The notes below the pieces were generated by a model that saw only the letters and a list, made by a program, of their open reading frames with translations, searched no databases and was not told the origin of the DNA. 64,000 nt of DNA, taken from positions 805 through 64,804 of the forward strand of contig PLZW01000038.1 of the NCBI GenBank assembly GCA_003153575.1. Direction: 5' to 3'. Source of the DNA: Acidimicrobiaceae bacterium. GTDB taxonomy: Bacteria; Actinomycetota; Acidimicrobiia; Acidimicrobiales; RAAP-2. This document shows positions 1 through 64,000 of this stretch, piece after piece. The position numbers and the translations under genes are program-made. Position 1 is the first letter of the stretch. Each line of letters begins with the position of its first letter.

Positions 1-226
1 GAGTCATGCGACCCGTCGAGACGTCGTATTTTGCGCCGTGCCAGGGGCACACCAGGCAACCCTCTTCATCGAGTGAACCTTCTGCGAGATCGGCGCGAAG
101 GTGGCGGCAACGCCGACTCACTGCGAATAATTCGCCTCCAGCGTTCCCCACCGCATAGTGGCCTGCGCCGCGAATGACGCCGGGTTGCAGTTCCGCAACG
201 GTTCCCACATCGACTTCTTCACTCAT
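1..226 (-). CDS. Rieske [2Fe-2S] domain protein, N-terminal part (gene continues past the left edge)
   Basis: Absent from the ORF track because there is no stop in the window. My reverse translation from ATG 226..224 is MSEEVDVGTVAELQPGVIRGAGHYAVGNAGGELFAVSRRCRHLRADLAEGSLDEEGCLVCPWHGAKYDVSTGRMT. It shows the C-x-H, 17 aa, C-x-x-H Rieske ligand pattern. A GGGAGGG Shine-Dalgarno (SD; + strand 232..238) lies 5 nt upstream. Confidence 0.8.
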   Translation of the reverse strand, partial: MSEEVDVGTVAELQPGVIRGAGHYAVGNAGGELFAVSRRCRHLRADLAEGSLDEEGCLVCPWHGAKYDVSTGRMT

Positions 227-246
227 TGTGACCCTCCCGGTGCCTT

Positions 247-516
247 TCAGAACCTTAGGCACATAATGGAGCCCAATGTCTCAAGGTGCTCAATCCCGGA
301 TCGGGGACACCCTCTCGGTAGCTGTACGAATGTGAACACACCGACCAGATTCCCGCTCTGGTGAGCACATCCACTGCGTTCACGAGAGCCGCTGTAGCCC
401 GTCTCGGGCGGTGATCCTGGTGGAGGCGGGAAGCAGCAGTCGTACGGGCCAGGGTTCGGGCCCGAGTGCACCAAGTCCACGACCAGTGTCCCCTCGACCA
501 CCCATACGTACGCCAC
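247..516 (-). pseudogene. Possible 3' relic of a paralogue of the 1810..2268 gene (CC-PPPP motif), without the TM or linker part
   Basis: ORF-track 89 aa. ...SGPNPGPYDCCFPPPPGSPPETGYSGSRERSGCAHQSGNLVG... parallels ...SNSGPYYCCFPPPPGSPLGMDYSGSRGCSGGADQNGNLVG... in 1810..2268. It has only a GTG start and I saw no SD. It overlaps an opposite-strand PKD-like frame, so coding status is unclear. Confidence 0.3.
341..460. repeat. Copy 1 of a dispersed 120-bp repeat (partner at 1841..1960)
   Basis: In a hand-counted ungapped alignment, 99 of 120 positions match 1841..1960. The offset is exactly 1500 bp. Confidence 0.8.
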
Positions 517-652
517 GGTCGGCGCCTATACCGCCAGCGTGACCGAGACCGACTCGGCCGGGACTTCCACCGCCAAGGTCTTCACCGGTCAGACCATGAG
601 CCGCAATGGGAGGAAGATTGCCCGCGCGACCCGCAGCGTAACGATCCACTGA
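398..652 (+). pseudogene. PKD/Ig-like domain fragment with no usable start codon
   Basis: Frame 2 reads ...GFGPECTKSTTSVPSTTHTYATVGAYTASVTETDSAGTSTAKVFTGQTMSRNGRKIARATRSVTIH, ending at TGA 650..652. Stops lie at 362 and 395, with no ATG/GTG/TTG before the domain. The HTY-x3-G-x-YT-x2-VT-x-TD-x2-G pattern is typical of PKD domains, and third-position GC is high. Confidence 0.3.
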
Positions 653-697
653 AGTACGAAAAGACCTCCGCGTTTCCGACGAGTACGTCGGAGATCT

Positions 698-841
698 ACG
701 TATCGTGTCCCCGACCACCAACACCCCCGGCACCCCATAGCGGTGGGTAGGGAACCCACCGCCATGGCGGTCAACCCCGGCGGCAAGGCCACAAACGTGG
801 CTAACGACGGTTCGGGATCCATCACTCCGATCGCCACTGCC
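698..841 (+). pseudogene. YVTN-type beta-propeller repeat fragment
   Basis: The same frame, after the TGA, reads TYRVPDHQHPRHPIAVGREPTAMAVNPGGKATNVANDGSGSITPIATA. This resembles the 40-residue YVTN repeat (VG..P.giAv.PdGk..yVaN.gSg.vtpIdta). Only one repeat unit is present and the flanks look like noise. Confidence 0.25.
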
Positions 842-958
842 ATCGCCCTCCACTTTGCCTCTCCACAGTGCGGTAGAGGTGCTCAGGCCTCAGCCGTACC
901 CGATCACCGACCCGGCGACGCAGGGGCACGCACACCACCCCTTGCTAATAAGTTTGCA

Positions 959-1705
959 TCAGTCAGCGTCTTCAAGGTCATCCGATAGTCCAGCCTCGAT
1001 ACGAGGCCACTGTGCGGTAGGACGCCCCCCCGGCCACGCAGACATTCGAGGCCAGTCGGGCGGCCCGCCGTCGGTTCGCGTGAGGTGACCCTGTTGTGGC
1101 CAACCGGGTGGCGAATCCTCCCAGGTTTCTTGGCGTCCATAGGGGGTGAGGTCCATGAGTGCATAGCTGTAGTCCATGGCTTCTGCGCCTCGCCGCATCG
1201 TCCAGTAGGTCTCGAAGACGCGGTCACCGTCTCGAAGATATGACACGAGATGGAACAAGCCAATCTCGCGTCCAACAAGGAGGGCGGGAAGGGAATCCTG
1301 TGCCGAATACCAAGGGGTGTTCCATCCCATGAAGTCCCGATAGCGGTTGCTTTGGTCGTAGGGCCCCTGACAGAGCACTGCGAAGGTGATGTCACGGGAG
1401 TGGAGATAGGACAGTTCACTGACGTGGCTGGTGACCCAAGTGCAACCTTCGCATTGCTCCGCTGCTGGGTGATTGGGATGCCACATGAAGTAGTAGGCGA
1501 GCAGCATCCGGCGACCATCGAATGCGTCGAGCAGCCGCATCTGGCCGTTGGGGCCGATCAAGGGTGTCATGCCGTCAACTTCCACCATGGGCACCCGACG
1601 GCGTGCGGCGGCGATGGCATCGCCCTCGTAAGTGTGTGCCTTTTCTCGGGTCCTCAGTGCATCCAGGTCGGCGTTGAACGTAGCCCTGTCAACCACTGGG
1701 GGCAT
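959..1705 (-). CDS. DUF899 thioredoxin-like family protein
   Basis: ORF 959..1834 trimmed to ATG 1705, which has a GGAGA SD 8 nt upstream. The product MPPVVDRATFNADLDALRTREKAHTYEGDAIAAARRRVPMVEV...CEGCTW... has the DUF899 layout and length (248 aa). Confidence 0.8.
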   Translation of the reverse strand: MPPVVDRATFNADLDALRTREKAHTYEGDAIAAARRRVPMVEVDGMTPLIGPNGQMRLLDAFDGRRMLLAYYFMWHPNHPAAEQCEGCTWVTSHVSELSYLHSRDITFAVLCQGPYDQSNRYRDFMGWNTPWYSAQDSLPALLVGREIGLFHLVSYLRDGDRVFETYWTMRRGAEAMDYSYALMDLTPYGRQETWEDSPPGWPQQGHLTRTDGGPPDWPRMSAWPGGRPTAQWPRIEAGLSDDLEDAD

Positions 1706-1809
1706 TCCGGGAGTCTCCACGGGGACCACTGTATTTCCGAAGACTGGGCGGCTGCAGCTCCAAGTCGTATCCCACGAATCCGGTGTAGTGGAGCACTCCG
1801 ACCGATGGG

Positions 1810-2268
1810 TCAGCAGTCCTTGCCATCTAGCCAATATCCACCTACCAGGTTCCCGTTCTGATCAGCACCCCCGCTGCATCCACGAGAGCCGCTGTAGTCC
1901 ATACCGAGTGGTGATCCTGGTGGAGGTGGGAAGCAGCAGTAGTACGGGCCAGAGTTGGAGCCGAGCGGATCGCCTGTTTGCCAGACCACTGGCCCGTAGA
2001 CCCCAGAGGTGATTTTGTCGATCATTACGGTCGTCGTGGGGGCAGCGACCGTTTTTGTCGTGACCGGCAGGGTCGTCGTGGGTGCGACCGTCGTGGTCGT
2101 ACTCGCCGGGACCTTTGTGGTGGTCGTGGCGCTGTCATCTGTTGAACTGCGGGTGGCGAGCGCAGTGATCCCCACGGCGGCCACGGCAACGATGGCGACT
2201 ATGACAACGATCATCCACCCGCTCAGCAGTGGCGTCTTCTTGTTCGCCTCGATTGGTCCTTCCGCCAC
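1810..2268 (-). CDS. Small single-pass membrane protein with a Thr-rich linker and a Cys-rich C-terminal CC-PPPP motif; function unknown
   Basis: GTG start with a GAGGA SD 6 nt upstream. It has a TM segment (WMIVVIVAIVAVAAVGITALA), a Thr/Pro/Val-rich linker, and the C-terminus GPYYCCFPPPPGSPLGMDYSGSRGCSGGADQNGNLVGGYWLDGKDC. Confidence 0.7.
   Translation of the reverse strand: MAEGPIEANKKTPLLSGWMIVVIVAIVAVAAVGITALATRSSTDDSATTTTKVPASTTTTVAPTTTLPVTTKTVAAPTTTVMIDKITSGVYGPVVWQTGDPLGSNSGPYYCCFPPPPGSPLGMDYSGSRGCSGGADQNGNLVGGYWLDGKDC
1841..1960. repeat. Copy 2 of the dispersed 120-bp repeat (inside the 3' end of the 1810..2268 CDS)
   Basis: See 341..460. Differences such as ccg/cca keep Pro codons on the minus strand. 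Confidence 0.8.
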
Positions 2269-2406
2269 GTCGTATCCTCACGCTCGGCTGGAACGTAGTT
2301 TCATCCGTCGTGCAAGCGCAACGGTGTCTTGGGTCGAAGCTACGAGGTCGGACCGAGTGCAGGCCCACTGGCCCGGCGGTGGGGGGCACCCAGCGGGGCT
2401 CGATGC

Positions 2407-2760
2407 TCAGTAGACGACTCGAAACCCGCCTATGAAGGTGATCCTGTTGCCATCAGGGTCGTTGATACTTGCCGTCCGGACACCTTTGTTGGCCATCTGA
2501 ATTTCGTCGAGCACCAAGCCCCTCGCTGCGAGTTCAGCGGCCTGCGCCTCCAGATCGTCCACCGCAAAGTTGAGAAGTGTGGACCCCGCTCGATCGGGGT
2601 CATGAAAGACCTGCACCCAGCCACTTTCTGTGATTCTCCACTCGACCAGCGTGTTCATGGGATGGTTGTCCTCCGGACGACCAACGAGAGCCTCGTACCA
2701 TTGCCGCGCTACCCGGATGTCGGAAACGGGGACTACGGCAAGCACATGATCAACGGACAT
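2407..2760 (-). CDS. VOC (glyoxalase/bleomycin-resistance/dioxygenase) family protein
   Basis: ORF 2407..2847 trimmed to ATG 2760 (MSVDHVLAVVPVSDIRVARQWYEALVG...DPDGNRITFIGG). ATG 2796 is an alternative start. Confidence 0.8.
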   Translation of the reverse strand: MSVDHVLAVVPVSDIRVARQWYEALVGRPEDNHPMNTLVEWRITESGWVQVFHDPDRAGSTLLNFAVDDLEAQAAELAARGLVLDEIQMANKGVRTASINDPDGNRITFIGGFRVVY

Positions 2761-2917
2761 GGGCTGAATCGTCCCACATTGCGGCTGTTCGAACATCACT
2801 ACGTGCGGCCGGGGCCTTTTCGGTGCGACCATCGCAGTTGTCCACACGCACCGACGTGCCGGAGCGAGGCAAGCAGCAAGGCGCGAGCACTACGTCAGCC
2901 GAGTTGGCGCACCCCGC

Positions 2918-3715
2918 TCATTTCCGAGGAGCTGCCTTGGCCCGGACGTAGGCGGCGGTGCCGGCCAGGAATCCCTCGGGGTCCTGCGCCTTCTGGGTGG
3001 CGAACTGGGCGAAGTACTCGGGGACGTACACAGAGAGGACACCGTCGGCAATGCCTCCCATGATGGTCCGGACAGCTTCGTCCACCGTGATGGCCTCGAC
3101 GTCGTCGGTAAATGGATCGTTGTCCGGCAGGGTAAATAGTTCGGTGTCGACCACGCCGGGGTACACCACGGTGACATTGACCCCGGTGTCCCACAGGTCG
3201 ACAGCCATCGCCTCGGAGAACACCGCCAGAGCGGCCTTGGATGCGTCGTAGGCCGCCTCGCCGGGTGAGCTGAGGGGGGCGGCCACCGACGACACGTTGA
3301 CGATGCGGCCCGACCCGCGTTCGATCATGTGGGGGAGCAGGGCCAGAGTCAGCCGTACCGGGGACAGGTAGTTGACGGCCATGACCGACGCCACCGTGGC
3401 CGCGTCCAGACGGGTCACGTGCCTGCGCTTGGGGATGCCGGCGTTGTTGACCAGGATGTCGACCCCGCCCAGGGTCTCGACCGCCTCGGCGGCCAGTCGA
3501 TCGACGGAGGCGTCGTCGGTCAGGTCGATGGTCCACATGGTCGAGCCGGGGGAGTGGACCCGGCAGCGTTCGAGGACCTCGGATAGGCGGTCGTGGCGGC
3601 GGGCCGCGATCCCGACGGTGGCGCCGGCGGCGGCGAAGGCCTCGGCGAGACCGGCGCCGATCCCCGACGAGCCCCCGGTGATCAGTACGCGCAAGCCCGC
3701 GAACGTGTCGGACAT
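2918..3715 (-). CDS. SDR family oxidoreductase
   Basis: ORF 2918..3985 trimmed to ATG 3715 with a GGGAGGG SD. Motifs: TGGSSGIG, NNAG, YDASK (YxxxK). It is a paralogue of 17534..18424. Confidence 0.9.
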   Translation of the reverse strand: MSDTFAGLRVLITGGSSGIGAGLAEAFAAAGATVGIAARRHDRLSEVLERCRVHSPGSTMWTIDLTDDASVDRLAAEAVETLGGVDILVNNAGIPKRRHVTRLDAATVASVMAVNYLSPVRLTLALLPHMIERGSGRIVNVSSVAAPLSSPGEAAYDASKAALAVFSEAMAVDLWDTGVNVTVVYPGVVDTELFTLPDNDPFTDDVEAITVDEAVRTIMGGIADGVLSVYVPEYFAQFATQKAQDPEGFLAGTAAYVRAKAAPRK

Positions 3716-3764
3716 GGTTCCCTCCCTCATGTGGTCGATCCTGCTGTCTTGGCCCGTCGGGACG

Positions 3765-4571
3765 TCACCGGTTCTTCCATTCCGGCGTCCGCTTCTCGGC
3801 GAAGGCCTTGGGCCCCTCGACGGCGTCCTCGCTGGCGAACACCTCTGAGGAGATGGTGGACTCGATCTTGTAGGCCTCCCGCATGTCGACCGCCAGACCC
3901 CGGAGCACCGACTCCTTCGTTTTGCGTATGGCCAGGGGCCCGTTGGCGGTGATGCGGCGGGCGTAGTCCTCGGCCCGGTCGGCAAGCACCTCGGAGGAGC
4001 ACACCTCGTTGAGTAGGCCCATCTCCAGCACCCGGGGGGCCGACAGCCGGTCGGCGCAGAGCAGGAGCTCCATGGCCGCCGGGAAGGGGATCTGGCGGGG
4101 TAGTCGCACGGTCGTGCCCCCGCCGGCGAAGAGGCCCCGCTTGGGCTCGAGCACGCCGAAGGTGGCCGTATCGGCCGCCACCCGGATGTCGCACCCGCCC
4201 AGCATCTCCATGCCCCCGGCCACGCACGTCCCGTTGACGGCGGCGACGATCGGTTTGTACAGCTTCACGTTGCGGAGTACAGCTTTGACCCCGTCGTCGA
4301 GCCGGTAGCCGTCGATCTCGGTGACCCCGTCCTTCATCTGCGCCGACAAGGCGGTGATCTGGGGGATGTACGTCTTGAGGTCGGCCCCGACGCAGAAGTC
4401 CGGTCCCACCCCGGTCACGATGGCCACCCACGCATCGTCCTCGGCGTCGAACCGCTCCCAGGCGGCGCGCAGCTGGGCGAAGTGCTCCATGTCGAGCGCA
4501 TTGCGCGCTTCGGGCCGGTCGATGGTGATCCTCACGATGTGGTCGTCACCCGGCTCGTAGTGGATGGGCAT
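3765..4571 (-). CDS. Enoyl-CoA hydratase/isomerase (crotonase) family protein
   Basis: ORF 3765..4895 trimmed to ATG 4571. The product MPIHYEPGDDHIVRITIDRPEARNALD...FCVGADLK...AAVNGTCVAGGMEMLGGCDIRVAA has crotonase-fold motifs. Confidence 0.9.
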   Translation of the reverse strand: MPIHYEPGDDHIVRITIDRPEARNALDMEHFAQLRAAWERFDAEDDAWVAIVTGVGPDFCVGADLKTYIPQITALSAQMKDGVTEIDGYRLDDGVKAVLRNVKLYKPIVAAVNGTCVAGGMEMLGGCDIRVAADTATFGVLEPKRGLFAGGGTTVRLPRQIPFPAAMELLLCADRLSAPRVLEMGLLNEVCSSEVLADRAEDYARRITANGPLAIRKTKESVLRGLAVDMREAYKIESTISSEVFASEDAVEGPKAFAEKRTPEWKNR

Positions 4572-4612
4572 GGTCCTCTTTTCGGTTCGATTCGGTTCGG
4601 TCCGGCTGTCGT

Positions 4613-6040
4613 TTACCGGGTGGCGGTGTGGCTGCCCCGGCGTCCGGGGGTCAGTTGGACGGATGAGCCGCACAGGTCTTCGTCCTCGCCCGGCAGATCG
4701 TCCAGGTGGGCGTAGGCGCGGGTCCCGTCGGGCAGGTCGCAGATGAGGGCGGTCGACGTCGGGCCCTGTCGATCGTGGACGGTCGAGAAAGTGGCGACCA
4801 CCGCGGGACCTTCGACGCCGGACACCACGGGCACGCTCGGCGCGGCGTTCGGGGGCCCGACGGCGTGGATGAAGCCCCCGGGCCGGGTCGACCACAGCGA
4901 CGCGGTGTGGTGCTCCATGTGCATCCCGATCCCGGTGACCAGGCCAAGAGAGTCGGGGTCGTCCCGAAGGGTCTCGACCATGGCGGCCAGGGCGTGGGTG
5001 CAGTAGTTGCTACCTGGGCCCCCGTGGTAGGGGAGGCCGCCGGTGACGGTCAGAGCCCCACCGACGGGCAGGCCCAGGGCGTCGCAGGCGAAGCCCAACG
5101 AGCTGGCGAAGCACGAGTAGAGGTCGAAGTGGGACACCTCGTCGGCGATGTGCTTCCCGAGGGCGGCGGCCCCCGCCGCGGCCAGAGCGGATGACCGTCC
5201 GAGGTCGGGCCGGGCGGCCAGGGCCGGCGCCTCGTCGGCGGCACCCAGGCCCCGGAGGTGGACACGCTTGTCGGCCGGCACCCCCAGACGGTCGGCCTCG
5301 GCCACGGTGGCGACCAGCACGGCGGCCGCCATGTCGACGTCCATGATGGCCGTCATCAGCTTCGTGTACGGCGTGGCCACCATGCGGTTGTCGGGTGACG
5401 GTGTGGTGAGCTCGTCGGGGGTGCGAGTTATTGGGAACCAGGCGTGCTCAGGTTGCGCGGCCGCCACCTCGGACATCGGGGAGAGCAGGGCGCCGAGCTC
5501 GCGGCGGTGCTCGGCCGGCGTCCGCCCGAGGGCCGCCCGCCGGGCGGTATCCAAGAGCGCGAAGGTCAGGTAGGCCTGGTAGATCCCGTTGGCCGCCTCG
5601 TCGCGGTCGATGGTGATGGGGAACGGCGTGGGGGTGGCCGGGGCGTGGGACCACGGCGGGTCGGGGAGGTGGCGGCGGGTGGCGAGCGCCTCGGCCCCGA
5701 CCACCAGGGCGAGGTCGAGCTCCCCCCTGGCCATGGCCAGCGCCGTCTGGCGGACCAGGCCCACGGGAACCGAGCCGCCGATGCCCGAGTAGACCCGGTG
5801 GGCGGGGTCGGCCCCCAACGCCGCGGCCAGTCGGCCGCACGGGTCGTCGTACTCCCAGGACTGGCAGTAGACGACCTGGAGGCTCTGCAAGGAGCGCAGG
5901 GCGTCGGGAGCCCCGGCGTCGCGGGCGGCCGCCCGGGCCACGTCCTCCCACAGGAGGAGGGGCTCCGGTGCGGGCTCCCGGCGCCAGGTGTGACGCGCCG
6001 CGCCGATGATGCACGGGGTCCGCGGGTCGACGGGCGCCAT
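4613..6040 (-). CDS. Thiolase-like protein with a C-terminal OB-fold (DUF35-like) extension
   Basis: ORF 4613..6370 trimmed to ATG 6040, 5 nt after the upstream ACAD stop. It shows thiolase-fold signatures (ELDLALVVGAEAL, TGGLPYHGGPGSNY). The last ~90 aa (GPAVVATFSTVHDRQGPTSTALICDLPDGTRAYAHLDD...GSSVQLTP) resemble the OB half of DUF35. Confidence 0.75.
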   Translation of the reverse strand: MAPVDPRTPCIIGAARHTWRREPAPEPLLLWEDVARAAARDAGAPDALRSLQSLQVVYCQSWEYDDPCGRLAAALGADPAHRVYSGIGGSVPVGLVRQTALAMARGELDLALVVGAEALATRRHLPDPPWSHAPATPTPFPITIDRDEAANGIYQAYLTFALLDTARRAALGRTPAEHRRELGALLSPMSEVAAAQPEHAWFPITRTPDELTTPSPDNRMVATPYTKLMTAIMDVDMAAAVLVATVAEADRLGVPADKRVHLRGLGAADEAPALAARPDLGRSSALAAAGAAALGKHIADEVSHFDLYSCFASSLGFACDALGLPVGGALTVTGGLPYHGGPGSNYCTHALAAMVETLRDDPDSLGLVTGIGMHMEHHTASLWSTRPGGFIHAVGPPNAAPSVPVVSGVEGPAVVATFSTVHDRQGPTSTALICDLPDGTRAYAHLDDLPGEDEDLCGSSVQLTPGRRGSHTATR

Positions 6041-6045
6041 GGACC

Positions 6046-7257
6046 TCAGGAGGAGCGGGCCTGTCCGGGCAGCCGGATGGCCCGGTCGGCGATGATGTTC
6101 TTCTGCACTTCGGTGGAGCCACCGCCGATGGTGCTGTAGCGCTGGAAGGCGTAGAGCCGGGTCCACTTGCCGCGGTCCACCGAGTCCGGTCCACCGCGTG
6201 CCAACAGGCCGGCCGGACCGAGGAGGTCCACGGCCAGGTCGGCCAACGTCTGGGCCAACTCCGACCACTTCAGTTTGGCGAAGGGCACCTCGGGCCAGTT
6301 CTTCTCGCCCTTGATGATCTTGCTCAACGCCCGCATGGTGAGGAGTCGGGCCAACTCGATGTCGGTCCACGCCCGGGCCAGCCGCACCTGGATGGACGGG
6401 TCCTCGAGGGCGGCGGGGTTGACCGACCGGGCGGCCATGACCATGGCGCGGAGGTCGGCCGCCAGGCTGGAGATCTGCCCGGCGATGCCCACCCGCTCGT
6501 ATCCGAGGGTGCCCATGGCCACCAGCCAGCCCTCGCCCTCGCCCCCGAGACGGCTGTCGAGGGGGAGGTGGGCGTCGTTGAAGTACACCTCGTTGAACAT
6601 CTCCTCACCCGTCATGTCACGGATGGGCCGCACCTCGATCCCGGGGGTGTGCATGTCGACGATGAAGGCGGTGATCCCCTCGTGCTTGGCCCCACGCTCG
6701 ATGGCGGTCGGGTCGGTCCGGAGGAGGAAGAGGCCCCAGCGGGCCAGGTGGGCGGTGGAGATCCAGATCTTCTGGCCGTTGACCACGTAGCCGTCGCCGT
6801 CACGGATGGCCGTGGTGCGCAGGTTGGCCAGGTCGTTGCCGGCGTCGGGCTCGGAGAACCCTTGACACCAGTGCTCGGAGGCGTCGAGGATGCAGGGGAG
6901 CCAGCGCGCCTTCTGCTCGTCGGTCCCCCAGGCGATGATCATCGGCCCGATCTGCCAGAGCCCGTTGGGGTTGGCGAGCCCCGGTGTCCGGTACTCGGTC
7001 ATCACTTCGGAGTAGAGGATGCGTTGCATGGCGGTTGCCGCCCGCCCGTTGTACTCCTCGGGCCAGTGCACCGCCGCCCAACGCCCCTCGTTCAGGACCC
7101 GCTGCCAGCTCGCCCGGCGCTGCTGGGCCTTCTCCGGCGACATGGCTCCGTCGTCGGCCATCTCCTCGCTGGCCAGGAACGGCTCGAGGTGCTCGTCCAG
7201 CCATCCGCGCAGCTCGTCACGGAACTGTTCGTCTTCGGGGGCAAGGGTGAAGTCCAC
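6046..7257 (-). CDS. Acyl-CoA dehydrogenase, alpha-type subunit
   Basis: 403 aa with a GTG start (VDFTLAPEDEQFRDELRGWLDEH). Motifs: WCQGFSEPDAGNDLANLRT, GQKIWIST, GGGSTEVQKNIIADR. Confidence 0.92.
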   Translation of the reverse strand: MDFTLAPEDEQFRDELRGWLDEHLEPFLASEEMADDGAMSPEKAQQRRASWQRVLNEGRWAAVHWPEEYNGRAATAMQRILYSEVMTEYRTPGLANPNGLWQIGPMIIAWGTDEQKARWLPCILDASEHWCQGFSEPDAGNDLANLRTTAIRDGDGYVVNGQKIWISTAHLARWGLFLLRTDPTAIERGAKHEGITAFIVDMHTPGIEVRPIRDMTGEEMFNEVYFNDAHLPLDSRLGGEGEGWLVAMGTLGYERVGIAGQISSLAADLRAMVMAARSVNPAALEDPSIQVRLARAWTDIELARLLTMRALSKIIKGEKNWPEVPFAKLKWSELAQTLADLAVDLLGPAGLLARGGPDSVDRGKWTRLYAFQRYSTIGGGSTEVQKNIIADRAIRLPGQARSS

Positions 7258-7279
7258 GGGACGAGATGCTAGCCGGGCA

Positions 7280-7297
7280 CCCGTCTACACTGACGGG
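7280..7297. promoter_or_regulatory. Palindrome CCCGTC-N6-GACGGG in the divergent ACAD promoter region (candidate operator)
   Basis: Read directly from the sequence. The spacer TACACT (7286..7291) fits a TANNNT -10 for the + strand gene. On the minus strand, TAGCAT (as atgcta, 7266..7271) lies 8 nt before the GTG of 6046..7257. Confidence 0.3.
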
Positions 7298-7328
7298 CAA
7301 ATCGTCAACAGTGCCCCGGGGGGTCGCA

Positions 7329-8405
7329 GTGGACTTCACGTTCGATGCCGAGCAGCTGGCCTTGCAGGACGTGGCGCGCCGCGCCATGGACGAGATCGGT
7401 GGCGACGAGGTGCGTCGCTTGGCCGACGACCCCGTCGGGTTCGACGCCGGGCACTGGGCCCGCCTGGTCGACCTGGGGTGGACGGACATGTTGCAGCCCG
7501 GTTCGGGCGCCGGCCTCCTGGAGACGAGCATCGTGCTGGAGCAGATGGGACGGGTCCCCCTGCCCGGCCCGTTCTTCTCGTCGTGCGTGTACGCCACCCT
7601 GGCGGCCCGGGCCCTCGGTGCCGACGAACTCCTCGAGGGACTCGCCTCCGGTGGGCAGCGGGGCACGGTGGCTCTGCACGAGCAGGGCAACGGTCATCCT
7701 CTGGGCACGGTGCGGGCCCGGGCCCGGCGCAAGGGTGCCGGTTGGGTGGTGTCGGGAGCCAAGCCGATCGTGGTCGACGGGCACACGGCGGACTGGGCGA
7801 TCGTGGTGGCACTGGCCGAGGACGGCGTCCGCTCGTTCCTCCTGCCTTCGCCGCGCGCCGAAGCCGTCCCGAATCTCGACCCCACCCGGAAGCTGGCCCG
7901 GCTGGTGCTGGACGACGAACCGGTCGAACCCCTCGGTCCCGTGGGCGACCAGACCCAGCTGTGGCGAGGGGTGCTCGACGACGTGGCCGTGGCCCTGTCG
8001 GCCGAGCTGGTCGGCGTCTGCCACCGGGCCCTCGACGAGGCCGTCGAGTACGCCAAGGAGCGGGTGGTGTTCGACCGTCCCATCGCCACGTTCCAGTCGG
8101 TCAAGCACCGCATCGTCGACATGTACCACGCACTGGAGATGGCGCGGGTGGGCGTCCACTTCGCCGCCTGGGCGTCGGACACCGGCGCACCGGAACGGTC
8201 GCGGACGGCGGCGATGGCCGCGGGCTACGCCTCGGAGGCGGCGGTGCGATTGACCGGGGACGACATCCAGGTCCACGGGGGCGTCGGGTTCACGTGGGCG
8301 AACGACGCCCACTTCCTGTTCAAGCGGGCCAAGCAGAATCAGGTGCTCATGGGGGGCAGCGGCCACCAGTGGCACCAGGTGGCGGCCGAGCTGATCGGCG
8401 CCTGA
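7329..8405 (+). CDS. Acyl-CoA dehydrogenase, beta-type subunit
   Basis: ORF 7266..8405 trimmed to GTG 7329 (VDFTFDAEQLALQD, mirroring the VDFT start of the partner), with a G-rich SD upstream. The C-terminus IQVHGGVGFTWANDAHFLFKRAK is typical of the non-catalytic partner subunit. Confidence 0.88.
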   Translation: MDFTFDAEQLALQDVARRAMDEIGGDEVRRLADDPVGFDAGHWARLVDLGWTDMLQPGSGAGLLETSIVLEQMGRVPLPGPFFSSCVYATLAARALGADELLEGLASGGQRGTVALHEQGNGHPLGTVRARARRKGAGWVVSGAKPIVVDGHTADWAIVVALAEDGVRSFLLPSPRAEAVPNLDPTRKLARLVLDDEPVEPLGPVGDQTQLWRGVLDDVAVALSAELVGVCHRALDEAVEYAKERVVFDRPIATFQSVKHRIVDMYHALEMARVGVHFAAWASDTGAPERSRTAAMAAGYASEAAVRLTGDDIQVHGGVGFTWANDAHFLFKRAKQNQVLMGGSGHQWHQVAAELIGA

Positions 8406-8419
8406 CCGGGCCGACGCAA

Positions 8420-8467
8420 CAGTCGACGAACCAGTCGACGCCAACGGAGATCGGGACCACCGGTCCC
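8420..8467. promoter_or_regulatory. Tandem CAGTCGACG repeats plus a GGGACC-N3-GGTCCC palindrome upstream of the P450 gene
   Basis: CAGTCGACG occurs at 8420..8428 and 8432..8440 (12-nt period, each holding the GTCGAC palindrome). The hairpin/palindrome lies at 8453..8467, just before the GGGGGAGGG SD. Confidence 0.25.
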
Positions 8468-8482
8468 AGTGGGGGAGGGCCG

Positions 8483-9739
8483 ATGACGGCACGGCAGCAG
8501 GAGACGACCGGGGGAGCGGAACCGATCGCCCCGTTCGACCCCTTCGAGCTCCAGGACACGGTGTCCGGCGACCTGCGGGATCCCTATCCGCGTATGGCCG
8601 AGCTCCGCCGGGAGGCACCGGTCCACTCCGGGCCCGTCGACCTCGGCAACGGCCTGCCCGGGGTCGACCCGGACCGCCCGCCTCCTGTCACCGTGTTCGG
8701 CTTCGACGAGGTGGTCCAGGTGCTGCGCGACGACGGGACGTACTCGTCGACGGTCTACGAGGGGATCATGGGCGAGGTGATGGGCCGGACCATCCTCCAG
8801 ATGGACGAGCCCGAGCACCGGCTGCACCGGGCGCTGGTGTCCCCCACGTTCCGCACCAAGGTGCTGGAACGGTGGGAGGGGGGCCTGGTCCGCCTGGTGG
8901 TCGACGAGCTGATCGACAGATTCGCCGAGCGCGGCTCGGCGGACCTGGTCCGCGAGCTGACCTTCGACTTTCCCGTCCAGGTCATCGCCCGAATCCTGGG
9001 ACTGCCCCGCGCCGACTTTCCGGTATTCCAGCGTTGGGCGGTCGAGATCACCAGTGTCGCCGCCAACTGGGACCGGGGGGTGGCCGCTTCAGCCGCCCTG
9101 CGCGACTATTTCGCCGACGTGCTGGTCGAGCGCCGGAAGCGTCCGGCCGACGACCTCATCAGCGATCTGGTGGTGGCCGAGGTGGACGGTCGCCGACTCG
9201 ACGACGAGGAGATTTACTCCTTCCTCCGGCTCCTGTTGCCGGCAGGGGTGGAGACCACCTACCGGGCGTCCGGGAACCTGCTGTTCGGGCTGTTGACCCA
9301 CCCGGACCAGATGCAGGCGGTCCGGGACGACCGTTCGTTGCTACCGGTGGCCTTCGAAGAGACGATCCGTTGGGAGCCGCCGGTGACGGTGATCCTGCGT
9401 CGGGCCAACCGGGACGCCGAGCTCGCCGGGGTCGAGGTGGCCGAGGGCGCCGACGTCGGCCTGCTCCTCGGCTCGGCCAATCGGGACGAGCGCAAATACG
9501 AGCGTCCGGACGAGTTCGACATCGCCCGGCCTTCGCGCCAGAGCGTGGGCTTCGGCTTCGGCGTCCACGTCTGCCTGGGGATGCACCTGGCCCGCATGGA
9601 GGCCCGGGTGGCCATCGACACGCTCCTCGACCGCCTGCCCGACTTCGAACTCTCGTCCGACCCCGCCCTGGACCCCCACATCAGGGGACTCGCCTTCCGG
9701 TCCCCGGTCACACTGCCCGTCACCTTCGCGGCGTGCTGA
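8483..9739 (+). CDS. Cytochrome P450
   Basis: ORF 7019..9739 trimmed to ATG 8483 (GGGGGAGGG SD). Motifs: I-helix AGVETT, ExxR (EETIRW), heme ligand FGFGVHVCLG. Confidence 0.95.
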   Translation: MTARQQETTGGAEPIAPFDPFELQDTVSGDLRDPYPRMAELRREAPVHSGPVDLGNGLPGVDPDRPPPVTVFGFDEVVQVLRDDGTYSSTVYEGIMGEVMGRTILQMDEPEHRLHRALVSPTFRTKVLERWEGGLVRLVVDELIDRFAERGSADLVRELTFDFPVQVIARILGLPRADFPVFQRWAVEITSVAANWDRGVAASAALRDYFADVLVERRKRPADDLISDLVVAEVDGRRLDDEEIYSFLRLLLPAGVETTYRASGNLLFGLLTHPDQMQAVRDDRSLLPVAFEETIRWEPPVTVILRRANRDAELAGVEVAEGADVGLLLGSANRDERKYERPDEFDIARPSRQSVGFGFGVHVCLGMHLARMEARVAIDTLLDRLPDFELSSDPALDPHIRGLAFRSPVTLPVTFAAC

Positions 9740-9795
9740 CCCACGGAGGAGGCGGTCATCCGCCTTCCCGACGCGGACGAGGTTAGGTTGACCCG

Positions 9796-10359
9796 ATGCC
9801 CGTCTGGCTGACCGAAGAGGAGTACCGGGTGCTGGAGGCGGCCTGCGAATGCCTCATCCCCCGCTCCGACCGGGGTCCGGGTGCCACGGCCGCCGGCGTG
9901 GCCGACTACGTGGACGGGCTGCTCGGCGCCTTCTCCTTCGACCCGCCGCGGATCTGGGCCGGGGGCCCGACGTCGGGGAGGATGGGGGGCGAGGCCGGCT
10001 TCGCCCGGTTCCACCAGCTGTCGGCGATCGACGAGTTGGCCTGGCGCACGCGTATCGAGGGGTCCCAGAGCCTGCCGGAACGCGAGTTCAACGGCCCGGT
10101 GGTGGGTCTCCAGGAACGGTACCGCCAGGGACTCGATGCCCTCGGCGCCGACTTCTGCGATCTCGATGTGAGGGGACGGGAGGCCCGCTTGCGGGCCGAC
10201 ACCGAATTCGCGGACCTGCTGTACGGGCACGCCTGCGAGGGCATGTACGGAGCCCCTGAGTACGGCGGCAACCGCGATCTCCTCGGATGGCGGGCCATCG
10301 GGTTCGAGGGCGACGTCCAGCCCCGCGGGTGGACCGACGAGGAGGTCACCCGTCCATGA
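9796..10359 (+). CDS. Gluconate 2-dehydrogenase subunit 3 family protein (small subunit of a GMC flavoprotein dehydrogenase)
   Basis: 187 aa. LTEEEYRVLEAACECLIPRSDRGPGATAAGVADYVDGLL is characteristic of the family. An ATGA overlap couples it to the GMC gene. Confidence 0.75.
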   Translation: MPVWLTEEEYRVLEAACECLIPRSDRGPGATAAGVADYVDGLLGAFSFDPPRIWAGGPTSGRMGGEAGFARFHQLSAIDELAWRTRIEGSQSLPEREFNGPVVGLQERYRQGLDALGADFCDLDVRGREARLRADTEFADLLYGHACEGMYGAPEYGGNRDLLGWRAIGFEGDVQPRGWTDEEVTRP

Positions 10360-12011
10360 CCCTCGACGCCGTGATCGTGGGGTCGGGCCCGGGCGGGGCC
10401 ACTGTGGCCGACGTGCTCACCGCCGCCGGGTGGACGGTGGCCATCGTGGAGAAGGGGCGGAACCACCTGCTCGACCCCGACGACCTGACCCGGCCGGCGT
10501 CGGACTTCTCCAACGACGAGGTCAAGTTCCGCAGCCGGTACTTCCTCGGTCCCGACCCGCTCATCGAGCCCCGCACGTTCCGGGCGTCGGAGGACGACGG
10601 GGAGCGAACGTTCGTCGGGGAGGTCAACTCGGTGCCGTCGACGGTGGGTGGCGGCGGGACCCACGCCGACGGGAAGGTGCCCCGGTTCCGCCCCGACGAC
10701 TTCCGGCTGGTATCGCGCTTCGGCCCCCAGGACGGGGCCGACGTCGCCGACTGGCCGCTCGACTACGACGAGCTCGAGCCGTACTACGCCGAGGTGGAGC
10801 GGTCGGTCGGCGTGGCCGGCACCGACGGCGCCAACCCCTTCGCCGGTCCCCGCTCCGGACCGTTCCCCATGCCGTCGGGGGCACCGATGTTCGGTGCCAC
10901 CGTGTCGGTGGCCGCGGCCGAACGGCTCGGCTACCACCCCTACCCGGCTCCGACGGCGGCCAACAGCGTCCCCTACGACGGCAGGCCGGCGTGCAACAAC
11001 TGCGGCTTCTGCGCGTTCTTCGGCTGCCCGATCCACGCCAAGGGCGACCCGGTGGCGATGCTGCGTCGGGCCATGGCCACGGGCCGGGTCGAGCTGCTGC
11101 CCGAGACGTTCGCGTCCGGCATCCGCACCGTCCAGAACCGGGCCACCGGGGTCGACGTGGTGGGGCCCGACGGCGCGGCCAGGTTCCTTGCCGCCCGTCA
11201 CGTGGTGGTGGCGGCCGGGGCCATCGAGACACCTCGCCTGTTGCTGCTGTCCGGATTCGACCACCCGTTGATCGGGCGCTACCTGATGACCCACTTCCAG
11301 ACGATCGTGGCCGGGGGGATGCCGTTCCGCACCTACGCCGAGCGGGGCCGGGCGGTCACCCACGTGCACGACGACATGATCGTCGGCGACGACGCCTCGC
11401 GTCAGGCGGCCGCAGAGGGCGGCCTGCCCTGGATGCGGGGCGGCCTGGTCGAGCACAGCGGCGCGGCCCTGCCCATCCTCGAGGCCACCCACTACCCGTG
11501 GGGCAGTGCCCACCCCGGCCTCATGGCCGACTCGCCGATCCGGGCGCGGCTGTGGGCCTTCATCATGCAGGGCGAAGATCTCCCCTATCCGACGAACCGG
11601 GTCGACCTCGACCCCACGATCCGGGACGCCCGGGGGTTCCCGGCGGCCCGGGTGACGTACCGCGCCGGTCGTCACGAGCACGTGGCCTCCGACCACTACG
11701 GGCCCCGGCTGGCGGCGATCCTGAAGGAGATGGGAGCGGAGTGGACGGCGGTGACCTCCTCGCCCGGGCGGGGCAACGCGGCGTCCCCCGAGGCCGTGCC
11801 CGAGAGTCGCCACAACGTGGGCACGGTGCGGATGGGTGCCGACCCGGCATCGTCGGTGGTCGACCCCCAGGGGCGCATGCACGACGTCGAGAACGTGGTG
11901 GTGGCCGACTCCTCGGTGTTCGTCACGTCCGCCGGCTACGGACCCACGCTCACCCTGGTGGCCCTGGCGGCCAGGGCCGCGCACGTGCTGGCCGGCACCC
12001 GGCCGGCGTAG
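10356..12011 (+). CDS. GMC family oxidoreductase (FAD)
   Basis: ORF 10287..12011 trimmed to ATG 10356. It has the FAD fingerprint DAVIVGSGPGGATVA and the C-terminal GMC signature HNVGTVRMG...VVADSSVFVTSAGYGPTLTLVALA. Confidence 0.92.
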   Translation: MTLDAVIVGSGPGGATVADVLTAAGWTVAIVEKGRNHLLDPDDLTRPASDFSNDEVKFRSRYFLGPDPLIEPRTFRASEDDGERTFVGEVNSVPSTVGGGGTHADGKVPRFRPDDFRLVSRFGPQDGADVADWPLDYDELEPYYAEVERSVGVAGTDGANPFAGPRSGPFPMPSGAPMFGATVSVAAAERLGYHPYPAPTAANSVPYDGRPACNNCGFCAFFGCPIHAKGDPVAMLRRAMATGRVELLPETFASGIRTVQNRATGVDVVGPDGAARFLAARHVVVAAGAIETPRLLLLSGFDHPLIGRYLMTHFQTIVAGGMPFRTYAERGRAVTHVHDDMIVGDDASRQAAAEGGLPWMRGGLVEHSGAALPILEATHYPWGSAHPGLMADSPIRARLWAFIMQGEDLPYPTNRVDLDPTIRDARGFPAARVTYRAGRHEHVASDHYGPRLAAILKEMGAEWTAVTSSPGRGNAASPEAVPESRHNVGTVRMGADPASSVVDPQGRMHDVENVVVADSSVFVTSAGYGPTLTLVALAARAAHVLAGTRPA

Positions 12012-12020
12012 GCCCCGCTG

Positions 12021-13247
12021 TCAGCCCGCGCCGCGGGTGAGCAGCAACGAGCCGGCGATGGGGCCGCCGCCGTTGCTGACGGCCGCCACCTCGGGTGGAC
12101 GCCCGCCCGGTCTGGTCACCTGGCGATCCCCGCCCTCGCCCCGGAGTTGGACGCACGCCTCGTGGATCAAGCCGAATCCGTGCAGGCGGCCGCCGGAGAG
12201 CTGACCGCCGGCCGTGTTGAGGGGGAGCACCCCGTCGAGGGCGATGGCCGACCCGCCCTCCACGAACGGGCCGCCCTCCCCCCGACCGCAGAAGCCCAGG
12301 GCCTCGATCCAGACCATGGCGAGGATGGAGAACCCGTCGTAGAGCTGGGCCACGTCGACGTCCGCCGGGGTCAGCTCGGTCCGCTCCCACATCGACGCCG
12401 CCGCGTCCCGGGCGGCCATGGTGGTCATGTCGTCGAACTGGTCCCAACTGGGCCGTCCCCGCAGTGCGGTACCCACCGCATTGACGTGGCAGGCGGGCCG
12501 GGGCGCATCCGGCGCGTAGTCGCAGTGGGACACGACGAAGGCGGTGGACCCGTCACTGGGCGCGTCGCAGTCGAACAGACCGAGCGGGGTCGAGATCATG
12601 CGGGCTGACAGGTAAGCCTCTAAGTCCATGGGCTCGCGGTAGATGGCGGTTGGGTTGAGGCCCGCATTGCGACGGGCGTTGAGGGCGATCTGGCCGAGCT
12701 GGTCGCGGGTCAACCCGAACTCGTGGATCCGGCGCTGGGCGACCATGGCCAGCCAGTTGACGGCGGACACGGCGCCGAACGGCAGGGTCCACTGCAGGAA
12801 TCCCGAAAAACGCGGCACCGAGCCGGATCCGCCGCCATCACCGCCGATGCCCTGGCGGCTGCCCGACCCCTGGGCGGTCGACTCGGTGACGGTCCGGTAG
12901 ACGAGGACGTGACGGGCCAGACCCGCCCCGACGGCCAGGCAGGCAGCTATGAGGGCCCGCATCTGACCGGGGCCCTCGCCACCGCCGTCGTGCCAGTCGA
13001 GGGACAGCCGGAGCGCGTCCTGGACCTCCGGGGTGGTCGGTCCGGCGAACCCCGGGGTGCCCGTCCCCATGCCCGGATACGTGGCCAGGCCGTCGATGTC
13101 GTCGCGGGTGAGGCCGGCGTCGGCCACCGCGTCCAGGCAGGCGTCGAGGGTCAGATCGAGCTCGGAGCGGCCGAGACGGCGCCCGATCGCCGACTGGCCG
13201 ATCCCGGTGATGGCGGCCCGGCGCTCGAGGGGCTCGGTCGTGCTCAC
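12021..13247 (-). CDS. Thiolase-fold protein (SCP-x/lipid-transfer type), partner of DUF35
   Basis: 408 aa, beginning MSTTEPLERRAAITGIGQSAIGRRLGRSELDL. Its GTG start overlaps the stop of the DUF35 gene (GTGA). Confidence 0.88.
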   Translation of the reverse strand: MSTTEPLERRAAITGIGQSAIGRRLGRSELDLTLDACLDAVADAGLTRDDIDGLATYPGMGTGTPGFAGPTTPEVQDALRLSLDWHDGGGEGPGQMRALIAACLAVGAGLARHVLVYRTVTESTAQGSGSRQGIGGDGGGSGSVPRFSGFLQWTLPFGAVSAVNWLAMVAQRRIHEFGLTRDQLGQIALNARRNAGLNPTAIYREPMDLEAYLSARMISTPLGLFDCDAPSDGSTAFVVSHCDYAPDAPRPACHVNAVGTALRGRPSWDQFDDMTTMAARDAAASMWERTELTPADVDVAQLYDGFSILAMVWIEALGFCGRGEGGPFVEGGSAIALDGVLPLNTAGGQLSGGRLHGFGLIHEACVQLRGEGGDRQVTRPGGRPPEVAAVSNGGGPIAGSLLLTRGAG

Positions 13248-13669
13248 GACGCCGACCCGTCCGCCGGACGGAACAGCGGGAGGTAGACGTCGTCATTCTG
13301 TTCGAATACCACCTCGAGGGCCATCCCGGTGGCGACGTCATCGGGATCCACACCGACCAGATTGGTGGTGAGGCGAACGTCCTCCTGCTCCTCGATGGCC
13401 ACCAGGCCGATGATGTAGGGCTCGCTGCCCGGGATCCAGGCGTGCACGTTGACGGTGTGGGCCACCAGGGTGGCCCGCCCACTGACGGGCTCGACGGCGA
13501 CATCGGCCGAGATGCAGAAGGGGCAGCGGGGATACGGGGGGTGGATGAACGAGCGGCAGTCCTGGCAGCGGAGGAACCGGAGCCGCCCGTCGGCACCGCT
13601 GGTCCAGAAGAACTCGTTGTCCGGCTCCAGCCGGGGGAGGAGCCGGATCGACGGCCCGTCGGCAGTCAC
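13244..13669 (-). CDS. Zn-ribbon/OB-fold protein (DUF35 family)
   Basis: ORF 13244..14014 trimmed to GTG 13669. It has the zinc ribbon CQDCRSFIHPPYPRCPFC followed by an OB fold (GRATLVAHTVNVH...YIIGLVAIEEQEDVRLTTNLVG). Confidence 0.85.
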   Translation of the reverse strand: MTADGPSIRLLPRLEPDNEFFWTSGADGRLRFLRCQDCRSFIHPPYPRCPFCISADVAVEPVSGRATLVAHTVNVHAWIPGSEPYIIGLVAIEEQEDVRLTTNLVGVDPDDVATGMALEVVFEQNDDVYLPLFRPADGSAS

Positions 13670-13715
13670 CGGGCCGCCTTGGGCGTCGTCGTCGGATGTT
13701 CGTCGGTGGAGGTGC

Positions 13716-14702
13716 TCATCGGCCGGAGAGGACCTCGGGATTGACACAGTGGAGGGGTCGGGCCCCGGCCAACAGGCGGCACAGGTCGTCGGCGATGATC
13801 CGGGTGTGGTTCGACTCGGTGTCGTAGGTGGCACCGCCGATGTGCGGCGCCAGCACCACCGAGTCCAATGACGTGAGTGGATGGTCAGGGGCCAGGAACT
13901 CCCCCTCGAAGTGGTCGAGTCCGGCAGCGGACACCTTGCCGGAACGCAGGGACTCGACCAGTGCGTCGGTGTCGTGGAGGGCGGCCCGGGCCGAGTTGAT
14001 GAAGACCACACCATCGCGCATCGCCGCGAACTGGGCCGCTCCGATCATGCCGGTCGTCTCGGGGGTGACCGGCGCGTGCAGGGACACCACGTCGGCCCGC
14101 TCGAGCAGCTCGTCGAGGGACACCGTCGACTCGTCGGCGTAGGGGTCGTAGGCGATGACCTCCATGCCCAGGCCCCGCAGACGCCACCGCAGCGCCCGTC
14201 CCACCGCACCCAGACCGACCAGGCCGGCGGTGCGCCCGGCCAGCTCCCAGGCCCGGAAGCGCTGGTAGGGGATGGTGCCCTCTTTGTAGATGTCCCCCTT
14301 GCGTACGTCGGCGTCGGCAGCCACCAGGCCGCGGGTGGCCGCGAACATCAGGCCCACGGCCAGCTCGGCCACGCCGTCGGCGTTGCGTCCCGGAGCCCGC
14401 AGCACCGGCACGCCGGCCGCCGTGGCGGCCGCCACGTCGACGTTGGTCGGGTCGCCCCGGCAGCTGCCGACGGCCACCAGCGGCAGTTCGAACAGCGGCC
14501 CCGCGCACCGGTCGCTCTCGACGATGGCGATGGTGGCCCCCTCGGAAGCCATGCGCGCCGCCAACTGCTCGGCGTCGTAGATGCGCAGGGTCGGCTGGTC
14601 GAGCCACGAGTCCAGCGTCAGGTCGGCCAGCTGGCCGAGCAGGTCGAGTCCGGGCCCGCCGACCGCTGCGGTCACCAGAGCCTTGGGCCGTACGTCGGGC
14701 AT
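13716..14702 (-). CDS. D-isomer-specific 2-hydroxyacid dehydrogenase family protein
   Basis: ORF 13716..16235 trimmed to ATG 14702 (GGGGGA SD). Motifs: NAD fingerprint GLVGLGAVGRAL, catalytic-His region APHIGGAT. Confidence 0.9.
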   Translation of the reverse strand: MPDVRPKALVTAAVGGPGLDLLGQLADLTLDSWLDQPTLRIYDAEQLAARMASEGATIAIVESDRCAGPLFELPLVAVGSCRGDPTNVDVAAATAAGVPVLRAPGRNADGVAELAVGLMFAATRGLVAADADVRKGDIYKEGTIPYQRFRAWELAGRTAGLVGLGAVGRALRWRLRGLGMEVIAYDPYADESTVSLDELLERADVVSLHAPVTPETTGMIGAAQFAAMRDGVVFINSARAALHDTDALVESLRSGKVSAAGLDHFEGEFLAPDHPLTSLDSVVLAPHIGGATYDTESNHTRIIADDLCRLLAGARPLHCVNPEVLSGR

Positions 14703-14831
14703 GCGATCAGATCCCCCTGGTCGATGGCGGGCAATGCCGGAGGGTAGCACCCACCTCCGACGGGTTCGGGTCCATACTGTCCGGTCAGAGACGGTACGCC
14801 GGGGTGGGGACGAGCACTGGGGGACGGGTCG

Positions 14832-16265
14832 GTGGGGGAGAGCGGACAGACGACGACCAGGCCCGACGGGGGCACGTGCACGGTCGGCGTGGACATCGGG
14901 ACCACCTCGGTCAAGGCCGTGGCCGTGGACGCCCGCGGCGAGGTGGTGGCCCGGACGCGTGTCCCCCATACGGTGGGCACCCCCACCGTCGACCATCTCG
15001 AGCACGACGCCGCCAAGGCCTGGCGACGAGGGCCCCGACGGGCCTTCGCCCAGGTCTCGGCGGCGCTCGACGGACCGGCCGCCGGCGTGGTCACCACGGC
15101 CATGGTCCCGTCCATCACCGCCGTGGACCGCCGCGGCATCCCCCGCCTGCCCGGCCTCCTGTACGGCGACGACCGGGCTCGCACCGACCCCTGGGGCGGC
15201 GACCCGGTGGCCCGGCGCAACGCGCACGGGGGCGAGCGCGGCGAGGGGGCGCGGATGTTGACCTGGGCCGTGGGCCAGATGCCCGACGCCGCCGGCTACT
15301 GGCCGAGCCAGGCCGTGGCGACCCATGCACTGTCCGGGGTGCCCGCCGTCGACTCGGCCGCGGCCACCACTTTCGGCCCGCTCGTCCCGAACGGGCGGTG
15401 GGACCGGGAGGCACTGGCCGCCCTCGGCCTCGACGAGAGCCGCGTGGCCCGGATCGTCCCGTTCGGGCAGGCCGCCGGGACGGTTGCCGGCACGTCGACG
15501 GTGGTCGGAGGTGGGTCGATCGACGCCTTCTGCGAACAGATCGTGGCCGGGGCCGACGAGCCGGGGGACGTGCTGGTGATCTTCGGCGCCACGCTGATCG
15601 TCTGGGTGGTGTCCGACGCCTGGCTCGAGTTGCCCGGCTTCACCACCTTCCCGTCCACGGCGGCCGGACGGGTGCTGATCGGCGGCCCGAGCAATGCCGG
15701 CGGATTGTTCGTCGACTGGGTGCGCGCCATGGTCGGTGCGCCCGATCCCCGACGGGCGTCCCGAGGCGGGGCGGCCCGGCCACCGGGCGGCCGGGCGGGG
15801 GACACGGGTGCGGTCCCGGTGTGGCTCCCCTACCTGAGGGGCGAGCGGACCCCGTTCCACGACCCATGGCTTCGGGCAAGTCTGCATGGCCTGGACATCA
15901 CCATGGGCCCCGCATCGGTCGTCCGCGCCGCCCACGAGGCCAGCGGGTTCGTGGTCCGCCGGATGATCGAGCGGTCCGGGGTGACCCCGCGCCGGATCGT
16001 GGCCACCGGTGGGGGGTCGCGGTCCACTCCGTGGATGGAGGCCGTCGCCGATGCCACCGGGCTGTCCGTGGACACCGTGGCCGTCCCCGAGGGCGCGGCC
16101 CTCGGCGCGGCCTTCCTGGCCCGGCTGACCGCCGGTCTCGAGTCCGACTTCGGAGTGGCCGCCAGCTGGGCGAAGCGCGGCCGGACCATCGATCCCGACC
16201 CCGACTGGGTGGCCGCCGCGTCCGATCGCTACCACCGCGTGGTGGAGCTCGGCCCGCCGGACTGA
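14832..16265 (+). CDS. FGGY family carbohydrate kinase
   Basis: 477 aa with a GTG start. Motifs: GVDIGTTSVKAV and a C-terminal ATGGGSRS-type motif. Confidence 0.88.
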   Translation: MGESGQTTTRPDGGTCTVGVDIGTTSVKAVAVDARGEVVARTRVPHTVGTPTVDHLEHDAAKAWRRGPRRAFAQVSAALDGPAAGVVTTAMVPSITAVDRRGIPRLPGLLYGDDRARTDPWGGDPVARRNAHGGERGEGARMLTWAVGQMPDAAGYWPSQAVATHALSGVPAVDSAAATTFGPLVPNGRWDREALAALGLDESRVARIVPFGQAAGTVAGTSTVVGGGSIDAFCEQIVAGADEPGDVLVIFGATLIVWVVSDAWLELPGFTTFPSTAAGRVLIGGPSNAGGLFVDWVRAMVGAPDPRRASRGGAARPPGGRAGDTGAVPVWLPYLRGERTPFHDPWLRASLHGLDITMGPASVVRAAHEASGFVVRRMIERSGVTPRRIVATGGGSRSTPWMEAVADATGLSVDTVAVPEGAALGAAFLARLTAGLESDFGVAASWAKRGRTIDPDPDWVAAASDRYHRVVELGPPD

Positions 16266-16274
16266 ACGGTCGGC

Positions 16275-17537
16275 TCAGGCCGGTGCCAGCCCGGCGGCCA
16301 CGGGGTTGGGCGTGAAGGTCGCCTTCAGTACACCGCTGATCTCGGGCCGCGACAGGGCCAGCAGGGCGTCCCACCACCCCTCGAGGGCGAAGCGGTGGGT
16401 GACCATGTCGGTCAAGTCGATCCTCCGGTCCTGGACCAGTTGCAGGTAGTGCTCGATGGCGTGTTGGCGGGTCCCTTCGAACTCCTCCTGGGCGAAGGCG
16501 TTGGAGCCGACGATGGTGAGCTCCTTGAAGTAGACGGGAGTCCACTCCCACCGACCCGGTATGGCGACCCCCGTGTACACGAGCCGGCCCCGTTCGGCCA
16601 GGACCCTTACGCCCACCTCGAAGGTCTCGGGCTTGGCGATGGTGTCGTAGACGACGTCGATCCGGCCGGGGTGGGCCATGGGGAGGCCGGCGAACGCCTG
16701 GTGGAGCACGGCCCCCGACCAGTCGGCCAGGGCTTCCACGGTGGCCACACTCGGCTCGTGGGGCACCACGACTGCTGCGCCGTAGCGCCGGGCCATCTCT
16801 CCTTGGGCCGGGAAGCGGGCCACGACGGCCACTTCCACCTCCGGGTGGAAGGCGGAGAGGATGGCCACGCTGGCGAGGCCCAGCGCCCCGGCCCCGTAGA
16901 CGACAGCCCGCCCGGACGGAGGAGGAGGGTTGCGCACGATGGCGTGGAAGGCCACCGAGAACGGGTCGGCCATGACGGCCGCCTCGTCCGAGATGTCGTC
17001 GGGCACCGGGATGAGCATCGAGTCGTGGGCGGCCATCAGTTCGGCCCAGGCGCCCGGGGCCCCGGTGATCACGCCGATGTGGACCCCGGGTCCGAGGTGG
17101 CCCTTGGTGAACGACCAGCACAGGTTGACGTCGCCAGCCTGACACGGGGGGCAGACGGGGGAAATGCCCCGTGGGGCACAGCTCAACCACGGATTCAGTA
17201 CGACCCGCTGGCCGACGTCGAGGCCTCGCGCCTCGGGCCCGAGGGCGACGACCTCGGCGACCACCTCGTGACCGGGCACGTGGGGGAGCGAGGAGAAGGC
17301 GGCCATGGGGTTGTCGATGTCACCGTCGGCGAAGTCGCCGAGGACCAGCTTGGCGTCGGATCCGCACACCCCCGAGAGGATCGGGCGGGTGACTACCCAG
17401 TCCGGGCGGACGGGCCGGGCGTCGTCCACGTGGTGGAGCCCGAAGGGCAGCGACGCCAGGTGCTTCTCCAGCTCGTCCGTCGCCACCGGCCTCGGCTCGT
17501 CGCGGTCGGGTCGGGACCCGAACACCAGAGCCTTCAA
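16275..17537 (-). CDS. Zinc-dependent alcohol dehydrogenase (MDR family)
   Basis: ORF 16275..18227 trimmed to TTG 17537, giving MKALVFG and overlapping the SDR stop (TTGA). Motifs: GVCGSDAKL, GHEVVAEVV, VYGAGALG. Confidence 0.85.
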   Translation of the reverse strand: MKALVFGSRPDRDEPRPVATDELEKHLASLPFGLHHVDDARPVRPDWVVTRPILSGVCGSDAKLVLGDFADGDIDNPMAAFSSLPHVPGHEVVAEVVALGPEARGLDVGQRVVLNPWLSCAPRGISPVCPPCQAGDVNLCWSFTKGHLGPGVHIGVITGAPGAWAELMAAHDSMLIPVPDDISDEAAVMADPFSVAFHAIVRNPPPPSGRAVVYGAGALGLASVAILSAFHPEVEVAVVARFPAQGEMARRYGAAVVVPHEPSVATVEALADWSGAVLHQAFAGLPMAHPGRIDVVYDTIAKPETFEVGVRVLAERGRLVYTGVAIPGRWEWTPVYFKELTIVGSNAFAQEEFEGTRQHAIEHYLQLVQDRRIDLTDMVTHRFALEGWWDALLALSRPEISGVLKATFTPNPVAAGLAPA

Positions 17538-18424
17538 GGCCGGGACCCCGGACCCGGCCGGGGCTCGGTGGCCACTGTCCGTTGGTCCGACTGCTCGTCG
17601 GCCGGCGCACCCATCGACCGCATGGCCACCACGAACCCGTCGAAGTCCTTGGTCTTCATCTCCACCACGGCGCGCATGTCGGGAATGTAGTGCTCGAAGG
17701 CGCCGTCGCTTACGCAGTCGACGATCCCTTCGGCCACCTCGTCGGCCGGGGCCAACGGTCCGTCGTAGTCCGCCGGGTCGTTTCCGGGCTGGTCCCAGAT
17801 CTCGGTGTCGATGGCCCCGGGCAGGACGAGCCGGACCGCCACCCCGGTCCCGTACAGATCGGCCGCCAGCGACTCGCTCCACCCGGCGAGGGCGAACTTG
17901 GATGCGCTGTAGGCCGCCTCGTGGGTGATGCCGAGCCGACCACCCAGGCTCGACACGTTGACGATGGTGCCTCGCCCCCGCTCCAGCAGTCGGGGGAGCA
18001 GGGCCAGCGTGAGGGCGACCGGGGAGAAGAAATTGACCGTCATCGCCCGGGTCACCTCGTCCATGGTGAGCCGGTCGGCCGGGCGGCGCATGGGGATCCC
18101 GGCATTGTTGACGATGATGTCGACGGGACCCGTCCGGTCCCAGACCGAGCGTCCGATGGCCGCCGCCGCTTCCGGGGCGGCGAGGTCGCAGGGGAAGACT
18201 GTCGCCTCGCCGCCTGCCGCCCGGCACTCGGCCGCCACCTGTTCGAGCCGATCGACCCGTCGGGCCACGAGGGCGACTGTCGCTCCCCGATCAGCCATCC
18301 TCACGGCCGTTGCCGCGCCGATACCCGACGAGGCCCCGGTCACCAGCACCGAAGTCCCGGGACCGACGGCCCGAGCGTTGCCGGCCACTTCGTCAGGTTC
18401 CCCTGCGGCCCGGGGGGTGCTCAT
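17534..18424 (-). CDS. SDR family oxidoreductase
   Basis: 296 aa with a GGAGGGA SD. Motifs: VTGASSGIG, NNAG, YSASK. Confidence 0.9.
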   Translation of the reverse strand: MSTPRAAGEPDEVAGNARAVGPGTSVLVTGASSGIGAATAVRMADRGATVALVARRVDRLEQVAAECRAAGGEATVFPCDLAAPEAAAAIGRSVWDRTGPVDIIVNNAGIPMRRPADRLTMDEVTRAMTVNFFSPVALTLALLPRLLERGRGTIVNVSSLGGRLGITHEAAYSASKFALAGWSESLAADLYGTGVAVRLVLPGAIDTEIWDQPGNDPADYDGPLAPADEVAEGIVDCVSDGAFEHYIPDMRAVVEMKTKDFDGFVVAMRSMGAPADEQSDQRTVATEPRPGPGSRP

Positions 18425-18469
18425 CGGGGCATCCCTCCGTCGGGCTCGCCGTCGGGTCCAGCGTCGGGC

Positions 18470-19258
18470 TCAGCGTGCATCCGGGTCATCGAGCGAGGAT
18501 AGGGCCTCCCACCCCTCGGGAGGGGGGTCGAGCCTCCAGTACTGCTCGGGCACGTTGGCATCGAGGCGCTCGGCCAGCAGGTGCTCGCGCTCAAGGGCGG
18601 CTACCTGGCTGGCGTAGCAGGCGATCGCCGCACGCTTGGCGGCCATGTCGACCTGCATGGGGACGACGGACGGGGTGGGCCACAGCCCGCGGCGGAACAG
18701 TGTCGAGATCCGCCAGGCGAGGAGGCCGGGAAGGTGTTTGTACCCGGCGTCCTCATAGGCGAACCACAGTGGGGCGTCGGGTCCGGCGGCGAGGGCGTCG
18801 CGCACCAGCAGTCCGGCCGCGTGGGTGAGACCGTGATCCGGATTGGCGAGGCCCATCGGCAGGAACACGGCGGTGGGGCCGATGTCGCGCACCGCCCGCT
18901 CGAGTACGGGTGCGACGTCGGCCGGTGCCGGACGACGAACGGGTTCCACGTACTGGTGGTCGACGAACTCCAGCCACTCGGTCCCGGCCCCCAACAGGGC
19001 CATGGCCTCCCCGTCCTCCTCCCGGCGGACGGCGACGATGTCGTCGCCGGCCTGGAATCCCCCCGCCGCGTCCCACTCGCTGACTTCGGTCGGATAGACG
19101 TCGGGGCGACCGCCCATGACGGTGACGACCGTGCAGGCGGGGTGGGGGCCGATCACGTGGGCGGCACCCAGCGCGGCGTCGTCGAAGTGGGGGGAGACGA
19201 CCACGATGCGGTCCAGTGCCCCGTCCTCGAGCGCGCCCCACATCCGCCGAGGATCCAT
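18470..19258 (-). CDS. PIG-L (LmbE-like) family deacetylase
   Basis: 262 aa. It has VVVSPHFDDAALG (a variant of the AHPDD metal motif) and later HxxH-type residues. ATG 19243 is an alternative start. Confidence 0.8.
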   Translation of the reverse strand: MDPRRMWGALEDGALDRIVVVSPHFDDAALGAAHVIGPHPACTVVTVMGGRPDVYPTEVSEWDAAGGFQAGDDIVAVRREEDGEAMALLGAGTEWLEFVDHQYVEPVRRPAPADVAPVLERAVRDIGPTAVFLPMGLANPDHGLTHAAGLLVRDALAAGPDAPLWFAYEDAGYKHLPGLLAWRISTLFRRGLWPTPSVVPMQVDMAAKRAAIACYASQVAALEREHLLAERLDANVPEQYWRLDPPPEGWEALSSLDDPDAR

Positions 19259-19286
19259 GAGGGGGAGCGTAACGGAGACCGGCGGC

Positions 19287-20126
19287 TCAGCCCAGGGCCC
19301 GCCGGTTGAATCCGATCATGCCGATGACCATCAGCACGATCAGATAAGTCACGCCCACCACGAAGCACACCCACGTCTGGATATGGGGGACGTGGGGGAC
19401 CATGAGGCCCCGCAACCCCTCACTGACGTAGGTCATGGGGTTGAGGGCGCTCACCACCTGGAACCAGCGCAGGTGTCCGAGGGAGGGCCAGGGATACTGG
19501 CTGCACCCGGTGAAGATGAGGGGGGTGAGGACGAGGGCGAAGGTCACGTTGATCCGGTTCGGGGGGACGTAGGTTCCGAGGATCAGGCCCATGGCCGAGC
19601 CGAGCAGGGAGCCGATGACGATCATGACGAACACGGCGAGACCGGTCGAGCTGCTCCAGGGGATGGACCCGAGGATCCAGATGCCGATCGGGAACATGAC
19701 GGCGGCCGCCACGAAGGCGCGCATGGCGGCGAAGACCACCTTCTCCACGGCCACCGCCCCGATCGGGAGCGGGGCGAGCAGGCGGTCCTCGATCTCGTTG
19801 CTATAGGAGAACTCGATCACCAGGGGCAGCGCCGTGCTCTGTAGGCCGGTGAGCACGGCGGCCAGAGCCACCAGCCCCGGAAACAGCACCAGCTGATACC
19901 CGGGCCGCGCGTAGCCGAGCTCGGTGAGGACCTTGCCGAAGACGAACAGCAGGAACAGGGGCTGCAGGATGACCTGGGCCAGGAAGATGGGGAACTCCCG
20001 GCCGGTGACGAACAGGTCGCGGCGCAAGATGGCGAGACCCGTGCGCCACGGGCCCCAACGGGGGAGTTCGCGCAGTGCGGCGGGGCGAGTGTCGGCGGGA
20101 CGGGGGTCGGCATCGGCCACGGTCAT
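19287..20126 (-). CDS. ABC-2 type transporter permease
   Basis: 279 aa with six hydrophobic segments. An ATGA overlap links it to the upstream ATPase gene. Confidence 0.88.
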   Translation of the reverse strand: MTVADADPRPADTRPAALRELPRWGPWRTGLAILRRDLFVTGREFPIFLAQVILQPLFLLFVFGKVLTELGYARPGYQLVLFPGLVALAAVLTGLQSTALPLVIEFSYSNEIEDRLLAPLPIGAVAVEKVVFAAMRAFVAAAVMFPIGIWILGSIPWSSSTGLAVFVMIVIGSLLGSAMGLILGTYVPPNRINVTFALVLTPLIFTGCSQYPWPSLGHLRWFQVVSALNPMTYVSEGLRGLMVPHVPHIQTWVCFVVGVTYLIVLMVIGMIGFNRRALG

Positions 20127-21178
20127 CGCAGGGCCCTCCCGGTCAGGTGGATGAACACGTCCTCCAGGTTGGGCTCGCCGAGCCGGGCGTCCGTGAGGCT
20201 GCCGCCGGCGGCGCTGACGGCCTGGGCCACCGGAGCAACGTAACCGGCGGGCTCGCCCTCCACGTAGATCCGCAGTCGCCAGGCACCCGTGACCGGATCG
20301 TCCAGCCGCTCGGTCTCCCGGACGCCGGGAAGGGCGCCGATGGTTGCGGCCAGCGCGCCGGCATCGGTGGTCGGCCCGGGATCGACCGCGCAGTCGAGGG
20401 TGCGTTCACTGGCCATGCCGCGCACCAGGGCGGCGGGCGTGTCGAGGGCGAGGAGCGTGCCGTGGTCGATGATGGCCACTCGGTCGCTCAAGGTGGCCGC
20501 CTCGTCCATGTCGTGGGTGGTGATCACCACCGTCGTGCCGGCCTGCTGTAGTTCCGCCACCTTCTCCCACAAGAAGAGCCGGGCCGCCGGGTCGAGTCCG
20601 GTCGACGGCTCGTCGAGGAACAACACGGACGGTGCGTGCATCAGGGCCCGGGCGATCATCATCCGCTGGATCTGACCGCCCGAGAAGTCGTCGGGCCGCC
20701 CGTCGGGCCGGTCGGCCAGGCCGAACTGGTCGAGCAGGGCATCGGCCAGGCGGATGCGTTCCGCCCGGGGGACGCCGTGATAGCTGGCGTGGAACAGGAG
20801 GTTCTGGCGCACCGAGAGCGATCGGTCGAGATTGTTCTGCTGGGGGACCACGCCGAGCACGCGGCGGGCCCCCACCGGATCGGCCACCACGTCGACCCCG
20901 GCCACGATGGCCCGGCCCCGGGTGGGTCGGATGCGGGTGGTGAGGATTCCGATGGTCGTCGACTTGCCGGCGCCGTTCGGGCCGAGAAAGCCGAATACCT
21001 CGCCCTGTCGGACCTGGAAGCTGACACCGGCCAGGGAATCGACAGCCGACTTGGGGTAGCGCTTGGCCAGTCCGTCGACCTCGACGGCGGGCGCCCGGCC
21101 GTCGCCCGGTGGCTGCACCGTCAGGGCGGCGCCCGTCGTCTCGTGCGGTCCTCCGTGCATTCCCCCGTGACTCCTCAC
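20123..21178 (-). CDS. ABC transporter ATP-binding protein (DrrA-like, with an extra C-terminal domain)
   Basis: Walker A GPNGAGKST, signature FSGGQIQR, Walker B VLFLDEPSTGLD. ATG 21160 is an alternative start. Confidence 0.92.
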   Translation of the reverse strand: MRSHGGMHGGPHETTGAALTVQPPGDGRAPAVEVDGLAKRYPKSAVDSLAGVSFQVRQGEVFGFLGPNGAGKSTTIGILTTRIRPTRGRAIVAGVDVVADPVGARRVLGVVPQQNNLDRSLSVRQNLLFHASYHGVPRAERIRLADALLDQFGLADRPDGRPDDFSGGQIQRMMIARALMHAPSVLFLDEPSTGLDPAARLFLWEKVAELQQAGTTVVITTHDMDEAATLSDRVAIIDHGTLLALDTPAALVRGMASERTLDCAVDPGPTTDAGALAATIGALPGVRETERLDDPVTGAWRLRIYVEGEPAGYVAPVAQAVSAAGGSLTDARLGEPNLEDVFIHLTGRALR

Positions 21179-21393
21179 TGCTCGTGGGCGTGCCGGGACC
21201 GGCTCTCGGGACGCCCGACATGTCCCCGTTCGGGGCCGACGATACGGTACGGGGGCACGCCCGGCGTCGACCGCTCACAGCGACGTCAGAACGCGGGCCC
21301 ATCGGGGGAGGTGGAGGTGGTGGACAGCACCGTGGCGGACACCGCCGGCGCCGTGTCGCCCCGCCCCTGTTTGCCGAGCGCCGGGGGAGCCGG

Positions 21394-22935
21394 GTGAGCC
21401 GGGTGTCACGGTGGAATCCGGCGGCGGCGGTGGCCGGATCGTGGGGGCACTTCCGGCGACGTCCCCGTGGCACCCAGATCCGGACGGTGGTGATGGTGGG
21501 AGCAGTCCTGATCGGGACCTCGGTGTGGGTGGCCTCGGCGCCGACGAGCGCCTCGCCTCCGAGCGCCACGGGAGCGGGCAACCCGAACGGCTCCGCCGGT
21601 GCCGGGCCCGGTGCCGGACCGGTTCCGGTCGAGCGGGCGAGCACGTCCTCGCGCGGGGTGTCCGCCACCGCCATCAACGTGGTCTTCCCGGTGGTCGCCC
21701 TCAACTCCCTGGCCGGCAAGTTGGGCTTCGCCCAGGATGTCGAGTACGGGCAACAGGCCGAGGCCATCAACCTCTATGTGAACCAGATCAACCGGTCAGG
21801 CGGGATCAACGGTCGGCGGATCGATCCCATCATCACGTCCTACGACCCGGCCAGCGAGTCGGGCATGCGCGCCTTGTGCAAGACCTGGACCGAGGGTTCG
21901 CCGGCCGCCTTCGCGGTGGTCGACGGCCTCGGGGCGTGGACCGGTGACAACCAGCTCTGCGTCACCCAGGAGGGTCAGACCCCCTTCCTCGGGGAGTGGA
22001 CGACGGTCACCAACTGGACCGACCAGGGCTCCCCGTACCTGTGGTGGACCGGTCCCGACCAGTCCGCCATCCTCCGGGCCGTCGTCAGCTGGGGGCTCAG
22101 CGCCCACCTCCTCGGACACGGGCGCACGGTGGGGATCATCGCCGGAGACCGGGCCTCGGACCAGGCCGCCCTCAACGACGCCCTCCTGCCCGCACTGGCC
22201 AAGGCGGGCGTGCACCCGGTGGTCGAGACCATCGCCTCTGATCCGTCGGCCACCGCCACCACCGACAGCCAGGCACCGCTGATCGTCCAGCAGTTCCGGA
22301 GCGCCGGGGTCGACTCGGTCATCCCGCTGATACCGTTCAACGCCTTCTTCCCGGTCCTCCAGGCCGAGAGTGACCAGCACTACTTCCCCCGGCTCCTCCT
22401 CAGCGACTACGAGTCGAGCATCGAGTCGTCCCTCGGGCTGCTCCCGATCCCCTACGCCAAGGCCCTCAACGGGCAACAGGGGGTCACCACCGAGACCCTG
22501 GGCGGGATCGACGACGACCGGCCCCAGAGCCAAGGCGGCTACGACCCCGGACTGCGGAGCTGTTGGACGCCGTGGCACGCGGCGTACCCCCAGATCCCTC
22601 CCGGGACCCTGTCCTTCTACATCGAGGAACAGGGACCGATCGCCCTGTGGTGCCAGGCCATCCGCCTGTTCGCCGCCGCCGCCCGGGCGGCAGGACCCGA
22701 TCTCAACCGGCGCACGTTCGTGACGGCCATGTCCCACGTGACCGGGTTCCCCGGGACGAACAGCCCGGTACTGAGCTACGGGCCGGACAAGCGGTTCGGT
22801 CCGACCAGCTACCAGGTGGTCCGACTGCACATCAACTCGCCGCTGTCGACCCAGTGCGCCTTGCCCAAGAACCGCATTCCCCAGGTGACCTGCTGGGTGC
22901 AGGTGCAGCCGTTTACCCCTCTGCCCCCTCCGTGA
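21394..22935 (+). CDS. Secreted ABC substrate-binding protein, Leu/Ile/Val-binding (type 1 PBP) family, orphan
   Basis: ORF 21109..22935 trimmed to GTG 21394 (GGGGGAG SD 4 nt upstream). It has a signal peptide (RRRPRGTQIRTVVMVGAVLIGTSVWVASA), a low-complexity linker, then AINLYVNQINRSGGINGRRIDPIITSYD. Confidence 0.8.
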   Translation: MSRVSRWNPAAAVAGSWGHFRRRPRGTQIRTVVMVGAVLIGTSVWVASAPTSASPPSATGAGNPNGSAGAGPGAGPVPVERASTSSRGVSATAINVVFPVVALNSLAGKLGFAQDVEYGQQAEAINLYVNQINRSGGINGRRIDPIITSYDPASESGMRALCKTWTEGSPAAFAVVDGLGAWTGDNQLCVTQEGQTPFLGEWTTVTNWTDQGSPYLWWTGPDQSAILRAVVSWGLSAHLLGHGRTVGIIAGDRASDQAALNDALLPALAKAGVHPVVETIASDPSATATTDSQAPLIVQQFRSAGVDSVIPLIPFNAFFPVLQAESDQHYFPRLLLSDYESSIESSLGLLPIPYAKALNGQQGVTTETLGGIDDDRPQSQGGYDPGLRSCWTPWHAAYPQIPPGTLSFYIEEQGPIALWCQAIRLFAAAARAAGPDLNRRTFVTAMSHVTGFPGTNSPVLSYGPDKRFGPTSYQVVRLHINSPLSTQCALPKNRIPQVTCWVQVQPFTPLPPP

Positions 22936-22977
22936 GTCTCCCGGCGGACGCCGGGGAGCCGCTGGTATACAGACGCC

Positions 22978-23863
22978 ATGGAACCTGTCCCCGCCGGACC
23001 GCTGGCCGCCGAGCGGTGGAACACCGACGGCTGGTGTCTCGTCGAGGGCCTCTTCTCCCCGGACGAGGTGGCGGCCGCCATCGACGAGGTCCACTCCCTC
23101 TTTCCTTCGGCCGACGCGGTGGCCACCGGCGAGGTCCGGGACTTCAACTTGAGCTGGGACTCGGTGAAGCCGGTGTTCCCCTTCGCCGGACGCGCCCTCA
23201 ACCGCCTGGTCGTCCACGACTCGGTCATCGACCTGGCCCAGTCGCTGCTGGGCACCGACCACGTCCGCCTCTATCAGGGAACGGCCAGTGCCAAGTACAC
23301 CGGGACCCATGACGACTACGAGCAGCTCCTCCACGCCGACTTCGGCAATCACACGCTGGTCGTGCCCCGCCACGACGTGGGCTACCAGCACCTGCTCCTC
23401 TTCATCTACCTGAGCGACGTGACCCCGGACACGGCGGCCACGAGGATCGTCCCCCTCGGGCTGACCGGGGGGATCCCGGCGGAGCGGACCTATCTCGATC
23501 TGGCCGAGTACGCCGATATCTACTCAGCAGAGGTGCCGGCCTCCGGACCCGCCGGCACGGTGCTCGCCTACCGACCCGACGTCTACCACCGGGGGACTGC
23601 GCTCCGGGCGCCCGACTCGGCCCGGTTCCTCCTGCACGTGGCCTACAAGCCGGTGGGCACCGACTGGGCCGGCTACCACACCTTCCCCATCCACGGCGAG
23701 GGGACGGCGTGGCACCACTTCGTGTCCGGCGCCACGGTGCGCCAGCTGACGGTGCTCGGGTTCCCGGAGCCGGGGCATCCCTACTGGACACCTGAGACAC
23801 TCCGGGGGGTGGCCGCCCGCTATCCGGGGCTCGACATGACGCCCTGGTTCGAGGCGGGGCCGC

Positions 23864-23880
<17 letters not shown>
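22978..23880 (+). CDS. Phytanoyl-CoA dioxygenase (PhyH) family protein
   Basis: 300 aa, with HADFGNH (HxD) and a later YHRG. Confidence 0.75.
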
Positions 23881-25501
<1,621 letters not shown>

Positions 25502-25510
25502 GGCGGCAGG

Positions 25511-26230
25511 CTACGCGGTGCCCTCGCGGAGCCACCGGAGGCCGCCGAGAAGATGTGCGAGGTAGTCGGTGCTCTCCCAGGCGTGGGGGAAGTGCCCGAG
25601 CGCGGTCGAGAACACCCGGCCCTCACCCTCGGTGAAGCACCAGGCGAGCGGATAGCCGGCATCTGTCAGGGCAGGGCCCGGCGCGTCCGGGGCACGACCG
25701 TGCTCCTCGGGGCCCAACTCGTCCGGCCGGACGGTGAGCAGCACTTCGGCGTCGGGGCGGAGTTCGCTGAACAGGTACACCTCGTCGTGCCACGACCAGG
25801 TCGGGCCCAGATGGACCAGGGCCGGATGGACCGGACGGTGGACGTCGAGGGTGAACGTCCGGGTCCACGGGTGCCCGGCGAAGCGCGCTCCGACCAGGCA
25901 GCCGTACTCGTCCCACCCGTGGCAGGCATCGGTGGCCGAGTGGATGGCCAACACCGAAGTGGTGCCCGAGCGCACCTGGCGAAGCAGGGCGGCCCGCTGG
26001 TCCGTCGACCACGGCGTCTCGCCGATCGTGAAGAGGGCGACGACGGCCGCCCCGGCCAGCGTTTCGGCCGCCAGTGAGCGCACGTCCGTCACCCGGGTGC
26101 ACCCGAGTCCGGCCATCTCGGCCAACTCGGCCACGGCGGCGGCCGACTGGTCGAGGACGCCGTGGATCCCGGCCGGACCGTCCCGGTAGGGAGCCACCTG
26201 GGTCACGTAGAGGAGGGCCGGGTCGGGCAC
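25511..26230 (-). CDS. ThuA domain-containing protein
   Basis: 239 aa (LAIHSATDACHGWDEYGCLVGARFAGHPW). The GTG start is preceded by TAGGCT and a 6-nt spacer, so the mRNA may be leaderless. Confidence 0.75.
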   Translation of the reverse strand: MPDPALLYVTQVAPYRDGPAGIHGVLDQSAAAVAELAEMAGLGCTRVTDVRSLAAETLAGAAVVALFTIGETPWSTDQRAALLRQVRSGTTSVLAIHSATDACHGWDEYGCLVGARFAGHPWTRTFTLDVHRPVHPALVHLGPTWSWHDEVYLFSELRPDAEVLLTVRPDELGPEEHGRAPDAPGPALTDAGYPLAWCFTEGEGRVFSTALGHFPHAWESTDYLAHLLGGLRWLREGTA

Positions 26231-26299
26231 GCCCGGAGCCTACAGTCGGGTCCGGAACCGGGCCGTCCCGATCGGGAGCGGACCGCTACGGTTGCCGCG

Positions 26300-29110
26300 A
26301 TGAGCGGCGCCACCGAGGGCCGGCGACCGGGCCAGTCGGTGGTGAGCCGCCGCCAGCTGCTCGGATGGGGTCTGGCCGGGACGGCCGGACTGGTGGCGGC
26401 CGGCTGCTCGACTTCCGGAGTCGACGGGGCCGGCGCGGCGGACGGTCCCGGACCCCCGGGCCGGCTCACGGTCGACGGCCTCGTGCACCCGCTCGGTGTC
26501 GACGGTGCGGACGTGTGGTTCGCCTGGACGGTGCGGGACGCCCGCCGGGGAGCGAGCCAGAGTGCCCACCGGATCGTGGTCACCGGACCCCATGTCGGTA
26601 CCGGCGCCGGCCCCGTCGTCTGGGACAGCGGCCAGGTCGCCTCGGGCGAGCAGGCGTTCGTCCGCTACGGCGGTCCCGAGCTGGCCACCGATGCGGCCTT
26701 CCGGTGGACGGTCCAGACCTGGGATGGCGCCGGGCGCCCGGGTCCGACCTCGGCCCCGGCGGCATTCGAGACGAGCCTCGGCCCTGGCGATTGGATAGCC
26801 CGGTGGATCCGCCGGACCGCCGACCCGGTGGCCGAGCCCGACCAGTACACCTACGCCCGCACGGAGTTCACGCTGCCGCCCGGCGCGGTGACCCGGGCCC
26901 GGTTGTCCGTCTCGGCCGACCAGCAGTACGAGTTGTACGTGAACGGGGTCCGCGCCGGCAAGGGCCAGGCCTACAGCTACCCGGACACCACGTACTTCGA
27001 GACGCTCGACGTCACCGGGCTCCTCCGCCCCGGTGCGGCCAACGCCCTGGCCGTGGTGACCAACTGGCAGGGTCCGACCAAGGGCCACCCCGCCGGCCAG
27101 CCCGGCCTCCTCGTGCAGCTGGCCGCCCACCGGCCGGACGGCTCGGTGCACCGGGTGGCCACCGACGGCTCGTGGCGGGTGACGAAGGGCGCCTGGCTGC
27201 CGGGCAGCCAGCGCAACCTCGAGGGCGACCTGGTGGACCACACCGAGGTGATCGACGGCCCGGGGGTGCCGCAGGGTTGGCTGCTTCCCGGATTCGACGA
27301 CTCGGGCTGGTCGCCGCCCACGGTCCTCGGACGAGGACCATCGGAACCGTGGACGCGGCTGGTGCCGGTACGCACCCGCATCGTCGAGGTACCGCTCCCA
27401 CCAGTTTCGGTCACCACGCTGGCGTCGGGTTCGGTGGTCGCCGACTTCGGCGCCGTCGTGGCCGCCGTCCCCACGGTGCGGTTCCACCAGGGGGTGGTCG
27501 GGCGCACGGTGGCCATGCGGGCCGGCTACCTGCTCGACGAGCCGACGACCGACCAGCCGTTCACCGGGGTTCCCGGCCAGGTCTCGGTGGCCCACGGCAC
27601 CCAGCACACCGACATGAGCTACGGCTACGTCCAGCGGGGGGGCACCGAGGAGTTCCACCCCTTCGACTATCTCGGGTTCCGCTACTTCCAGGTCGACGGG
27701 GCCGGTGAGGTACTCGGGAGCGCCGACATCACCGCCCTGGCCCGGCACACCGCCTTGCCCGACCTGCCACCGGCCACCTTCACGTCGGACCAACCGGTGG
27801 TGGACGCCGTGTTCCGGCTCGGGATGCACTCGGCGGTCTTCACCGCCCAGGAGCAGTTCATCGACACGCCCACCCGGGAGAAGGGACCGTGGCTGTTCGA
27901 CGGCTTCAACGAGTCGTGCACGGCCATGGCCGCGGTCGGCGAACAGAATCTGACCCGGAAGTCGCTGCTCGAATTCGCCCAGTCGCAGGGGCGGTATTGG
28001 CCCAACGGGGCGGTCAACAAGATCTACCCGACCGGGCTCGGCGCCCTCGACATCAACGAGTTCACCGAGATCTACCCGGAGTGGGTCTGGCAGTACTGGC
28101 TGCACACCGGCGACACCGGTCTGCTCGCCGCCGTCTACGGCGTCCTGGTCCGCCTGGCGGGCTACGTGCTGCACGCCGTCTCCCCGACGACGGGTCTGGT
28201 GACGTCACTGCCGGCCACCAACGTGTACTACGACTTCCCGGTGGTCACCCGGTTGAACGTGCTCGGTGTCAACGTGTTCCAGCGGGTGGCCGACGTGGCG
28301 GCCGCGCTGGGTCGTCCGACCGCCGAGGTCGCGCTCCAGCGCCGGCGCCGGGACCGATTGGCAGCGGCGGTCAACCGCCTCCTCACCCGGCCCGACGGGA
28401 CCTTCGTGGACGGACTGGCCGCCGACGGCACACAGGAGTTGACGGCGTCGCAGACGGCCAACGCCTGCGCGGCCGCCTACGGGGTGGTACCGCACCGCCG
28501 CCTGGCGGCGGTGGCCGCCCTGGTGGCCAGCTCGGGCATGGAGGCTCCGCCCAACACCGCCGCCGAGGTCCTGCGCGCGTTGGACGTGGCCGGCCGCCAC
28601 GCCGACCTGGTCGTCCTGCTGACCGACGCCACGGGCGACGGCTGGGCCAACATCGTCGCCCGCGGGGCCACCTTCACCTGGGAGGTGTGGAACCCATCGG
28701 ACGCCAACGGGGACAGCATGTCCCACGGCTGGGGATCGAACGTCCTGGTCGAGATCGAGCGGGCCCTCCTGGGCGTCCGGCCCACCGGCCCGGGCTTCGC
28801 CACGTTCGCCGTGACGCCCCCGACCGGCGGTCTCGGCCGGGCCGCCGGCACCGTACCGACACCACGGGGGACGGTGTCGGTGTCGTGGGTCCGCAATGCA
28901 GGAGGGGGACCGTTCCAACTGGATGTCGAGGTGCCCCCCAACTCGGTGGCGGAAGTGACCGTGCCCGCCGGCCGGCCCCAGGATGTGACCGAGGGCGGCC
29001 GGCCCATCGACCGGGCGGCCGGGGTCCGTCGGATCGCAGTGGCCGACGGTGCAACCCGGATCGAGATCGGCTCCGGCGCCTACCGGTTCCAGTCCCGGTC
29101 CCCCGGCTGA
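26300..29110 (+). CDS. GH78 alpha-L-rhamnosidase family protein with a Tat-type signal and a lipobox-like Cys
   Basis: ORF 26162..29110 trimmed to ATG 26300. The N-terminus is MSGATEGRRPGQSVVSRRQLLGWGLAGTAGLVAAGCS. GH78 N-terminal features follow (VWFAWTV, SQSAHRIVV, FRWTVQTWD). Confidence 0.88.
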   Translation: MSGATEGRRPGQSVVSRRQLLGWGLAGTAGLVAAGCSTSGVDGAGAADGPGPPGRLTVDGLVHPLGVDGADVWFAWTVRDARRGASQSAHRIVVTGPHVGTGAGPVVWDSGQVASGEQAFVRYGGPELATDAAFRWTVQTWDGAGRPGPTSAPAAFETSLGPGDWIARWIRRTADPVAEPDQYTYARTEFTLPPGAVTRARLSVSADQQYELYVNGVRAGKGQAYSYPDTTYFETLDVTGLLRPGAANALAVVTNWQGPTKGHPAGQPGLLVQLAAHRPDGSVHRVATDGSWRVTKGAWLPGSQRNLEGDLVDHTEVIDGPGVPQGWLLPGFDDSGWSPPTVLGRGPSEPWTRLVPVRTRIVEVPLPPVSVTTLASGSVVADFGAVVAAVPTVRFHQGVVGRTVAMRAGYLLDEPTTDQPFTGVPGQVSVAHGTQHTDMSYGYVQRGGTEEFHPFDYLGFRYFQVDGAGEVLGSADITALARHTALPDLPPATFTSDQPVVDAVFRLGMHSAVFTAQEQFIDTPTREKGPWLFDGFNESCTAMAAVGEQNLTRKSLLEFAQSQGRYWPNGAVNKIYPTGLGALDINEFTEIYPEWVWQYWLHTGDTGLLAAVYGVLVRLAGYVLHAVSPTTGLVTSLPATNVYYDFPVVTRLNVLGVNVFQRVADVAAALGRPTAEVALQRRRRDRLAAAVNRLLTRPDGTFVDGLAADGTQELTASQTANACAAAYGVVPHRRLAAVAALVASSGMEAPPNTAAEVLRALDVAGRHADLVVLLTDATGDGWANIVARGATFTWEVWNPSDANGDSMSHGWGSNVLVEIERALLGVRPTGPGFATFAVTPPTGGLGRAAGTVPTPRGTVSVSWVRNAGGGPFQLDVEVPPNSVAEVTVPAGRPQDVTEGGRPIDRAAGVRRIAVADGATRIEIGSGAYRFQSRSPG

Positions 29111-29210
29111 GGTGAAAGGGCTGAGGTGCAGTGAAGAGGGGAGCCGGGGCCCGCGGCAGCGGGGCCGGTCGGGGGCCGCGGTGCCATACTGAGCCGATGC
29201 GCCGGACCGG

Positions 29211-30728
29211 ATGGGCCGTGGGGTATCGGACGTGAGCCCCGATCGGACGGGGTCGGTTGAGCTTCCCGAGGGCTTCCTCTTCGGGGTGGCCACGGCCGGG
29301 TTCCAGGTCGAGGGGGGCTACAACGGTCCGGGCGAGCCGGCCAACAACTGGGCGCGCTGGGAGGCCGGCGGTCGGATCGAGCCCTCCGGGAACGCGTGCG
29401 ACTTCTGGCTGCACCCCGAAGAGGCCCTCGACCGGGCTGCCGCCATGGGGTGCGACGCCTTCCGGCTGTCGGTCGAGTGGGCCCGGCTCGAGCCCGAGGA
29501 GGGCAGTTTCGACGACGGCGCCCTGGACGGCTACGTCCGGATCCTGGACGCCTGCCACGAACGCGGGCTCGAACCGATCGTCAGCCTGCACCACTTCACC
29601 CATCCGGCGTGGCTGGGCGAGGAGTTCTGGCTGGACGCGGATGCACCGGAGCGGTTCGCCGCCCACGTGCAGCGGATCGTCCCCTCTCTGGCCGGCCGTT
29701 GCCACAAGTGGATAACGATCAACGAGCCCAACATCGTGGCCCTCATGGGGTGGGTGACCGGCGCCTGCCCGCCCGGTCGGAGCCGGGCCTTCGACGAGGC
29801 CTTCGCGGTACTCGACAGTCTGTTGACCGCACATGTACTGGCCTACCGGGCCGTCCACGCCGTGCAGCCCGACGCCCTGGTGTCGGTCAATACCAGTTCG
29901 TCGTCGATCTACGAGCACGACAGGCTCCTGACCGACCTGCTCACGGCCCGACAGGCCGGGGTGGACCGTGGTGACATCGACGCGTGGATCGACGGACGGC
30001 GAAGCCTCCACAACGAGCGGATTCCCGCAGAAGGTCGCGGTGAGCGGATGCTGCGCGGGTTGTTCGCCGCCGCCTGCCCCTACGGCGGGCAGCCGTCGGG
30101 ATCCCCCGTCGTCTCCCGCCTGCGGCCCCGCCTCCGGCGGCACGCGCCGCGCCGGGTGCTGGAGGCCGTCTACGCCGGCGACGACCCCCGGCCCCTCGAC
30201 GCGACGGGTTTCGACTGGTACGACCCGGTGGCCAGCCACTCCGTCCGGGCCCCCGGCCACGAGACCTCCGGTGGTCGATGGTGGGAGCCGTCGCGGGCCA
30301 TCTGGGACGTCTGTGCCGACCCGGCCGGGATGACCCGCTGGTGCCAGGACCAGTACGAGCTGTTGCCGGGACTGCCGCTGTGGATCGTGGAGAACGGACT
30401 GTGCAACCGGGTCCGCAACGGCCGGTCGTATCCGCGGCCCGACGGGTGGGACCGTCCCCGCTACCTGGCCGAGCACGTGTCGGCGGTGGTGGACGCCGTA
30501 GCCGCCGGGGTGCCGGTCACTGCCTACCTCCACTGGTCGCTGGTCGACAACTACGAGTGGGGATCGTACGAACCCCGGTTCGGCATCTTCGGCATCGACC
30601 GGAACCGCGGCCCCCGGGGGTTCCGTTGGTTGGACACCGATGCCGACGGAAAGGACTCGGCCGCCGCCTACCGGCGGCTCATCACCTGGGCCCGGGACGG
30701 GGCCGAGGGGCCGGCGCCGACGTCGTGA
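29211..30728 (+). CDS. GH1 beta-glucosidase family protein
   Basis: Motifs: FLFGVATAGFQVEGG, acid/base WITINEPN, nucleophile LWIVENG. Confidence 0.9.
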   Translation: MGRGVSDVSPDRTGSVELPEGFLFGVATAGFQVEGGYNGPGEPANNWARWEAGGRIEPSGNACDFWLHPEEALDRAAAMGCDAFRLSVEWARLEPEEGSFDDGALDGYVRILDACHERGLEPIVSLHHFTHPAWLGEEFWLDADAPERFAAHVQRIVPSLAGRCHKWITINEPNIVALMGWVTGACPPGRSRAFDEAFAVLDSLLTAHVLAYRAVHAVQPDALVSVNTSSSSIYEHDRLLTDLLTARQAGVDRGDIDAWIDGRRSLHNERIPAEGRGERMLRGLFAAACPYGGQPSGSPVVSRLRPRLRRHAPRRVLEAVYAGDDPRPLDATGFDWYDPVASHSVRAPGHETSGGRWWEPSRAIWDVCADPAGMTRWCQDQYELLPGLPLWIVENGLCNRVRNGRSYPRPDGWDRPRYLAEHVSAVVDAVAAGVPVTAYLHWSLVDNYEWGSYEPRFGIFGIDRNRGPRGFRWLDTDADGKDSAAAYRRLITWARDGAEGPAPTS

Positions 30729-30817
30729 CGCGCCACCCGGCGCCCGGGAGGGGTGCTGGGTAGAGTGCTCGGCATGACCGTGCACGTTGTCCGGACACCG
30801 CGGGGCAGCTGAACGCC

Positions 30818-32167
30818 GTGCAGATCACCATCGTCGGGGGCGGCAGCTACCAGTGGACGCCGGAGTTGCTCGCCGACCTGTTGGGCACCGAGTCCCTGCG
30901 AGGCGCGCGCGTGGTCCTGGAGGACGTCGATCCGGCACCGTTGACCAAGATGGAGGCGCTGGGTCGCAAACTCGACGAGGCCATGGGGTCGGGGTGCAGC
31001 ATCGTCACCACCACCGACCAGCGTCGGGCGCTCGAGGGCGCCGACTTCGTGATCGTGACCATCTCCACCGGGGGCTTCGACTCCATGGAGGTCGACATCG
31101 ACGTGCCCGCCCGCTACGGCATCCGTCAGTCGGTGGGGGACACGGTGGGCCCGGGTGGGATCAACCGCTCGCTGCGCAACGTCCCGGTGCTGGTGGGGCT
31201 GGCCCGCGACATGGCCGAGGTGTGCCCCGACGCCTGGATGCTCAACATCACCAATCCGATGACCTGCCTGACCCGGGCCGTGTGCCGGGAGACGCCGGTC
31301 CGGGCGGTCGGTCTGTGCCACGAGGTCGGCAACTGGACGATGGACCTGGCCATCGCCCGGGGTCGACCGGCCGAGTCCGTACGGGCCACCGTGGCCGGGG
31401 TCAACCACCTGCCGATCGTCACCGAGCTGACCGTCGACGGCGATGACGGGTTCGCCATCCTCGAGGAGATGGTGGCCGAGGCCGGTGGACTGGACGCCCT
31501 GGCCGACCGGGAGGGCCAGGCAGAGGCCGAGCCCTTCTCCCATCTCGACTTCGTCCGCCGCCACGTCCTCGCGCTCACGTTCCTGGACCGGTTCGGCGCG
31601 CTACCGGCCGCCGGCGACCGCCACGTCGCCGAGTTCGTGCCCTGGGCGCTTACCGAGTCGTCCGCCTGGGGCGCGGCGTACAACGTCGAGCTGACGCCCA
31701 TGTCCGACCGGCGTGCCCACCAGGCCGGGTACATCGCCGATGTCGACGCCTGGGTGGCCGGGACGAAGGACCTCCAGACCTGGGCCTCGGGGGAGCTGCC
31801 CGCCCTGGTCATCGACTCGCTCGTGACCGGTACGCCCCGCGAGCTGCCGGTCAACATCCCCAATGCCGGCCAGGTGCCGGACGTGCCCGACGACGCGGTG
31901 GTCGAGTCGATCTGTGTGGTCGACGAGAAGGGGATCCGCGGACGCGACCGGGCCGTCCTGCCGGCCGCGTTGGCCGAGCTGGTCCGTCGGCACGCGGCGG
32001 TCACCGAGCTGACGTTGGATGCCGCCCTGTCCGGGGACCCGGGACTGGCCTCTTCGGCCTTCCTGCTCGACCCGTTGGCCGGACGCGGGGACCTGCACCG
32101 GACCGAGGCGATGGCCACCGAGCTCCGGGTCGGCACCGCCAGGTGGCTGCCGCAGTTCGCCGCATGA
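30818..32167 (+). CDS. GH4 family NAD/Mn-dependent glycosidase
   Basis: GTG start giving VQITIVGGGSYQW. Motifs: NITNPM, GLCHEV. Confidence 0.88.
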   Translation: MQITIVGGGSYQWTPELLADLLGTESLRGARVVLEDVDPAPLTKMEALGRKLDEAMGSGCSIVTTTDQRRALEGADFVIVTISTGGFDSMEVDIDVPARYGIRQSVGDTVGPGGINRSLRNVPVLVGLARDMAEVCPDAWMLNITNPMTCLTRAVCRETPVRAVGLCHEVGNWTMDLAIARGRPAESVRATVAGVNHLPIVTELTVDGDDGFAILEEMVAEAGGLDALADREGQAEAEPFSHLDFVRRHVLALTFLDRFGALPAAGDRHVAEFVPWALTESSAWGAAYNVELTPMSDRRAHQAGYIADVDAWVAGTKDLQTWASGELPALVIDSLVTGTPRELPVNIPNAGQVPDVPDDAVVESICVVDEKGIRGRDRAVLPAALAELVRRHAAVTELTLDAALSGDPGLASSAFLLDPLAGRGDLHRTEAMATELRVGTARWLPQFAA

Positions 32168-32196
32168 CGCCGGCTGCCGCTCCGGGAGAGGACTCC

Positions 32197-33105
32197 ATGC
32201 GACTCGGCTTCATCGGGCTCGGGGCCATGGGCCTCCCCATGACTCGGCACCTGCTCGAGGCCGGTCACCAGGTGACAGTGGCCTCGCGCAGCCGGGGGCC
32301 GATCGACCGGGCCGTCTCGCTCGGGGCGACCGAGGGTGCTGGGCCGGCCGCCGTGGCCGGTGGCGCCGATGTCGTCTTCCTCTGTGTGCCCAGCTCCCCG
32401 CAGGTGGCCGAGGTGGTGACCGCCATGCTCCCCGACCTCGGTCCGGGCAAGGTCGTGGTCGACTGCTCCACCATCGATCCCGAGGTGGAACGTCGCCAGC
32501 ACGACCTGGTGACGGCCACCGGAGCCGGATTCCTCGAGGCACCGCTGTCCGGAGGCACGGCCGGGGCCGAGGCGGGCACGCTCACCTTGATGGTCGGAGG
32601 CGACGAGGTGACCCTCGAGCAGGTCCGACCGGCCATGGACCCCTTCGCCGGACGGATCATCCATGTCGGCGGGCCGGGCATGGGCCAGGTAGTCAAGCTC
32701 TGCAACAACCTGATCTACGCCGCGCAGATGCTGGCCACCGCCGAGGCCACCGCCCTGGCCGTCAAATCCGGGGTCGACCCGGGCAAGCTCCACGAGGTGC
32801 TGTCCAACGCCACCGGCGACTGCGTGGCCGTGCGCACCCGGCTCCCGGTACCCGGGGTGCTCCCGGCCAGCCCCGCCTCCAACGGCTGGCAGCCGGGATT
32901 CATGACCGACCTGATGGCAAAGGACCTCGACCTGGCCCTGGCCTACGGGGTGGACGTCGGGGTGCCCCTCGCCTCGACGGCGGTCGCCCGTCAGGTGCTC
33001 ACCGCGGCGTCGGTGGCGGGGTACGGCCGGGAGGACTTCTCGTCGCTGGCCAAGGTGGTCTTCGCCCTCTCGGGTATCGCCGGGAACGGCGGGGGGGAGG
33101 GGTGA
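32197..33105 (+). CDS. NAD(P)-dependent 3-hydroxyisobutyrate/tartronate-semialdehyde reductase-like dehydrogenase
   Basis: ORF 32143..33105. ATG 32197 has a GGGAG SD 8 nt upstream and gives MRLGFIGLGAMG. ATG 32164 (ATGA overlap with GH4) is an alternative start. Confidence 0.88.
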   Translation: MRLGFIGLGAMGLPMTRHLLEAGHQVTVASRSRGPIDRAVSLGATEGAGPAAVAGGADVVFLCVPSSPQVAEVVTAMLPDLGPGKVVVDCSTIDPEVERRQHDLVTATGAGFLEAPLSGGTAGAEAGTLTLMVGGDEVTLEQVRPAMDPFAGRIIHVGGPGMGQVVKLCNNLIYAAQMLATAEATALAVKSGVDPGKLHEVLSNATGDCVAVRTRLPVPGVLPASPASNGWQPGFMTDLMAKDLDLALAYGVDVGVPLASTAVARQVLTAASVAGYGREDFSSLAKVVFALSGIAGNGGGEG

Positions 33106-33884
33106 CGGGCCCCGGTCCGCCGCCGGCTCCGGCCGGCCTCGTGCCGCCGTCGATCATCCTGGCGGCCGACCACCGCGCCCGCGGGGTGGCCACCATCGAG
33201 CGGTACGCCGACTACCTGGCCGCGGTCTCGGCGGCACTGGCGCACTGCGACGGAGTCCTGGCCACCGCCCAGCCCCTGGGCGACCTGGCCGCGGCCGGGG
33301 CCATCGGCCCGGGACAGCGCACGTATCTGTCGCTCAACCGGACCGGGCTGGCCGGCTCGGCCTTCGAACTCGACGACCGGCTGGTGGCCAGTGTCGAGCG
33401 GGCCGCCCGCGACGGGTGGACCGGGGTCAAGTTGATGACCCGGATCGCCACCGACGACCCCGGAGGGGCGGCCGCCCTCGAACTGCTCGGCCGGGTCCTC
33501 GAAGAAGCTCGGGCCGTCGGCCTCGAGGCACTGGTCGAGCCGGTCCGGTGGCGGGACGGGACCATGTCCCGGGCGACCGACGACGTGGTCCTCGCCGCCG
33601 TCATCGCCCACGACCTCGGCGCCCCGTTGCTCAAGGTGCCCGTGCCCGATGCCGTCCCCGGGACGGCGCGGGCGGAGGCGGTCCGGCGCGTGGTGGACAG
33701 CGTGGGCGTCCCGGTCCTCTTCCTCGGCGGGCCGCGCCGGGACGCGACCGGGGACGCCGCGTCGTTGGCCCACGACGTCATGGACGGCGGTGGTGCCGGC
33801 CTGGCCGTCGGACGGTTGGTGATCGAGGACCCGGACCCGGCCGGTATGGCCGAACGTCTCGCCGCCGTCGTCCACGACCGGTGA
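33102..33884 (+). CDS. Class I aldolase-type TIM-barrel protein (DeoC/FbaB-like; possibly the Cgl0159-like family)
   Basis: Tail of ORF 32019..33884 starting at GTG 33102 (GTGA overlap, GGGGGGGAGGG SD). Motifs: IILAADHRARG, GVKLMTRI, LVEP, LKVPVP. Confidence 0.65.
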   Translation: MTGPGPPPAPAGLVPPSIILAADHRARGVATIERYADYLAAVSAALAHCDGVLATAQPLGDLAAAGAIGPGQRTYLSLNRTGLAGSAFELDDRLVASVERAARDGWTGVKLMTRIATDDPGGAAALELLGRVLEEARAVGLEALVEPVRWRDGTMSRATDDVVLAAVIAHDLGAPLLKVPVPDAVPGTARAEAVRRVVDSVGVPVLFLGGPRRDATGDAASLAHDVMDGGGAGLAVGRLVIEDPDPAGMAERLAAVVHDR

Positions 33885-35353
33885 TCCTCACCTTCGACCT
33901 CGGCACCACCGTCACCAAGGCGGCGTTGTGGGATCGGAACGGGATGGTCGGCCTGGCCGAGATCGGCATCGTGACCGACCATCCGGCACCCGGGTGGGCG
34001 GAGCAGGACCCGACGCAGTGGTGGGCGTCCACGGTCGAGGCGTGCGGCCGGCTGGCCGGCGAGACGTCGCAAGGGCTCGACAGGGTCACGGCCATCGGGT
34101 GCACCGGGGCCCGCCAGACCTTCGGCCTGTTCGACGCCGGCGGCGGGCCGCTCGGACCCGGCATCCTGTGGGCGGATCGACGGGACCTCGGCGACGCCGG
34201 CGGGGGTCCATCGAGGTGGCTCGACGACGTCGACGACGCATCGGGAACCCCTCCCGACGGCGGTTCGGTGCCGGCCAAACTGGCGTGGACGGCACGCCAC
34301 CGGCCGACCGACTGGGAGCGCACCGCCTGGGTCCTCGCTCCCCGCGACCTCGTCGTGTGGCGCCTGACCGGCCGGCCGGTCACCGATCCCACCCTGGCCT
34401 CGTGCTCGGGCCTCTACGACGCCGACGGACAGATTGCCGGGTCTCACGAGCACATGGCCGACCGGCTCCCGGCGGTGGTGCCTTCGGGTGAGGTGACCGG
34501 TGAACTCGGTCGGGAGGCGGCGGATGCGCTCGGGCTCGGAAGCGGCCTCCCGGTGGTGGTCGGCGCCGGCGACCGGGCCTGCGAAGTCCTCGGGACCGGG
34601 GCGACGCCGACGGGACCCATGGTCAGCTGGGGTACGACAGCCAACGTCTCACTGCCCATCGAGGATCCTCCGCCCGGTCGGGGGCACCTGGTCGTCACCC
34701 GGGCGGCCGACGGGGGGTGGCTGCTCGAGGGCGGGCTCTCGGGGGCGGGCTCGTTGCTGGCCTGGCTGGGCACGGTGTGCGGGCACTCGCCGGCCGAGCT
34801 CGCCACCCTGGCCGCGGCGTGCCCTCCCGGCGCCCGCGGTGTCACCGCCGCCCCCTGGATGGACGGAGCCCGGGCCCCCTGGTGGCGACCAGACGCCGCC
34901 GCCGCCTTCGTCGGCCTGAGCGGCGCCCACGGCCCCACCGAGTTGGCCCGGGCCGTCTTCGAGGCGGTGGCCCGGGACGTGGTCCGCTGCTTGGCGGTGG
35001 CGGGGGAGTGCCGACCCTCCGTCCCTCCGCCCGCGGTACTCCACCTGGCCGGTGCCGGTGCATCGGCACCGGTCTGGCAGGACGTGCTGTCCGGGATCTC
35101 CGGTCTCCCCGTCGACCGGCGTCGCTCGGGCCAGGCGGCCTCCGCCGGTGCCGCCCTCCTGACTGCGGGCGCGGTCGGCGACGGGTGGGATCTGGACCGG
35201 CTCGACCCGGTGGTGGAGCGGTCGACACCCGATCCCGCCATCGTCGAGCAGTACGACAGGCTTCGCGACGGTGCCGACCACGTGGCGGCCACCCTGGTCG
35301 AGCTGGGGACTGCCGGACCGGTGGGATCGACGGGACCGTCGACGTGTTGGTGA
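33881..35353 (+). CDS. FGGY family carbohydrate kinase
   Basis: Tail of ORF 33416..35353 starting at GTG 33881 (GTGA overlap). Motifs: ILTFDLGTTVTKAALWD, HPAPGWAEQDP. Confidence 0.85.
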   Translation: MILTFDLGTTVTKAALWDRNGMVGLAEIGIVTDHPAPGWAEQDPTQWWASTVEACGRLAGETSQGLDRVTAIGCTGARQTFGLFDAGGGPLGPGILWADRRDLGDAGGGPSRWLDDVDDASGTPPDGGSVPAKLAWTARHRPTDWERTAWVLAPRDLVVWRLTGRPVTDPTLASCSGLYDADGQIAGSHEHMADRLPAVVPSGEVTGELGREAADALGLGSGLPVVVGAGDRACEVLGTGATPTGPMVSWGTTANVSLPIEDPPPGRGHLVVTRAADGGWLLEGGLSGAGSLLAWLGTVCGHSPAELATLAAACPPGARGVTAAPWMDGARAPWWRPDAAAAFVGLSGAHGPTELARAVFEAVARDVVRCLAVAGECRPSVPPPAVLHLAGAGASAPVWQDVLSGISGLPVDRRRSGQAASAGAALLTAGAVGDGWDLDRLDPVVERSTPDPAIVEQYDRLRDGADHVAATLVELGTAGPVGSTGPSTCW

Positions 35354-36597
35354 CGTTGGCCTACGGCGCCGACGGACTGTCGATCGACGTGCCGGACGAC
35401 GCCGTGGTGGTGAACGGTGAGGAAGCGCCTCCGCTGCAGGACGAGGCGGAAGCCATCCGCCGGGCGCTGGCCGCACCGTTGTCCGGACCGGCCCTGGCGG
35501 ACCTGGTGGGGAAAGGGGAGACCGTGGCCGTGGTCTTCCCCGACCTGACCCGGCCGATGCCCAACACCACGGTGCTACCGCCCCTGCTGGCCGAGCTCGC
35601 ACGGCTGGGCGCCGGTCCCGATCGGGTGGAGCTGCTGTGCGCCACCGGGACGCACCGCCAGGCCACACCGGAGGAACTGTCGAACCTGCTCGGCCCGGAC
35701 CTCGTTAGCCGCTACCGGATCCACGACCACCGGGCCGACGACGACGACCACGTCGACGTCGGAGCGGTCGACGGTGCCCGCATCCTGCTCGACCGTCGCT
35801 ACCTGGCCGCCGACGTGCGGATCGTGACCGGCTTCGTCGAGCCGCACTTCTTCGCCGGGTGGAGCGGGGGACCGAAAGCGGTGTGCCCCGGGCTGGCGGC
35901 CACCTCGACCATCCTCGAGGCGCACAGCCCGGCCCGGATCGCCGACCCCGCCGCCACGTGGCTCACCACCGCGGGCAACCCGGTCCACGAGTTCGTCACC
36001 CGGGCGACCGCACTCTGCCCGCCGGACCTCGCCGTCGACGTCACCCTCGACCGTCGGCGCGGCCTGACCGGCGTGTTCGTGGGAGCGCTCCCGGACGGGC
36101 ACCGCGAGGCCTGCGCCTTCGCCGAACGCACGGTCACCACCGTGGTCGATGGTCCCTTCGAGGTGGTGGTCACCACCAACGGCGGCTACCCGTTGGACCG
36201 CAACCTCTACCAGGCGGTCAAGGGCCTGGCCGCGGCCGAACGGGTGGTGGCCGGTGGCGGGACGATCATCCTGGCCGCCGCCTGCCTGGACGGTGTCCCC
36301 GACGGGGGCGCCTTCGCCGGGCTTCTCGCCGGTGCCACCGACGCCGCCTCCCTGGCCCGACCCGGCGGTCCCGCCCGGGTCGATGGTTGGCAGGCCCAGG
36401 TGCTGGGCCGGGTCCTCGAGCGGGCCGAGGTCTGGGTCCGGTCGGACGGGGTGACCGACGACGAGGTCCGGACGGCGCTCATGAACCCGGTGGACGACGT
36501 GTCCGCCGCGGTCCGACAGGCCCTGGACCGCCACGGGCCGGGGGCCCGGGTGTGCGTACTGCCCCGCGGCCCGCTGGCGGTGGCCTCCCTCCTTTAG
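35350..36597 (+). CDS. LarA (nickel-pincer cofactor-dependent 2-hydroxyacid racemase/epimerase) family protein
   Basis: Tail of ORF 34717..36597 starting at GTG 35350 (GTGA overlap; GTG 35344 is an alternative). Motifs: FPDLTRP, CATGTHR, VEPHFFAGWSGGPK-x15-H. The spacing H102/H166/K176/H192 matches H108/H174/K184/H200 of lactate racemase. Confidence 0.85.
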   Translation: MTLAYGADGLSIDVPDDAVVVNGEEAPPLQDEAEAIRRALAAPLSGPALADLVGKGETVAVVFPDLTRPMPNTTVLPPLLAELARLGAGPDRVELLCATGTHRQATPEELSNLLGPDLVSRYRIHDHRADDDDHVDVGAVDGARILLDRRYLAADVRIVTGFVEPHFFAGWSGGPKAVCPGLAATSTILEAHSPARIADPAATWLTTAGNPVHEFVTRATALCPPDLAVDVTLDRRRGLTGVFVGALPDGHREACAFAERTVTTVVDGPFEVVVTTNGGYPLDRNLYQAVKGLAAAERVVAGGGTIILAAACLDGVPDGGAFAGLLAGATDAASLARPGGPARVDGWQAQVLGRVLERAEVWVRSDGVTDDEVRTALMNPVDDVSAAVRQALDRHGPGARVCVLPRGPLAVASLL

Positions 36598-36686
36598 ACG
36601 GTGGAACCGGCGTGGGGCCGACCCGCCGGAGGCCGCGGACCGTCACCGGTGCCCGCCGGACCGCCCGAGGATAGGGTTGCCGTCCA

Positions 36687-38891
36687 ATGGCCGACCAGGT
36701 GCGGTTCGACTTCGCGGTTCCCGACGAGCTGTTGTCCGAGGTCGTAGCTAAAGGCCGCCATAGCGAGGCCATCGCCGACCTGGCCGTGATGCCCGGCACG
36801 GGCGAGGGCAAGCCCCCGCCGCTGGCCGGGATCCTCCGTCAGTACGGGTACGCACCCCTGGCGTTGCTGACGGCTGCGGCCATCGTCCCCAACACGTTCG
36901 GCAACGGGATCTCGCTCATCGGCAACAACCTCGAGCACTCGTTCCACATCCACGATGCGGCGTTGGGTGCCCTCACCTTCGCAGCCGCCGTAGCGCAGCT
37001 GTTGTGGGCGGTGCCGCTCGCCTTGTGGGCGGACCGGGGGAGCCGCAAGGTGGTGGCCGGGGTGGCCCTCCTGATCTTCTCCGTGGTCGCGCCGTTGATG
37101 GCGCTCGCCACCAACGTGTGGACGTTCACGTTCTTGTACCTGATCGCCTCGGTGGGATTCAACGTGAGCGAGACCGTCCACAACTCGTACCTGTCCGACG
37201 CCTATCCGATGGAGGGGCGCGGACGGATCTTCAGTTGGCACAACCTCTCGGATCCACTGTCCCTCACCATCGGCATCCTGATCTTCGGACTGGTGGTGAC
37301 CGTCGGGCACAGCTGGCGGTGGGGCATGCTGATCCCCCTGGCCGGGATCCCCATCGCCCTGGCGGTGTTCACGCTGCGCGAGCCGGACAAGGGCCAGAAC
37401 GAATCGAGCCACATCTTGAAGGCGTCGGGGATGGACCTCCACAGCCAGCAGGAGGAGGCCCCCCGGGTGCTGCTCGGATCGGCGGTCACCCGCCTGCTCC
37501 GTATCCGCTCGATCTACTACGAACTGGCCGCAGTGGCCATCCTGGGGTTCGCCGGCACCGGCGGACCCCTGTTCGGCAACCTCTACTTCGTCCGTCGGTG
37601 GGGGCTCGACACCGCCCAGAGGAGCGAGGTCTACGCCATCATCGGGCTGGCCGCGTTCGTCGGCCTCCCGGTCGCCTACGTGCTCGGGGACCGCATGTTC
37701 CGTCGGGCTCCGGAGCGGCCGCTCGTGATCGCCGCGGGGTGCATCACGGCCTACGGCGTGCTGTTCGTCACCTCGCTCTACATGCCCCAGCTGTGGATGG
37801 TCGTCACCCTCCAGCTGCTGGCCAGTGCGGCCATCTCGCCGTTGGCCATCTGCATCTTCCTCACCCTCGCCGCCACGGCCCCGGCCGAGATGCGGACCAT
37901 CTGCTTCGCCATGTTCGGCGTCTACGCCCTCGTGTTCGGCGGCTTCGCCGGTGGCGTCCTGCTCGGCGCGGTCAGCGACGCGGCCGGCTACCTCCACGGC
38001 CCCACCGTCGCCCTCACGCTGATCGGACCGGTCTGCGTGGTCGGCGGGATCATGCTCCTCCTCGGGTCGCGGCACGTGAAGCGCGACATCACGATGGTCA
38101 TCGAGGATGTTCTGGAGCGCCACGCCGAGGGACAGCGCCGCCAGGCCGGGCATGCCGTGCCCGCCCTGCAGGTCCACAACCTCGACGTCTTCTACGGCGA
38201 CAACCAGGTCCTGTTCGACGTCGACTTCGAAGTCGCCCCCGGTGAGATCGTGGCCCTGCTCGGCACCAACGGCGCCGGCAAGTCCACCCTGCTCCGGACG
38301 GTGGCCGGGCTGCAGCACCCGCACCGCGGGGTGATCCGCATCGCGGGGGTCACGTGCACCTACCTCGAACCCGAGCAGATCATCGACCGGGGCGTGGCCC
38401 TCCTGTTGGGCGGGAAGATGACCTTCCCCGGGCTGACCGTGCAGGAGAACCTCCATATCGGTGCGTACTCCATGCGCCGAGACCGTGCCCGGTCAGGAGG
38501 GGCGGTGGCCGAAGCGCTCGATCGCTTTCCGGAGCTGGCGGCCAAGCTCCGCCAACCGGCCGGCACCCTCTCGGGCGGGGAGCAGCAGATGCTGGCCCTG
38601 GCCCGGGTCATGATCACCGGTCCCGACCTGCTCCTGATCGACGAACTGGCATTGGGCCTGGCCCCGATGGCGGTCGACCGGTTGACGGACCTGATCCGCG
38701 AGGTCAACGGGGCGGGCACCACGGTCGTCCTGGTGGAACAGAGCGTCAACCGGGCCATGACCCTGGCCCGCCGGGCCGTCTTCCTCGAACGGGGCGAGGT
38801 CCGCTTCGACGGCTCCATCGACGGCCTCCTCGAACGGCCCGACCTGTTGCGACCGGTCTTCCTCGGTGCGGCGACGGACGGCCTCGGGTAG
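36687..38891 (+). CDS. Fusion protein: N-terminal 12-TM MFS-like domain plus C-terminal LivF-type ABC ATPase
   Basis: A single 734-codon ORF. It has twelve hydrophobic segments with a central hydrophilic loop, then Walker A GTNGAGKST, signature LSGGEQQML, and Walker B LLLIDELALGL. Confidence 0.85.
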   Translation: MADQVRFDFAVPDELLSEVVAKGRHSEAIADLAVMPGTGEGKPPPLAGILRQYGYAPLALLTAAAIVPNTFGNGISLIGNNLEHSFHIHDAALGALTFAAAVAQLLWAVPLALWADRGSRKVVAGVALLIFSVVAPLMALATNVWTFTFLYLIASVGFNVSETVHNSYLSDAYPMEGRGRIFSWHNLSDPLSLTIGILIFGLVVTVGHSWRWGMLIPLAGIPIALAVFTLREPDKGQNESSHILKASGMDLHSQQEEAPRVLLGSAVTRLLRIRSIYYELAAVAILGFAGTGGPLFGNLYFVRRWGLDTAQRSEVYAIIGLAAFVGLPVAYVLGDRMFRRAPERPLVIAAGCITAYGVLFVTSLYMPQLWMVVTLQLLASAAISPLAICIFLTLAATAPAEMRTICFAMFGVYALVFGGFAGGVLLGAVSDAAGYLHGPTVALTLIGPVCVVGGIMLLLGSRHVKRDITMVIEDVLERHAEGQRRQAGHAVPALQVHNLDVFYGDNQVLFDVDFEVAPGEIVALLGTNGAGKSTLLRTVAGLQHPHRGVIRIAGVTCTYLEPEQIIDRGVALLLGGKMTFPGLTVQENLHIGAYSMRRDRARSGGAVAEALDRFPELAAKLRQPAGTLSGGEQQMLALARVMITGPDLLLIDELALGLAPMAVDRLTDLIREVNGAGTTVVLVEQSVNRAMTLARRAVFLERGEVRFDGSIDGLLERPDLLRPVFLGAATDGLG

Positions 38892-38897
38892 GCGACG

Positions 38898-40889
38898 GTG
38901 TCGATCCCCGGATTCGTCCTGGTCCAAGGGGCGGTCACCGGCCTGATCTATGGGCTGCTGGCCATGGGCCTGGTGCTCATCTACCGGTCCAACCGGGTGC
39001 TCAACTTCGCCCAGGGCCAACTCGGGGTGGTGGCGGCCGTCTTCCTGGTCAAGTGCTACTACGACTTCGGGTTCAACTACTGGTTCGCCCTGGCCCTGGC
39101 CCTGGCCCTGGCCGTCGCCATGGGGTCATTGAGCGAGCTGCTGCTCCGACGGCTGTCCACCCGACCCCGGGTCCTGGTCATGGTGGCCACCATCGGGCTC
39201 AGTCAGGTCCTCTTCGTCTTCACCGCCCTGCCGTTCATCCGGCCCAAGAGCCTCTTCCGGGCCTTTCCCGTCCCGATCGACCTCAGCTTCCACGTGGGGA
39301 CGTACCTGTTCACGCCGGGAGAGGCCCTGGCTCTCATCGCCGCACCGTTGGTGGCGCTGGGCCTGGTGGCCTTCGTGCGGTGGTCGCCGTGGGGCCTGGC
39401 CATGCGGGCCACCACCGAGAACAGCGATTCGGCCCGCCTCTCGGGGGTGTGGGTCCGGCGCACGTCGAATGTGGCCTGGATGCTGGCCGGCCTGCTCTCG
39501 GCCTTCACGGCCATCCTGGCCGCACCGGGCCAGACGTCGTCGCTGACCGAGGTGCTCAATCCCGAGCTGCTGCTGTTGGCCCTGACCGCGGCCATGGTCG
39601 GGGCCATGGTGAACCTGACCACGGCCTTCATAGCGGCCATCGGCGTGGGCGTGATCCAGGAGATCCTGGTGTGGAACCTCCACAGCACTGCCCAGGTCGA
39701 CCTGGTCCTCTTCCTGATGGTGTCGGCGGTGCTGCTGGTGCGGATCGCCGCCCTGCAGTTCGGCGGGGGCGGCGACGCCACCATCGCCTGGCCGGAGGAG
39801 TCCCGGGCCGCCGTGCGCGTACCCGATGCCCTGCGGCGACGGGTCTCTTCGACCGGTGTCGTCGCCACGGTGGTGGTGGTGGCCCTGTTGCCACTGGTGA
39901 TCAGCACCGGGCGGTCGTTCCTGCTCTCCCAGATCTGCATCTACGCCATGGTCGCCCTGTCGCTGACGGTGCTCACCGGATGGGCCGGCCAAGTGTCGCT
40001 CGGGCAGTTCGGGCTGGTGGCCTGCGGTGCGCTGGTGGCCACCCATCTCGGCTCCAGCGTTCCGCTGGTCCTGCTCCTCCCTTTCGCCGGTGCCGTCACC
40101 GCGGTGATCGCCGTGGTGATCGGCCTGCCCGCTCTCCGGGTGCGCGGGCTCTATCTGGCCGTCAGCACCCTGGCCTTCAGCCTGTGGTTCATGCAGTCGG
40201 TGCTCGCCACCCCGTGCTGGACCGCCCCCGTGGTGGGCCGGCTGCTGTGCACGGGCCTGCCCAACCCGGAGTCGACGTTGCTGGCCCGGCCCAGCTTCCT
40301 CGGGTTGAGCCTCCAGTCGGAGCGGGCCTTCGCCTGGTTCTCGCTGGCCGTCCTGGTGGCCACCATCCTGATGGTCCAGATGTGGCGTGACCGCGGCGTG
40401 GCCCGTCGGTTGATCGCCGTCCGGGACAACGAGATCGGGGCGGCCGCCATGGGGGTGCCCGTGGCCCGGACCAAGTTGCTGGCGTTCGCCCTCTCGGGGT
40501 TCATCGCCGGATACGCCGGCGTCTGCCTGGCATTCGCCACCCAACGGATCTCGACGGCCACCTTCGATCCCACCCTCTCCATCCTGGCCGTCTCGATGGT
40601 GGTCATCGGCGGGCTGGGCTCGGTCAGCGGGGCCGTCCTGGGCGCGCTCTACCTGGTCGGACTGCCCGCCCTGGCCGGCACCACGCCGACCATCCAGTTC
40701 CTGACCAGTGGCCTCGGACTCCTGGTGTTCATCCTCTACCTGCCCGGCGGTCTGGCCGAGCTGCTGCACCGGTTCGGCGATCTGGTGACCGATGGCATCC
40801 GGAACCTCCGGAGCGAACGGCATCCGGGCTCCGGTGGCGACACTGCCGGTGCCGGGGACGTACCGGTGGCCGGGGGCGTCACCGGATGA
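38898..40889 (+). CDS. Fused LivH-LivM type branched-chain amino acid ABC permease
   Basis: 663 aa with a GTG start. It has two permease halves (LNFAQGQLGVVAAVF... and GQVSLGQFGLVACGA...). Confidence 0.88.
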   Translation: MSIPGFVLVQGAVTGLIYGLLAMGLVLIYRSNRVLNFAQGQLGVVAAVFLVKCYYDFGFNYWFALALALALAVAMGSLSELLLRRLSTRPRVLVMVATIGLSQVLFVFTALPFIRPKSLFRAFPVPIDLSFHVGTYLFTPGEALALIAAPLVALGLVAFVRWSPWGLAMRATTENSDSARLSGVWVRRTSNVAWMLAGLLSAFTAILAAPGQTSSLTEVLNPELLLLALTAAMVGAMVNLTTAFIAAIGVGVIQEILVWNLHSTAQVDLVLFLMVSAVLLVRIAALQFGGGGDATIAWPEESRAAVRVPDALRRRVSSTGVVATVVVVALLPLVISTGRSFLLSQICIYAMVALSLTVLTGWAGQVSLGQFGLVACGALVATHLGSSVPLVLLLPFAGAVTAVIAVVIGLPALRVRGLYLAVSTLAFSLWFMQSVLATPCWTAPVVGRLLCTGLPNPESTLLARPSFLGLSLQSERAFAWFSLAVLVATILMVQMWRDRGVARRLIAVRDNEIGAAAMGVPVARTKLLAFALSGFIAGYAGVCLAFATQRISTATFDPTLSILAVSMVVIGGLGSVSGAVLGALYLVGLPALAGTTPTIQFLTSGLGLLVFILYLPGGLAELLHRFGDLVTDGIRNLRSERHPGSGGDTAGAGDVPVAGGVTG

Positions 40890-41794
40890 GCGACCCGGAT
40901 CCGCACACGGCGTCCGCAGGGCCGGCCCATCTGGACGTGACCGGCGTGTCGGTCCGCTTCGGCGGGGTCGAGGCGCTCGACGGGGTCGACCTGGTGGCCG
41001 AGCCCGGGTCGATCGTGGGCCTCATCGGACCCAACGGGTCCGGCAAGACCACGTTGCTCAACGTGATCTCGGGTCTCGTCCATCCGAGCCACGGCTCCGT
41101 CCGACTCGACGGCGAGGCGCTCGATGGCTACCTGCCCGAGGAGCGGGCCGGCGTCGGTGTGATCCGGTCGTTCCAGGACTGCCGCCTCTTCCCGGACCTC
41201 TCGGTCCGTGACGTCCTGTTGGTGGCCCTCGACGCGCACCGCCCGGTGGGGGTGGCGGCCTCCACCCTCCAGATGCCTTGGGCCCGACGGTCCGAGCGGG
41301 AGAAGCGCTCCGACGTCGAGCGGGTGATCGAGTCCTTCCGGATCGGGCCGTTCCGGCACCACCGGATCTCCCAGCTGTCGACCGGCACCCGGCGGGTGGT
41401 CGACCTGGCCTCCATCGTCCTCGCCCGGCCCCGCCTGCTGCTGCTCGACGAGCCGACAGCCGGCATCGCCCAACGCGAGGCGGAAGCCTTCGGCCCGTTG
41501 CTGTCCCGTCTCCGCGACGTGGCCGACACCACCATCGTCCTGGTCGAACACGACGTCCCGCTGGTCTTCGCCCTGTGCACCCAGGTGGTCATGGTGGCGT
41601 CGGGGCGGGTGGTGTCCTCGGGCACGCCGGACGAGGTGGCGGCCGATCCCCGTGCGGTGGCCGCCTATCTGGGGGCCAGCGAGTCAGCCCTGGCCGTGTC
41701 GGGCGCCCGGCCCGGGGTCGGGTCAGTCCCGGGCGGGCATGGCCGGGCCGAAGGGGACGTCCCCGCACAAGGTGACCCGGTGGGCGATGCGTAA
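40886..41794 (+). CDS. LivG-type ABC ATPase
   Basis: ATGA overlap with the permease gene. Motifs: Walker A GPNGSGKTT, LSTGTRR, Walker B LLLLDEPTAGI, and a family-typical AAYLG near the end followed by a ~35-aa tail. Confidence 0.88.
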   Translation: MSDPDPHTASAGPAHLDVTGVSVRFGGVEALDGVDLVAEPGSIVGLIGPNGSGKTTLLNVISGLVHPSHGSVRLDGEALDGYLPEERAGVGVIRSFQDCRLFPDLSVRDVLLVALDAHRPVGVAASTLQMPWARRSEREKRSDVERVIESFRIGPFRHHRISQLSTGTRRVVDLASIVLARPRLLLLDEPTAGIAQREAEAFGPLLSRLRDVADTTIVLVEHDVPLVFALCTQVVMVASGRVVSSGTPDEVAADPRAVAAYLGASESALAVSGARPGVGSVPGGHGRAEGDVPAQGDPVGDA

Positions 41795-42583
41795 CTCGTC
41801 GCCGTAGTCGTCGAGGGCGTAGTGGAGCGTGGCCCGGTTGTCCCAGAAGGCCACCGAACCCGGCCGCCACCGGAAGCGGCAGGTGAGCTCCGGCTGTTGG
41901 CAGTGGCGGTACAGCATGGCGAGGATGGCGTCGCTCTCGTTGGTGGAGCACCCGAGGATGGTTTTGGTGAACTGGGGGTTCACGAACAGACCCTTCCGAC
42001 CGTTCTCGGGATGGGTGCGGACCACCGGGTGGATGGCGGGCAGCAACTTGTCGATGTGCACCCCCATCCATTCGAAGCCGCCCCGCTCGTCGACGTCGGC
42101 CGCGAACCAGGGGTCGTGGTGGACGGCGATCAAGGTGTCGCACATGGCGCGGACCGGCTCGGCCAGTCGGTCGTAGGCGTCCTGGAGGCTGGCCCACGTG
42201 GTGTCGCCCCCGACCTCGGGACAGGTGGCCATGTAGAGGATCGAGCCCATGGGCGGCGTCTGCAGGAAGGTCACGTCGGTGTGCCACCAGTTGGCCCGGT
42301 CGTCGCGGCCGTCGATGGCCAGCACCTCGGGTGCGCCCTCGAGGGCGGGGATGACCGGGTGACCCTCGGTGGGCGTGCCGAACTGCCGGGCGAAGTCGGC
42401 CTGTTGGGTCGGGGAGAGCTCCTGGTCGCGGAAGAAGACGACGTGGTGGGCGTTGAGCGCGGCCCGGACCTGGCCGATGGCCAGGTCGCTCAAGGGGCGT
42501 GACAGGTCGAGGCCGAAGAGCTCGGCGCCGATCAGGGGCGAGAGGGGCCGTACCTCCACCTCCTGCCCGACCGTGTCCGTCAC
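41723..42583 (-). CDS. TauD/TfdA family Fe(II)/2-oxoglutarate dioxygenase
   Basis: 286 aa. Motifs: WHTDVTF (HxD), WDNRATLH, RVTLCGDVP. Confidence 0.92.
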   Translation of the reverse strand: MTDTVGQEVEVRPLSPLIGAELFGLDLSRPLSDLAIGQVRAALNAHHVVFFRDQELSPTQQADFARQFGTPTEGHPVIPALEGAPEVLAIDGRDDRANWWHTDVTFLQTPPMGSILYMATCPEVGGDTTWASLQDAYDRLAEPVRAMCDTLIAVHHDPWFAADVDERGGFEWMGVHIDKLLPAIHPVVRTHPENGRKGLFVNPQFTKTILGCSTNESDAILAMLYRHCQQPELTCRFRWRPGSVAFWDNRATLHYALDDYGDELRIAHRVTLCGDVPFGPAMPARD

Positions 42584-42734
42584 AGTGCCAAGTGTGCCCC
42601 ACCGGGAACGGTGTCACAACCGGTCACAGTGGGCCGTTCTCACACCGCACCGTTGTGGCAGCGTAGGAGGGTGCCGCCGGGTTCGGACGGGGACACGATC
42701 CGGATTTGCCGCACGACCAGGAGGACGACCGACC

Positions 42735-43751
42735 GTGACCGCCCCGATGACACGCCCGCGGAACTTCTCCCCCTGGTTCCAGGTGGTGACCCGTCTGGCC
42801 GCGACCGTTGAGGCGGATCCCCTCCCGGACGCCGATCTGGCGTCGTTCGAAACGTGGCGGACCCGCTTCGAACGTCAGCTCGAGGACCGGCTCGGCCCCT
42901 GGCCCGACCTCGTTGCCACCAATGTGGAGATCGACGAGGGAGAGGCGGCCGAGGGCTTCCGGCGGCACCGCCTGGTGCTGGACACCGAGGACACCATGTC
43001 GGTGCCGGCCTTCCTGTTGGTACCCGACGGTCGCCAAACTCCGGGGTCGGCGGTGCTGGCCGTCCACGGACACGGACCCGGAAAGTCCCGGATCTGCGGC
43101 GTCGAGCCGGGCGACGAGCCGGGGAACGACTATGCGGCCGAGCTGGCCCGGCGGGGCCACGTCGTGCTGGCGCCCGACCTGCGCTGCTTCGGGGAGCGCC
43201 TCGACTGGAATCCGGAGGACCACTACGCCTGCGACACCAACTTGGTGCACCAGGTCATGGCCGGCTGGAGCCCGCTGACCCAGAACCTGTGGGACCTGAT
43301 GCGGTGCCTCGATGTGCTGGCCGGGCACCCGCTGGTCGACGGGGAGCGCATGGGCGTGGTCGGGTTCTCCTACGGCGGGACCATGTCCCTGTTCCTGGCC
43401 GCGTGCGATGAGCGGGTGGCCGCTGCCGTGGTGAGCGGGTACTTCTCGTCCTGGGCCGAGTCGCACAAGATGCCGTGGAACATGTGTGGTTCCCAGGTGC
43501 TCCCCGACATGCTCGGACAGATGGAGCACGCCGACATCGGCGCGTTGATCGCCCCGCGGCCGTTGCTGGTCTCGAGCGGCCGCGACGACCCGCTGTTCCC
43601 GATCGCCGCGTCGACCGGATCGGTGGCCCGGCTCCGTCGGGTCTATGAGCACCTGGGCGCCGGTCACGCCCTGGAGCACGAGGTCTTCGACGGCGAGCAC
43701 CAGTGGCACGGGGATGCGGCCTACACCTTCATCGACGAGCGGCTCGCCTGA
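42735..43751 (+). CDS. Alpha/beta hydrolase (acetyl-xylan-esterase / dienelactone-hydrolase-like)
   Basis: ORF 42369..43751 trimmed to GTG 42735 (AGGAGG SD 10 nt upstream). It has the nucleophile elbow GFSYGG. Confidence 0.8.
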   Translation: MTAPMTRPRNFSPWFQVVTRLAATVEADPLPDADLASFETWRTRFERQLEDRLGPWPDLVATNVEIDEGEAAEGFRRHRLVLDTEDTMSVPAFLLVPDGRQTPGSAVLAVHGHGPGKSRICGVEPGDEPGNDYAAELARRGHVVLAPDLRCFGERLDWNPEDHYACDTNLVHQVMAGWSPLTQNLWDLMRCLDVLAGHPLVDGERMGVVGFSYGGTMSLFLAACDERVAAAVVSGYFSSWAESHKMPWNMCGSQVLPDMLGQMEHADIGALIAPRPLLVSSGRDDPLFPIAASTGSVARLRRVYEHLGAGHALEHEVFDGEHQWHGDAAYTFIDERLA

Positions 43752-43800
43752 GTCGGCTCATCCGGGGCGGAACGCTGAGTCGGCCCATCTGAGCCGCATA

Positions 43801-43819
43801 CTGCGCATGGGCTGCGCAG
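43801..43819. terminator. Hairpin between convergent genes (CTGCGCA-tgggc-TGCGCAG)
   Basis: 7-bp perfect stem with a 5-nt loop, read directly. There is no U-tract. Confidence 0.3.
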
Positions 43820-43843
43820 GAACAGACGTCCCGCCGGTGGGAA

Positions 43844-44620
43844 TCACCCTGCGTGCGGGAGCAGAGTGGCCGAGTCGGGGTCGAGGAAGACCGTGGCGTG
43901 GGGTGTCCGCTGGAGGATCGAAGCCGGGCACGAGGTGTCGATCGGTCCGAAGAGCGCGGCCCGGACCGGCTCCGCCTTGCGGCCTTCCGGCACGATGGCC
44001 AGGACCCGGGCGGCCCGCAGCAGAGCCGGCACCGTCACGGTCATGGCCAGCTTGGGCACGTCAGCGTCCGTGGCGAAGTGCCCTTCACCGACCTGCTGGG
44101 CCCGGCATGCCGGGTCTAGTTCGATCACCTTGACGTCGAGGGTGTCGTCGAAGTCGGCGACCCCCGGGTCGTTGAACGCGAGGTGGCCGTTCTCACCGAT
44201 GCCGAGACAGCACAGGTCGAGGGGTTGGAGAGCCAGGAGACCGGCGTAGCGGGTGCACTCCTGATCCGGGTCGGCCCGGCCGTCGAGATAGTGGGCGGCC
44301 CTTGGGTGGGCGCGGGCGGTGATCTGCTCGGCGATCCACCGCTGGAAGCTGGCCGGGTGCTCGGGGCCGAGCCCGACGTACTCGTCCATGTGGAAGACCA
44401 CCACGTCGCTCCAGGGCACGCCGGCCGACGGGTCGACCAGGGCATCGACGAAGGCCAGCTGGGAGTTCCCGGTGGCGAACATGGCGTGGGCCACTCCGTT
44501 GCGGAACACCGCGTCCCGGATCACCAGGGCGGCCTCGCGCGCGGCCGCGGCGGCCAACGTGGCGGTGCTGGGCAGGATCCTGACATCGGCGCCGGTCCCG
44601 CCGCTCCCTGCTGTGGCCAC
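43844..44620 (-). CDS. Glucosamine-6-phosphate deaminase / 6-phosphogluconolactonase family protein
   Basis: ORF 43844..44767 trimmed to GTG 44620. Motifs: MDEYVGL, GIGENGHLAFNDP. TACAGT and a 6-nt spacer precede the GTG, so the mRNA may be leaderless. Confidence 0.85.
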   Translation of the reverse strand: MATAGSGGTGADVRILPSTATLAAAAAREAALVIRDAVFRNGVAHAMFATGNSQLAFVDALVDPSAGVPWSDVVVFHMDEYVGLGPEHPASFQRWIAEQITARAHPRAAHYLDGRADPDQECTRYAGLLALQPLDLCCLGIGENGHLAFNDPGVADFDDTLDVKVIELDPACRAQQVGEGHFATDADVPKLAMTVTVPALLRAARVLAIVPEGRKAEPVRAALFGPIDTSCPASILQRTPHATVFLDPDSATLLPHAG

Positions 44621-44768
44621 CGTCGCACTGTAGAGGACACCGGCCGGACCGGCCCTGCCGCTCGGGCCGGTGCGCCGGGCCGGGTGTGGACCTAGAGTGA
44701 CGCCGAATGAGCCTCCGGCCGGGCACGACGGCGTACCGGGATGGTGGGCCCGATGGGGGAGGTGCACC

Positions 44769-45854
44769 GTGAACGGACTGCCCGAGACGATGCCGGCCGC
44801 GGTCTACCGGCGCCCGGGCGTGGTGGAGGTGGAGGAGCGGCCGGTGCCCCGGCCCGGACCGGGCCAGGTCCTGGTGGAGGTCGACCACTGCGGCATCTGC
44901 GGCTCCGACATCCACCTGCTGTTTGAGGGTTGGGCGGGCAAGCCCGGCCTGGTCGCCGGCCACGAGTGGACCGGGACCATCGCCGCCCTCGGCGACGGCG
45001 TCGACACCTGGACGGTCGGCGAGCCCGTCGTGGGTGGGCCGTCGCCCCGCTGCGGGCGCTGTCGCCGCTGTCTGGAGGGCAAGCCCTCCCAGTGTGATCA
45101 ACAGGGCTCGATCATCGACGGCCACGACGGGGCCTTCGCCCGCTACCTGCTGGTGCCATCGAGTTCGCTGCTACGCATGCCGGACGACCTGAGCCCGCGC
45201 CAGGCGGCGCTGGCCGAGCCGTTGGCCGTGGCCCTCCACGGGATCACCCGTTCCGGCGTCGCCCACGGTGACACGGCGATGGTCTTCGGGGCCGGACCCA
45301 TCGGCGCGCTTGCCATCGCCGCCTTGGTGGCCCGGGGCATCGGCCCGGTCACCGTCGTCGAACCGGGCGAGCGCCGCCGCCAGCTGGCACGGGACCTCGG
45401 GGCGGCCGAAGTGCTCGACCCGTCCGAGCTCGAGACGTTCCCGGCCTGGCAGCCCGAGCGTGTCGCCGGGCGGGCCGTGCACGTGGTGCTCGAGTGCTCG
45501 GGCAAGAAGCCGGCCATGGAGGCCGGGTTCCAGCAACTCCGGCGGGGCGGGACCCTGGTCCTGGTCGGGGCCGGCATGGAACAGCCGACCTTCGATCCCA
45601 ACCGGTTCGTCCTCAACGAGCTCTCGGTGGTGGGATCGTTCATCTACGACGATGGCGGATTCGAGGCGGCGCTCGACCTGCTCGCCTCTGACGGATTCCC
45701 GACCGACCTGTTGATCGAGGCGGACGGGGTGCCCCTGGAAGGGATATCCGACGCGTTGGCCGGCCTGGCCAAGGGGGACCTGGCCGGCAAGGTCATGGTC
45801 GTGCCCGGACGGTCGAGCGGTGCTACCGGTGCAGCACCGTCAGGAGGTGTGTGA
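44769..45854 (+). CDS. Zinc-dependent alcohol/polyol dehydrogenase (MDR family)
   Basis: ORF 44670..45854 trimmed to GTG 44769 (GGGGGAGG SD). Motifs: CGICGSDIH, GHEWTG, structural Zn site CGRCRRCLEGKPSQC. Confidence 0.9.
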   Translation: MNGLPETMPAAVYRRPGVVEVEERPVPRPGPGQVLVEVDHCGICGSDIHLLFEGWAGKPGLVAGHEWTGTIAALGDGVDTWTVGEPVVGGPSPRCGRCRRCLEGKPSQCDQQGSIIDGHDGAFARYLLVPSSSLLRMPDDLSPRQAALAEPLAVALHGITRSGVAHGDTAMVFGAGPIGALAIAALVARGIGPVTVVEPGERRRQLARDLGAAEVLDPSELETFPAWQPERVAGRAVHVVLECSGKKPAMEAGFQQLRRGGTLVLVGAGMEQPTFDPNRFVLNELSVVGSFIYDDGGFEAALDLLASDGFPTDLLIEADGVPLEGISDALAGLAKGDLAGKVMVVPGRSSGATGAAPSGGV

Positions 45855-46300
45855 TGGCCCATCCCTACTACCCGTCCGGAGTGCCTCGACTCAACCACGT
45901 GGCCATGAGCCTCGACGCCGGCATGCTCGACGCGTCGCACCGCAAAGAGATCTGCCAGTTCTACAGCGAGGTGTTCGGCTTCGAGGAGCTCGACATGTTG
46001 ACGGAGGATCGGCGACGACTGGTGCTCTCGTGTGTCCACTGGGACCAGTTCCTCTTCCTGATCGCCGACGACCAGGCCATGCGCTGCCCCCGGATGGACC
46101 ATTTCGGTTTCTCGGTGGGATCCCTGCAGGAGCTGACCGACCTCCGTGACCGGGCGGCCGCGTTCGGGGCCCATGACGACCGGGTCGACCTCATCGACTA
46201 CGCCGTCGACGACCAGGCGGTCATAAAGATCCACTCGTTCTACGTGGGGTACCTGTTGCCGATGATGGTCGAAGTGCAGTGGTGGGAGTTCACATCGTGA
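45854..46300 (+). CDS. VOC family protein
   Basis: 148 aa from ATG 45854 (TGATG junction). Motifs: LNHVAMSL, DHFGFSVGS. Confidence 0.7.
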   Translation: MAHPYYPSGVPRLNHVAMSLDAGMLDASHRKEICQFYSEVFGFEELDMLTEDRRRLVLSCVHWDQFLFLIADDQAMRCPRMDHFGFSVGSLQELTDLRDRAAAFGAHDDRVDLIDYAVDDQAVIKIHSFYVGYLLPMMVEVQWWEFTS

Positions 46301-47277
46301 CCGGTGACCTGCAGATCGGGGTCTTCGTCCCCCAAGGCTGGAAGACCGAGTACACCGGGTGGTCCGGGCCCGACGCCTGGGACCGTTCGGTGGAGCTGGC
46401 CGTGCTGGCCGAGTCGCTCGGCTACGACCACCTGTGGGTGTACGACCACGTCGAGACGGTGCCGGAGCGTCGGCCGACCCACGTGTTCGAGGCCTTCACC
46501 ATGCTGGCGGCGCTGTCGCAGCGCACCACCCGGGCGGGACTGGGCCAGTTGGTGACGTGTGCCTCGTACCGCAACGCCGGGCTGCTGGCCAAGGAGGCCG
46601 CCTGCGTGGACGTCTACTCGGGCGGCAGGCTGATCCTCGGGCTGGGGGCGGGCTGGTTCCACCAGGAGTACCACGCCTATGGCTACGACTACCCGTCGGA
46701 TCGCCACCGACTGACCGTGCTGGACGAGACACTCCAAGTCGTGCGGTCCCTGTGGACCGAGGAGACGACCACGTTCAAGGGCGAGCACCTGGTCTTCGAC
46801 GGGGCGTTCTGCGATCCCAAGCCGATCCAGCAGCCGCCTCCGCTACTGGTGGGTGGGGGAGGGGAGCAGGTCACGCTGCGCATCGCCGCCCGGCAGGCCG
46901 ACCTGACCAACTGGCAGGTCGGGCTCGAGGCCTTCATCCGCAAGTCGGGCCTGCTCGAGCAGTACTGCGAGGAGGCCGGTCGCGAGTTCTCGTCCATCAC
47001 CCGGACCCACGGACCGGACTGCCGGATCTTCGACACCGAGGCCGAGTGCCTGGCCTGGTGCGAAGCAGAAGGTGGAGGCAACCTGTGGGGTGGCGAGTCC
47101 ACCGACTCCTACCTCGCTGACAACCTGGTGGGGACGGTCGAGCAGGTGGCCGAGAAGTCGCAGGCCTTCGTCGACGCCGGCTGCCGAGGACTCATCCTCT
47201 GGCTGCGGGACTATCCGGCCGACGAGACGCTGCGGCGGTTCATGGGCGAGGTCGTACCGATGCTGCGGGTGCCGTAG
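46297..47277 (+). CDS. LLM class (F420-dependent-type) oxidoreductase
   Basis: GTG 46297 (GTGA overlap, GGGAG SD). Motifs: GYDHLWVYDH, LGLGAGWFHQEY. Confidence 0.88.
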   Translation: MTGDLQIGVFVPQGWKTEYTGWSGPDAWDRSVELAVLAESLGYDHLWVYDHVETVPERRPTHVFEAFTMLAALSQRTTRAGLGQLVTCASYRNAGLLAKEAACVDVYSGGRLILGLGAGWFHQEYHAYGYDYPSDRHRLTVLDETLQVVRSLWTEETTTFKGEHLVFDGAFCDPKPIQQPPPLLVGGGGEQVTLRIAARQADLTNWQVGLEAFIRKSGLLEQYCEEAGREFSSITRTHGPDCRIFDTEAECLAWCEAEGGGNLWGGESTDSYLADNLVGTVEQVAEKSQAFVDAGCRGLILWLRDYPADETLRRFMGEVVPMLRVP

Positions 47278-47327
47278 TCGAGTCGTGGGCTTTGTCGGTA
47301 GGCGAGTGGCGGTCGGGATGATCCCCT

Positions 47328-48272
47328 TCAGCCAGGAATCGATCCTCGATAGGCGGCGATACCTGTGATCGGATCAGCGAGTGCCTTCCCCGCCATCGAA
47401 CCGCCGAACGGAGCAGCTCCGAAAGAGAACACGCCGCCATCGGTGGCCGCCAACCAGTAGCCCTTGCCATCAGGTGATCCGGCAATGCCGACAATCGGGG
47501 CATTCAGCCGCGTGCCACCCATCGACCCCGCATACGTGGCATCACCAAATGAAAAGACTCCACCGTCCGACGCCGCCAGCCAATATCCCTTGCCGTCCGG
47601 CGTGGCGGTGATGCCCACGATCGGAGCATTGAGCGATTTGTCTCCCATCGAACCGGCGAATTCGGCGTCCCCGAAGGCGAACACTCCTCCGTCGGCGCCG
47701 ACCAACCAGTAGCCCATGCCGTCCGGGGTCGCGGCGATCCCGACTACCGGCGCATTGAACCGCAAGGTGGTCGGTCCGCCAGGGAGCGGCTTCACGTCGC
47801 CGCATCCCAAGACGAGACCGAGTTGGGATGCCAGCCAGTAGCCGGCGCCGGAGTTGGACGAGGCCGATCCGGCCCAATTGCTCTCGGGCTGGTAACCCGG
47901 TTGATTGAGGACGGCTCATGCACTCGATGACGGCTGAGGGCCAGCTTGCCCGAAGGGGAAGGCTGGGAGGTCCCAGAGATTGACGAGCCAGTACCCGGAG
48001 CCAGACGGAGTTGGGGCAATGGCCGTACAGAACACACGCTGGTAGTTGTACAGCACGGGCGGAGGGAAGCCGCATGACGAGCCCTGCGCAGCCGAGGGTG
48101 TGCCCGATCCGTAGAACGGTGCATTGAACGCAAAGACTCCGCCGTCACCGCCGACCAGCCAGTAGCCAGGGACCGTCGGCGGCGCCCCGGCCCCCCCTTC
48201 TGTCGGTGCCATCAGGACAGCGGCCAGTAGACCCACCACGACCACCGTCAATGTCCACCGAACCATCCGCAT
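47328..48272 (-). pseudogene. Secreted 42-aa-repeat (GYWL...DGGVF.FGDA) protein interrupted by one in-frame TGA at 47916..47918
   Basis: ORFs 47916..48323 and 47328..47810 share one frame and are separated only by that TGA. ATG 48272 has a GAGGGG SD and a signal peptide (MRMVRWTLTVVVVGLLAAVLMAP). The downstream part has no signal peptide of its own. Confidence 0.6.
47379..47756 (-). repeat. Three tandem 126-nt (42-aa) coding repeats
   Basis: NAPVVGIAATPDGMGYWLVGADGGVFAFGDAEFAGSMGDKSL / NAPIVGITATPDGKGYWLAASDGGVFSFGDATYAGSMGGTRL / NAPIVGIAGSPDGKGYWLAATDGGVFSFGAAPFGGSMAGKAL. Confidence 0.9.
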
Positions 48273-48447
48273 TCCGCACCCCTCAGCCTCAGCCCCTTGG
48301 TGAGGGTACTTCCTGCGAATCATGGCAGGCCATAGCGGCTAGCACCTGGTGTTGCACACCTCACAACCATTGGATGGATTGCGAGTCGGCTGAACGGTGA
48401 CGTCGCCACTACTCAGATGTGATTGCCAGACCGTCCTGTGAACGAAG

Positions 48448-49272
48448 TCATTGCTTCAGGAAGGCCAACAGGTCGGCATTGATCGTCTCCGCCTGCGTTG
48501 TCGGCATGCCGTGCGGGAAGCCGCTGTAGGTGATGAGCGAACCATTCTTGAGCAGGGCTGCCGACAAGGGTCCGGAGTCGGCGTAGGGGACGATCTGATC
48601 GTCGTCACCGTGCATCACCAGCACAGGGATGCCGATCTGCTTCAGGTCCTCGGTGAAGTCCGTCTGCGAGAAGGCGACGATGCCGTCGTAGTGCGCCTTG
48701 GCTCCGCCGATCATTCCCTGGCGCCACCAGTTGCCGATGACGCCCTCAGAGGCTTCGACCCCCGGACGATTGAAGCCGTAGAACGGCCCCTCGGGGAGCT
48801 CCCGGTAGAACGACGACCGCCTCGTGGCCACCTGTAGCTGAAGTCCGTCGAAGACCTCTTTGGGAAGGCCGCCTGGATTCGATTCGGTCTGCACCATGAG
48901 CGGCGGCACCGAGCTGATCATCACGGCCTTCGCCACCCGGCTCTCCCCGTGTCGTGCGAGATAGCGGACCACTTCCCCTCCGCCGGTCGAGTGGCCGACG
49001 TGGACGGCGTCGTGGAGGTCGAGATGAGCTGTCAGGGCCGCCAGGTCGTCGGCGTAGTGGTCCATGTCGTGTCCTTCGCTGGTCTGCGTGGACCGACCGT
49101 GGCCTCGGCGGTCATGTGCGATGACCCGGTAGCCCAGCTGGAGGAAGAAGAGCATCTGGGCATCCCAGTCATCGGAGGAGAGCGGCCAGCCGTGGCTGAA
49201 GACGATGGGCTGCCCACTGCCCCAGTCCTTGTAGAAGATGTCGATGCCGTCGGTGGTGGTGATCGTGCCCAT
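48448..49272 (-). CDS. Alpha/beta hydrolase, non-heme chloroperoxidase / arylesterase-like
   Basis: 274 aa. Motifs: [41 protein letters not shown]. Confidence 0.92.
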
Positions 49273-49493
49273 GCCGTGATTCCCCTCTGATCAGGAGACC
49301 ATTGCCGGACATCCAGCTTCGATCCAGTGCCTCTGGGTGCCCGTCCTCTGGTCTTCCGGCCCGCCGAGCTCGGGTCTCGGTGGGCCGCTCCGAACCCCTC
49401 ACGGCGAGGATAACGAGATCCCGCGGTCGAGGCTAGGGCGTTCGCCGTGGTGAGGTCCTTGTGGCCGTTCCCGGTTCGGCCTGCCTGGTTCTG

Positions 49494-50084
49494 CTAGCGC
49501 GGTTCGCGGCGCATGAACCAGTTCGGTGTGGAGAGAAGCAGTATCTCCTCGACCACCTCGAAGCCCTGGCTGAGGTAGAACCGGACATTCTGGGGCTTGG
49601 CGGTCTCCAGCCATGCGAGCCGCTGATGTTCGTCGAATTCGCTGCACAGGAGCTTCAGGGTCGCCCCGCCCAGTCCCATGCCCTGGAAGCCGGGTTCGAC
49701 GCCGACGGGTCCGACGTGCCAGTGCGTCTCCTGCAGATCGTGCTCGGCCAGAATCGACCCCATATGGAGGAATCGATCCGCGTCGGTCGCATCGCGGCCA
49801 GGTTCGTCCAGTGCCCTGATCTCCGGTGGCAACAGGGTCGCCACGCAATCACCCGGTGGGGTGGCACCTGCCGTGCCGAGTACGCAGTCGCCGCGCTTGA
49901 CACCAGCCACGATCCCGCCGGCGAGCATGCCGTTGAATGTGGAGTACATCATCTCAAGACGAACGAGGGGATCGTCGGAGACCGCCATGGAGGTCGGGTC
50001 GTCCCGCAGTGCACGTGCCGCCACGCCGACCGCTTGGCGGATCTGGTCCTCGCCTGTCAGCCACAGGACCTCATAGTCACCCAT
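49494..50084 (-). CDS. GNAT family N-acetyltransferase
   Basis: 196 aa, with the acetyl-CoA motif VEPGFQGMGLGGATL. Confidence 0.8.
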   Translation of the reverse strand: MGDYEVLWLTGEDQIRQAVGVAARALRDDPTSMAVSDDPLVRLEMMYSTFNGMLAGGIVAGVKRGDCVLGTAGATPPGDCVATLLPPEIRALDEPGRDATDADRFLHMGSILAEHDLQETHWHVGPVGVEPGFQGMGLGGATLKLLCSEFDEHQRLAWLETAKPQNVRFYLSQGFEVVEEILLLSTPNWFMRREPR

Positions 50085-50123
50085 GGCCTGTTTCTAGCAG
50101 GTCACCCGAGCCTCCCACCTGGG

Positions 50124-50269
50124 CCTGCAGATCCTCACGGCGAACCGATCGGTGCCCTGGTCCATCGACACGTCCAACGACACGTTCCCGTGCGACCGGC
50201 AAACCCGTCGAGTTCGTGCGAACGTATCTGGTCGGATGACCGAATCGCCGACCATCGAGGATCTGCAGG
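50124..50269. repeat. 13-bp perfect inverted repeat (CCTGCAGATCCTC at 50124..50136; GAGGATCTGCAGG at 50257..50269) enclosing 120 bp
   Basis: Read and reverse-complemented by hand. It lies in the 244-bp divergent spacer between the GNAT and SnoaL-like genes. Confidence 0.85.
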
Positions 50270-50328
50270 TCCGACAGTCAGCCGGCATCCGGGGCACGTC
50301 TGCTCCATGCCAGGGAGGCAGGTGACCA

Positions 50329-50706
50329 ATGAGTGACGCATTGATGGATGCGATCGCAGCGCGCATCCAGACCGCCCTCGGTGCCGCCGATCTGACCGAG
50401 TTCACTGACCTGCTGCATCCCGATGTGCGATGGGGACCTCCCGACGACCCCAACCCCGGCTGTACGAATCGCAAGCAGGTCCTCACCTGGTACCGGCGGG
50501 GTCGTGATGCCGGAGTCCGAGCCGAGGTGGTCGAGTGCCACGTGTTCGACTGCCGCATCCTGATCGGAACACGGATCTGGGGCAGAGACGAACATGCGGC
50601 TGAGGGCGTCGAGCGGTGGCAGGTGTTCACGGTGAACGGTGGTCAGATCGTGGACATCACCGGCTATGACGACCGCTCCGAGGCACTGGCCCGAGCGGGC
50701 GGTTAA
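50329..50706 (+). CDS. SnoaL-like / NTF2-fold protein
   Basis: 125 aa with a GGAGG SD. LLHPDVRW...QVFTVNGGQIVDITGY fits the NTF2-like fold. Confidence 0.65.
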   Translation: MSDALMDAIAARIQTALGAADLTEFTDLLHPDVRWGPPDDPNPGCTNRKQVLTWYRRGRDAGVRAEVVECHVFDCRILIGTRIWGRDEHAAEGVERWQVFTVNGGQIVDITGYDDRSEALARAGG

Positions 50707-50732
50707 GGCAACTCCCATGGGCAACCCATTGC

Positions 50733-52412
50733 TCACCCAGTCGTCCCTGGTTCCGCCGCCTCGTCCCGCAGGATCTGTCGCAGTACCTCTTTCTTCACCT
50801 TGCCGGACGGGGTCCTCGGCAACTCGTCGACGAATCGGAGCTGCTCGGGCCATTTCTGGTGGGCCAGACCGGAATCGGCAAGGTGTGATCGGATGGTGGC
50901 CAGGTCCACCGCCGCCCCGCCATCGGCCAGGCGCACGAATGCGCAGGCCTGTTCGCCCAGTCGCTCGTGGGGGGCGGCCACCACCGCCACCTCGGCCACC
51001 CCAAACAGGCCAACAAGCTGCTCCTCGACCTCGACCGCGCTGATGTTCTCCCCACCCCGGATGATCACGTCCTTCTTGCGGTCGGTGATCGACAGGTAGC
51101 CGTCTCCGTCGAGCACACCGATGTCCTCGGTCCGGTACCACCCGGCGTCGTCGAAGTAGGTGTCGGTCAGTTCCTGGTCGGTGTAGCCCATGCAGCAGTC
51201 CGGGCCGCGGGACCAGATCTCGCCGGGATCACCCGGACCGACCTGGTGCCCGTCGTCGTCGAGCAGGCGGATCTCCACCCCTTCGAGGGGCCTGCCGTCG
51301 GTGTAGAGCCGGAACGGCTCGGGGTCGGTGTGGTACGAGCCGGTGATGGAGGGGTGTTCGGTGGACCCGTACATCCGCACGATCGAGATGCCGTTGGCCG
51401 CGGCCCGATCGGCCACCGATGTGGGCACGGTGGCCCCGCCCAGGCCCACGAAGTGCATGAGCTCCAGGTGCTCGTCGGTGCGGTCGGGATGGTCGAGCAG
51501 GCTGGTCAGGAAGTAGGTGGCCCCTGATCCACAGGCGAGTTCGAACTCGGACATCAGCACCAGCAGGCGGGCCGGGTCCCACACGTCGACCAGGTGCACC
51601 GACTTGCCCCGGACCACCGGGATGAGCAGGGCACCGAGCATGCCGATGGCGTGGCCGACCGGGGCACCGGTCAGGGTCTCCCGTCCGGAGGCGGCGTCCA
51701 TGGCCCCCAGCTGGCGGACCTCGGCACCGATGGTCCGATGGGAGTGGATGACCCCCTTTGGGTCGGCGGTGGTACCTGAGGTGTAGGCGATGATGGCGGC
51801 CGTACCGGGGTCGACGGCCACCGGAGCGGCGATCGGCTCACCCTCGGCTTCGAGCGTGTCGAACGCCACGAGTCCCTCGGCCAGGGGTCCGGGTGGCGGG
51901 GCGACCACGGCGACGGTGTGCACGCCGTCGAGTGCGTCGCCCATCCGGACGAGCCCGTCCAGGAAGTCGGCGTGCCCGAACGCGGCCGCCGTGACCAGCA
52001 CCCGTACCCCTGTCCGCCTCAAGATGTAGCCGACCTCCTTCGGACCGTAGAAGTGGACGATGGGCACCACCACGGCGCCGAGGAGGGTCGCCGCGTAGAA
52101 GGTGACTGCCGCCTCGACCCAGTTCGGGAGCTGGAAGGCGACCGGGTCTCCCGGTCCGACCCCCCGTGCACGCAGGGCTCCGGCCAACCCCCGGGCCCGC
52201 ATGTGCACCTCGCCGAAGGTGCCCGACCACGGTCGCACCTCGGAGTGGACGCGGAACGTCTGGCCGGCATGGTCCCGGAGTGCTGCGTCGAGCTGGTCGC
52301 CCAGGGTCCGGTCGTCCCAGAGGCCGCCCTCGAGCCAGCTCCGCTCGAGTTCGGCCGGCACGGTGCGCAGGGCCCACCCCGGACCGCCCGACGGACGGCC
52401 ATCGATCGTCAC
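50733..52412 (-). CDS. AMP-dependent acyl-CoA synthetase/ligase
   Basis: ORF 50733..52781 trimmed to GTG 52412 (GTGA overlap with the ABM gene). Motifs: YTSGTTADPKGV, YGSTE, TEDIG, RKKDVIIRGGENI, SGKVKK. Confidence 0.9.
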   Translation of the reverse strand: MTIDGRPSGGPGWALRTVPAELERSWLEGGLWDDRTLGDQLDAALRDHAGQTFRVHSEVRPWSGTFGEVHMRARGLAGALRARGVGPGDPVAFQLPNWVEAAVTFYAATLLGAVVVPIVHFYGPKEVGYILRRTGVRVLVTAAAFGHADFLDGLVRMGDALDGVHTVAVVAPPPGPLAEGLVAFDTLEAEGEPIAAPVAVDPGTAAIIAYTSGTTADPKGVIHSHRTIGAEVRQLGAMDAASGRETLTGAPVGHAIGMLGALLIPVVRGKSVHLVDVWDPARLLVLMSEFELACGSGATYFLTSLLDHPDRTDEHLELMHFVGLGGATVPTSVADRAAANGISIVRMYGSTEHPSITGSYHTDPEPFRLYTDGRPLEGVEIRLLDDDGHQVGPGDPGEIWSRGPDCCMGYTDQELTDTYFDDAGWYRTEDIGVLDGDGYLSITDRKKDVIIRGGENISAVEVEEQLVGLFGVAEVAVVAAPHERLGEQACAFVRLADGGAAVDLATIRSHLADSGLAHQKWPEQLRFVDELPRTPSGKVKKEVLRQILRDEAAEPGTTG

Positions 52413-52708
52413 AGTGCTCCGTCGACCGGGGTCGCTTCGTATACCGAGACTTCCGTGTATTTCGAACTCACGACCGGCTCGGTCGTCGGCGCGGCCGCCC
52501 GCAGGGCGGCGACGTGGGCCTGGAGGTCGGCCAGCGTCTCCCACCGCTCGAGGAGGCGGACCCGATCGGGGTGGGTGGCATCGGCGGCGAATGAGTAGTC
52601 GATGCACCCGGTCTCGTCCAGGGTGCGCGCGACCTGGTCGCGTCGGCTCTCGAGGTACCGACCGCGGTCGGACTCGGCGACTTCGACGGTGCCCACGACG
52701 ATGATCAT
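52409..52708 (-). CDS. Antibiotic-biosynthesis-monooxygenase (ABM, dimeric alpha/beta barrel) domain protein
   Basis: ORF 52409..52783 trimmed to ATG 52708 (GGGAG SD). The product reads MIIVVGTVEVAESDRGRYLESRRDQVARTLDETGCIDYSFAAD...LLERWE. Confidence 0.75.
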   Translation of the reverse strand: MIIVVGTVEVAESDRGRYLESRRDQVARTLDETGCIDYSFAADATHPDRVRLLERWETLADLQAHVAALRAAAPTTEPVVSSKYTEVSVYEATPVDGAL

Positions 52709-52718
52709 GATGACTCCC

Positions 52719-52739
52719 TGTCTCTGGAATGTCTCTGGA
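52719..52739. repeat. Tandem direct repeat TGTCTCTGGA x2 (11-nt period) next to the ABM gene SD
   Basis: Copies at 52719..52728 and 52730..52739, read directly. On the mRNA strand it reads CCAGAGACA-tt-CCAGAGACA-GGGAG. Confidence 0.8.
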
Positions 52740-52827
52740 GGGCCTTCGGCCGGCGCGCCTCGGAGACCCGTGACCCTGCACACTACGATGGCCGCTGCCG
52801 ACCGGGCCGGGACAAGGGGGAGAGGCG

Positions 52828-53217
52828 ATGGAGCACTCGGGATACGTCGAGCGGCCCGACTACCGGGTCGACCTACTGGCCCGACGGAACCGGGTCACCG
52901 CGTCGATCGGGGACCTTGTCCTGGCGGACAGCGAACGGTGCCTTCTGGTCGACGAACAGGACCACGGCCTGGTCTTCTACTTCCCTCCCGACCACGTGCG
53001 CCTCGATCTCCTCGCCGATGACGACCGGTCCAGTATCTGTCCGTTCAAGGGCATCGCCAGCTATCGCCGATTGGTCCATGACGGCGTCGAGGTGGTGGCC
53101 TGGAGCTACCTCACCCCCTTTCCCGAAGTCGCCCCGTTGGCCGGATACGTCGCCTTCTACCAGGACGTCGTGGACGTGCGCGTGGGTAGCGCGGTCCCGG
53201 CGGTCTCGGGGAGGTGA
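52828..53217 (+). CDS. DUF427 domain-containing protein
   Basis: 129 aa (VFYFPPDHV, CPFKGIASY, VAFYQD). Confidence 0.75.
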   Translation: MEHSGYVERPDYRVDLLARRNRVTASIGDLVLADSERCLLVDEQDHGLVFYFPPDHVRLDLLADDDRSSICPFKGIASYRRLVHDGVEVVAWSYLTPFPEVAPLAGYVAFYQDVVDVRVGSAVPAVSGR

Positions 53218-54098
53218 GCCCGGAGAAGGGCGGTGTCGACGGGCCTACCTCCGTGGTCGGGATGGTGGAACTGTTCGACGTCACCCCCGACGGCGCCCAC
53301 CGGTACGCCGGGTACAGCGACGGCGGCCATCGTCGGGTGGTGGACGGAAGCCAGCTCCTGGCCCAGTCGATCGTGGCCGCATCGAAGGAGCTGCCGGACC
53401 ACGGGGTGCGCTCGGCGCAGGCGGTGTTCACCCGGGCGGTCGACGACGTTCGACCGCTCTGGTTCGAGGTGGACGTCACCCACTGCGGCCGGACCTTCGC
53501 CGGGGCGATCGTCACCGTGGGCCAGGGCGACCGTCGGTGCGCCGTGGTGAGCCTGCTCCTCGACGTGGTCCACCCGGACGTGATCCGCCATGCCGCCCCG
53601 CCGCCGACGGTCGGACCTCCGGCCGACGCCATCGAGGTGACGATGCCCATGGACGGACGGCAGCTCCGGCTCGTGGGCGTGGCCGACCCCAACGACCCCG
53701 ACGAGGTGGGACCCCCGGTCCTCGACGCCTGGGTGCACTACGACCCGGTGCCGGACCGGTCGGATCTCGCCAGGGCCCTGATCGCCCACTTCACCGGCCA
53801 CCTGTCGCTCTCGGCCACCATGCGCGGCCACGCGGGGATCGGCACCGGACAGGCCCACAAGACCGTCTCCTCCGCCGTCATGGCCATCGGGGTGACCTTC
53901 CATGAACCGGTTGCCTGGGACGGCTGGCTCCTCTACCACCACGAGTCCACGCAGGTGGGAGCGGGGATGTCCTACGTGCGGGGTCAGGTCTTCACCGAGC
54001 GGGGCGACCTGATCGCGTCCTTCGTCCAAGAGGCGATGCTCCGGGCCTTCGAGCAGGACCCGGCCACCCACCCGATCCCCACGGCAGCACGGCTCTGA
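53214..54098 (+). CDS. Acyl-CoA thioesterase II (TesB-like, double hotdog)
   Basis: GTGA overlap with the DUF427 gene; ATG 53262 is an alternative start. Motifs: VDGSQLLAQSIVAA, HESTQVGAGMSYVRGQVFTERGDLIASFVQEAM. Confidence 0.85.
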   Translation: MSPEKGGVDGPTSVVGMVELFDVTPDGAHRYAGYSDGGHRRVVDGSQLLAQSIVAASKELPDHGVRSAQAVFTRAVDDVRPLWFEVDVTHCGRTFAGAIVTVGQGDRRCAVVSLLLDVVHPDVIRHAAPPPTVGPPADAIEVTMPMDGRQLRLVGVADPNDPDEVGPPVLDAWVHYDPVPDRSDLARALIAHFTGHLSLSATMRGHAGIGTGQAHKTVSSAVMAIGVTFHEPVAWDGWLLYHHESTQVGAGMSYVRGQVFTERGDLIASFVQEAMLRAFEQDPATHPIPTAARL

Positions 54099-54270
54099 GG
54101 GGCCGACCTACCCGGGTCGCCCCAAGGGGGTCCTTCCTCCGTCGTCAGAGAGCAAGCCCGAAATCTGGTTCCCACGCCATCGGAGGGTCACCGCTACCCT
54201 GTGGCCGGGCCGGCGCTCCCACCCGCGGGGGCCGAACCGCCGGGACCGAGACCAACGGGGTAGGTGCACG

Positions 54271-55125
54271 GTGAAATTCGCTCTCAGCCTCGGCCAACTC
54301 AATCCGACAGCATGGACGGCCGTCACCGAGGAGGCCGACCGGCTGGGTTATGACTCGGTGTGGATCCCCGAGCACCTCGTCCTCCCGGTCGACATGGGTG
54401 GCAGTCCCCACGCGGGACAGGATCACCCGCCCATCCCTCCCGAGCTCCCGGTGTTCGATGCCCTCATGTTCCTGGCGTTCCTGGCCGCCCGCACCGACCG
54501 CATCCGGTTCGGCACCCAAGTCTTCAACATCGGCCTCCGCCATCCTTTCGTCACGGCCCGGGCGGCCGCCACCCTGGACCACGTGTCGGACGGGCGGCTC
54601 GATTTCGGCATCGGGGCCAGCTGGTTGCGGGCCGAATGGGACGCCGTGGGGCTCGACTTCGACTCCCGCGGCGCACGCGTGGACGAGGCCATCGACGTGT
54701 GCCGTCGACTCTGGTCCGAGCCCGTGGTCGAGCACCACGGCCGCTTCTTCGACTTCGACCCGGTCATGTTCGAGCCCAAACCGGTACAGCGCCCCGGACC
54801 CCCTCTGCACATCGGAGGGGACGGATCGGCGGCCCTGCGTCGGGCCGCCACGGTGGGCGACGGCTGGATTCCCATGAACCACACGCTGAAGGAGATCCCC
54901 TCGGCCGTGGCCACGATCGCCGAGCTCCGAGAACGGGCTGGTCGTCAAGGCCGCACCGAGGTGACGCTCGGTGCCCAGATCGGGTCCCAGGCCGATATCG
55001 ACCGCCACGCCGAGGCCGGTGTGGACCGGGTGTTCGTCAAGCCGTGGAGGCGGACGTCGGACGCCATCGAGAGCCTGCGATCCTTCGCCTCCGAGTTCAT
55101 CGGGTCCCGTCCGCTCCTGAAATGA
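54271..55125 (+). CDS. LLM class F420-dependent-type oxidoreductase
   Basis: 284 aa with a GTG start. Motifs: GYDSVWIPEHLVLP, GRLDFGIGASW, GDGWIP. Confidence 0.88.
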   Translation: MKFALSLGQLNPTAWTAVTEEADRLGYDSVWIPEHLVLPVDMGGSPHAGQDHPPIPPELPVFDALMFLAFLAARTDRIRFGTQVFNIGLRHPFVTARAAATLDHVSDGRLDFGIGASWLRAEWDAVGLDFDSRGARVDEAIDVCRRLWSEPVVEHHGRFFDFDPVMFEPKPVQRPGPPLHIGGDGSAALRRAATVGDGWIPMNHTLKEIPSAVATIAELRERAGRQGRTEVTLGAQIGSQADIDRHAEAGVDRVFVKPWRRTSDAIESLRSFASEFIGSRPLLK

Positions 55126-55142
55126 TTTCCGGGACGGCCGCG

Positions 55143-55148
55143 TAGAAT
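55143..55148 (+). promoter_or_regulatory. Candidate -10 box TAGAAT for the downstream membrane-protein gene
   Basis: It matches the TANNNT consensus and lies 18 nt after the upstream stop. It would give a ~140-nt leader. Confidence 0.25.
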
Positions 55149-55231
55149 GACGGAAGAGGGGCCGGGCACCGACATCAGGCGGGAATCGAGCACGGAGGGA
55201 CGTCGACTTTGTTCCAAGCACACTCGGGAGT

Positions 55232-55288
55232 GCGACCGGATAGAGGCGGTCCGGTCGCCGTCGGTAACATCGGGGACCGGGTGTCCCC
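55232..55288 (+). promoter_or_regulatory. Two stable hairpins in the leader of 55295..56254
   Basis: The first is GCGACCGGA-tagaggcgg-TCCGGTCGC (55232..55258, 9-bp stem). The second is GGGGAC-cgggt-GTCCCC (55272..55288), ending 6 nt before the ATG. I saw no SD. Confidence 0.35.
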
Positions 55289-55294
55289 ATCACC

Positions 55295-56254
55295 ATGGTC
55301 TACGCGCTCGCACTGACCGCGGCGCTGGCCAACGCGCTGACCAGCATCCTCCAGCGCATGGGGGTGGAGGATGCCCCGCCGGAGTCGACGATGCACCTCA
55401 GCTTGTTGACCCACGCGTTGAAGCGAGGGGTCTGGCTGCTCGGGTTCGCCTGCATGGTGGGGTCGTTTCTCTGCCAGGCGTTCGCGTTGCATCTCGGCAA
55501 CCTGAGCCAGGTCCAGCCCATCCTCACCATCGAGCTCCTGCTCCTCGTCCTGCTGCTGGCCACCTGGTTCCGGTTCCGCATCGGATGGCACGGGTGGCTG
55601 GCGTGCGTGGCGGCGGCCGGCGGGTTGGCCGGCTTCCTGGTGTTCGCCGATCCCCGCAGCGGCGGCGAGATCCCGAGTGCGGCCGAATGGATCCTGGCCG
55701 GATCGCTGTGCGGTGGGGCGGTGGTGTTGGCCGTCGTGGCCGCGATGCGCGGTCCTAGGTGGTGGCGGGCGGCGATGTTCGGAGCGGCCGGGGCCGTCGG
55801 ATTCGCGTTCACAGCGGCACTGATCAAGTCAGTGGGCGACTACGTGGCCGCCGACTGGAGCCAACTCTTCCTGCACTGGCAGACCTATGCCCTGGCGATC
55901 TGCGGCCTGGGATCGGTGTTCCTGGCCCAGAACGCGTTCCACGCCGGTCCGATCGCCGCGTCGCAGACGGCCCTGGTCCTGGTCGATCCACTGGTCAGCC
56001 TGGCCATCGGCATCGGCATCTTCGGGGACAACCTGCGGACCGGAGGGGCCTACGGACCGCTCGAGGCGGTTTCGCTCCTCATCATGTTCGTGGGTGCCGC
56101 GTTTCTTGCCCATTCGCCGCTCATCTCGGGGATGAAGGGCGAGGACGACAGCTACGAGCAGCTCCTTTCGGTGCGGTCGCGTTCGAAGCGCCTGGCCCGG
56201 GCGGTCGAGGACCAGGCCCCACCCGGCGTGCTGGGTCTGGCCGAGTCGGACTGA
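55295..56254 (+). CDS. DMT-superfamily-like integral membrane transporter
   Basis: 319 aa with about ten hydrophobic segments and a hydrophilic C-terminal tail. Confidence 0.6.
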   Translation: MVYALALTAALANALTSILQRMGVEDAPPESTMHLSLLTHALKRGVWLLGFACMVGSFLCQAFALHLGNLSQVQPILTIELLLLVLLLATWFRFRIGWHGWLACVAAAGGLAGFLVFADPRSGGEIPSAAEWILAGSLCGGAVVLAVVAAMRGPRWWRAAMFGAAGAVGFAFTAALIKSVGDYVAADWSQLFLHWQTYALAICGLGSVFLAQNAFHAGPIAASQTALVLVDPLVSLAIGIGIFGDNLRTGGAYGPLEAVSLLIMFVGAAFLAHSPLISGMKGEDDSYEQLLSVRSRSKRLARAVEDQAPPGVLGLAESD

Positions 56255-56372
56255 ACGGCCGACGAGCCCTGCGCCGTCCGCCGGCCCGGGCCTACGATCG
56301 GTCCTCCATGGGAGCAACCACAGCCGGGGCGTCCGGACCGATGCGACGTGGACGGCGTGGAGGCCCCGGCCG

Positions 56373-57833
56373 GTGAACGCCGGACACGCCACCGACGGTG
56401 CGCTGGCCGTCGTTCCCGAATGGACCGCCCTGGTGGTGTGGGAGCGGTCCTGGACGTACCGGGAACTCGAGGAGCTGACCCGACGGACGGGGGCGGCGCT
56501 GGCGGCCGCCGGCGTGGGGCCGGGCGACCGGGTCGCTCTGGTCAACCTGGGCAGTGCACTCTCGATTGCCACGATCTTCGCCTGTGCCCGCCTGGGTGCG
56601 GCCAGCGCTCAGATGAACGCCTACCTCACCCCGGGGGAGCTCGCACAGCTGGTCCAGCTGGTCGGTGCCACAGTGGGCGTGGCCGGCGCCCCGTACCTCG
56701 AGGGCCTGGCGGTGGCGATGAGTGGGCCGGTCCTCGGCGCCGTCGAGATCGAGTCGGCCGATCCGGATGCGGTGCCGACCACGACCGGTGATGCCGACGA
56801 CACCGCGCTGGTCCTGTTCACCAGCGGCACGACCGGGCTGCCCAAGCCTGTCGCCATCAGCCATCGGGTCGTGGCCGACCGCTTGGCCTACTACGGCAAG
56901 CCCATCGACCCGGATGCGCCTCAGGTGGTCGACATGATGTCCGCGCCGATCTTCCACATCGGCGGGACGCTCGGCCTCTTCGTGTCGCTGTACCAGGGGA
57001 AGAAGCTGGTGGTACTGCCGAAATTCGACGCCGGTACCTGGCTCGACCAGGTCGAGCGCCACCGGGTCACCCAGACCTTCGTTGTCCCGACCATGCTCCG
57101 GCGGGTGCTCGACCATCCCCGGTTCGCATCGACGGACCTCGGATCACTTCGCTCGCTCAACTACGGTGCGGCCGCCGCACCGGTCGACGTCGTGCGCCGG
57201 GCGGTCGACGCCCTGCCCGACGTCGACTTCACCAACACCTTCGGCCAGACCGAGACGCTGGGGGCGTACGCGGCACTGGGCCCAGACGACCATCGTCGGG
57301 GCGACCGGTTCGGATCGGTCGGGCGTCCCCTGACCGGGGTCGAGGTCCGGATCGTCGACCCCGGGACGGGGGAGCCGGTACTTGAGGGCGGGACCGGAGA
57401 GTTCTGGGTCCGGGCCGTGCAGAACACGACGTCGGAATGGCTGCACACAGGGGACACCGGATGGCGCGACGCCGAGGGCTACCTGTTCCTCTCGGGACGG
57501 ATCTCGGACACCATCAACCGGGGGGGCGAGAAGTTCGGTCCCGTCGAGGTGGAGGACGTCCTCCGCACCCACCCGCTCGTCGCCGACGTGGGCGTGGTCG
57601 GTGTGGCGGACCCGGAGCTCGGGGAGCGGGTCGGTGCCGTCGTGGTGGCCTCGGGGCCGGTGACGCCGTCCGAGCTGGTGGCCCACTGCTCCCGGCACCT
57701 CTCGACCTACAAGGTGCCGGAGTTCCTCGCATTCGCCGACGAGCTACCCGTGTCGGTGCTGGGCAAGCTCGACCGAACGGAGCTGCGAGCGCGGCTGTCG
57801 GCGTCCCCTCCGATTCCTCGACCGACGCCTTGA
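56373..57833 (+). CDS. AMP-dependent acyl-CoA synthetase/ligase
   Basis: GTG start with a GGAGG SD 9 nt upstream. Motifs: FTSGTTGLPKPV, FGQTE, TGDTG, GRISDTINRGGEK. Confidence 0.9.
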   Translation: MNAGHATDGALAVVPEWTALVVWERSWTYRELEELTRRTGAALAAAGVGPGDRVALVNLGSALSIATIFACARLGAASAQMNAYLTPGELAQLVQLVGATVGVAGAPYLEGLAVAMSGPVLGAVEIESADPDAVPTTTGDADDTALVLFTSGTTGLPKPVAISHRVVADRLAYYGKPIDPDAPQVVDMMSAPIFHIGGTLGLFVSLYQGKKLVVLPKFDAGTWLDQVERHRVTQTFVVPTMLRRVLDHPRFASTDLGSLRSLNYGAAAAPVDVVRRAVDALPDVDFTNTFGQTETLGAYAALGPDDHRRGDRFGSVGRPLTGVEVRIVDPGTGEPVLEGGTGEFWVRAVQNTTSEWLHTGDTGWRDAEGYLFLSGRISDTINRGGEKFGPVEVEDVLRTHPLVADVGVVGVADPELGERVGAVVVASGPVTPSELVAHCSRHLSTYKVPEFLAFADELPVSVLGKLDRTELRARLSASPPIPRPTP

Positions 57834-57969
57834 CCGGCACCGGGCACGACCCTGCGCAGGCGTGCGCGCTACGGTTCGCTCCGGGCCGGCGAGGCCGAGC
57901 CCCCACGTTTCGACCCGTTGACCCGGCTGGTCGACGGATCGACGCACCACGACAGCGAAGGAGCCCGAG

Positions 57970-58467
57970 GTGGCAGACGACAGCCTGAGCGCGATCATCG
58001 GCAGGCCGACAGGGACGACGGTGGTCACGGTGGAGCGGGGCCAGCTGGTCCTGTTCGCCACGGCTGTGCGGGACGACAATCCGGTGTACCGGGACCCGCG
58101 GGCGGCCGAGGCCGCCGGCCTGCCCGGTATCCCCGCACCGCCCACCTACCCATTTGTGATGGGGAACTTCGGGGCCTACCCCGAGCTCCAGATCGAGGAT
58201 GCGCCGACCGGCAACCCGATGGCCGAGGTCCTCGGCCCGTTGATGGCCAAAGGGGGGATCATCCTCCACGGCGAGCAGGAGTTCACCTATCACCGGCCGG
58301 TCTTCGCGGGTGACGTGCTCGTCGGCGTGGGGACCGTGGCCGATGCCTACCAGAAGGAGTCGAAGGGCAAGACCATGACCTTCGTCGTCGTGGAGACGGC
58401 CTGGAGCGACCGGGACAGCGGCGAAGCGGTCTGCACCTCGCGCATGAACATCATCCACCGCCTCTGA
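57970..58467 (+). CDS. MaoC N-terminal-like (hotdog) dehydratase subunit
   Basis: GTG start with a GAAGGAG SD. Motifs: FATAVRDDNPVY, ILHGEQEFTYHRPVFAGD. Confidence 0.8.
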   Translation: MADDSLSAIIGRPTGTTVVTVERGQLVLFATAVRDDNPVYRDPRAAEAAGLPGIPAPPTYPFVMGNFGAYPELQIEDAPTGNPMAEVLGPLMAKGGIILHGEQEFTYHRPVFAGDVLVGVGTVADAYQKESKGKTMTFVVVETAWSDRDSGEAVCTSRMNIIHRL

Positions 58468-59315
58468 TGGCCGCCGCCGATCTCCCGGGCGAGAGGGCCC
58501 CGGGCGACGACGCCGTACTCCGCCGCATCGACGGCGGGGTGGCATGGATCACCCTCAACCGGCCCGAGGCCGGCAACGCCATCACGCCGGCGATGCGGGA
58601 CCAGCTCATCGCCTGGTTGGAGGAGGCCTCCGCCGACCTGGCCGTGCGTGCAGTCGTGGTGACCGGAAGTGGTGAGAAGGGCTTCTGCACCGGTGCCGAT
58701 CTCCGGACCTCCGGGCCCGGACCTGTCCGGCCCGAGGGGGCCCCCGACCGGGCGGTGGGCGACGCCGCGCGCATGATCCGAACCGGATGGCAACGATTGG
58801 TGACCGCCGTCCTCGACTGCGAGAAGCCGGTCATCGCCGCCGTCAACGCCACCGCGGCGGGTGGGGGCATGCACCTGGCCCTCGCCTGCGACCTGGTGAT
58901 CGCCGCCGAAGAGGCGAAGTTCATCGAGGTCTTCATCCGGCGGGGCATCGCACCCGATGCCGGAGGCGCCTACCTCCTGGCCCGCCTCGTCGGGCCCCAG
59001 AAGGCCAAGGAGCTCTTCTTCTTCGGCGACGACCTCCCGGCCCGGGACGCCGAGCGGCTGGGACTGGTCAACAAGGTGGTGGCCCGTGCCGACCTGATGG
59101 CCGAGGTCGGCGCCTGGGCGGCCCGCCTGGCCTCGGCCCCCACCAAGGCCGTCAGCGCCGCCAAGTACCTGACCAATCGGGCCCTGGAGTCCGACCGGGC
59201 CACCGCCCTGTGGGACGAGGCCACAGCCCAAGAATTGGTGACCGGCACCGAGGACTGCCGCGAGGGTCTGACTGCGTTCGCCGAGCGCCGGCCCCCGGTG
59301 TTCCGGGGCTGGTAG
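58467..59315 (+). CDS. Enoyl-CoA hydratase/isomerase family protein
   Basis: TGATG junction. Motifs: ITLNRPEAGNA, FCTGADL, AAVNATAAGGGMHLALACD. Confidence 0.9.
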   Translation: MAAADLPGERAPGDDAVLRRIDGGVAWITLNRPEAGNAITPAMRDQLIAWLEEASADLAVRAVVVTGSGEKGFCTGADLRTSGPGPVRPEGAPDRAVGDAARMIRTGWQRLVTAVLDCEKPVIAAVNATAAGGGMHLALACDLVIAAEEAKFIEVFIRRGIAPDAGGAYLLARLVGPQKAKELFFFGDDLPARDAERLGLVNKVVARADLMAEVGAWAARLASAPTKAVSAAKYLTNRALESDRATALWDEATAQELVTGTEDCREGLTAFAERRPPVFRGW

Positions 59316-59339
59316 GGAGGTCCATCCGATGGGTAGCCG

Positions 59340-59355
59340 AGGCCCCGCCGGGCCT
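59340..59355 (+). terminator. Small hairpin AGGCCC-cgcc-GGGCCT followed by a T-containing stretch
   Basis: 6-bp stem 25 nt after the stop of 58467..59315, followed by ttctggtttc. Confidence 0.25.
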
Positions 59356-59399
59356 AGAACGGGTTCTGGTTTCGAGCGACGAGATGGTAGAACATCACC

Positions 59400-59876
59400 G
59401 TGCACATGATCGGTGAGTCCGCGCTCCTTTCCGCCACCCGGTACGCGGAGTGGATGGCCGTCCTGCGGATCGGCCTCGGCTTGTGGTGGGTCAAGAGCTT
59501 CGCCCACAAGGACCTGGGCGGCTGGCTGAAGCGGGGCTCCGGCATCGAGTGGGGCGGCTCCGTCGCCGAGAAGCACAAGTGGGCATTCGTGAAGACCGGC
59601 TTCGACAAGGTCGTCCGACCCCACCCGATCCCGATGGCCTACATCGTGGTCTTCTCCGAACTGGCCCTCGGCCTCGGTCTCGTCCTCGGCTTCCTCACAC
59701 CGATCGCCCTGGTGGCCGGCATCCTCTTGAATCTCCTCTACCTGGTGCTGATGATCCATGACTGGGCGGAGCAGGGACAGAACCTGATGATGATCCTGGC
59801 CGCCGTGGTGGCATTCGGGACCCATGCGTGGGCCGTCTGGTCGGTCGACCACCTGCTGCACCTCTTCGGAGCTTGA
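59400..59876 (+). CDS. DoxX-like small integral membrane protein
   Basis: 158 aa with four hydrophobic segments. Starts at GTG 59400 or ATG 59406. Confidence 0.55.
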   Translation: MHMIGESALLSATRYAEWMAVLRIGLGLWWVKSFAHKDLGGWLKRGSGIEWGGSVAEKHKWAFVKTGFDKVVRPHPIPMAYIVVFSELALGLGLVLGFLTPIALVAGILLNLLYLVLMIHDWAEQGQNLMMILAAVVAFGTHAWAVWSVDHLLHLFGA

Positions 59877-59880
59877 TCCG

Positions 59881-62136
59881 ATGGCGATCGGCATCCAGGA
59901 CGAGCACGAGGAGCTACGCGCCTCGGTCGAGGGCTGGGCGGAGGCCAGGGGCGTGGTCGCCGCCGTCCGAACGGCACTCGACGCCGAAGGCGACGCGCTC
60001 CCGCCCTACTGGGGGGACCTAGCCGCCCAGGGGCTGCTCGCCATCCACCTCCACGAAGACCTCGGGGGGCAGGGAGCCGGCGTGGTCGAACTGGCCGTGG
60101 TGGCCGAAGAGCTCGGCCGCACCGCCGCCGTGGGACCGTGGGACACGACGGCCGTGGTGGCCGGCGTGGTCGCCGCCTCGGGCAGTGCCGGTCTGGCCAA
60201 GGCGCTCCTGCCCGGCCTGGCCGACGGCAGCCTGATCGCCTCGATGGCGGTGCCGACGGCGGCGCCCGACGGCTCCCCCGTCGCCTACACGGATCTGACC
60301 GGGACCCCCGGCCCCGACGGCTCGCTGGTGGTCTCCGGCGTGCTCCGGCCCCTGGTGCACGGGGCTGTCGTCACCCACGTGCTCGCCCCGGTGACCGTGC
60401 CCGACGGGACCCGCTGGGTCGTCCTGGAGCGGGCCGACCCCGTTGCGGTGGTCGAGCTGCCCAGTTTCGACCCGACCCGACCCGCCGCGTCATGGACGCT
60501 GGACGGGGCGAACGTGGCCGGGGAACGGGTACTGGACGCCACGACCGGCGCCGTGCGGGACCTGGCCCTCGTGGTGCTCTCGGCCGAGGCCGCCGGCGGG
60601 GCCCGATGGTGTGTGGAGACAGCGGCCGAGCACGCCCGCACCCGCGAGCAGTTCGGCCGGCCCATCGGACAGTTCCAGGGGGTCAAGCACCGACTGGCCG
60701 ACATGCTGGTCTCCGTGGAGCAGGCCGTGGCCGCCACCTGGGACGCCGCCATGGTGCTGGAGGCCGAGGGGGGATCGACCTCGGGGGAGGAGACGGACCA
60801 GGGGAGCCTGGCCGTCCAACTCGCCGCCGCCCTCGCCCTCGACGGCTACGTCGAGGCGGCCAAGGGTGCCATCCAGGTCCTCGGGGGGATGGGCTTCACG
60901 TGGGAGCACGACGCCCACGTCCACCTGCGCCGGGCCACCACGCTGCGCCAGCTGGTGGGCGGCACCGCACCGCTCCGGGCCGAGTCGGCCCGCCTGGCGC
61001 TGGCCGGCTGGCGTCGACGCTTGTCGATCGACCTTCCTCCCGAAGCGGCGGCACTGCGGGTCGAGATCGACGCCGTGGTGGCCGGTATCGCCGCCATCGA
61101 CGACCCCGCCGAGCGCCACCGGGCCCTGGCCGACCACGGACTGCTGGCTCCCCACTGGCCCGCTCCGTGGGGACGGGACGCCGGGGCCGTCGAGCAGCTG
61201 GTCATCGACCAGGCGTGCGCCGAGGCCGGTCTCAAGCGACCGGCGCTGGCCGTGGCCGCCTGGGCCCTTCCGACCATCATGGCCCACGGCACGGCCGAGC
61301 AGACCGAGCGCTGGGTGGGGCCGACGCTGCGGGGCGAGATCATCTGGTGCCAGCTCTTCAGCGAGCCAGGCGCCGGCTCCGACCTGGCCTCACTCACCAC
61401 GCGGGCGAACCGGGTCGATGGTGGATGGTCGCTGACCGGCCAGAAGGTGTGGACGTCGGTGGCCCAGCGTGCCCACTGGGGGATCTGTCTGGCCCGGACC
61501 GACCCCGACGTCCCGAAGCACCGGGGCATCACCTACTTCCTGGTCGACATGCACTCGCCCGGCATCGAGGTCCGGCCGCTGCGGGAGATCACCGGGGCGG
61601 CGTTGTTCAACGAGGTGTTCTTCGAGGAATGCTTCGTGCCCGACGACTGCGTGGTGGGGGAGATCGACGGTGGCTGGAAGCTGGCGCGGACCACGTTGGC
61701 CAACGAGCGGGTGTCACTGTCGTCCGACACGGCCTTCGGCGGCGCCCTCGAAGGGGTCCTCGATCGGGTGGCGGCCCGGCCCGAGCTCCAGGATCCGGTG
61801 ACCCTCGACCGGCTCGGGCACCTGCTGGCCGAGGCCCAGTCGCTGGCGCAACTGGGTATGCGTGCCACCCTCCGCTCGGTGGGCGGCCTCCAACCCGGTC
61901 CCGAGTCGAGCGTGCGCAAGCTCCTCGGCGCCGAATTCGACCAGCGGGTCCACGAGTTCGGGCTCGACATCTGTGGGCCCGAGGGGGCCATCACCGAGGG
62001 CGACGCCGCATTGTCGGCCTACATGGTGCTGCAGTCGAAGTGCATGACCATCGCCGGCGGGACCAGCGAGGTCCAACGCAACGTGATCGGGGAGCGCCTG
62101 CTCGGACTGCCTCGCGATCCGGAGCCCGGCCGATGA
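59881..62136 (+). CDS. Fused two-module acyl-CoA dehydrogenase (beta-like N-half plus alpha-like C-half)
   Basis: ORF 59824..62136 trimmed to ATG 59881 (751 aa). The N-half ends IQVLGGMGFTWEHDAHVHLRRA, like 7329..8405. The C-half has WCQLFSEPGAGSDLASLTT, GQKVWTS and AGGTSEVQRNVIGER, like 6046..7257. Confidence 0.88.
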   Translation: MAIGIQDEHEELRASVEGWAEARGVVAAVRTALDAEGDALPPYWGDLAAQGLLAIHLHEDLGGQGAGVVELAVVAEELGRTAAVGPWDTTAVVAGVVAASGSAGLAKALLPGLADGSLIASMAVPTAAPDGSPVAYTDLTGTPGPDGSLVVSGVLRPLVHGAVVTHVLAPVTVPDGTRWVVLERADPVAVVELPSFDPTRPAASWTLDGANVAGERVLDATTGAVRDLALVVLSAEAAGGARWCVETAAEHARTREQFGRPIGQFQGVKHRLADMLVSVEQAVAATWDAAMVLEAEGGSTSGEETDQGSLAVQLAAALALDGYVEAAKGAIQVLGGMGFTWEHDAHVHLRRATTLRQLVGGTAPLRAESARLALAGWRRRLSIDLPPEAAALRVEIDAVVAGIAAIDDPAERHRALADHGLLAPHWPAPWGRDAGAVEQLVIDQACAEAGLKRPALAVAAWALPTIMAHGTAEQTERWVGPTLRGEIIWCQLFSEPGAGSDLASLTTRANRVDGGWSLTGQKVWTSVAQRAHWGICLARTDPDVPKHRGITYFLVDMHSPGIEVRPLREITGAALFNEVFFEECFVPDDCVVGEIDGGWKLARTTLANERVSLSSDTAFGGALEGVLDRVAARPELQDPVTLDRLGHLLAEAQSLAQLGMRATLRSVGGLQPGPESSVRKLLGAEFDQRVHEFGLDICGPEGAITEGDAALSAYMVLQSKCMTIAGGTSEVQRNVIGERLLGLPRDPEPGR

Positions 62137-62355
62137 CCGACCGTCCGACCGGGCCGGCCGCGCCGGGGTGCGGTCGCGCTCCGGTGAACTCCGCCGGTTC
62201 CGGGCCGGCACACCGGTTCGCGGGGCGCGGGGTGCGGACCGGGTCGTGCCGTGGCACGGTATGGGGAGGCAAAGGAAGATTGAACGACTGCGACCGGGGC
62301 ACCCGGTGGTGGCCGCACGAGGCCGAGACGTGGCCGTACGAGGGAGGACCTGGAC

Positions 62356-62787
62356 ATGGCTGACGCAACGCTGTACTTCGAGGACGTCACCGAGGGCGAC
62401 GAAGCTCCCGAGCTGGCCCACGTCCTGACCCGCACCGACCTGGTGACGTATGCGGGAGCTTCGGGCGACTACAACCCGATGCACCACGACGAGGTAAAGG
62501 CCATGGCCGCCGGCCAGCCGAGCGTCTTCGGTCACGGGATGTTCTCCATGGGCCTGCTCGGGACGGCGATCACCGACTACGTCGGGGCCGGCAACGTCAC
62601 GCGGTTCACCGTCAGGTTCGCCCGCCAGACGTGGCCCGACGAGGAGCTGCGGTCCAAGATCGTGGTCACCGGAAAGCGGAAGGAAGGCGACGCCCACCTG
62701 GTCGACCTCGACGTCCGGCTGCACAACGCGGCGGGCGAGGAGAAGGTGGTCGGCGAGGCCACCGCCGCCGTCCCCTCCCGGGCCTGA
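62356..62787 (+). CDS. MaoC-like (R)-specific enoyl-CoA hydratase (hotdog)
   Basis: 143 aa with a GGGAGGA SD. Motif: YAGASGDYNPMHHDE. Confidence 0.88.
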   Translation: MADATLYFEDVTEGDEAPELAHVLTRTDLVTYAGASGDYNPMHHDEVKAMAAGQPSVFGHGMFSMGLLGTAITDYVGAGNVTRFTVRFARQTWPDEELRSKIVVTGKRKEGDAHLVDLDVRLHNAAGEEKVVGEATAAVPSRA

Positions 62788-62942
62788 GGTCCCGTAGGGG
62801 CACGGCGCCGGCGGGAGCGCCACCCCGTGCGTCCCCCGGGGCTCCGTGGTCGGCGGGTACAGTCGACCGGGGTCGGGTCTCGGTGCCGTCGTCACCCGGC
62901 CGGACCAGGCGTCGGCAGGCGGGACGAGGACCGAGGAGGGCT

Positions 62943-64000
62943 GTGGAGCGTCGGCAGAGGCAGCGGCCGGCCCCCCTCTCCAAGGGCACGGGATCGGCTG
63001 CCGCCCTGGCCACGTTGGTCCTCGCCGCATCCTCGATCGCCGGGTGCGGCAATGTCACGGTGCTGACCGTCTCCCACGCCGGGGACACCGACGGGGTCAC
63101 GGCCACCTCGATCCGGGTGGGGGCGCTCGGCTCCTTCAGCGGGTTCGCCGCATCGTCCTTCGCCCCGGTCACGACCGGGGCAGCCGTCTACTTCGACCAG
63201 CTCAATGCCTCCGGCGGTGTCTACGGCCGCAAGATCGTCTACGCGCCGATCGTCGACGACGGCACCTCGCCCTCGGGCAACACCGCCGGGGCCCAGCGGC
63301 TGGTCCAGTCCAAGGTGTTCGCGGTGGTCGGGGTGGGCACCCCCTTCTTCACCGGCTCATCGATCCTCCGCTCCCAGGCAGTGCCCACCTTCGGCATCCA
63401 GGAGAACACCAATGCGCAGTGGTCGGGGCCCACCATGTTCGGGGCCGGCGGCTCGTTCAGCGCGCCGACCCTGCCCATGCCGCAGGTGGCCTACGTCGCC
63501 CAGGAGACCCACTCCCACGTCGCCGCCGTGCTGGCCTACAACGTCGCCCAGTCGTCCGGTGGGTGCGTGTCCGTGGTCCGGGGGCTGGCCAAGTACCACG
63601 TGAAGACTCCGGTCGTGGACTTCTCCATCCCCTACGGGGCGGCCACACTCGATGCCGACGTGACCCGGATGCAGCAGGACCACGTGGACTTCGTGGCGAC
63701 CTGCATGGACTCCACCGGGAACATCAAGCTCTCCCAGACGCTCCAACAGCACGGGATGGGATCGGCCACCCAGTACTGGCTCGACGGGTATGACACCGGG
63801 ATCCTGCACAACAACCAGTCCGCCTACCAGGGGGTCTACTTCTTCCTGCAGCAGACGCCGTTCGAGGCGTCCGCCCTCTACCACGGTGTCTATCCGGGGA
63901 TCGACGCCTTCAACGCCGCCCTGGCCCGGTACGCTCCGGGCACGGCGCCGTCGGGCACCGCGCTCGCCGGTTGGGTGAGCGCCGACCTGTTCACCCAGGG
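62943..64000 (+). CDS. Lipoprotein ABC substrate-binding protein, Leu/Ile/Val-binding (type 1 PBP) family; 3' end lies beyond the window
   Basis: Absent from the ORF track (no stop). My translation from GTG 62943 is VERRQRQRPAPLSKGTGSAAALATLVLAASSIAGCGNVTVLTV...VYFDQLNASGGVYGRKIVYAPIVDD... It has the lipobox IAGC and a GAGGAGGG SD just upstream. Confidence 0.8.
   Translation, partial: MERRQRQRPAPLSKGTGSAAALATLVLAASSIAGCGNVTVLTVSHAGDTDGVTATSIRVGALGSFSGFAASSFAPVTTGAAVYFDQLNASGGVYGRKIVYAPIVDDGTSPSGNTAGAQRLVQSKVFAVVGVGTPFFTGSSILRSQAVPTFGIQENTNAQWSGPTMFGAGGSFSAPTLPMPQVAYVAQETHSHVAAVLAYNVAQSSGGCVSVVRGLAKYHVKTPVVDFSIPYGAATLDADVTRMQQDHVDFVATCMDSTGNIKLSQTLQQHGMGSATQYWLDGYDTGILHNNQSAYQGVYFFLQQTPFEASALYHGVYPGIDAFNAALARYAPGTAPSGTALAGWVSADLFTQ

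Follow-up and report, generated by a model that had tools for sequence, protein, structure and literature searches.

The LarA homologue encoded in a conserved gene block of an Acidimicrobiaceae bacterium (GCA_003153575.1) is tentatively interpreted as a nickel-pincer nucleotide (NPN)-dependent racemase of a small 2-hydroxy acid. Glycerate appears to be the most likely substrate, with lactate as the fallback, and the enzyme would provide the stereochemical last step of a catabolic operon conserved in peat and soil Acidimicrobiales, for which we infer both the substrates and the order of the reactions. The interpretation builds on gene families, intact catalytic residues, pocket type, gene order and the cofactor genes of relatives, all of which were directly observed.

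In the window, i.e., the whole analyzed stretch of 64,000 nucleotides, four consecutive genes on the forward strand (32197-36597; Table 1) are tracked by third-position GC and have open translations, with GTGA at all three gene junctions (33102-33105, 33881-33884 and 35350-35353). Families were assigned by Pfam and NCBIfam model scores, the latter given as score/cut-off. The original prediction of four genes chained by GTGA overlaps and encoding a beta-hydroxyacid dehydrogenase, a class I aldolase, an FGGY kinase and a LarA homologue agrees with these readings in both respects.

Table 1. Genes of the conserved block and accompanying genes in the window.
Gene product	Position	Strand	Remarks
Peripla_BP_6 solute-binding protein	21025..22935	+	Peripla_BP_6 72 bits
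GH4 family NAD-dependent glycosidase, alpha-galactosidase/alpha-galacturonidase branch	30818..32167	+	Opens conserved block; Glyco_hydro_4 177.7 bits, Glyco_hydro_4C 111.8 bits
Beta-hydroxyacid dehydrogenase, HIBADH/tartronate-semialdehyde-reductase type	32197..33105	+	NAD_binding_2 150 bits, NAD_binding_11 105 bits
Class I (Schiff-base) aldolase-fold enzyme, divergent Cgl0159-like/DhnA-type	33102..33884	+	PF22649 (Cgl0159-like) 93.3 bits, DeoC/LacD 44.5 bits
FGGY-family carbohydrate kinase, xylulokinase-like	33881..35353	+	FGGY_N 125 bits, FGGY_C 74 bits
LarA-family NPN-dependent 2-hydroxyacid racemase, lactate-racemase-type pocket	35350..36597	+	415 aa; Lar_N 181.8 bits, LarA_C 100.6 bits
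MFS domain fused to LivF-type ABC ATPase	36687..38891	+	Liv-type importer gene 1, after LarA; MFS_1 90 bits, ABC_tran 97.6 bits
Fused LivH/LivM-type permease	38898..40889	+	BPD_transp_2 196.7 bits, two stretches
LivG-type ABC ATPase	40886..41794	+	ABC_tran 108.8 bits, BCA_ABC_TP_C 33.6 bits, LivG 198 bits
TauD-family 2-oxoglutarate dioxygenase	41723..42613	-	Convergent with importer; TauD 220.9 bits

Of 80 loci retrieved by means of the window's LarA protein, 32, nearly all of them from Acidimicrobiales, carry colinear genes for dehydrogenase, aldolase, kinase and LarA on a single strand; partial or frameshifted copies occur in 5 further loci and none in 43. GH4 is encoded upstream of the cassette in 31 of the 32 loci, and all three genes of the Liv-type importer follow downstream, likewise in 31. 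Overlaps of four nucleotides between stop and start connect the dehydrogenase and aldolase genes in 24/30 loci and the aldolase and kinase genes in 30/32, the spacing between the genes for kinase and LarA is -10 to +13 nt in 19/30 loci, with the GTGA overlap in the window, and the gap from the LarA gene to the MFS-LivF gene amounts to 29-122 nt in 26 of the 27 loci measured. All cassette-borne LarA proteins reside in one actinobacterial clade (SH-aLRT support 100). The four-gene arrangement is not a product of chance, and the true conserved unit is larger than four genes, as it includes GH4 upstream and the Liv-type importer downstream.

The original assumption that the four genes form a cassette is upheld by the 32 colinear loci. 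The further idea that products of adjacent glycosidases are processed holds for GH4 but not for GH1 and GH78, each of which neighbors the cassette in only 2/32 loci. A literature search found no paper describing a GH4-dehydrogenase-aldolase-kinase-LarA cassette, such that the statement that this is not a described pathway holds for the searchable literature. Short metatranscriptome contigs of 93-99% identity from four RNA libraries and three studies cover parts of all five genes, and may represent DNA carry-over or close relatives; one contig, for which the same possibilities of DNA in the RNA library and origin from a close relative apply, crosses the junction of the GH4 and dehydrogenase genes.

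With regard to transport, the solute-binding protein, for which no solved relative was found, is probably the partner of the importer, displaced about 15 kb upstream in the window. Homologues of 53-65% identity are encoded on the plus strand in 22/80 related loci, mostly directly 3' of the LivG gene or past an intervening TauD gene. TauD homologues (65-78% identity) are present in 19/80 related loci, and the tie of this gene to the pathway is uncertain.

In the LarA homologue, catalytic H102 and H166, tether K176 and nickel ligand H192 align with H108, H174, K184 and H200 of Lactiplantibacillus plantarum LarA (PDB 5huq), D65 and R68 correspond to D72 and R75 of the same protein, and Y287, Q288 and K291, binders of the carboxylate and 2-hydroxyl groups, align with LarA_Lp and LarA_Ip (residue roles from PMC11770544 and bioRxiv 10.1101/2024.11.28.625916). 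That every residue needed for NPN is retained had been claimed originally, and the alignment to 5huq reproduces this down to the residue numbers. The LarA-family protein is thus complete. The four substrate-pocket positions are occupied by F167, F168, W347 and Q348. The pattern F,F,W,Q/E extends across 72 readable rows (the window protein and 71 relatives) save four in which M, L or I takes the place of the first F, and F,F,W,E/Q is given as the signature of the lactate-racemase (LAR) group (PMC11770544, in part). According to the same source, LarAH43 with Q at the last pocket position prefers glycerate (1.14e5 vs. 8.3e4 M-1 s-1 for lactate). The best solved relative is the broad-spectrum LarA 9eia (275 bits, residues 2-410), and 5huq reaches 204 bits. 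The protein thus resembles the LAR group (L. plantarum LarA, 5huq; Isosphaera pallida LarA_Ip/SAR, 9eia; Enterocloster asparagiformis LarAH43) in its two-domain fold by Pfam, its catalytic, NPN and carboxylate/2-hydroxyl residues and its pocket. It differs in that its best NCBIfam model, Ni_dep_LarA, is matched below the equivalog cut-off (394.8/460), in that the gene belongs to a glycosidase/kinase/aldolase/dehydrogenase operon and does not lie beside larBCE or a lactate permease gene, and in its host, an aerobic-type soil/peat lineage of the Acidimicrobiales.

The cofactor biosynthesis genes larB, larC and larE are absent from the window, in accordance with the original prediction, and from the rest of the assembled genome, which is 76.29% complete and in which the syntenic contig stops just short of the expected lar cluster. 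On the other hand, larC is present in 24/24 other genomes of the genus, and larB and larE were detected above cut-off in 5/5 relatives checked.

The dehydrogenase matches HIBADH as best equivalog (269.7/291.6), followed by tartronate semialdehyde reductase (201.5/340.75; PDB 1vpd, 161.5 bits), L-threonate dehydrogenase (157.7/350) and sulfolactaldehyde reductase (134.8/348), and 35/35 orthologues share its carboxylate-type SGG motif as well as K167 and N170. Structural matches of the aldolase are Cgl0159 (PDB 3fok, 67 bits) and MJ0400 (43 bits); K178 aligns with the Schiff-base residue K193 and R238 with the phosphate-binding R253 of YihT (roles from PMC8006165), and this lysine, this arginine and a GG are kept in 32/32 orthologues. 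The kinase stays below cut-off for XylB as best equivalog (207/380; PDB 2itm, 153.6 bits), for GlpK (110.9/590) and for FGGY gluconokinase (109.5/648), with D6 and D231 kept in 29/29 orthologues. GH4 reaches 329.9 bits against the alpha-galactosidase PRK15076 (cut-off 486), and its best solved relative is the alpha-galacturonidase LplD of Bacillus subtilis (3fef, 218 bits).

In the proposed route, a glycoside would be taken up by the Liv-type ABC system and opened by GH4. The FGGY kinase would then phosphorylate a keto acid-sugar, candidates being 5-keto-hexonates such as tagaturonate, fructuronate or 5-ketogluconate, at the primary hydroxyl beside the keto group, and the Schiff-base aldolase would cleave the product into dihydroxyacetone phosphate (DHAP) and tartronate semialdehyde, following the IolC/IolJ logic of inositol catabolism. 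The HIBADH-like dehydrogenase would reduce tartronate semialdehyde to glycerate, presumably the L isomer if the keto acid derives from a D-uronate, and LarA would convert L- into D-glycerate, the form used by glycerate kinase. HIBADH enzymes accept L-glycerate. A glycerate kinase of the Gly_kinase family is encoded in 5/5 genomes checked, that of the window among them. Among the common acids, only glycerate is, to our knowledge, a 2-hydroxy acid, as handled by LarA, and at the same time a 3-hydroxy acid, as handled by beta-hydroxyacid dehydrogenases, which speaks in its favor. In the lower pathway of D-glucarate/galactarate degradation, the aldolase GarL produces tartronate semialdehyde and pyruvate, GarR reduces the former to glycerate and GarK is the glycerate kinase. 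The proposed route would likewise have aldolase-made tartronate semialdehyde reduced to glycerate by a beta-hydroxyacid dehydrogenase, whereas it would yield DHAP instead of pyruvate, employ another aldolase class, place a kinase before cleavage and add a racemase.

The comparison with IolC and IolJ from Actinomycetota (PfkB kinase and Cgl0159-family aldolase; 3fok) rests on a kinase gene coupled to that of a Cgl0159-like Schiff-base aldolase, and the common chemistry would be expected to be the conversion of a phosphorylated 5-keto acid-sugar to DHAP and a C3 acid semialdehyde. In 3/3 actinobacterial loci examined, full Cgl0159-family aldolases (413 bits) adjoin, in the position of IolJ, genes for a PfkB kinase and for IolB, IolD, IolG or IolE-type proteins. 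The aldolase of the window, translationally coupled to the kinase, is a distant relative of these enzymes (PF22649 93 vs. 413 bits). None of the iol-cluster aldolases is named by NCBIfam, and cg0198 is termed conserved hypothetical in one paper. The block differs from iol clusters by an FGGY in place of a PfkB kinase, by lacking genes for IolB, IolD, IolE and IolG, and in that the semialdehyde, oxidized by IolA there, would be reduced by the HIBADH-like enzyme here.

Several points count against the glycerate model. The conversion of an aldose or uronate to a keto acid needs an isomerase, none is present in the block, and UxaC (PF02614) was found in 0/5 genomes, which include four cassette-bearing relatives. 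Identity of the aldolase to the iol-cluster family amounts to no more than 34-40%, and the function of this family is itself deduced from gene position. Xylulokinase phosphorylates a hydroxyl far from the keto group, which does not favor the regiochemistry proposed for the xylulokinase-like kinase. Tartronate semialdehyde racemizes readily, and the need for a racemase is therefore weakened. Finally, tartronate semialdehyde reductases typically favor D-glycerate (PMC3031564, in part).

Alternatively, LarA may be a plain lactate racemase. It would interconvert D- and L-lactate, which might for example be imported or arise from DHAP by way of methylglyoxal, and would leave the product of the dehydrogenase untouched. 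The LAR signature of the pocket, Ni_dep_LarA as top model and the label nickel-dependent lactate racemase carried by orthologues in public sources are in line with such a function, as is the context of L059, a basal actinobacterial relative, in which the gene resides directly behind those for a CCG iron-sulfur oxidoreductase and an L-lactate permease on the same strand. In addition, three FAD-linked oxidases, two CCG proteins and one lactate permease occur among 83 neighbors of non-cassette homologues. We nevertheless consider this function unlikely for the cassette protein. Judged by family chemistry, lactate is neither made nor used by the three partner enzymes; beta-hydroxyacid dehydrogenases interconvert alcohol and aldehyde groups beta to a carboxylate. 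The LarA gene is tightly packed behind the kinase gene and each of the 32 loci retains it within the block; both observations point to a single pathway. The score of the protein lies under the LarA equivalog cut-off. Lactate is kept as the fallback because the nearest non-cassette relative is found in a lactate context.

Less probable again is a variant of the L-threonate/D-erythronate route, in which LarA would epimerize C2 to funnel diastereomers, the dehydrogenase would form a 3-oxo acid, the FGGY kinase would replace the DUF1537 kinase and the Schiff-base aldolase-fold enzyme would take over from the class II aldolase-fold decarboxylase in forming DHAP by decarboxylation of the beta-keto acid phosphate. 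The four genes match one-to-one the dehydrogenase, isomerase, kinase and decarboxylase of the known three-/four-step route (PMC12994016; PMC12540250; both in part), and neither a separate isomerase nor a leftover C3 fragment would be required. The known system (LtnD or Ltn3D, OtnI, OtnK, OtnC) is a comparable four-step module of dehydrogenase, stereo-/regio-converting enzyme, kinase and aldolase-fold enzyme ending in DHAP (PMC12994016, in part), but only the dehydrogenase family is common with LtnD, and DUF1537 kinase and class II aldolase fold there stand against FGGY and class I here. The match of the dehydrogenase to the L-threonate dehydrogenase model (157.7 bits) speaks for this variant, but it is well below those to HIBADH and tartronate semialdehyde reductase and under its own cut-off. 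LAR-group enzymes epimerize 4-deoxy-threonate and 4-deoxy-erythronate and racemize 2,4-dihydroxybutyrate, yet with F,F,W pockets these C4 activities lie about a thousand-fold below those with glycerate or lactate (~1e2 vs. 1e5 M-1 s-1; PMC11770544, in part). No precedent for a decarboxylase role of the aldolase family was found, and GH4 would be left without a role.

In the original prediction, LarA would act first by epimerizing C2 of a C5/C6 aldonate of the gluconate, mannonate or rhamnonate type, and the product would then be phosphorylated and cleaved by an aldolase, with reduction of the resulting semialdehyde. Sugar-type neighbors (GH4, FGGY kinase, aldolase) and characterized gluconate 2-epimerases within the superfamily (PMC7583248 and PMC11770544, in part) lend it some appeal. 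The LAR-type pocket, the NCBIfam scores (hexonate epimerase 30.2/500; LarAH14/15/16 55.2/740) and the context of L059 speak against it, and we regard the scheme as quite improbable. As far as sequence features can tell, LarA is unlikely to be a C2 epimerase of hexonates because of its F,F,W,Q pocket and the lactate-permease context of L059. Gluconate 2-epimerase carries E,V,A,H instead (PMC11770544, in part), and with its two bulky Phe residues the pocket is reported to be small and rigid (bioRxiv 10.1101/2024.11.28.625916, in part). A separate full LarAH14/15/16-family member elsewhere in the genome (898.3/740) is better suited to a sugar-acid role, and, since aldonates lack a keto group on which the Schiff-base aldolase could act, the scheme would be short of a further oxidation.

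A sulfo-EMP-type route with GH4 as alpha-sulfoquinovosidase, a kinase, a class I aldolase forming DHAP and sulfolactaldehyde, a YihU-like reductase and a desulfonating TauD-type dioxygenase is extremely unlikely. In its favor, its enzyme types parallel yihQ/V/T/U of Escherichia coli, with a class I aldolase and then a HIBADH-family reductase in both (PMC8006165, in part), sugars whose C6 is anionic are substrates of GH4 enzymes (3fef), and in 19/80 related loci the importer is joined by a taurine-dioxygenase-like gene (273.1/313). Against it, the dehydrogenase is 32% identical to YihU, with SGG for VGR and Y174 in place of the sulfonate-binding S178 (PMC8006165, in part), the aldolase matches YihT with only 26 bits, the glycosidase and kinase are GH4 and FGGY instead of GH31 (YihQ) and PfkB (YihV), a sulfoquinovose isomerase (YihS) is absent from the block, and LarA would have no role, its carboxylate binders being intact and a basic residue to accommodate a sulfonate side chain being absent.

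With glycerate racemization retained as the tentatively preferred function of LarA, the block resembles an undescribed breakdown route in a peat-soil actinobacterium, the three-carbon end product of which needs to have its handedness flipped.

The four-gene block at 32197-36597 places a nickel-pincer racemase of the lactate racemase (LAR) type in a genomic setting that is both new and well conserved. Its genes are consecutive on the plus strand, as judged from third-position GC, have open translations and encode a beta-hydroxyacid dehydrogenase (DH), a class I aldolase (ALD), an FGGY kinase (KIN) and a LarA homologue, chained by three GTGA junction overlaps at 33102, 33881 and 35350. The gene coordinates, overlaps and residue numbers of the original prediction proved correct against third-position GC, open translations and alignments. 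Eighty related loci were retrieved with the LarA protein from species-representative genomes and scored for the cassette by tblastn with the window proteins. All four genes are colinear on one strand in 32 of the 80 loci, five carry partial or frameshifted versions and 43 carry none, which bears out the conservation of the cassette that the original prediction had put forward as a check.

Features of the window and of related contigs discussed in the text
Feature	Location	Strand	Assignment
Peripla_BP_6 gene	21025-22935		binding protein
GH4 glycosidase gene	30818-32167	+	nearest solved relative alpha-galacturonidase LplD
DH	32197-33105	+	beta-hydroxyacid dehydrogenase with NAD_binding_2 and NAD_binding_11
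ALD	33102-33884	+	class I aldolase fold; Cgl0159-like PF22649, 93.3 (cut-off 27); DeoC/LacD PF01791, 44.5 (cut-off 23.8); PDB 3fok, 67 bits
KIN	33881-35353	+	FGGY_N, 125.3 bits; FGGY_C, 74.4 bits
LarA homologue	35350-36597	+	Lar_N, 181.8 bits; LarA_C, 100.6 bits; both above Pfam cut-offs
MFS-LivF fusion gene	36687-38891		complete MFS domain fused to LivF-type ABC ATPase
TauD-family gene	41723-42613	-	taurine-dioxygenase-like, 273.1 bits (cut-off 313)
218-nt RNA contig	32025-32243		spans GH4/DH junction
Second LarA homologue of the window's own genome	contig C29:21166-22755 (locus L006:592-2181)	-	529 aa; LarAH14/15/16 'NPN-dependent hydroxyacid isomerase', 898.3 bits (cut-off 740)
Full Cgl0159-family gene of an actinomycetotal relative	L108:8010-8894		413 bits
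Frame-shifted LarA orthologue of a congener	G020:C4:1191299-1192540

The conserved unit extends beyond the block. Of the 32 cassette loci, 31 have a GH4 gene ahead of the block. Downstream of the block, the genes for the MFS-LivF fusion, fused permease and LivG ATPase are each present in 31 loci; GH1 and GH78 rhamnosidase genes occur in two loci each. The 4-nt overlap recurs between DH and ALD in 24 of 30 loci and between ALD and KIN in 30 of 32; the KIN-LarA spacing falls between -10 and +13 nt for 19 of 30 loci, and the gap between LarA and the importer measures 29-122 nt in 26 of 27. ORF clustering of 29 cassette loci, with representatives scanned, revealed no isomerase or regulator universally conserved beside the block; the non-universal neighbours comprise SDR, NAD-dependent epimerase/dehydratase-family and GNAT proteins and a thiolase. 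A subclade of 12 loci (L038, L043, L044, L052 and others) carries an SDR and an NAD-dependent epimerase/dehydratase gene upstream of GH4 on the same strand. NCBIfam provides no specific name for either protein, and the two might catalyse an oxidation or an epimerisation. A terminator and promoter scan of 29000-43000 gave no signal beyond shuffled expectation.

The MFS-LivF fusion protein shares 60-81% identity with its counterparts in 31 of the 32 cassette loci. Of the 80 loci, 22 yielded a homologue of the Peripla_BP_6 protein (53-65% identity), in most cases encoded immediately behind LivG or with a TauD gene between the two. In most relatives (L028-L065) this gene lies downstream of LivG, and in the window it is displaced upstream by about 15 kb, with PhyH, GH13, ThuA, GH78 and GH1 genes in between, which suggests that the locus was split by an insertion or rearrangement. 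The binding protein has neither a solved relative nor a name in NCBIfam. Nineteen of the 80 related loci carry the TauD-family gene alongside the importer, in most cases convergent with it.

At the genus level, 13 of the 24 other genomes have LarA orthologues with 66-74% identity, and in several cases frameshifts split the gene. Such orthologues, in two to seven frame-shifted pieces, occur in several long-contig congeners (G020, see table; G001:C5, G010:C2, G012:C1, G017:C7) and reflect either assembly indel errors or real pseudogenes. The window's own genome encodes a second LarA homologue on contig C29, a full member of the LarAH14/15/16 type; the gene just upstream specifies a Zn-dependent dehydrogenase similar to scyllo-inosose 3-dehydrogenase (IolM) and L-idonate 5-dehydrogenase. 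In genomes of the genus that lack the cassette, the sole LarA match is a homologue of this C29 type.

Equivalences between the window LarA and relatives were derived from HMMER alignments to 9eia, 2yjg and 5huq and from a MAFFT alignment of the window LarA with 71 relatives, which excludes nine of the 80 loci whose best LarA match was shorter than 380 residues (frameshifts or contig ends). Both catalytic histidines are retained in 72 of 72 rows, and the residues that bind the nickel-pincer nucleotide (NPN) are present, their roles being those given for Lys184, His200 and Arg75 in the accessible text of PMC11770544.

Equivalent residues of the window LarA and of Lactiplantibacillus plantarum LarA (LarA_Lp, 5huq)
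Window LarA	LarA_Lp	Role
D65	D72
R68	R75	NPN binding
H102	H108	catalytic
H166	H174	catalytic
K176	K184	NPN binding, thioamide tether
H192	H200	NPN binding, nickel ligand
Y287 / Q288 / K291	Y294 / Q295 / K298
F167, F168, W347, Q348	F175, F176, W358, T359	walls of C-alpha-substituent pocket

Crystal structures described in the available part of Gatreddi et al. (bioRxiv 10.1101/2024.11.28.625916) show that the four pocket positions touch the substituent and attribute a smaller, more rigid pocket to the Phe pair of LarA_Lp. According to Urdiain-Arraiza et al. (PMC11770544), these positions are usually F,F,W,E/Q in LARs and E,V,A,H in gluconate epimerases, and malate racemases end in H/Q and K (LarA_Lp 358 and 359). 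The same authors list LarAH43, whose last position is Q, at 1.14e5 M-1 s-1 on glycerate vs 8.3e4 on lactate. The window LarA follows the LAR pattern, and a malate racemase identity was rejected on the basis of W and Q at the 358/359 positions and model scores of 323 (cut-off 500) and 268.9 (cut-off 462). Its placement relative to characterised LarAHs rests on NCBIfam scores, PDB alignments and pocket residues. Given the F,F,W,Q pocket and the tighter cavity reported for the Phe pair of LarA_Lp, its substrate should be a very small 2-hydroxy acid rather than a hexonate.

Phylogenetic analysis (a quick maximum-likelihood tree of the 72 LarA rows) placed all 29 cassette rows within one actinobacterial clade of 35 rows with a support of 100, and the other 37 rows, from Chloroflexota, Acidobacteriota and Planctomycetota, on the opposite side of the tree. 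The six non-cassette rows of the clade comprise a locus on a 2.9-kb contig (L050), two with LarA at a contig end (L049, L055), two with unrelated neighbour genes (L039, L069) and the basal L059. Neighbours of the 43 non-cassette homologues are mixed: 83 of 152 called ORFs, namely the ±1 neighbours plus four −2 neighbours, were scanned and yielded ten M20 peptidases, three FAD-linked oxidases, two CCG proteins and one lactate permease. Since catalytic and pocket residues are the same across the 72 rows, with M, L or I at the first pocket position in four, the cassette LarA looks like a lactate-racemase-type enzyme recruited to an operon with no obvious remodelling of its active site.

The three enzymes encoded ahead of LarA can be assigned at family level. 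DH scores highest with HIBADH (269.7, cut-off 291.6) and tartronate semialdehyde reductase (201.5, cut-off 340.75), under cut-off in both cases; its best solved relatives are of the HIBADH and L-serine dehydrogenase types, and S118, G119 and G120 (SGG), the catalytic Lys K167 and N170 are invariant in 35 of 35 orthologues. ALD K178 and R238 align with the Schiff-base lysine K193 and the phosphate-binding R253 of YihT (roles from the available text of PMC8006165), and K178, R238 and a GG pair are found in 32 of 32 orthologues. ESM Atlas gives ALD and KIN family-level names only. KIN retains D6 and D231, which we take to be the catalytic aspartates of FGGY kinases, in 29 of 29 orthologues. It falls under the cut-offs of the equivalogs for xylulo-, glycerol-, glucono-, ribulo- and fuculokinase and AI-2 kinase, the best being XylB (207.1, cut-off 380.25).

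Relatives of ALD (E <= 1e-15) occur in 14 of 401 Actinomycetota genomes and, excluding its own copy, share 36-40% identity; DH, KIN or LarA was found near none of the eight loci fetched. In all three loci annotated (L108, L113 and L115, from Actinomycetota genomes G193, G096 and G423), a full Cgl0159-family gene overlaps or abuts a PfkB kinase gene and is flanked by genes of the IolB, IolD, IolG or IolE type. The full Cgl0159-family genes thus occupy the position of IolJ, the enzyme whose reaction yields DHAP and malonate semialdehyde. They lie inside iol clusters in three of three cases, whereas the window block contains no iol gene. No NCBIfam model names the full Cgl0159 proteins, and one paper, in the part available, terms the C. 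glutamicum member cg0198 conserved hypothetical; the family seems to have no curated function. By analogy, the KIN-ALD pair of the window probably carries out an IolJ-like reaction on a related keto acid-sugar.

The block probably marks an undescribed acid-sugar catabolic module, the chemistry of which we infer. As a tentative proposal, it may constitute a route for a glycoside-borne keto acid-sugar that ends in L-glycerate and a dedicated NPN glycerate racemase. The FGGY kinase and the divergent IolJ-like class I aldolase would convert the keto acid-sugar to DHAP and tartronate semialdehyde, the HIBADH-like DH would reduce the latter to L-glycerate, and LarA would act as dedicated glycerate racemase ahead of glycerate kinase, an enzyme present in five of five genomes checked. 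Tartronate semialdehyde and glycerate were chosen because the product must be a 3-hydroxy acid for DH and a 2-hydroxy acid for LarA. On stereochemical grounds that belong in part to general background, a keto acid from a D-uronate or another acid with an L-configured C2 hydroxyl would give L-glycerate, so that a racemase would be needed before glycerate kinase. An LplD-like GH4 fits an anionic sugar. No isomerase is encoded within the block, and uronate isomerase UxaC (PF02614) was found in none of five genomes by a search whose control matched seven of 14 known genomes. A route in which the LplD-like GH4 feeds a keto-uronate via UxaC was therefore rejected, and the uronate version of the model stands without its entry step.

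The strongest alternative is a plain lactate racemase. NF033504, the NCBIfam equivalog for lactate racemase, is the best model for the window LarA (394.8 bits, under the cut-off of 460), public records call the cassette orthologues 'nickel-dependent lactate racemase', and the basal L059 has genes for a CCG iron-sulfur oxidoreductase and an L-lactate permease immediately upstream of LarA on the same strand. The name calls for caution, as the gene context of the cassette does not point to lactate. Another alternative is a C4 acid-sugar route patterned on the threonate pathway; DH scores 157.7 with L-threonate dehydrogenase, lower than with HIBADH and tartronate semialdehyde reductase. The original prediction is supported in part: its observations hold, but C2 epimerisation of a hexonate-type acid is unlikely. 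The F,F,W,Q pocket and scores of 55.2 with the LarAH14/15/16 model (cut-off 740) and 30.2 with the hexonate epimerase model (cut-off 500) argue against a gluconate 2-epimerase or hexonate epimerase (GntE, LarAH14/15/16, NPN_18). A sulfoglycolysis-like route is weakened, as DH scores 134.8 with sulfolactaldehyde reductase (cut-off 348) and keeps the Asn of the YihU sulfonate pocket Asn174-Ser178 (available text of PMC8006165) but has Tyr174 at the Ser178 position, so that a YihU-type identity was rejected for want of this sulfonate residue, and as the similarity of ALD to E. coli YihT is marginal.

The proposed glycerate racemase would need the NPN cofactor. LarC (PF01969), LarE (TIGR00268) and LarB (NF033503) gave no match above cut-off in the window's own 76.29%-complete assembly. 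In relatives, LarC occurs in all 24 other members of the genus, and in 36 of the 41 genomes searched if the own genome is counted as a miss; LarB and LarE are above cut-off in five of five. Despite this result, the own assembly encodes two LarA homologues. LarB and LarE are at most about 8 kb from LarC in three relatives (G023, G002, G015) and at most about 20 kb away in two (G041, G042). The 7 kb preceding the larE-larC-larB cluster in G023 and G002 has a colinear counterpart in contig C31 of the own assembly (17,721 bases, 17.7 kb), whose 3' end falls about 3 kb short of the expected larE. The single gene between the syntenic block and larE has a homologue mid-contig in C19, with no further synteny. 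C31 terminates in a gene whose domain recurs many times genome-wide, the likely cause of the assembly break. We read the missing lar genes as an assembly gap, a reading short of proof.

The window lies on contig C18 of the source MAG (Acidimicrobiales, 2.98 Mb in 43 contigs). Fifteen DNA runs, drawn from 12 studies and with 14 peat metagenomes among them, contain at least half of the window's sampled words. RNA contigs of 150-430 nt with 93-99% identity, from four metatranscriptome libraries of three studies, match parts of GH4, DH, ALD, KIN and LarA, and one crosses the GH4/DH junction (see table). At most, this hints at transcription of the block, as the contigs may derive from close relatives or DNA carry-over; stretches with no RNA contig cover are uninformative.

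Among the papers searched, none combined lactate racemase, FGGY and aldolase and none used the term 'glycerate racemase', and the accessible part of PMC11796402 held no match for kinase, aldolase or context terms. Table S1 of PMC7583248 (2020), which according to the text available analyses gene contexts of 25 LarAH groups, may record such a context, and Fig. S7 and the tables of PMC11770544, beyond the part available, may place the cassette LarA clade. LarA homologues are numerous, and the discussion of PMC11770544 describes their newly found activities on glycerate and hydroxybutyrate as having an undetermined role in vivo. A conserved operon in which kinase, aldolase and beta-hydroxyacid dehydrogenase genes precede a LAR-type gene offers a concrete, testable physiological context and may point to a new acid-sugar degradation in uncultured Acidimicrobiales. 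If true, the proposed route would give glycerate racemisation its first physiological role, and a LAR-type LarA its first beyond lactate metabolism, and this role would sit in abundant peat Acidimicrobiales.

Follow-up and report, generated by a model that had tools for sequence, protein, structure and literature searches.

Why should the ATPase subunit of an ABC importer carry a complete secondary transporter at its N terminus? ATP-driven ABC systems and gradient-driven major facilitator (MFS) proteins are the two largest transporter superfamilies and are treated as mechanistically separate. The question arises from one gene in the window, by which we mean the whole 64,000-nucleotide stretch of DNA analysed here. 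The gene and its parts are as follows.

36687..38891, plus strand: MFS-LivF fusion gene, an uninterrupted open reading frame of 734 amino acids plus stop codon, matching Pfam MFS_1 and ABC_tran
36687..36836, plus strand: N-terminal cytoplasmic extension, residues 1-50, with a PGxG-type motif before TM1
36837..38072, plus strand: 12-TM MFS domain, residues 51-462, with motif A as D116-R117-x-x-R120
37383..37511, plus strand: central cytoplasmic loop of the MFS domain, residues 233-275, modelled by AlphaFold2 with two short helices (237-246 and 263-272)
38073..38165, plus strand: linker, residues 463-493, modelled with a long helix (464-486) leading from TM12 to the ATPase domain
38166..38888, plus strand: LivF-type nucleotide-binding domain, residues 494-734, with Walker A GTNGAGKST, signature LSGGEQQML, Walker B LLLIDELALGL and switch VEQS

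The frame has the properties expected of one gene. Its GC3 of 0.92 is usual for real genes in this 70% GC window, and Pfam recognizes both halves. MFS_1 covers residues 74-419 with 90.2 bits (gathering score 33.4; E 1.7e-25), and ABC_tran covers residues 510-653 with 97.6 bits (E 1.2e-27). The sequence-only reading from which we started had raised the doubt that a missed stop or frameshift at the junction might hide two genes, and had asked whether the fusion is conserved across assemblies and taxa. Sequencing or assembly error near 38100-38200, joining a separate MFS gene to livF, is almost certainly not the explanation. The same 734-residue frame recurs, nearly always at exactly that length, in more than 120 protein clusters that are 72-99% identical to the fusion protein and come from independent assemblies and sources. 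The linker at the junction is itself conserved (77% identity; dN/dS 0.10-0.39, with D467 nearly invariant) and subject to purifying selection. Both domains also persist together at 30-45% identity, in about 100 further clusters among the best 150 clusters at the 50% identity level, and the carriers include cultured Embleya and Nocardia, with finished Embleya genomes among them. Together, the orthologs from independent assemblies effectively refute an artefact.

To judge from these homologs, the fusion is not rare; it is a large family, widespread in Actinomycetota. Other fusions occur within it (MFS-LivF-LivG; LivHM-LivG), and the MFS lies N-terminal to LivF in every architecture seen. A sister system, L001, has an SBP-like homolog, LivHM and a LivF-LivG fusion and no MFS, and the MFS is therefore best regarded as an add-on to an importer that was already complete. 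Our full-text literature searches found no paper on an MFS-ABC ATPase fusion family, in agreement with the earlier reading, to which no characterised case of such coupling was known.

The rest of the translocator lies immediately downstream.

38898..40889, plus strand: fused LivH-LivM permease, 663 aa, with two BPD_transp_2 stretches totalling 196.7 bits in Pfam
40886..41794, plus strand: LivG-type ATPase, 302 aa, with Pfam ABC_tran plus BCA_ABC_TP_C, joined to the LivH-LivM gene by an ATGA overlap

The permease gene begins 6 nt after the fusion-gene stop codon, and NCBIfam places UrtB/LivH in its N-terminal half and UrtC/LivM in its C-terminal half; a sequence search of solved structures returned no homolog of it. 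The LivG-type ATPase scores 198 bits with the NCBIfam LivG model, under the cut-off. It combines Walker A GPNGSGKTT, a Q-loop Gln, Walker B LLLLDEPTAGI and H-loop VEHD with a non-canonical signature, LSTGTRRVV. The best NCBIfam models for the LivF domain of the fusion protein are UrtE (180.8 bits) and LivF (159.7 bits), both under the equivalog cut-off, and its top Foldseek match is 1JI0 (39% identity, TM-score 0.88). Its Walker B acidic pair is D652-E653. At the Q-loop position it reads GGK, as against PEGR in about 80 canonical LivF proteins compared, and it lacks both the Q-loop Gln/Glu and the H-loop His; the Gln of VEQS is normal for LivF. The same deviant ATPase motifs are found in the MFS-less sister system. 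With these motifs the system represents a distinct actinobacterial Liv-like subfamily. The earlier description of a single 734-codon frame, a 6+6 MFS-like layout split by a hydrophilic loop, a LivF-type domain with the three motifs, a downstream LivH-LivM fusion followed through an ATGA overlap by LivG, and hence a full ABC translocator encoded beside an MFS, is borne out in each of these respects.

A different picture emerges for the substrate-binding protein (SBP).

21394..22935, plus strand: cognate substrate-binding protein, Pfam Peripla_BP_6 (E 6.9e-20), with an N-terminal membrane anchor (IRTVVMVGAVLIGTSVWV)

The sequence-only reading had described the operon as SBP-less, with Peripla_BP_6 proteins only as orphans at 21394 and near 62.9 kb, and had proposed that the MFS might replace the SBP. 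Both proteins are indeed present, the second at about 62.9-64 kb, but the first is no orphan. In L082 and L085, both of them orthologous loci, the gene right after livG encodes a Peripla_BP_6 protein. The divergent Peripla_BP_6 protein at 21394-22935 is its ortholog, with 59-63% identity along the full length (63% to the L082 protein and 60% to that of L085), and it is 70% identical to the SBP of L081. It is also homologous to the SBP-like transporter neighbours in L086, L088, L089 and L091, members that are 27-41% identical. We count it as cognate because its orthologs adjoin livG in L082 and L085, and on these comparisons it is a conserved transporter partner that in the lineage of the window lies about 13.7 kb upstream of the transporter genes, where it heads the same carbohydrate cluster. 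A Liv system in which the MFS captures and delivers substrate in place of an SBP, like an ECF S-component, is accordingly highly improbable. Its attractions are that no SBP gene lies inside the three-gene unit of the window and that in ECF transporters a capture module embedded in the membrane does the work of an SBP. It is contradicted by the neighbourhood data, since an SBP or SBP-like gene stands immediately before the fusion gene in distant members and in the cultured Embleya and Nocardia loci, in addition to the loci with one after livG. Together with this binding protein, the three genes specify a complete Liv-type (HAAT-family) ABC importer, made of an anchored type-I SBP, fused LivH-LivM, LivG and LivF.

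The N-terminal domain that this importer has acquired is a bona fide MFS, given a Pfam score above threshold and a predicted fold that matches SPNS2. Hydropathy gives 6+6 hydrophobic segments (peaks plus two weaker ones) divided by the loop REPDKGQNESSHILKASGMDLHSQQEEAPR, and the AlphaFold2 helices agree with two halves of six helices each and a cytoplasmic loop between them. When the MFS-only model (pLDDT 83) was compared with solved structures, Foldseek returned the Spinster proteins SPNS2, Spns1 and HnSpns at TM-scores of about 0.75-0.82 over about 440 columns (SPNS2 0.76/0.82 and Spns1 0.74/0.81, with DgoT at 0.67/0.74, over 420-440 columns). The best sequence match in the PDB is also HnSpns (6e8j, E 1.1e-7), and distant family members still score 40-141 bits with MFS_1. 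Motif A, in the TM2-TM3 loop, reads WADRGSRK in the window protein; its D116, R117 and R120 are invariant in alignments of 7 and 8 sequences, and across 40 diverse members R120 is present in 38, R117 in 32 and D116 in 24. Together with a pseudo-symmetric P399/R403 motif, it is kept down to about 23% identity. The dN/dS of the domain is 0.08-0.10 against L081, compared with 0.18 for the ATPase; purifying selection on the whole 12-TM domain is at least as strong as that on the ATPase. The low dN/dS, the retained motifs and the 12-TM fold match make the domain look functional, and the LivF subunit of the importer bears it as an intact, selectively maintained 12-helix MFS at its N terminus.

Other motifs are less evenly kept. 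Most family members retain the TM5 motif G-x3-G-P-x3-G, which in the MFS is linked to antiporters and exporters. Motif-B Arg is present in 21 of 40 diverse members and the TM5 G-P pair in 24-25 of 40. In the window protein the motif-B position is Y151, and TM5 reads S192...G196-I197...G201, with I197 in place of the motif-C Pro, so the exporter-type (Drug:H+ antiporter-like) combination of motif C and motif-B Arg is absent from the window MFS domain. It is possible, if on balance unlikely, that the MFS is a non-transporting accessory, either an anchor or scaffold on which the SBP or LivHM docks or a substrate-sensing transceptor that modulates the ATPase. The loss in the window clade of two residues that most members keep would fit such a role, as would an SBP that is membrane-anchored rather than free and the existence of MFS-less sister systems, which an optional modulator would predict. 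An accessory would, however, be expected to conserve mainly an interaction surface, and here selection spans all twelve helices. Conformational switching is the task of motif A and its counterpart in the C-domain, and both are kept family-wide. To spend 460 residues and 12 TM helices on anchoring would also be costly, since the subunit has the permease to bind to already.

If the MFS does transport, the next question is how closely it is tied to the ATPase. The N-terminal extension is the least conserved part of the protein (dN/dS 0.25-0.48; 14% identity in distant members), and in the model it has one helix at 13-25 and low pLDDT at residues 1-26. The central loops of MFS proteins are usually poorly conserved; here, when orthologs are compared, the central loop is the best conserved of all segments (88% identity against 74% for the whole protein), with a dN/dS of 0.12 in all three comparisons. 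The full-length AlphaFold2 model reaches pLDDT 88.3 and pTM 0.85, a value that a model would hardly attain unless MFS and ATPase had a defined orientation. The loop and the pTM both hint at a tighter link between the two domains. LivF, alone or in the LivG-LivF dimer, might act on the MFS through the central loop and linker helix and so power or gate its alternating access, which would make the MFS a primary-active or ATP-regulated transporter beside or together with the LivHM pathway. The strict covalent order of MFS and LivF in all architectures, MFS-LivF-LivG included, would be consistent with such coupling. The ATP site built by LivF is deviant (it has lost the Q-loop Glu, and the signature that the partner supplies is LSTGTRR), which would suit a regulatory site better than a purely catalytic one. 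We nevertheless regard this as distinctly unlikely. LivF must also dock on LivHM to finish the ABC translocator, the deviant motifs are not an adaptation to the MFS because the MFS-less L001 has them too, and in distant members the loop is 21% identical as against 24% for the rest of the MFS. Moreover, we know of no described case in which an ABC ATPase powers an MFS fold.

The surrounding genes bear on what is transported.

30818..36597, plus strand: upstream catabolic genes, namely a GH4 glycosidase, a HIBADH-like dehydrogenase, a Cgl0159/DhnA-type aldolase, an FGGY (xylulokinase-like) kinase and a LarA-like racemase (Pfam and NCBIfam)
41723..42583, minus strand: TauD/TfdA-family dioxygenase (Pfam TauD, E 3.4e-65), convergent with livG

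The same genes, in the same order, immediately precede the fusion gene in L081, L082, L084 and L085, except that L081 and L082 have no LarA. The TauD/TfdA gene overlaps livG by 72 nt, scores 273 bits with the NCBIfam taurine dioxygenase model against a cut-off of 313, and is found near the transporter in the same four loci. Glycosidases of families GH4, GH1, GH13 and GH78 occur in the neighbourhoods, and a GH78 rhamnosidase with PhyH recurs in two subfamilies whose identity to each other is only about 27-33%; the distant loci L086-L088 have no sugar genes. The neighbours are thus, by their family assignments, genes of carbohydrate and rhamnoside catabolism and not amino-acid genes. From this gene neighbourhood, the substrate of the ABC system is probably carbohydrate-derived, and likely related to rhamnosides or deoxy-sugars rather than to branched-chain amino acids.

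Our preferred reading, held with slightly less than even confidence, is that the MFS module is a companion permease, kept at a 1:1 ratio with the importer and serving either by-product efflux or a second uptake route. With twelve helices, both ends of the MFS should be cytoplasmic; the linker helix would then set LivF under LivHM, with the MFS beside LivHM in the membrane. The ABC part would import the carbohydrate-derived substrate, and for that same pathway the MFS would be a functioning alternating-access permease, with a separate route of translocation. It would most likely expel a by-product or aglycone. Alternatively, it may use protons to carry the substrate of the ABC part, or a related one, by a second route. 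The fusion would guarantee co-assembly and may permit regulatory cross-talk through the conserved central loop. The TM5 motif of the family, and best structural matches that are Spinster-type exporters, speak for an exporter; that argument is weaker for the window protein because Y151 and I197 replace the motif-B Arg and motif-C Pro. It also tells against a companion permease that operon linkage would suffice for co-expression; that the MFS always precedes LivF is therefore a hint of some closer mechanical or regulatory tie. Taken furthest, LivF would be mechanically coupled to its own MFS within an SBP-LivHM-LivG-MFS-LivF complex, with ATP driving or gating the MFS or the whole acting as an obligatorily coupled import/export machine. 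We consider this arrangement improbable; to our knowledge ATP-powered or ATP-gated major-facilitator transport has no described precedent, and if the coupling were true it would be a transport mechanism of a kind not described before.

A complete MFS tied covalently to an ABC importer ATPase implies that a primary and a secondary transporter form a stable 1:1 complex. Study of such a complex could reveal a coupling of uptake with the efflux of by-products, a facilitator regulated by ATP or, at the extreme, ATP-driven MFS transport. The unstudied Liv-like subfamily appears to have been recruited for the use of glycosides and deoxy-sugars in soil and water Actinomycetota, and its cultured carriers, Embleya and Nocardia, make its role open to experiment.

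The system shares much with the LIV-I/HAAT importers (LivJ/K-LivHMGF; TC 3.A.1.4) and with UrtABCDE: two BPD_transp_2 halves, a LivG-type ATPase with a BCA_ABC_TP_C tail, a LivF/UrtE-type ATPase with a Gln switch (VEQ), and a type-I Peripla_BP_6 binding protein. The two BPD_transp_2 domains, the LivG/LivF pair (which speaks for family membership only) and the cognate Peripla_BP_6 protein place it among the HAAT systems. Unlike those importers, it has LivH and LivM fused and a LivF with an N-terminal 12-TM MFS, and all of its scores fall under the NCBIfam equivalog cut-offs, so that it is not an ortholog of LivF, UrtE or LivG. The LivG signature is LSTGTRR where the canonical one is LPYGxQRRL, and LivF has GGK and IDEL in place of PEGR and LDEP. 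The SBP is very divergent and membrane-anchored, and the context is carbohydrate catabolism instead of amino acids or urea. The likeness to Spinster proteins (SPNS2, Spns1, HnSpns PDB 6E8J) extends to the 12-TM 6+6 fold and motif A at only about 15% identity, and indicates an MFS fold of Spns/DHA-like type, not the same substrate; as far as we know, Spns proteins stand alone, with no ATPase attached. ECF (type III) importers also pair ABC ATPases with an integral-membrane module that is additional to the core transmembrane component, which is an analogy only. No SBP belongs to ECF systems, and their S-component, a small protein of 6 helices, is not an MFS; the window system has an SBP and a full LivHM permease, so nothing needs replacing. 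That secondary carriers can depend on SBPs is familiar from TRAP and TTT systems. MFS domains can also fuse to cytoplasmic modules, as in the Sensor Kinase-MFS fusion family 2.A.1.34 of TCDB (PMC3924187). Unlike the TCDB fusions, the partner here is the ABC ATPase of a complete ABC importer, for which the literature searched held no such entry. The SUR-Kir6.x KATP channels and the regulatory domains of MalK and MetN are cases in which an ABC module gates, or is gated by, a partner that is not its own permease; they include neither an MFS domain nor a covalent N-terminal fusion to the ATPase of a bacterial importer, such as the window system has.

The transporter is a complete ABC importer, made up of a binding protein (SBP), a fused LivH-LivM permease (LivHM) and the ATPases LivG and LivF, in which an intact MFS domain sits covalently on the N terminus of LivF, and this architecture is conserved as a family. 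The sequence-only reading had described the three adjoining genes correctly, as ORF structure, Pfam, NCBIfam and hydropathy agree:

36687-38891, + strand: MFS-LivF fusion, one uninterrupted ORF of 734 aa
38898-40889: LivH-LivM permease ORF of 663 aa, starting 6 nt past the fusion ORF
40886-41794: LivG-type ORF of 302 aa, with an ATGA overlap with the LivHM ORF

Pfam places MFS_1 at residues 74-419 of the fusion protein (90.2 bits, gathering score 33.4) and ABC_tran at 510-653, and the hydropathy of the N-terminal domain shows 6+6 hydrophobic segments flanking the central loop quoted in the sequence-only reading. The 663-aa protein contains two BPD_transp_2 stretches and is thus a LivH-LivM fusion, and the 302-aa protein combines ABC_tran with the LivG-specific BCA_ABC_TP_C motif. 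The top NCBIfam models were UrtE and LivF for the C-terminal domain of the fusion and LivG for the 302-aa protein, every score falling below the equivalog cut-off. GC3 is 0.92 in both the fusion and LivHM ORFs, matching real genes of the window. The window has a G+C content of about 70%; positions 1-4000 and 46000-52000 lie at 0.61-0.68, against 0.70-0.75 elsewhere. At 41723-41794, the last 72 nt of livG are shared with the 3' end of a TauD-like gene that runs towards it. The C-terminal tail of LivG, some 35 residues long and rich in Gly, Ala and Pro, may be of low complexity or stem from an ORF called too long. Scanning 20-47 kb of the window against Rfam revealed neither a riboswitch nor any other RNA element.

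Among 5.8 billion proteins searched, over 120 clusters match the fusion at 72-99% identity. Almost all are exactly 734 aa long, and the clusters come from independent assemblies, both metagenomes and genomes, that carry the label Acidimicrobiales. Homologs are already plentiful in databases, JGI included, under automatic names. When 1.84 billion representatives, clustered at 50% identity, were scanned exhaustively with HMMER, some 100 of the top 150 clusters proved to span the MFS as well as the ATPase domain at 30-45% identity, in two size classes of about 700-760 and 1000-1060 aa; the matches were still entirely fusions at the end of these 150, so that the clusters with both domains number at least about 100. 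By Pfam, the longer class is MFS-LivF-LivG, and a further class without MFS is LivHM-LivF-LivG. A member look-up for 20 distant representative clusters gave Acidimicrobiales and no other organism, and the taxonomic range comes instead from tblastn of plasmid records, where Embleya sp. NBC_00888 proved to carry the fusion, and from a homology search with the Embleya protein, which uncovered another large subfamily including Embleya hyalina, E. scabrispora, Nocardia sp. NPDC005746 and many Acidimicrobiia. The architecture therefore occurs in at least two classes of Actinomycetota. That the single ORF is an artefact of a missed stop or frameshift, a concern raised with the original description, now deserves virtually no credence: the same frame is kept in more than 120 clusters from independent assemblies and the fusion recurs in Embleya and Nocardia, which for practical purposes establishes the fusion as genuine and conserved across taxa.

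Other fusion states also occur in this subfamily, namely LivF-LivG tandem ATPases, LivHM-LivG and LivHM-LivF-LivG (L001, an MFS-less sister system, 9986-11830; proteins P0248 and P0266; L086 10267-13179 and L089 9129-12239, two loci of distant members). The LivHM-LivF-LivG importers, of 1135-1294 aa, hold both permease halves and both ATPases on one chain. In L083 (ENA ERZ25039482 contig_14035), a near-identical copy of the orthologous locus L082, the GH4, aldolase, FGGY kinase and SBP genes are split and the three transporter genes are intact, which points to indel errors from sequencing, or to decay, in that assembly.

The operon had been read as SBP-less, with the binding proteins of the window as orphans and the MFS domain as a possible stand-in. 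This part of the reading fails, because both orthologous and distant loci carry an SBP at the transporter. In the orthologous loci L082 and L085, whose fusions are 75% and 72% identical to that of the window, the order is GH4, HIBADH-like dehydrogenase, Cgl0159/DeoC aldolase, FGGY kinase, (LarA), MFS-LivF, LivHM, LivG, Peripla_BP_6. The binding proteins encoded there match that of the window at 21394-22935 (+) over their whole length, with 63% and 60% identity, and are only marginally similar to its other SBP at about 63 kb. In L081, the closest relative of the window, the SBP gene lies upstream, heading the same glycosidase cluster; L084 has the gene order of the window over a stretch that ends short of the SBP position. 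Among the distant members, a homologous SBP (E 1e-10 to 1e-23 against that of the window) adjoins the fusion gene in four loci, directly upstream in L088, L089 and L091 and divergently transcribed in L086. The usual position directly upstream is taken in L090 by an unannotated 397-aa gene, and L087 encodes a 615-aa protein weakly related to the SBP-like protein of L088 (E 2e-4). These SBPs begin with a membrane anchor or lipobox followed by a low-complexity linker; that of the window has an N-terminal membrane anchor and a Ser/Pro/Ala-rich linker, with no classical cleaved signal. It had no NCBIfam match, sequence searches found no homolog of it or of LivHM among solved structures, and the SBP homologs of the distant loci lie wholly below Pfam detection. 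With these partners in place, replacement of the binding protein by the MFS domain is highly improbable.

Behind genes for an acyl-CoA dehydrogenase (59824-62136) and a MaoC dehydratase (62356-62787) comes the second Peripla_BP_6 gene (62631-63998, +), which runs past the window end; given its marginal similarity to the SBP of the transporter, it is probably part of a different system located beyond that end. Divergent from the first SBP gene is an ABC-2 type exporter pair (19290-21178, -), with the ATPase at 20126-21178 and ABC2_membrane at 19290-20126.

The MFS domain is an add-on to a distinct Liv-like subfamily. L001, from Acidimicrobiales, has a homolog of the SBP-like protein of L087, LivHM and a LivF-LivG fusion, and no MFS. 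With about 80 ordinary LivGF loci as motif control, taken from a contig scan with the generic LivF peptide GGEQQMLA, deviant LivG and LivF motifs were found throughout the subfamily, in the window, in L081-L091 and in L001:

ATPase motifs in the subfamily and in canonical LivG and LivF
LivG signature: subfamily LSTGTRR(I/V)V; canonical LPYGxQRRL
LivF Q-loop position: subfamily GG(K/R/A); canonical PEGR
LivF Walker B: subfamily IDEL; canonical LDEP
LivF Walker A: subfamily GTNGAGKST; canonical GANGAGK(S/T)T

An MFS homolog was near LivGF in one of the 80 unrelated loci, and was non-adjacent there. The LivG-centred ATP site keeps the consensus Q, D-E and H, and the sequences suggest one consensus site, centred on LivG, and one deviant site on the MFS-tethered LivF. 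It is quite unlikely that ATP drives or gates the MFS domain: the deviant site does lie on the ATPase that bears it, but L001 has the same motifs, which are therefore no adaptation to the MFS.

The MFS domain itself is intact and selectively maintained. AlphaFold2 modeled the whole chain from a 40-sequence alignment with pLDDT 88.3 and pTM 0.85, TM12 being joined to the ATPase domain by a continuous helix (464-486). As Foldseek matched only the ATPase domain of this model, the MFS domain was modeled separately (pLDDT 83), and this second model can be superposed on entire MFS transporters of known structure. It fits best to human SPNS2 and Spns1 and bacterial HnSpns (TM-scores 0.75-0.82 over about 440 columns, 15% identity), then to DgoT and G6PT; HnSpns is also the top PDB sequence match. 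Down to about 23% identity, homologs retain motif A (D116-R117-x-x-R120) as well as the pseudo-symmetric P399/R403 motif. Against an 85%-identical ortholog, dN/dS is 0.08-0.10 in the MFS halves, 0.12 in the central loop and 0.18 in the ATPase, values of which only the ranking is trustworthy with dS near saturation. A non-transporting scaffold or sensor is an unlikely role for a domain so maintained. The central cytoplasmic loop is 88% identical where overall identity is 74%, which is unusual for an MFS loop. The TM4 Arg (motif B) and TM5 G-x3-G-P (motif C) are retained by most of the family and replaced in the clade of the window.

The genes around the transporter suggest a carbohydrate-derived substrate. 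Directly upstream, on the same strand and conserved with the transporter, are genes for a GH4 glycosidase, a HIBADH-like dehydrogenase, a DhnA/Cgl0159-type class I aldolase, a xylulokinase-like FGGY kinase and a LarA-type racemase; downstream lie a TauD-like dioxygenase and an esterase-like hydrolase; and PhyH, GH13, ThuA, GH78 and GH1 genes stand beside the SBP gene farther upstream. Individual neighbors are:

window 26300-29110, +: GH78 alpha-L-rhamnosidase with a Tat signal (SRRQLL) and lipobox (LVAAGC)
L090 2427-4706, -: GH78, beside the transporter
L091 2908-5559, -: GH78, beside the transporter
window 22978-23880 and L091 12084-13340: PhyH-family dioxygenase, a recurring neighbor
window 35350-36597, +: LarA-type nickel-pincer racemase, directly upstream of the fusion (395 bits against a lactate racemase cut-off of 460)

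The Tat signal and lipobox make the GH78 enzyme of the window probably extracytoplasmic. The two GH78-bearing subfamilies, that of the window and the Embleya type (L090, L091), share just 27-33% identity or so, and L091 also encodes a rhamnulose-1-phosphate aldolase/dehydrogenase fusion. L086-L088 have none of these sugar genes near the transporter. The LarA-type gene is present in L084 and L085 and missing from the otherwise syntenic L081 and L082. From this neighborhood we infer a substrate derived from a rhamnoside, deoxy-sugar or glycoside rather than branched-chain amino acids. Sulfoquinovose or another sulfonate, considered for the TauD-like, HIBADH/SLA-reductase-like and class I aldolase genes, found no specific support, and the dehydrogenase scores best as HIBADH.

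We tentatively prefer to see the MFS domain as a functional permease that has a pathway of its own and serves the same catabolic route. A 12-TM topology would leave both of its termini cytoplasmic, and the linker helix would set LivF beneath LivHM with the MFS domain alongside in the membrane, at 1:1 stoichiometry. Such a permease would most plausibly expel a by-product or aglycone, or offer a second, gradient-driven route, and covalent attachment would ensure that the parts assemble together and leave room for cross-talk. Efflux is favored by the Spns/DHA-like character of the domain and by the presence of motif C across the family, though less so in the clade of the window, where motifs B and C are lost.

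Full-text searches of the literature turned up no account of an MFS domain fused to an ABC ATPase, and an uncurated listing in TCDB or InterPro is possible. As far as we found, the family is abundant in databases yet apparently uncharacterized, and it is mechanistically puzzling. Among known systems, the transporter belongs at family level with the HAAT/LIV-I ABC importers, without being orthologous to LivF, UrtE or LivG, and its extra N-terminal domain is a member of the MFS.
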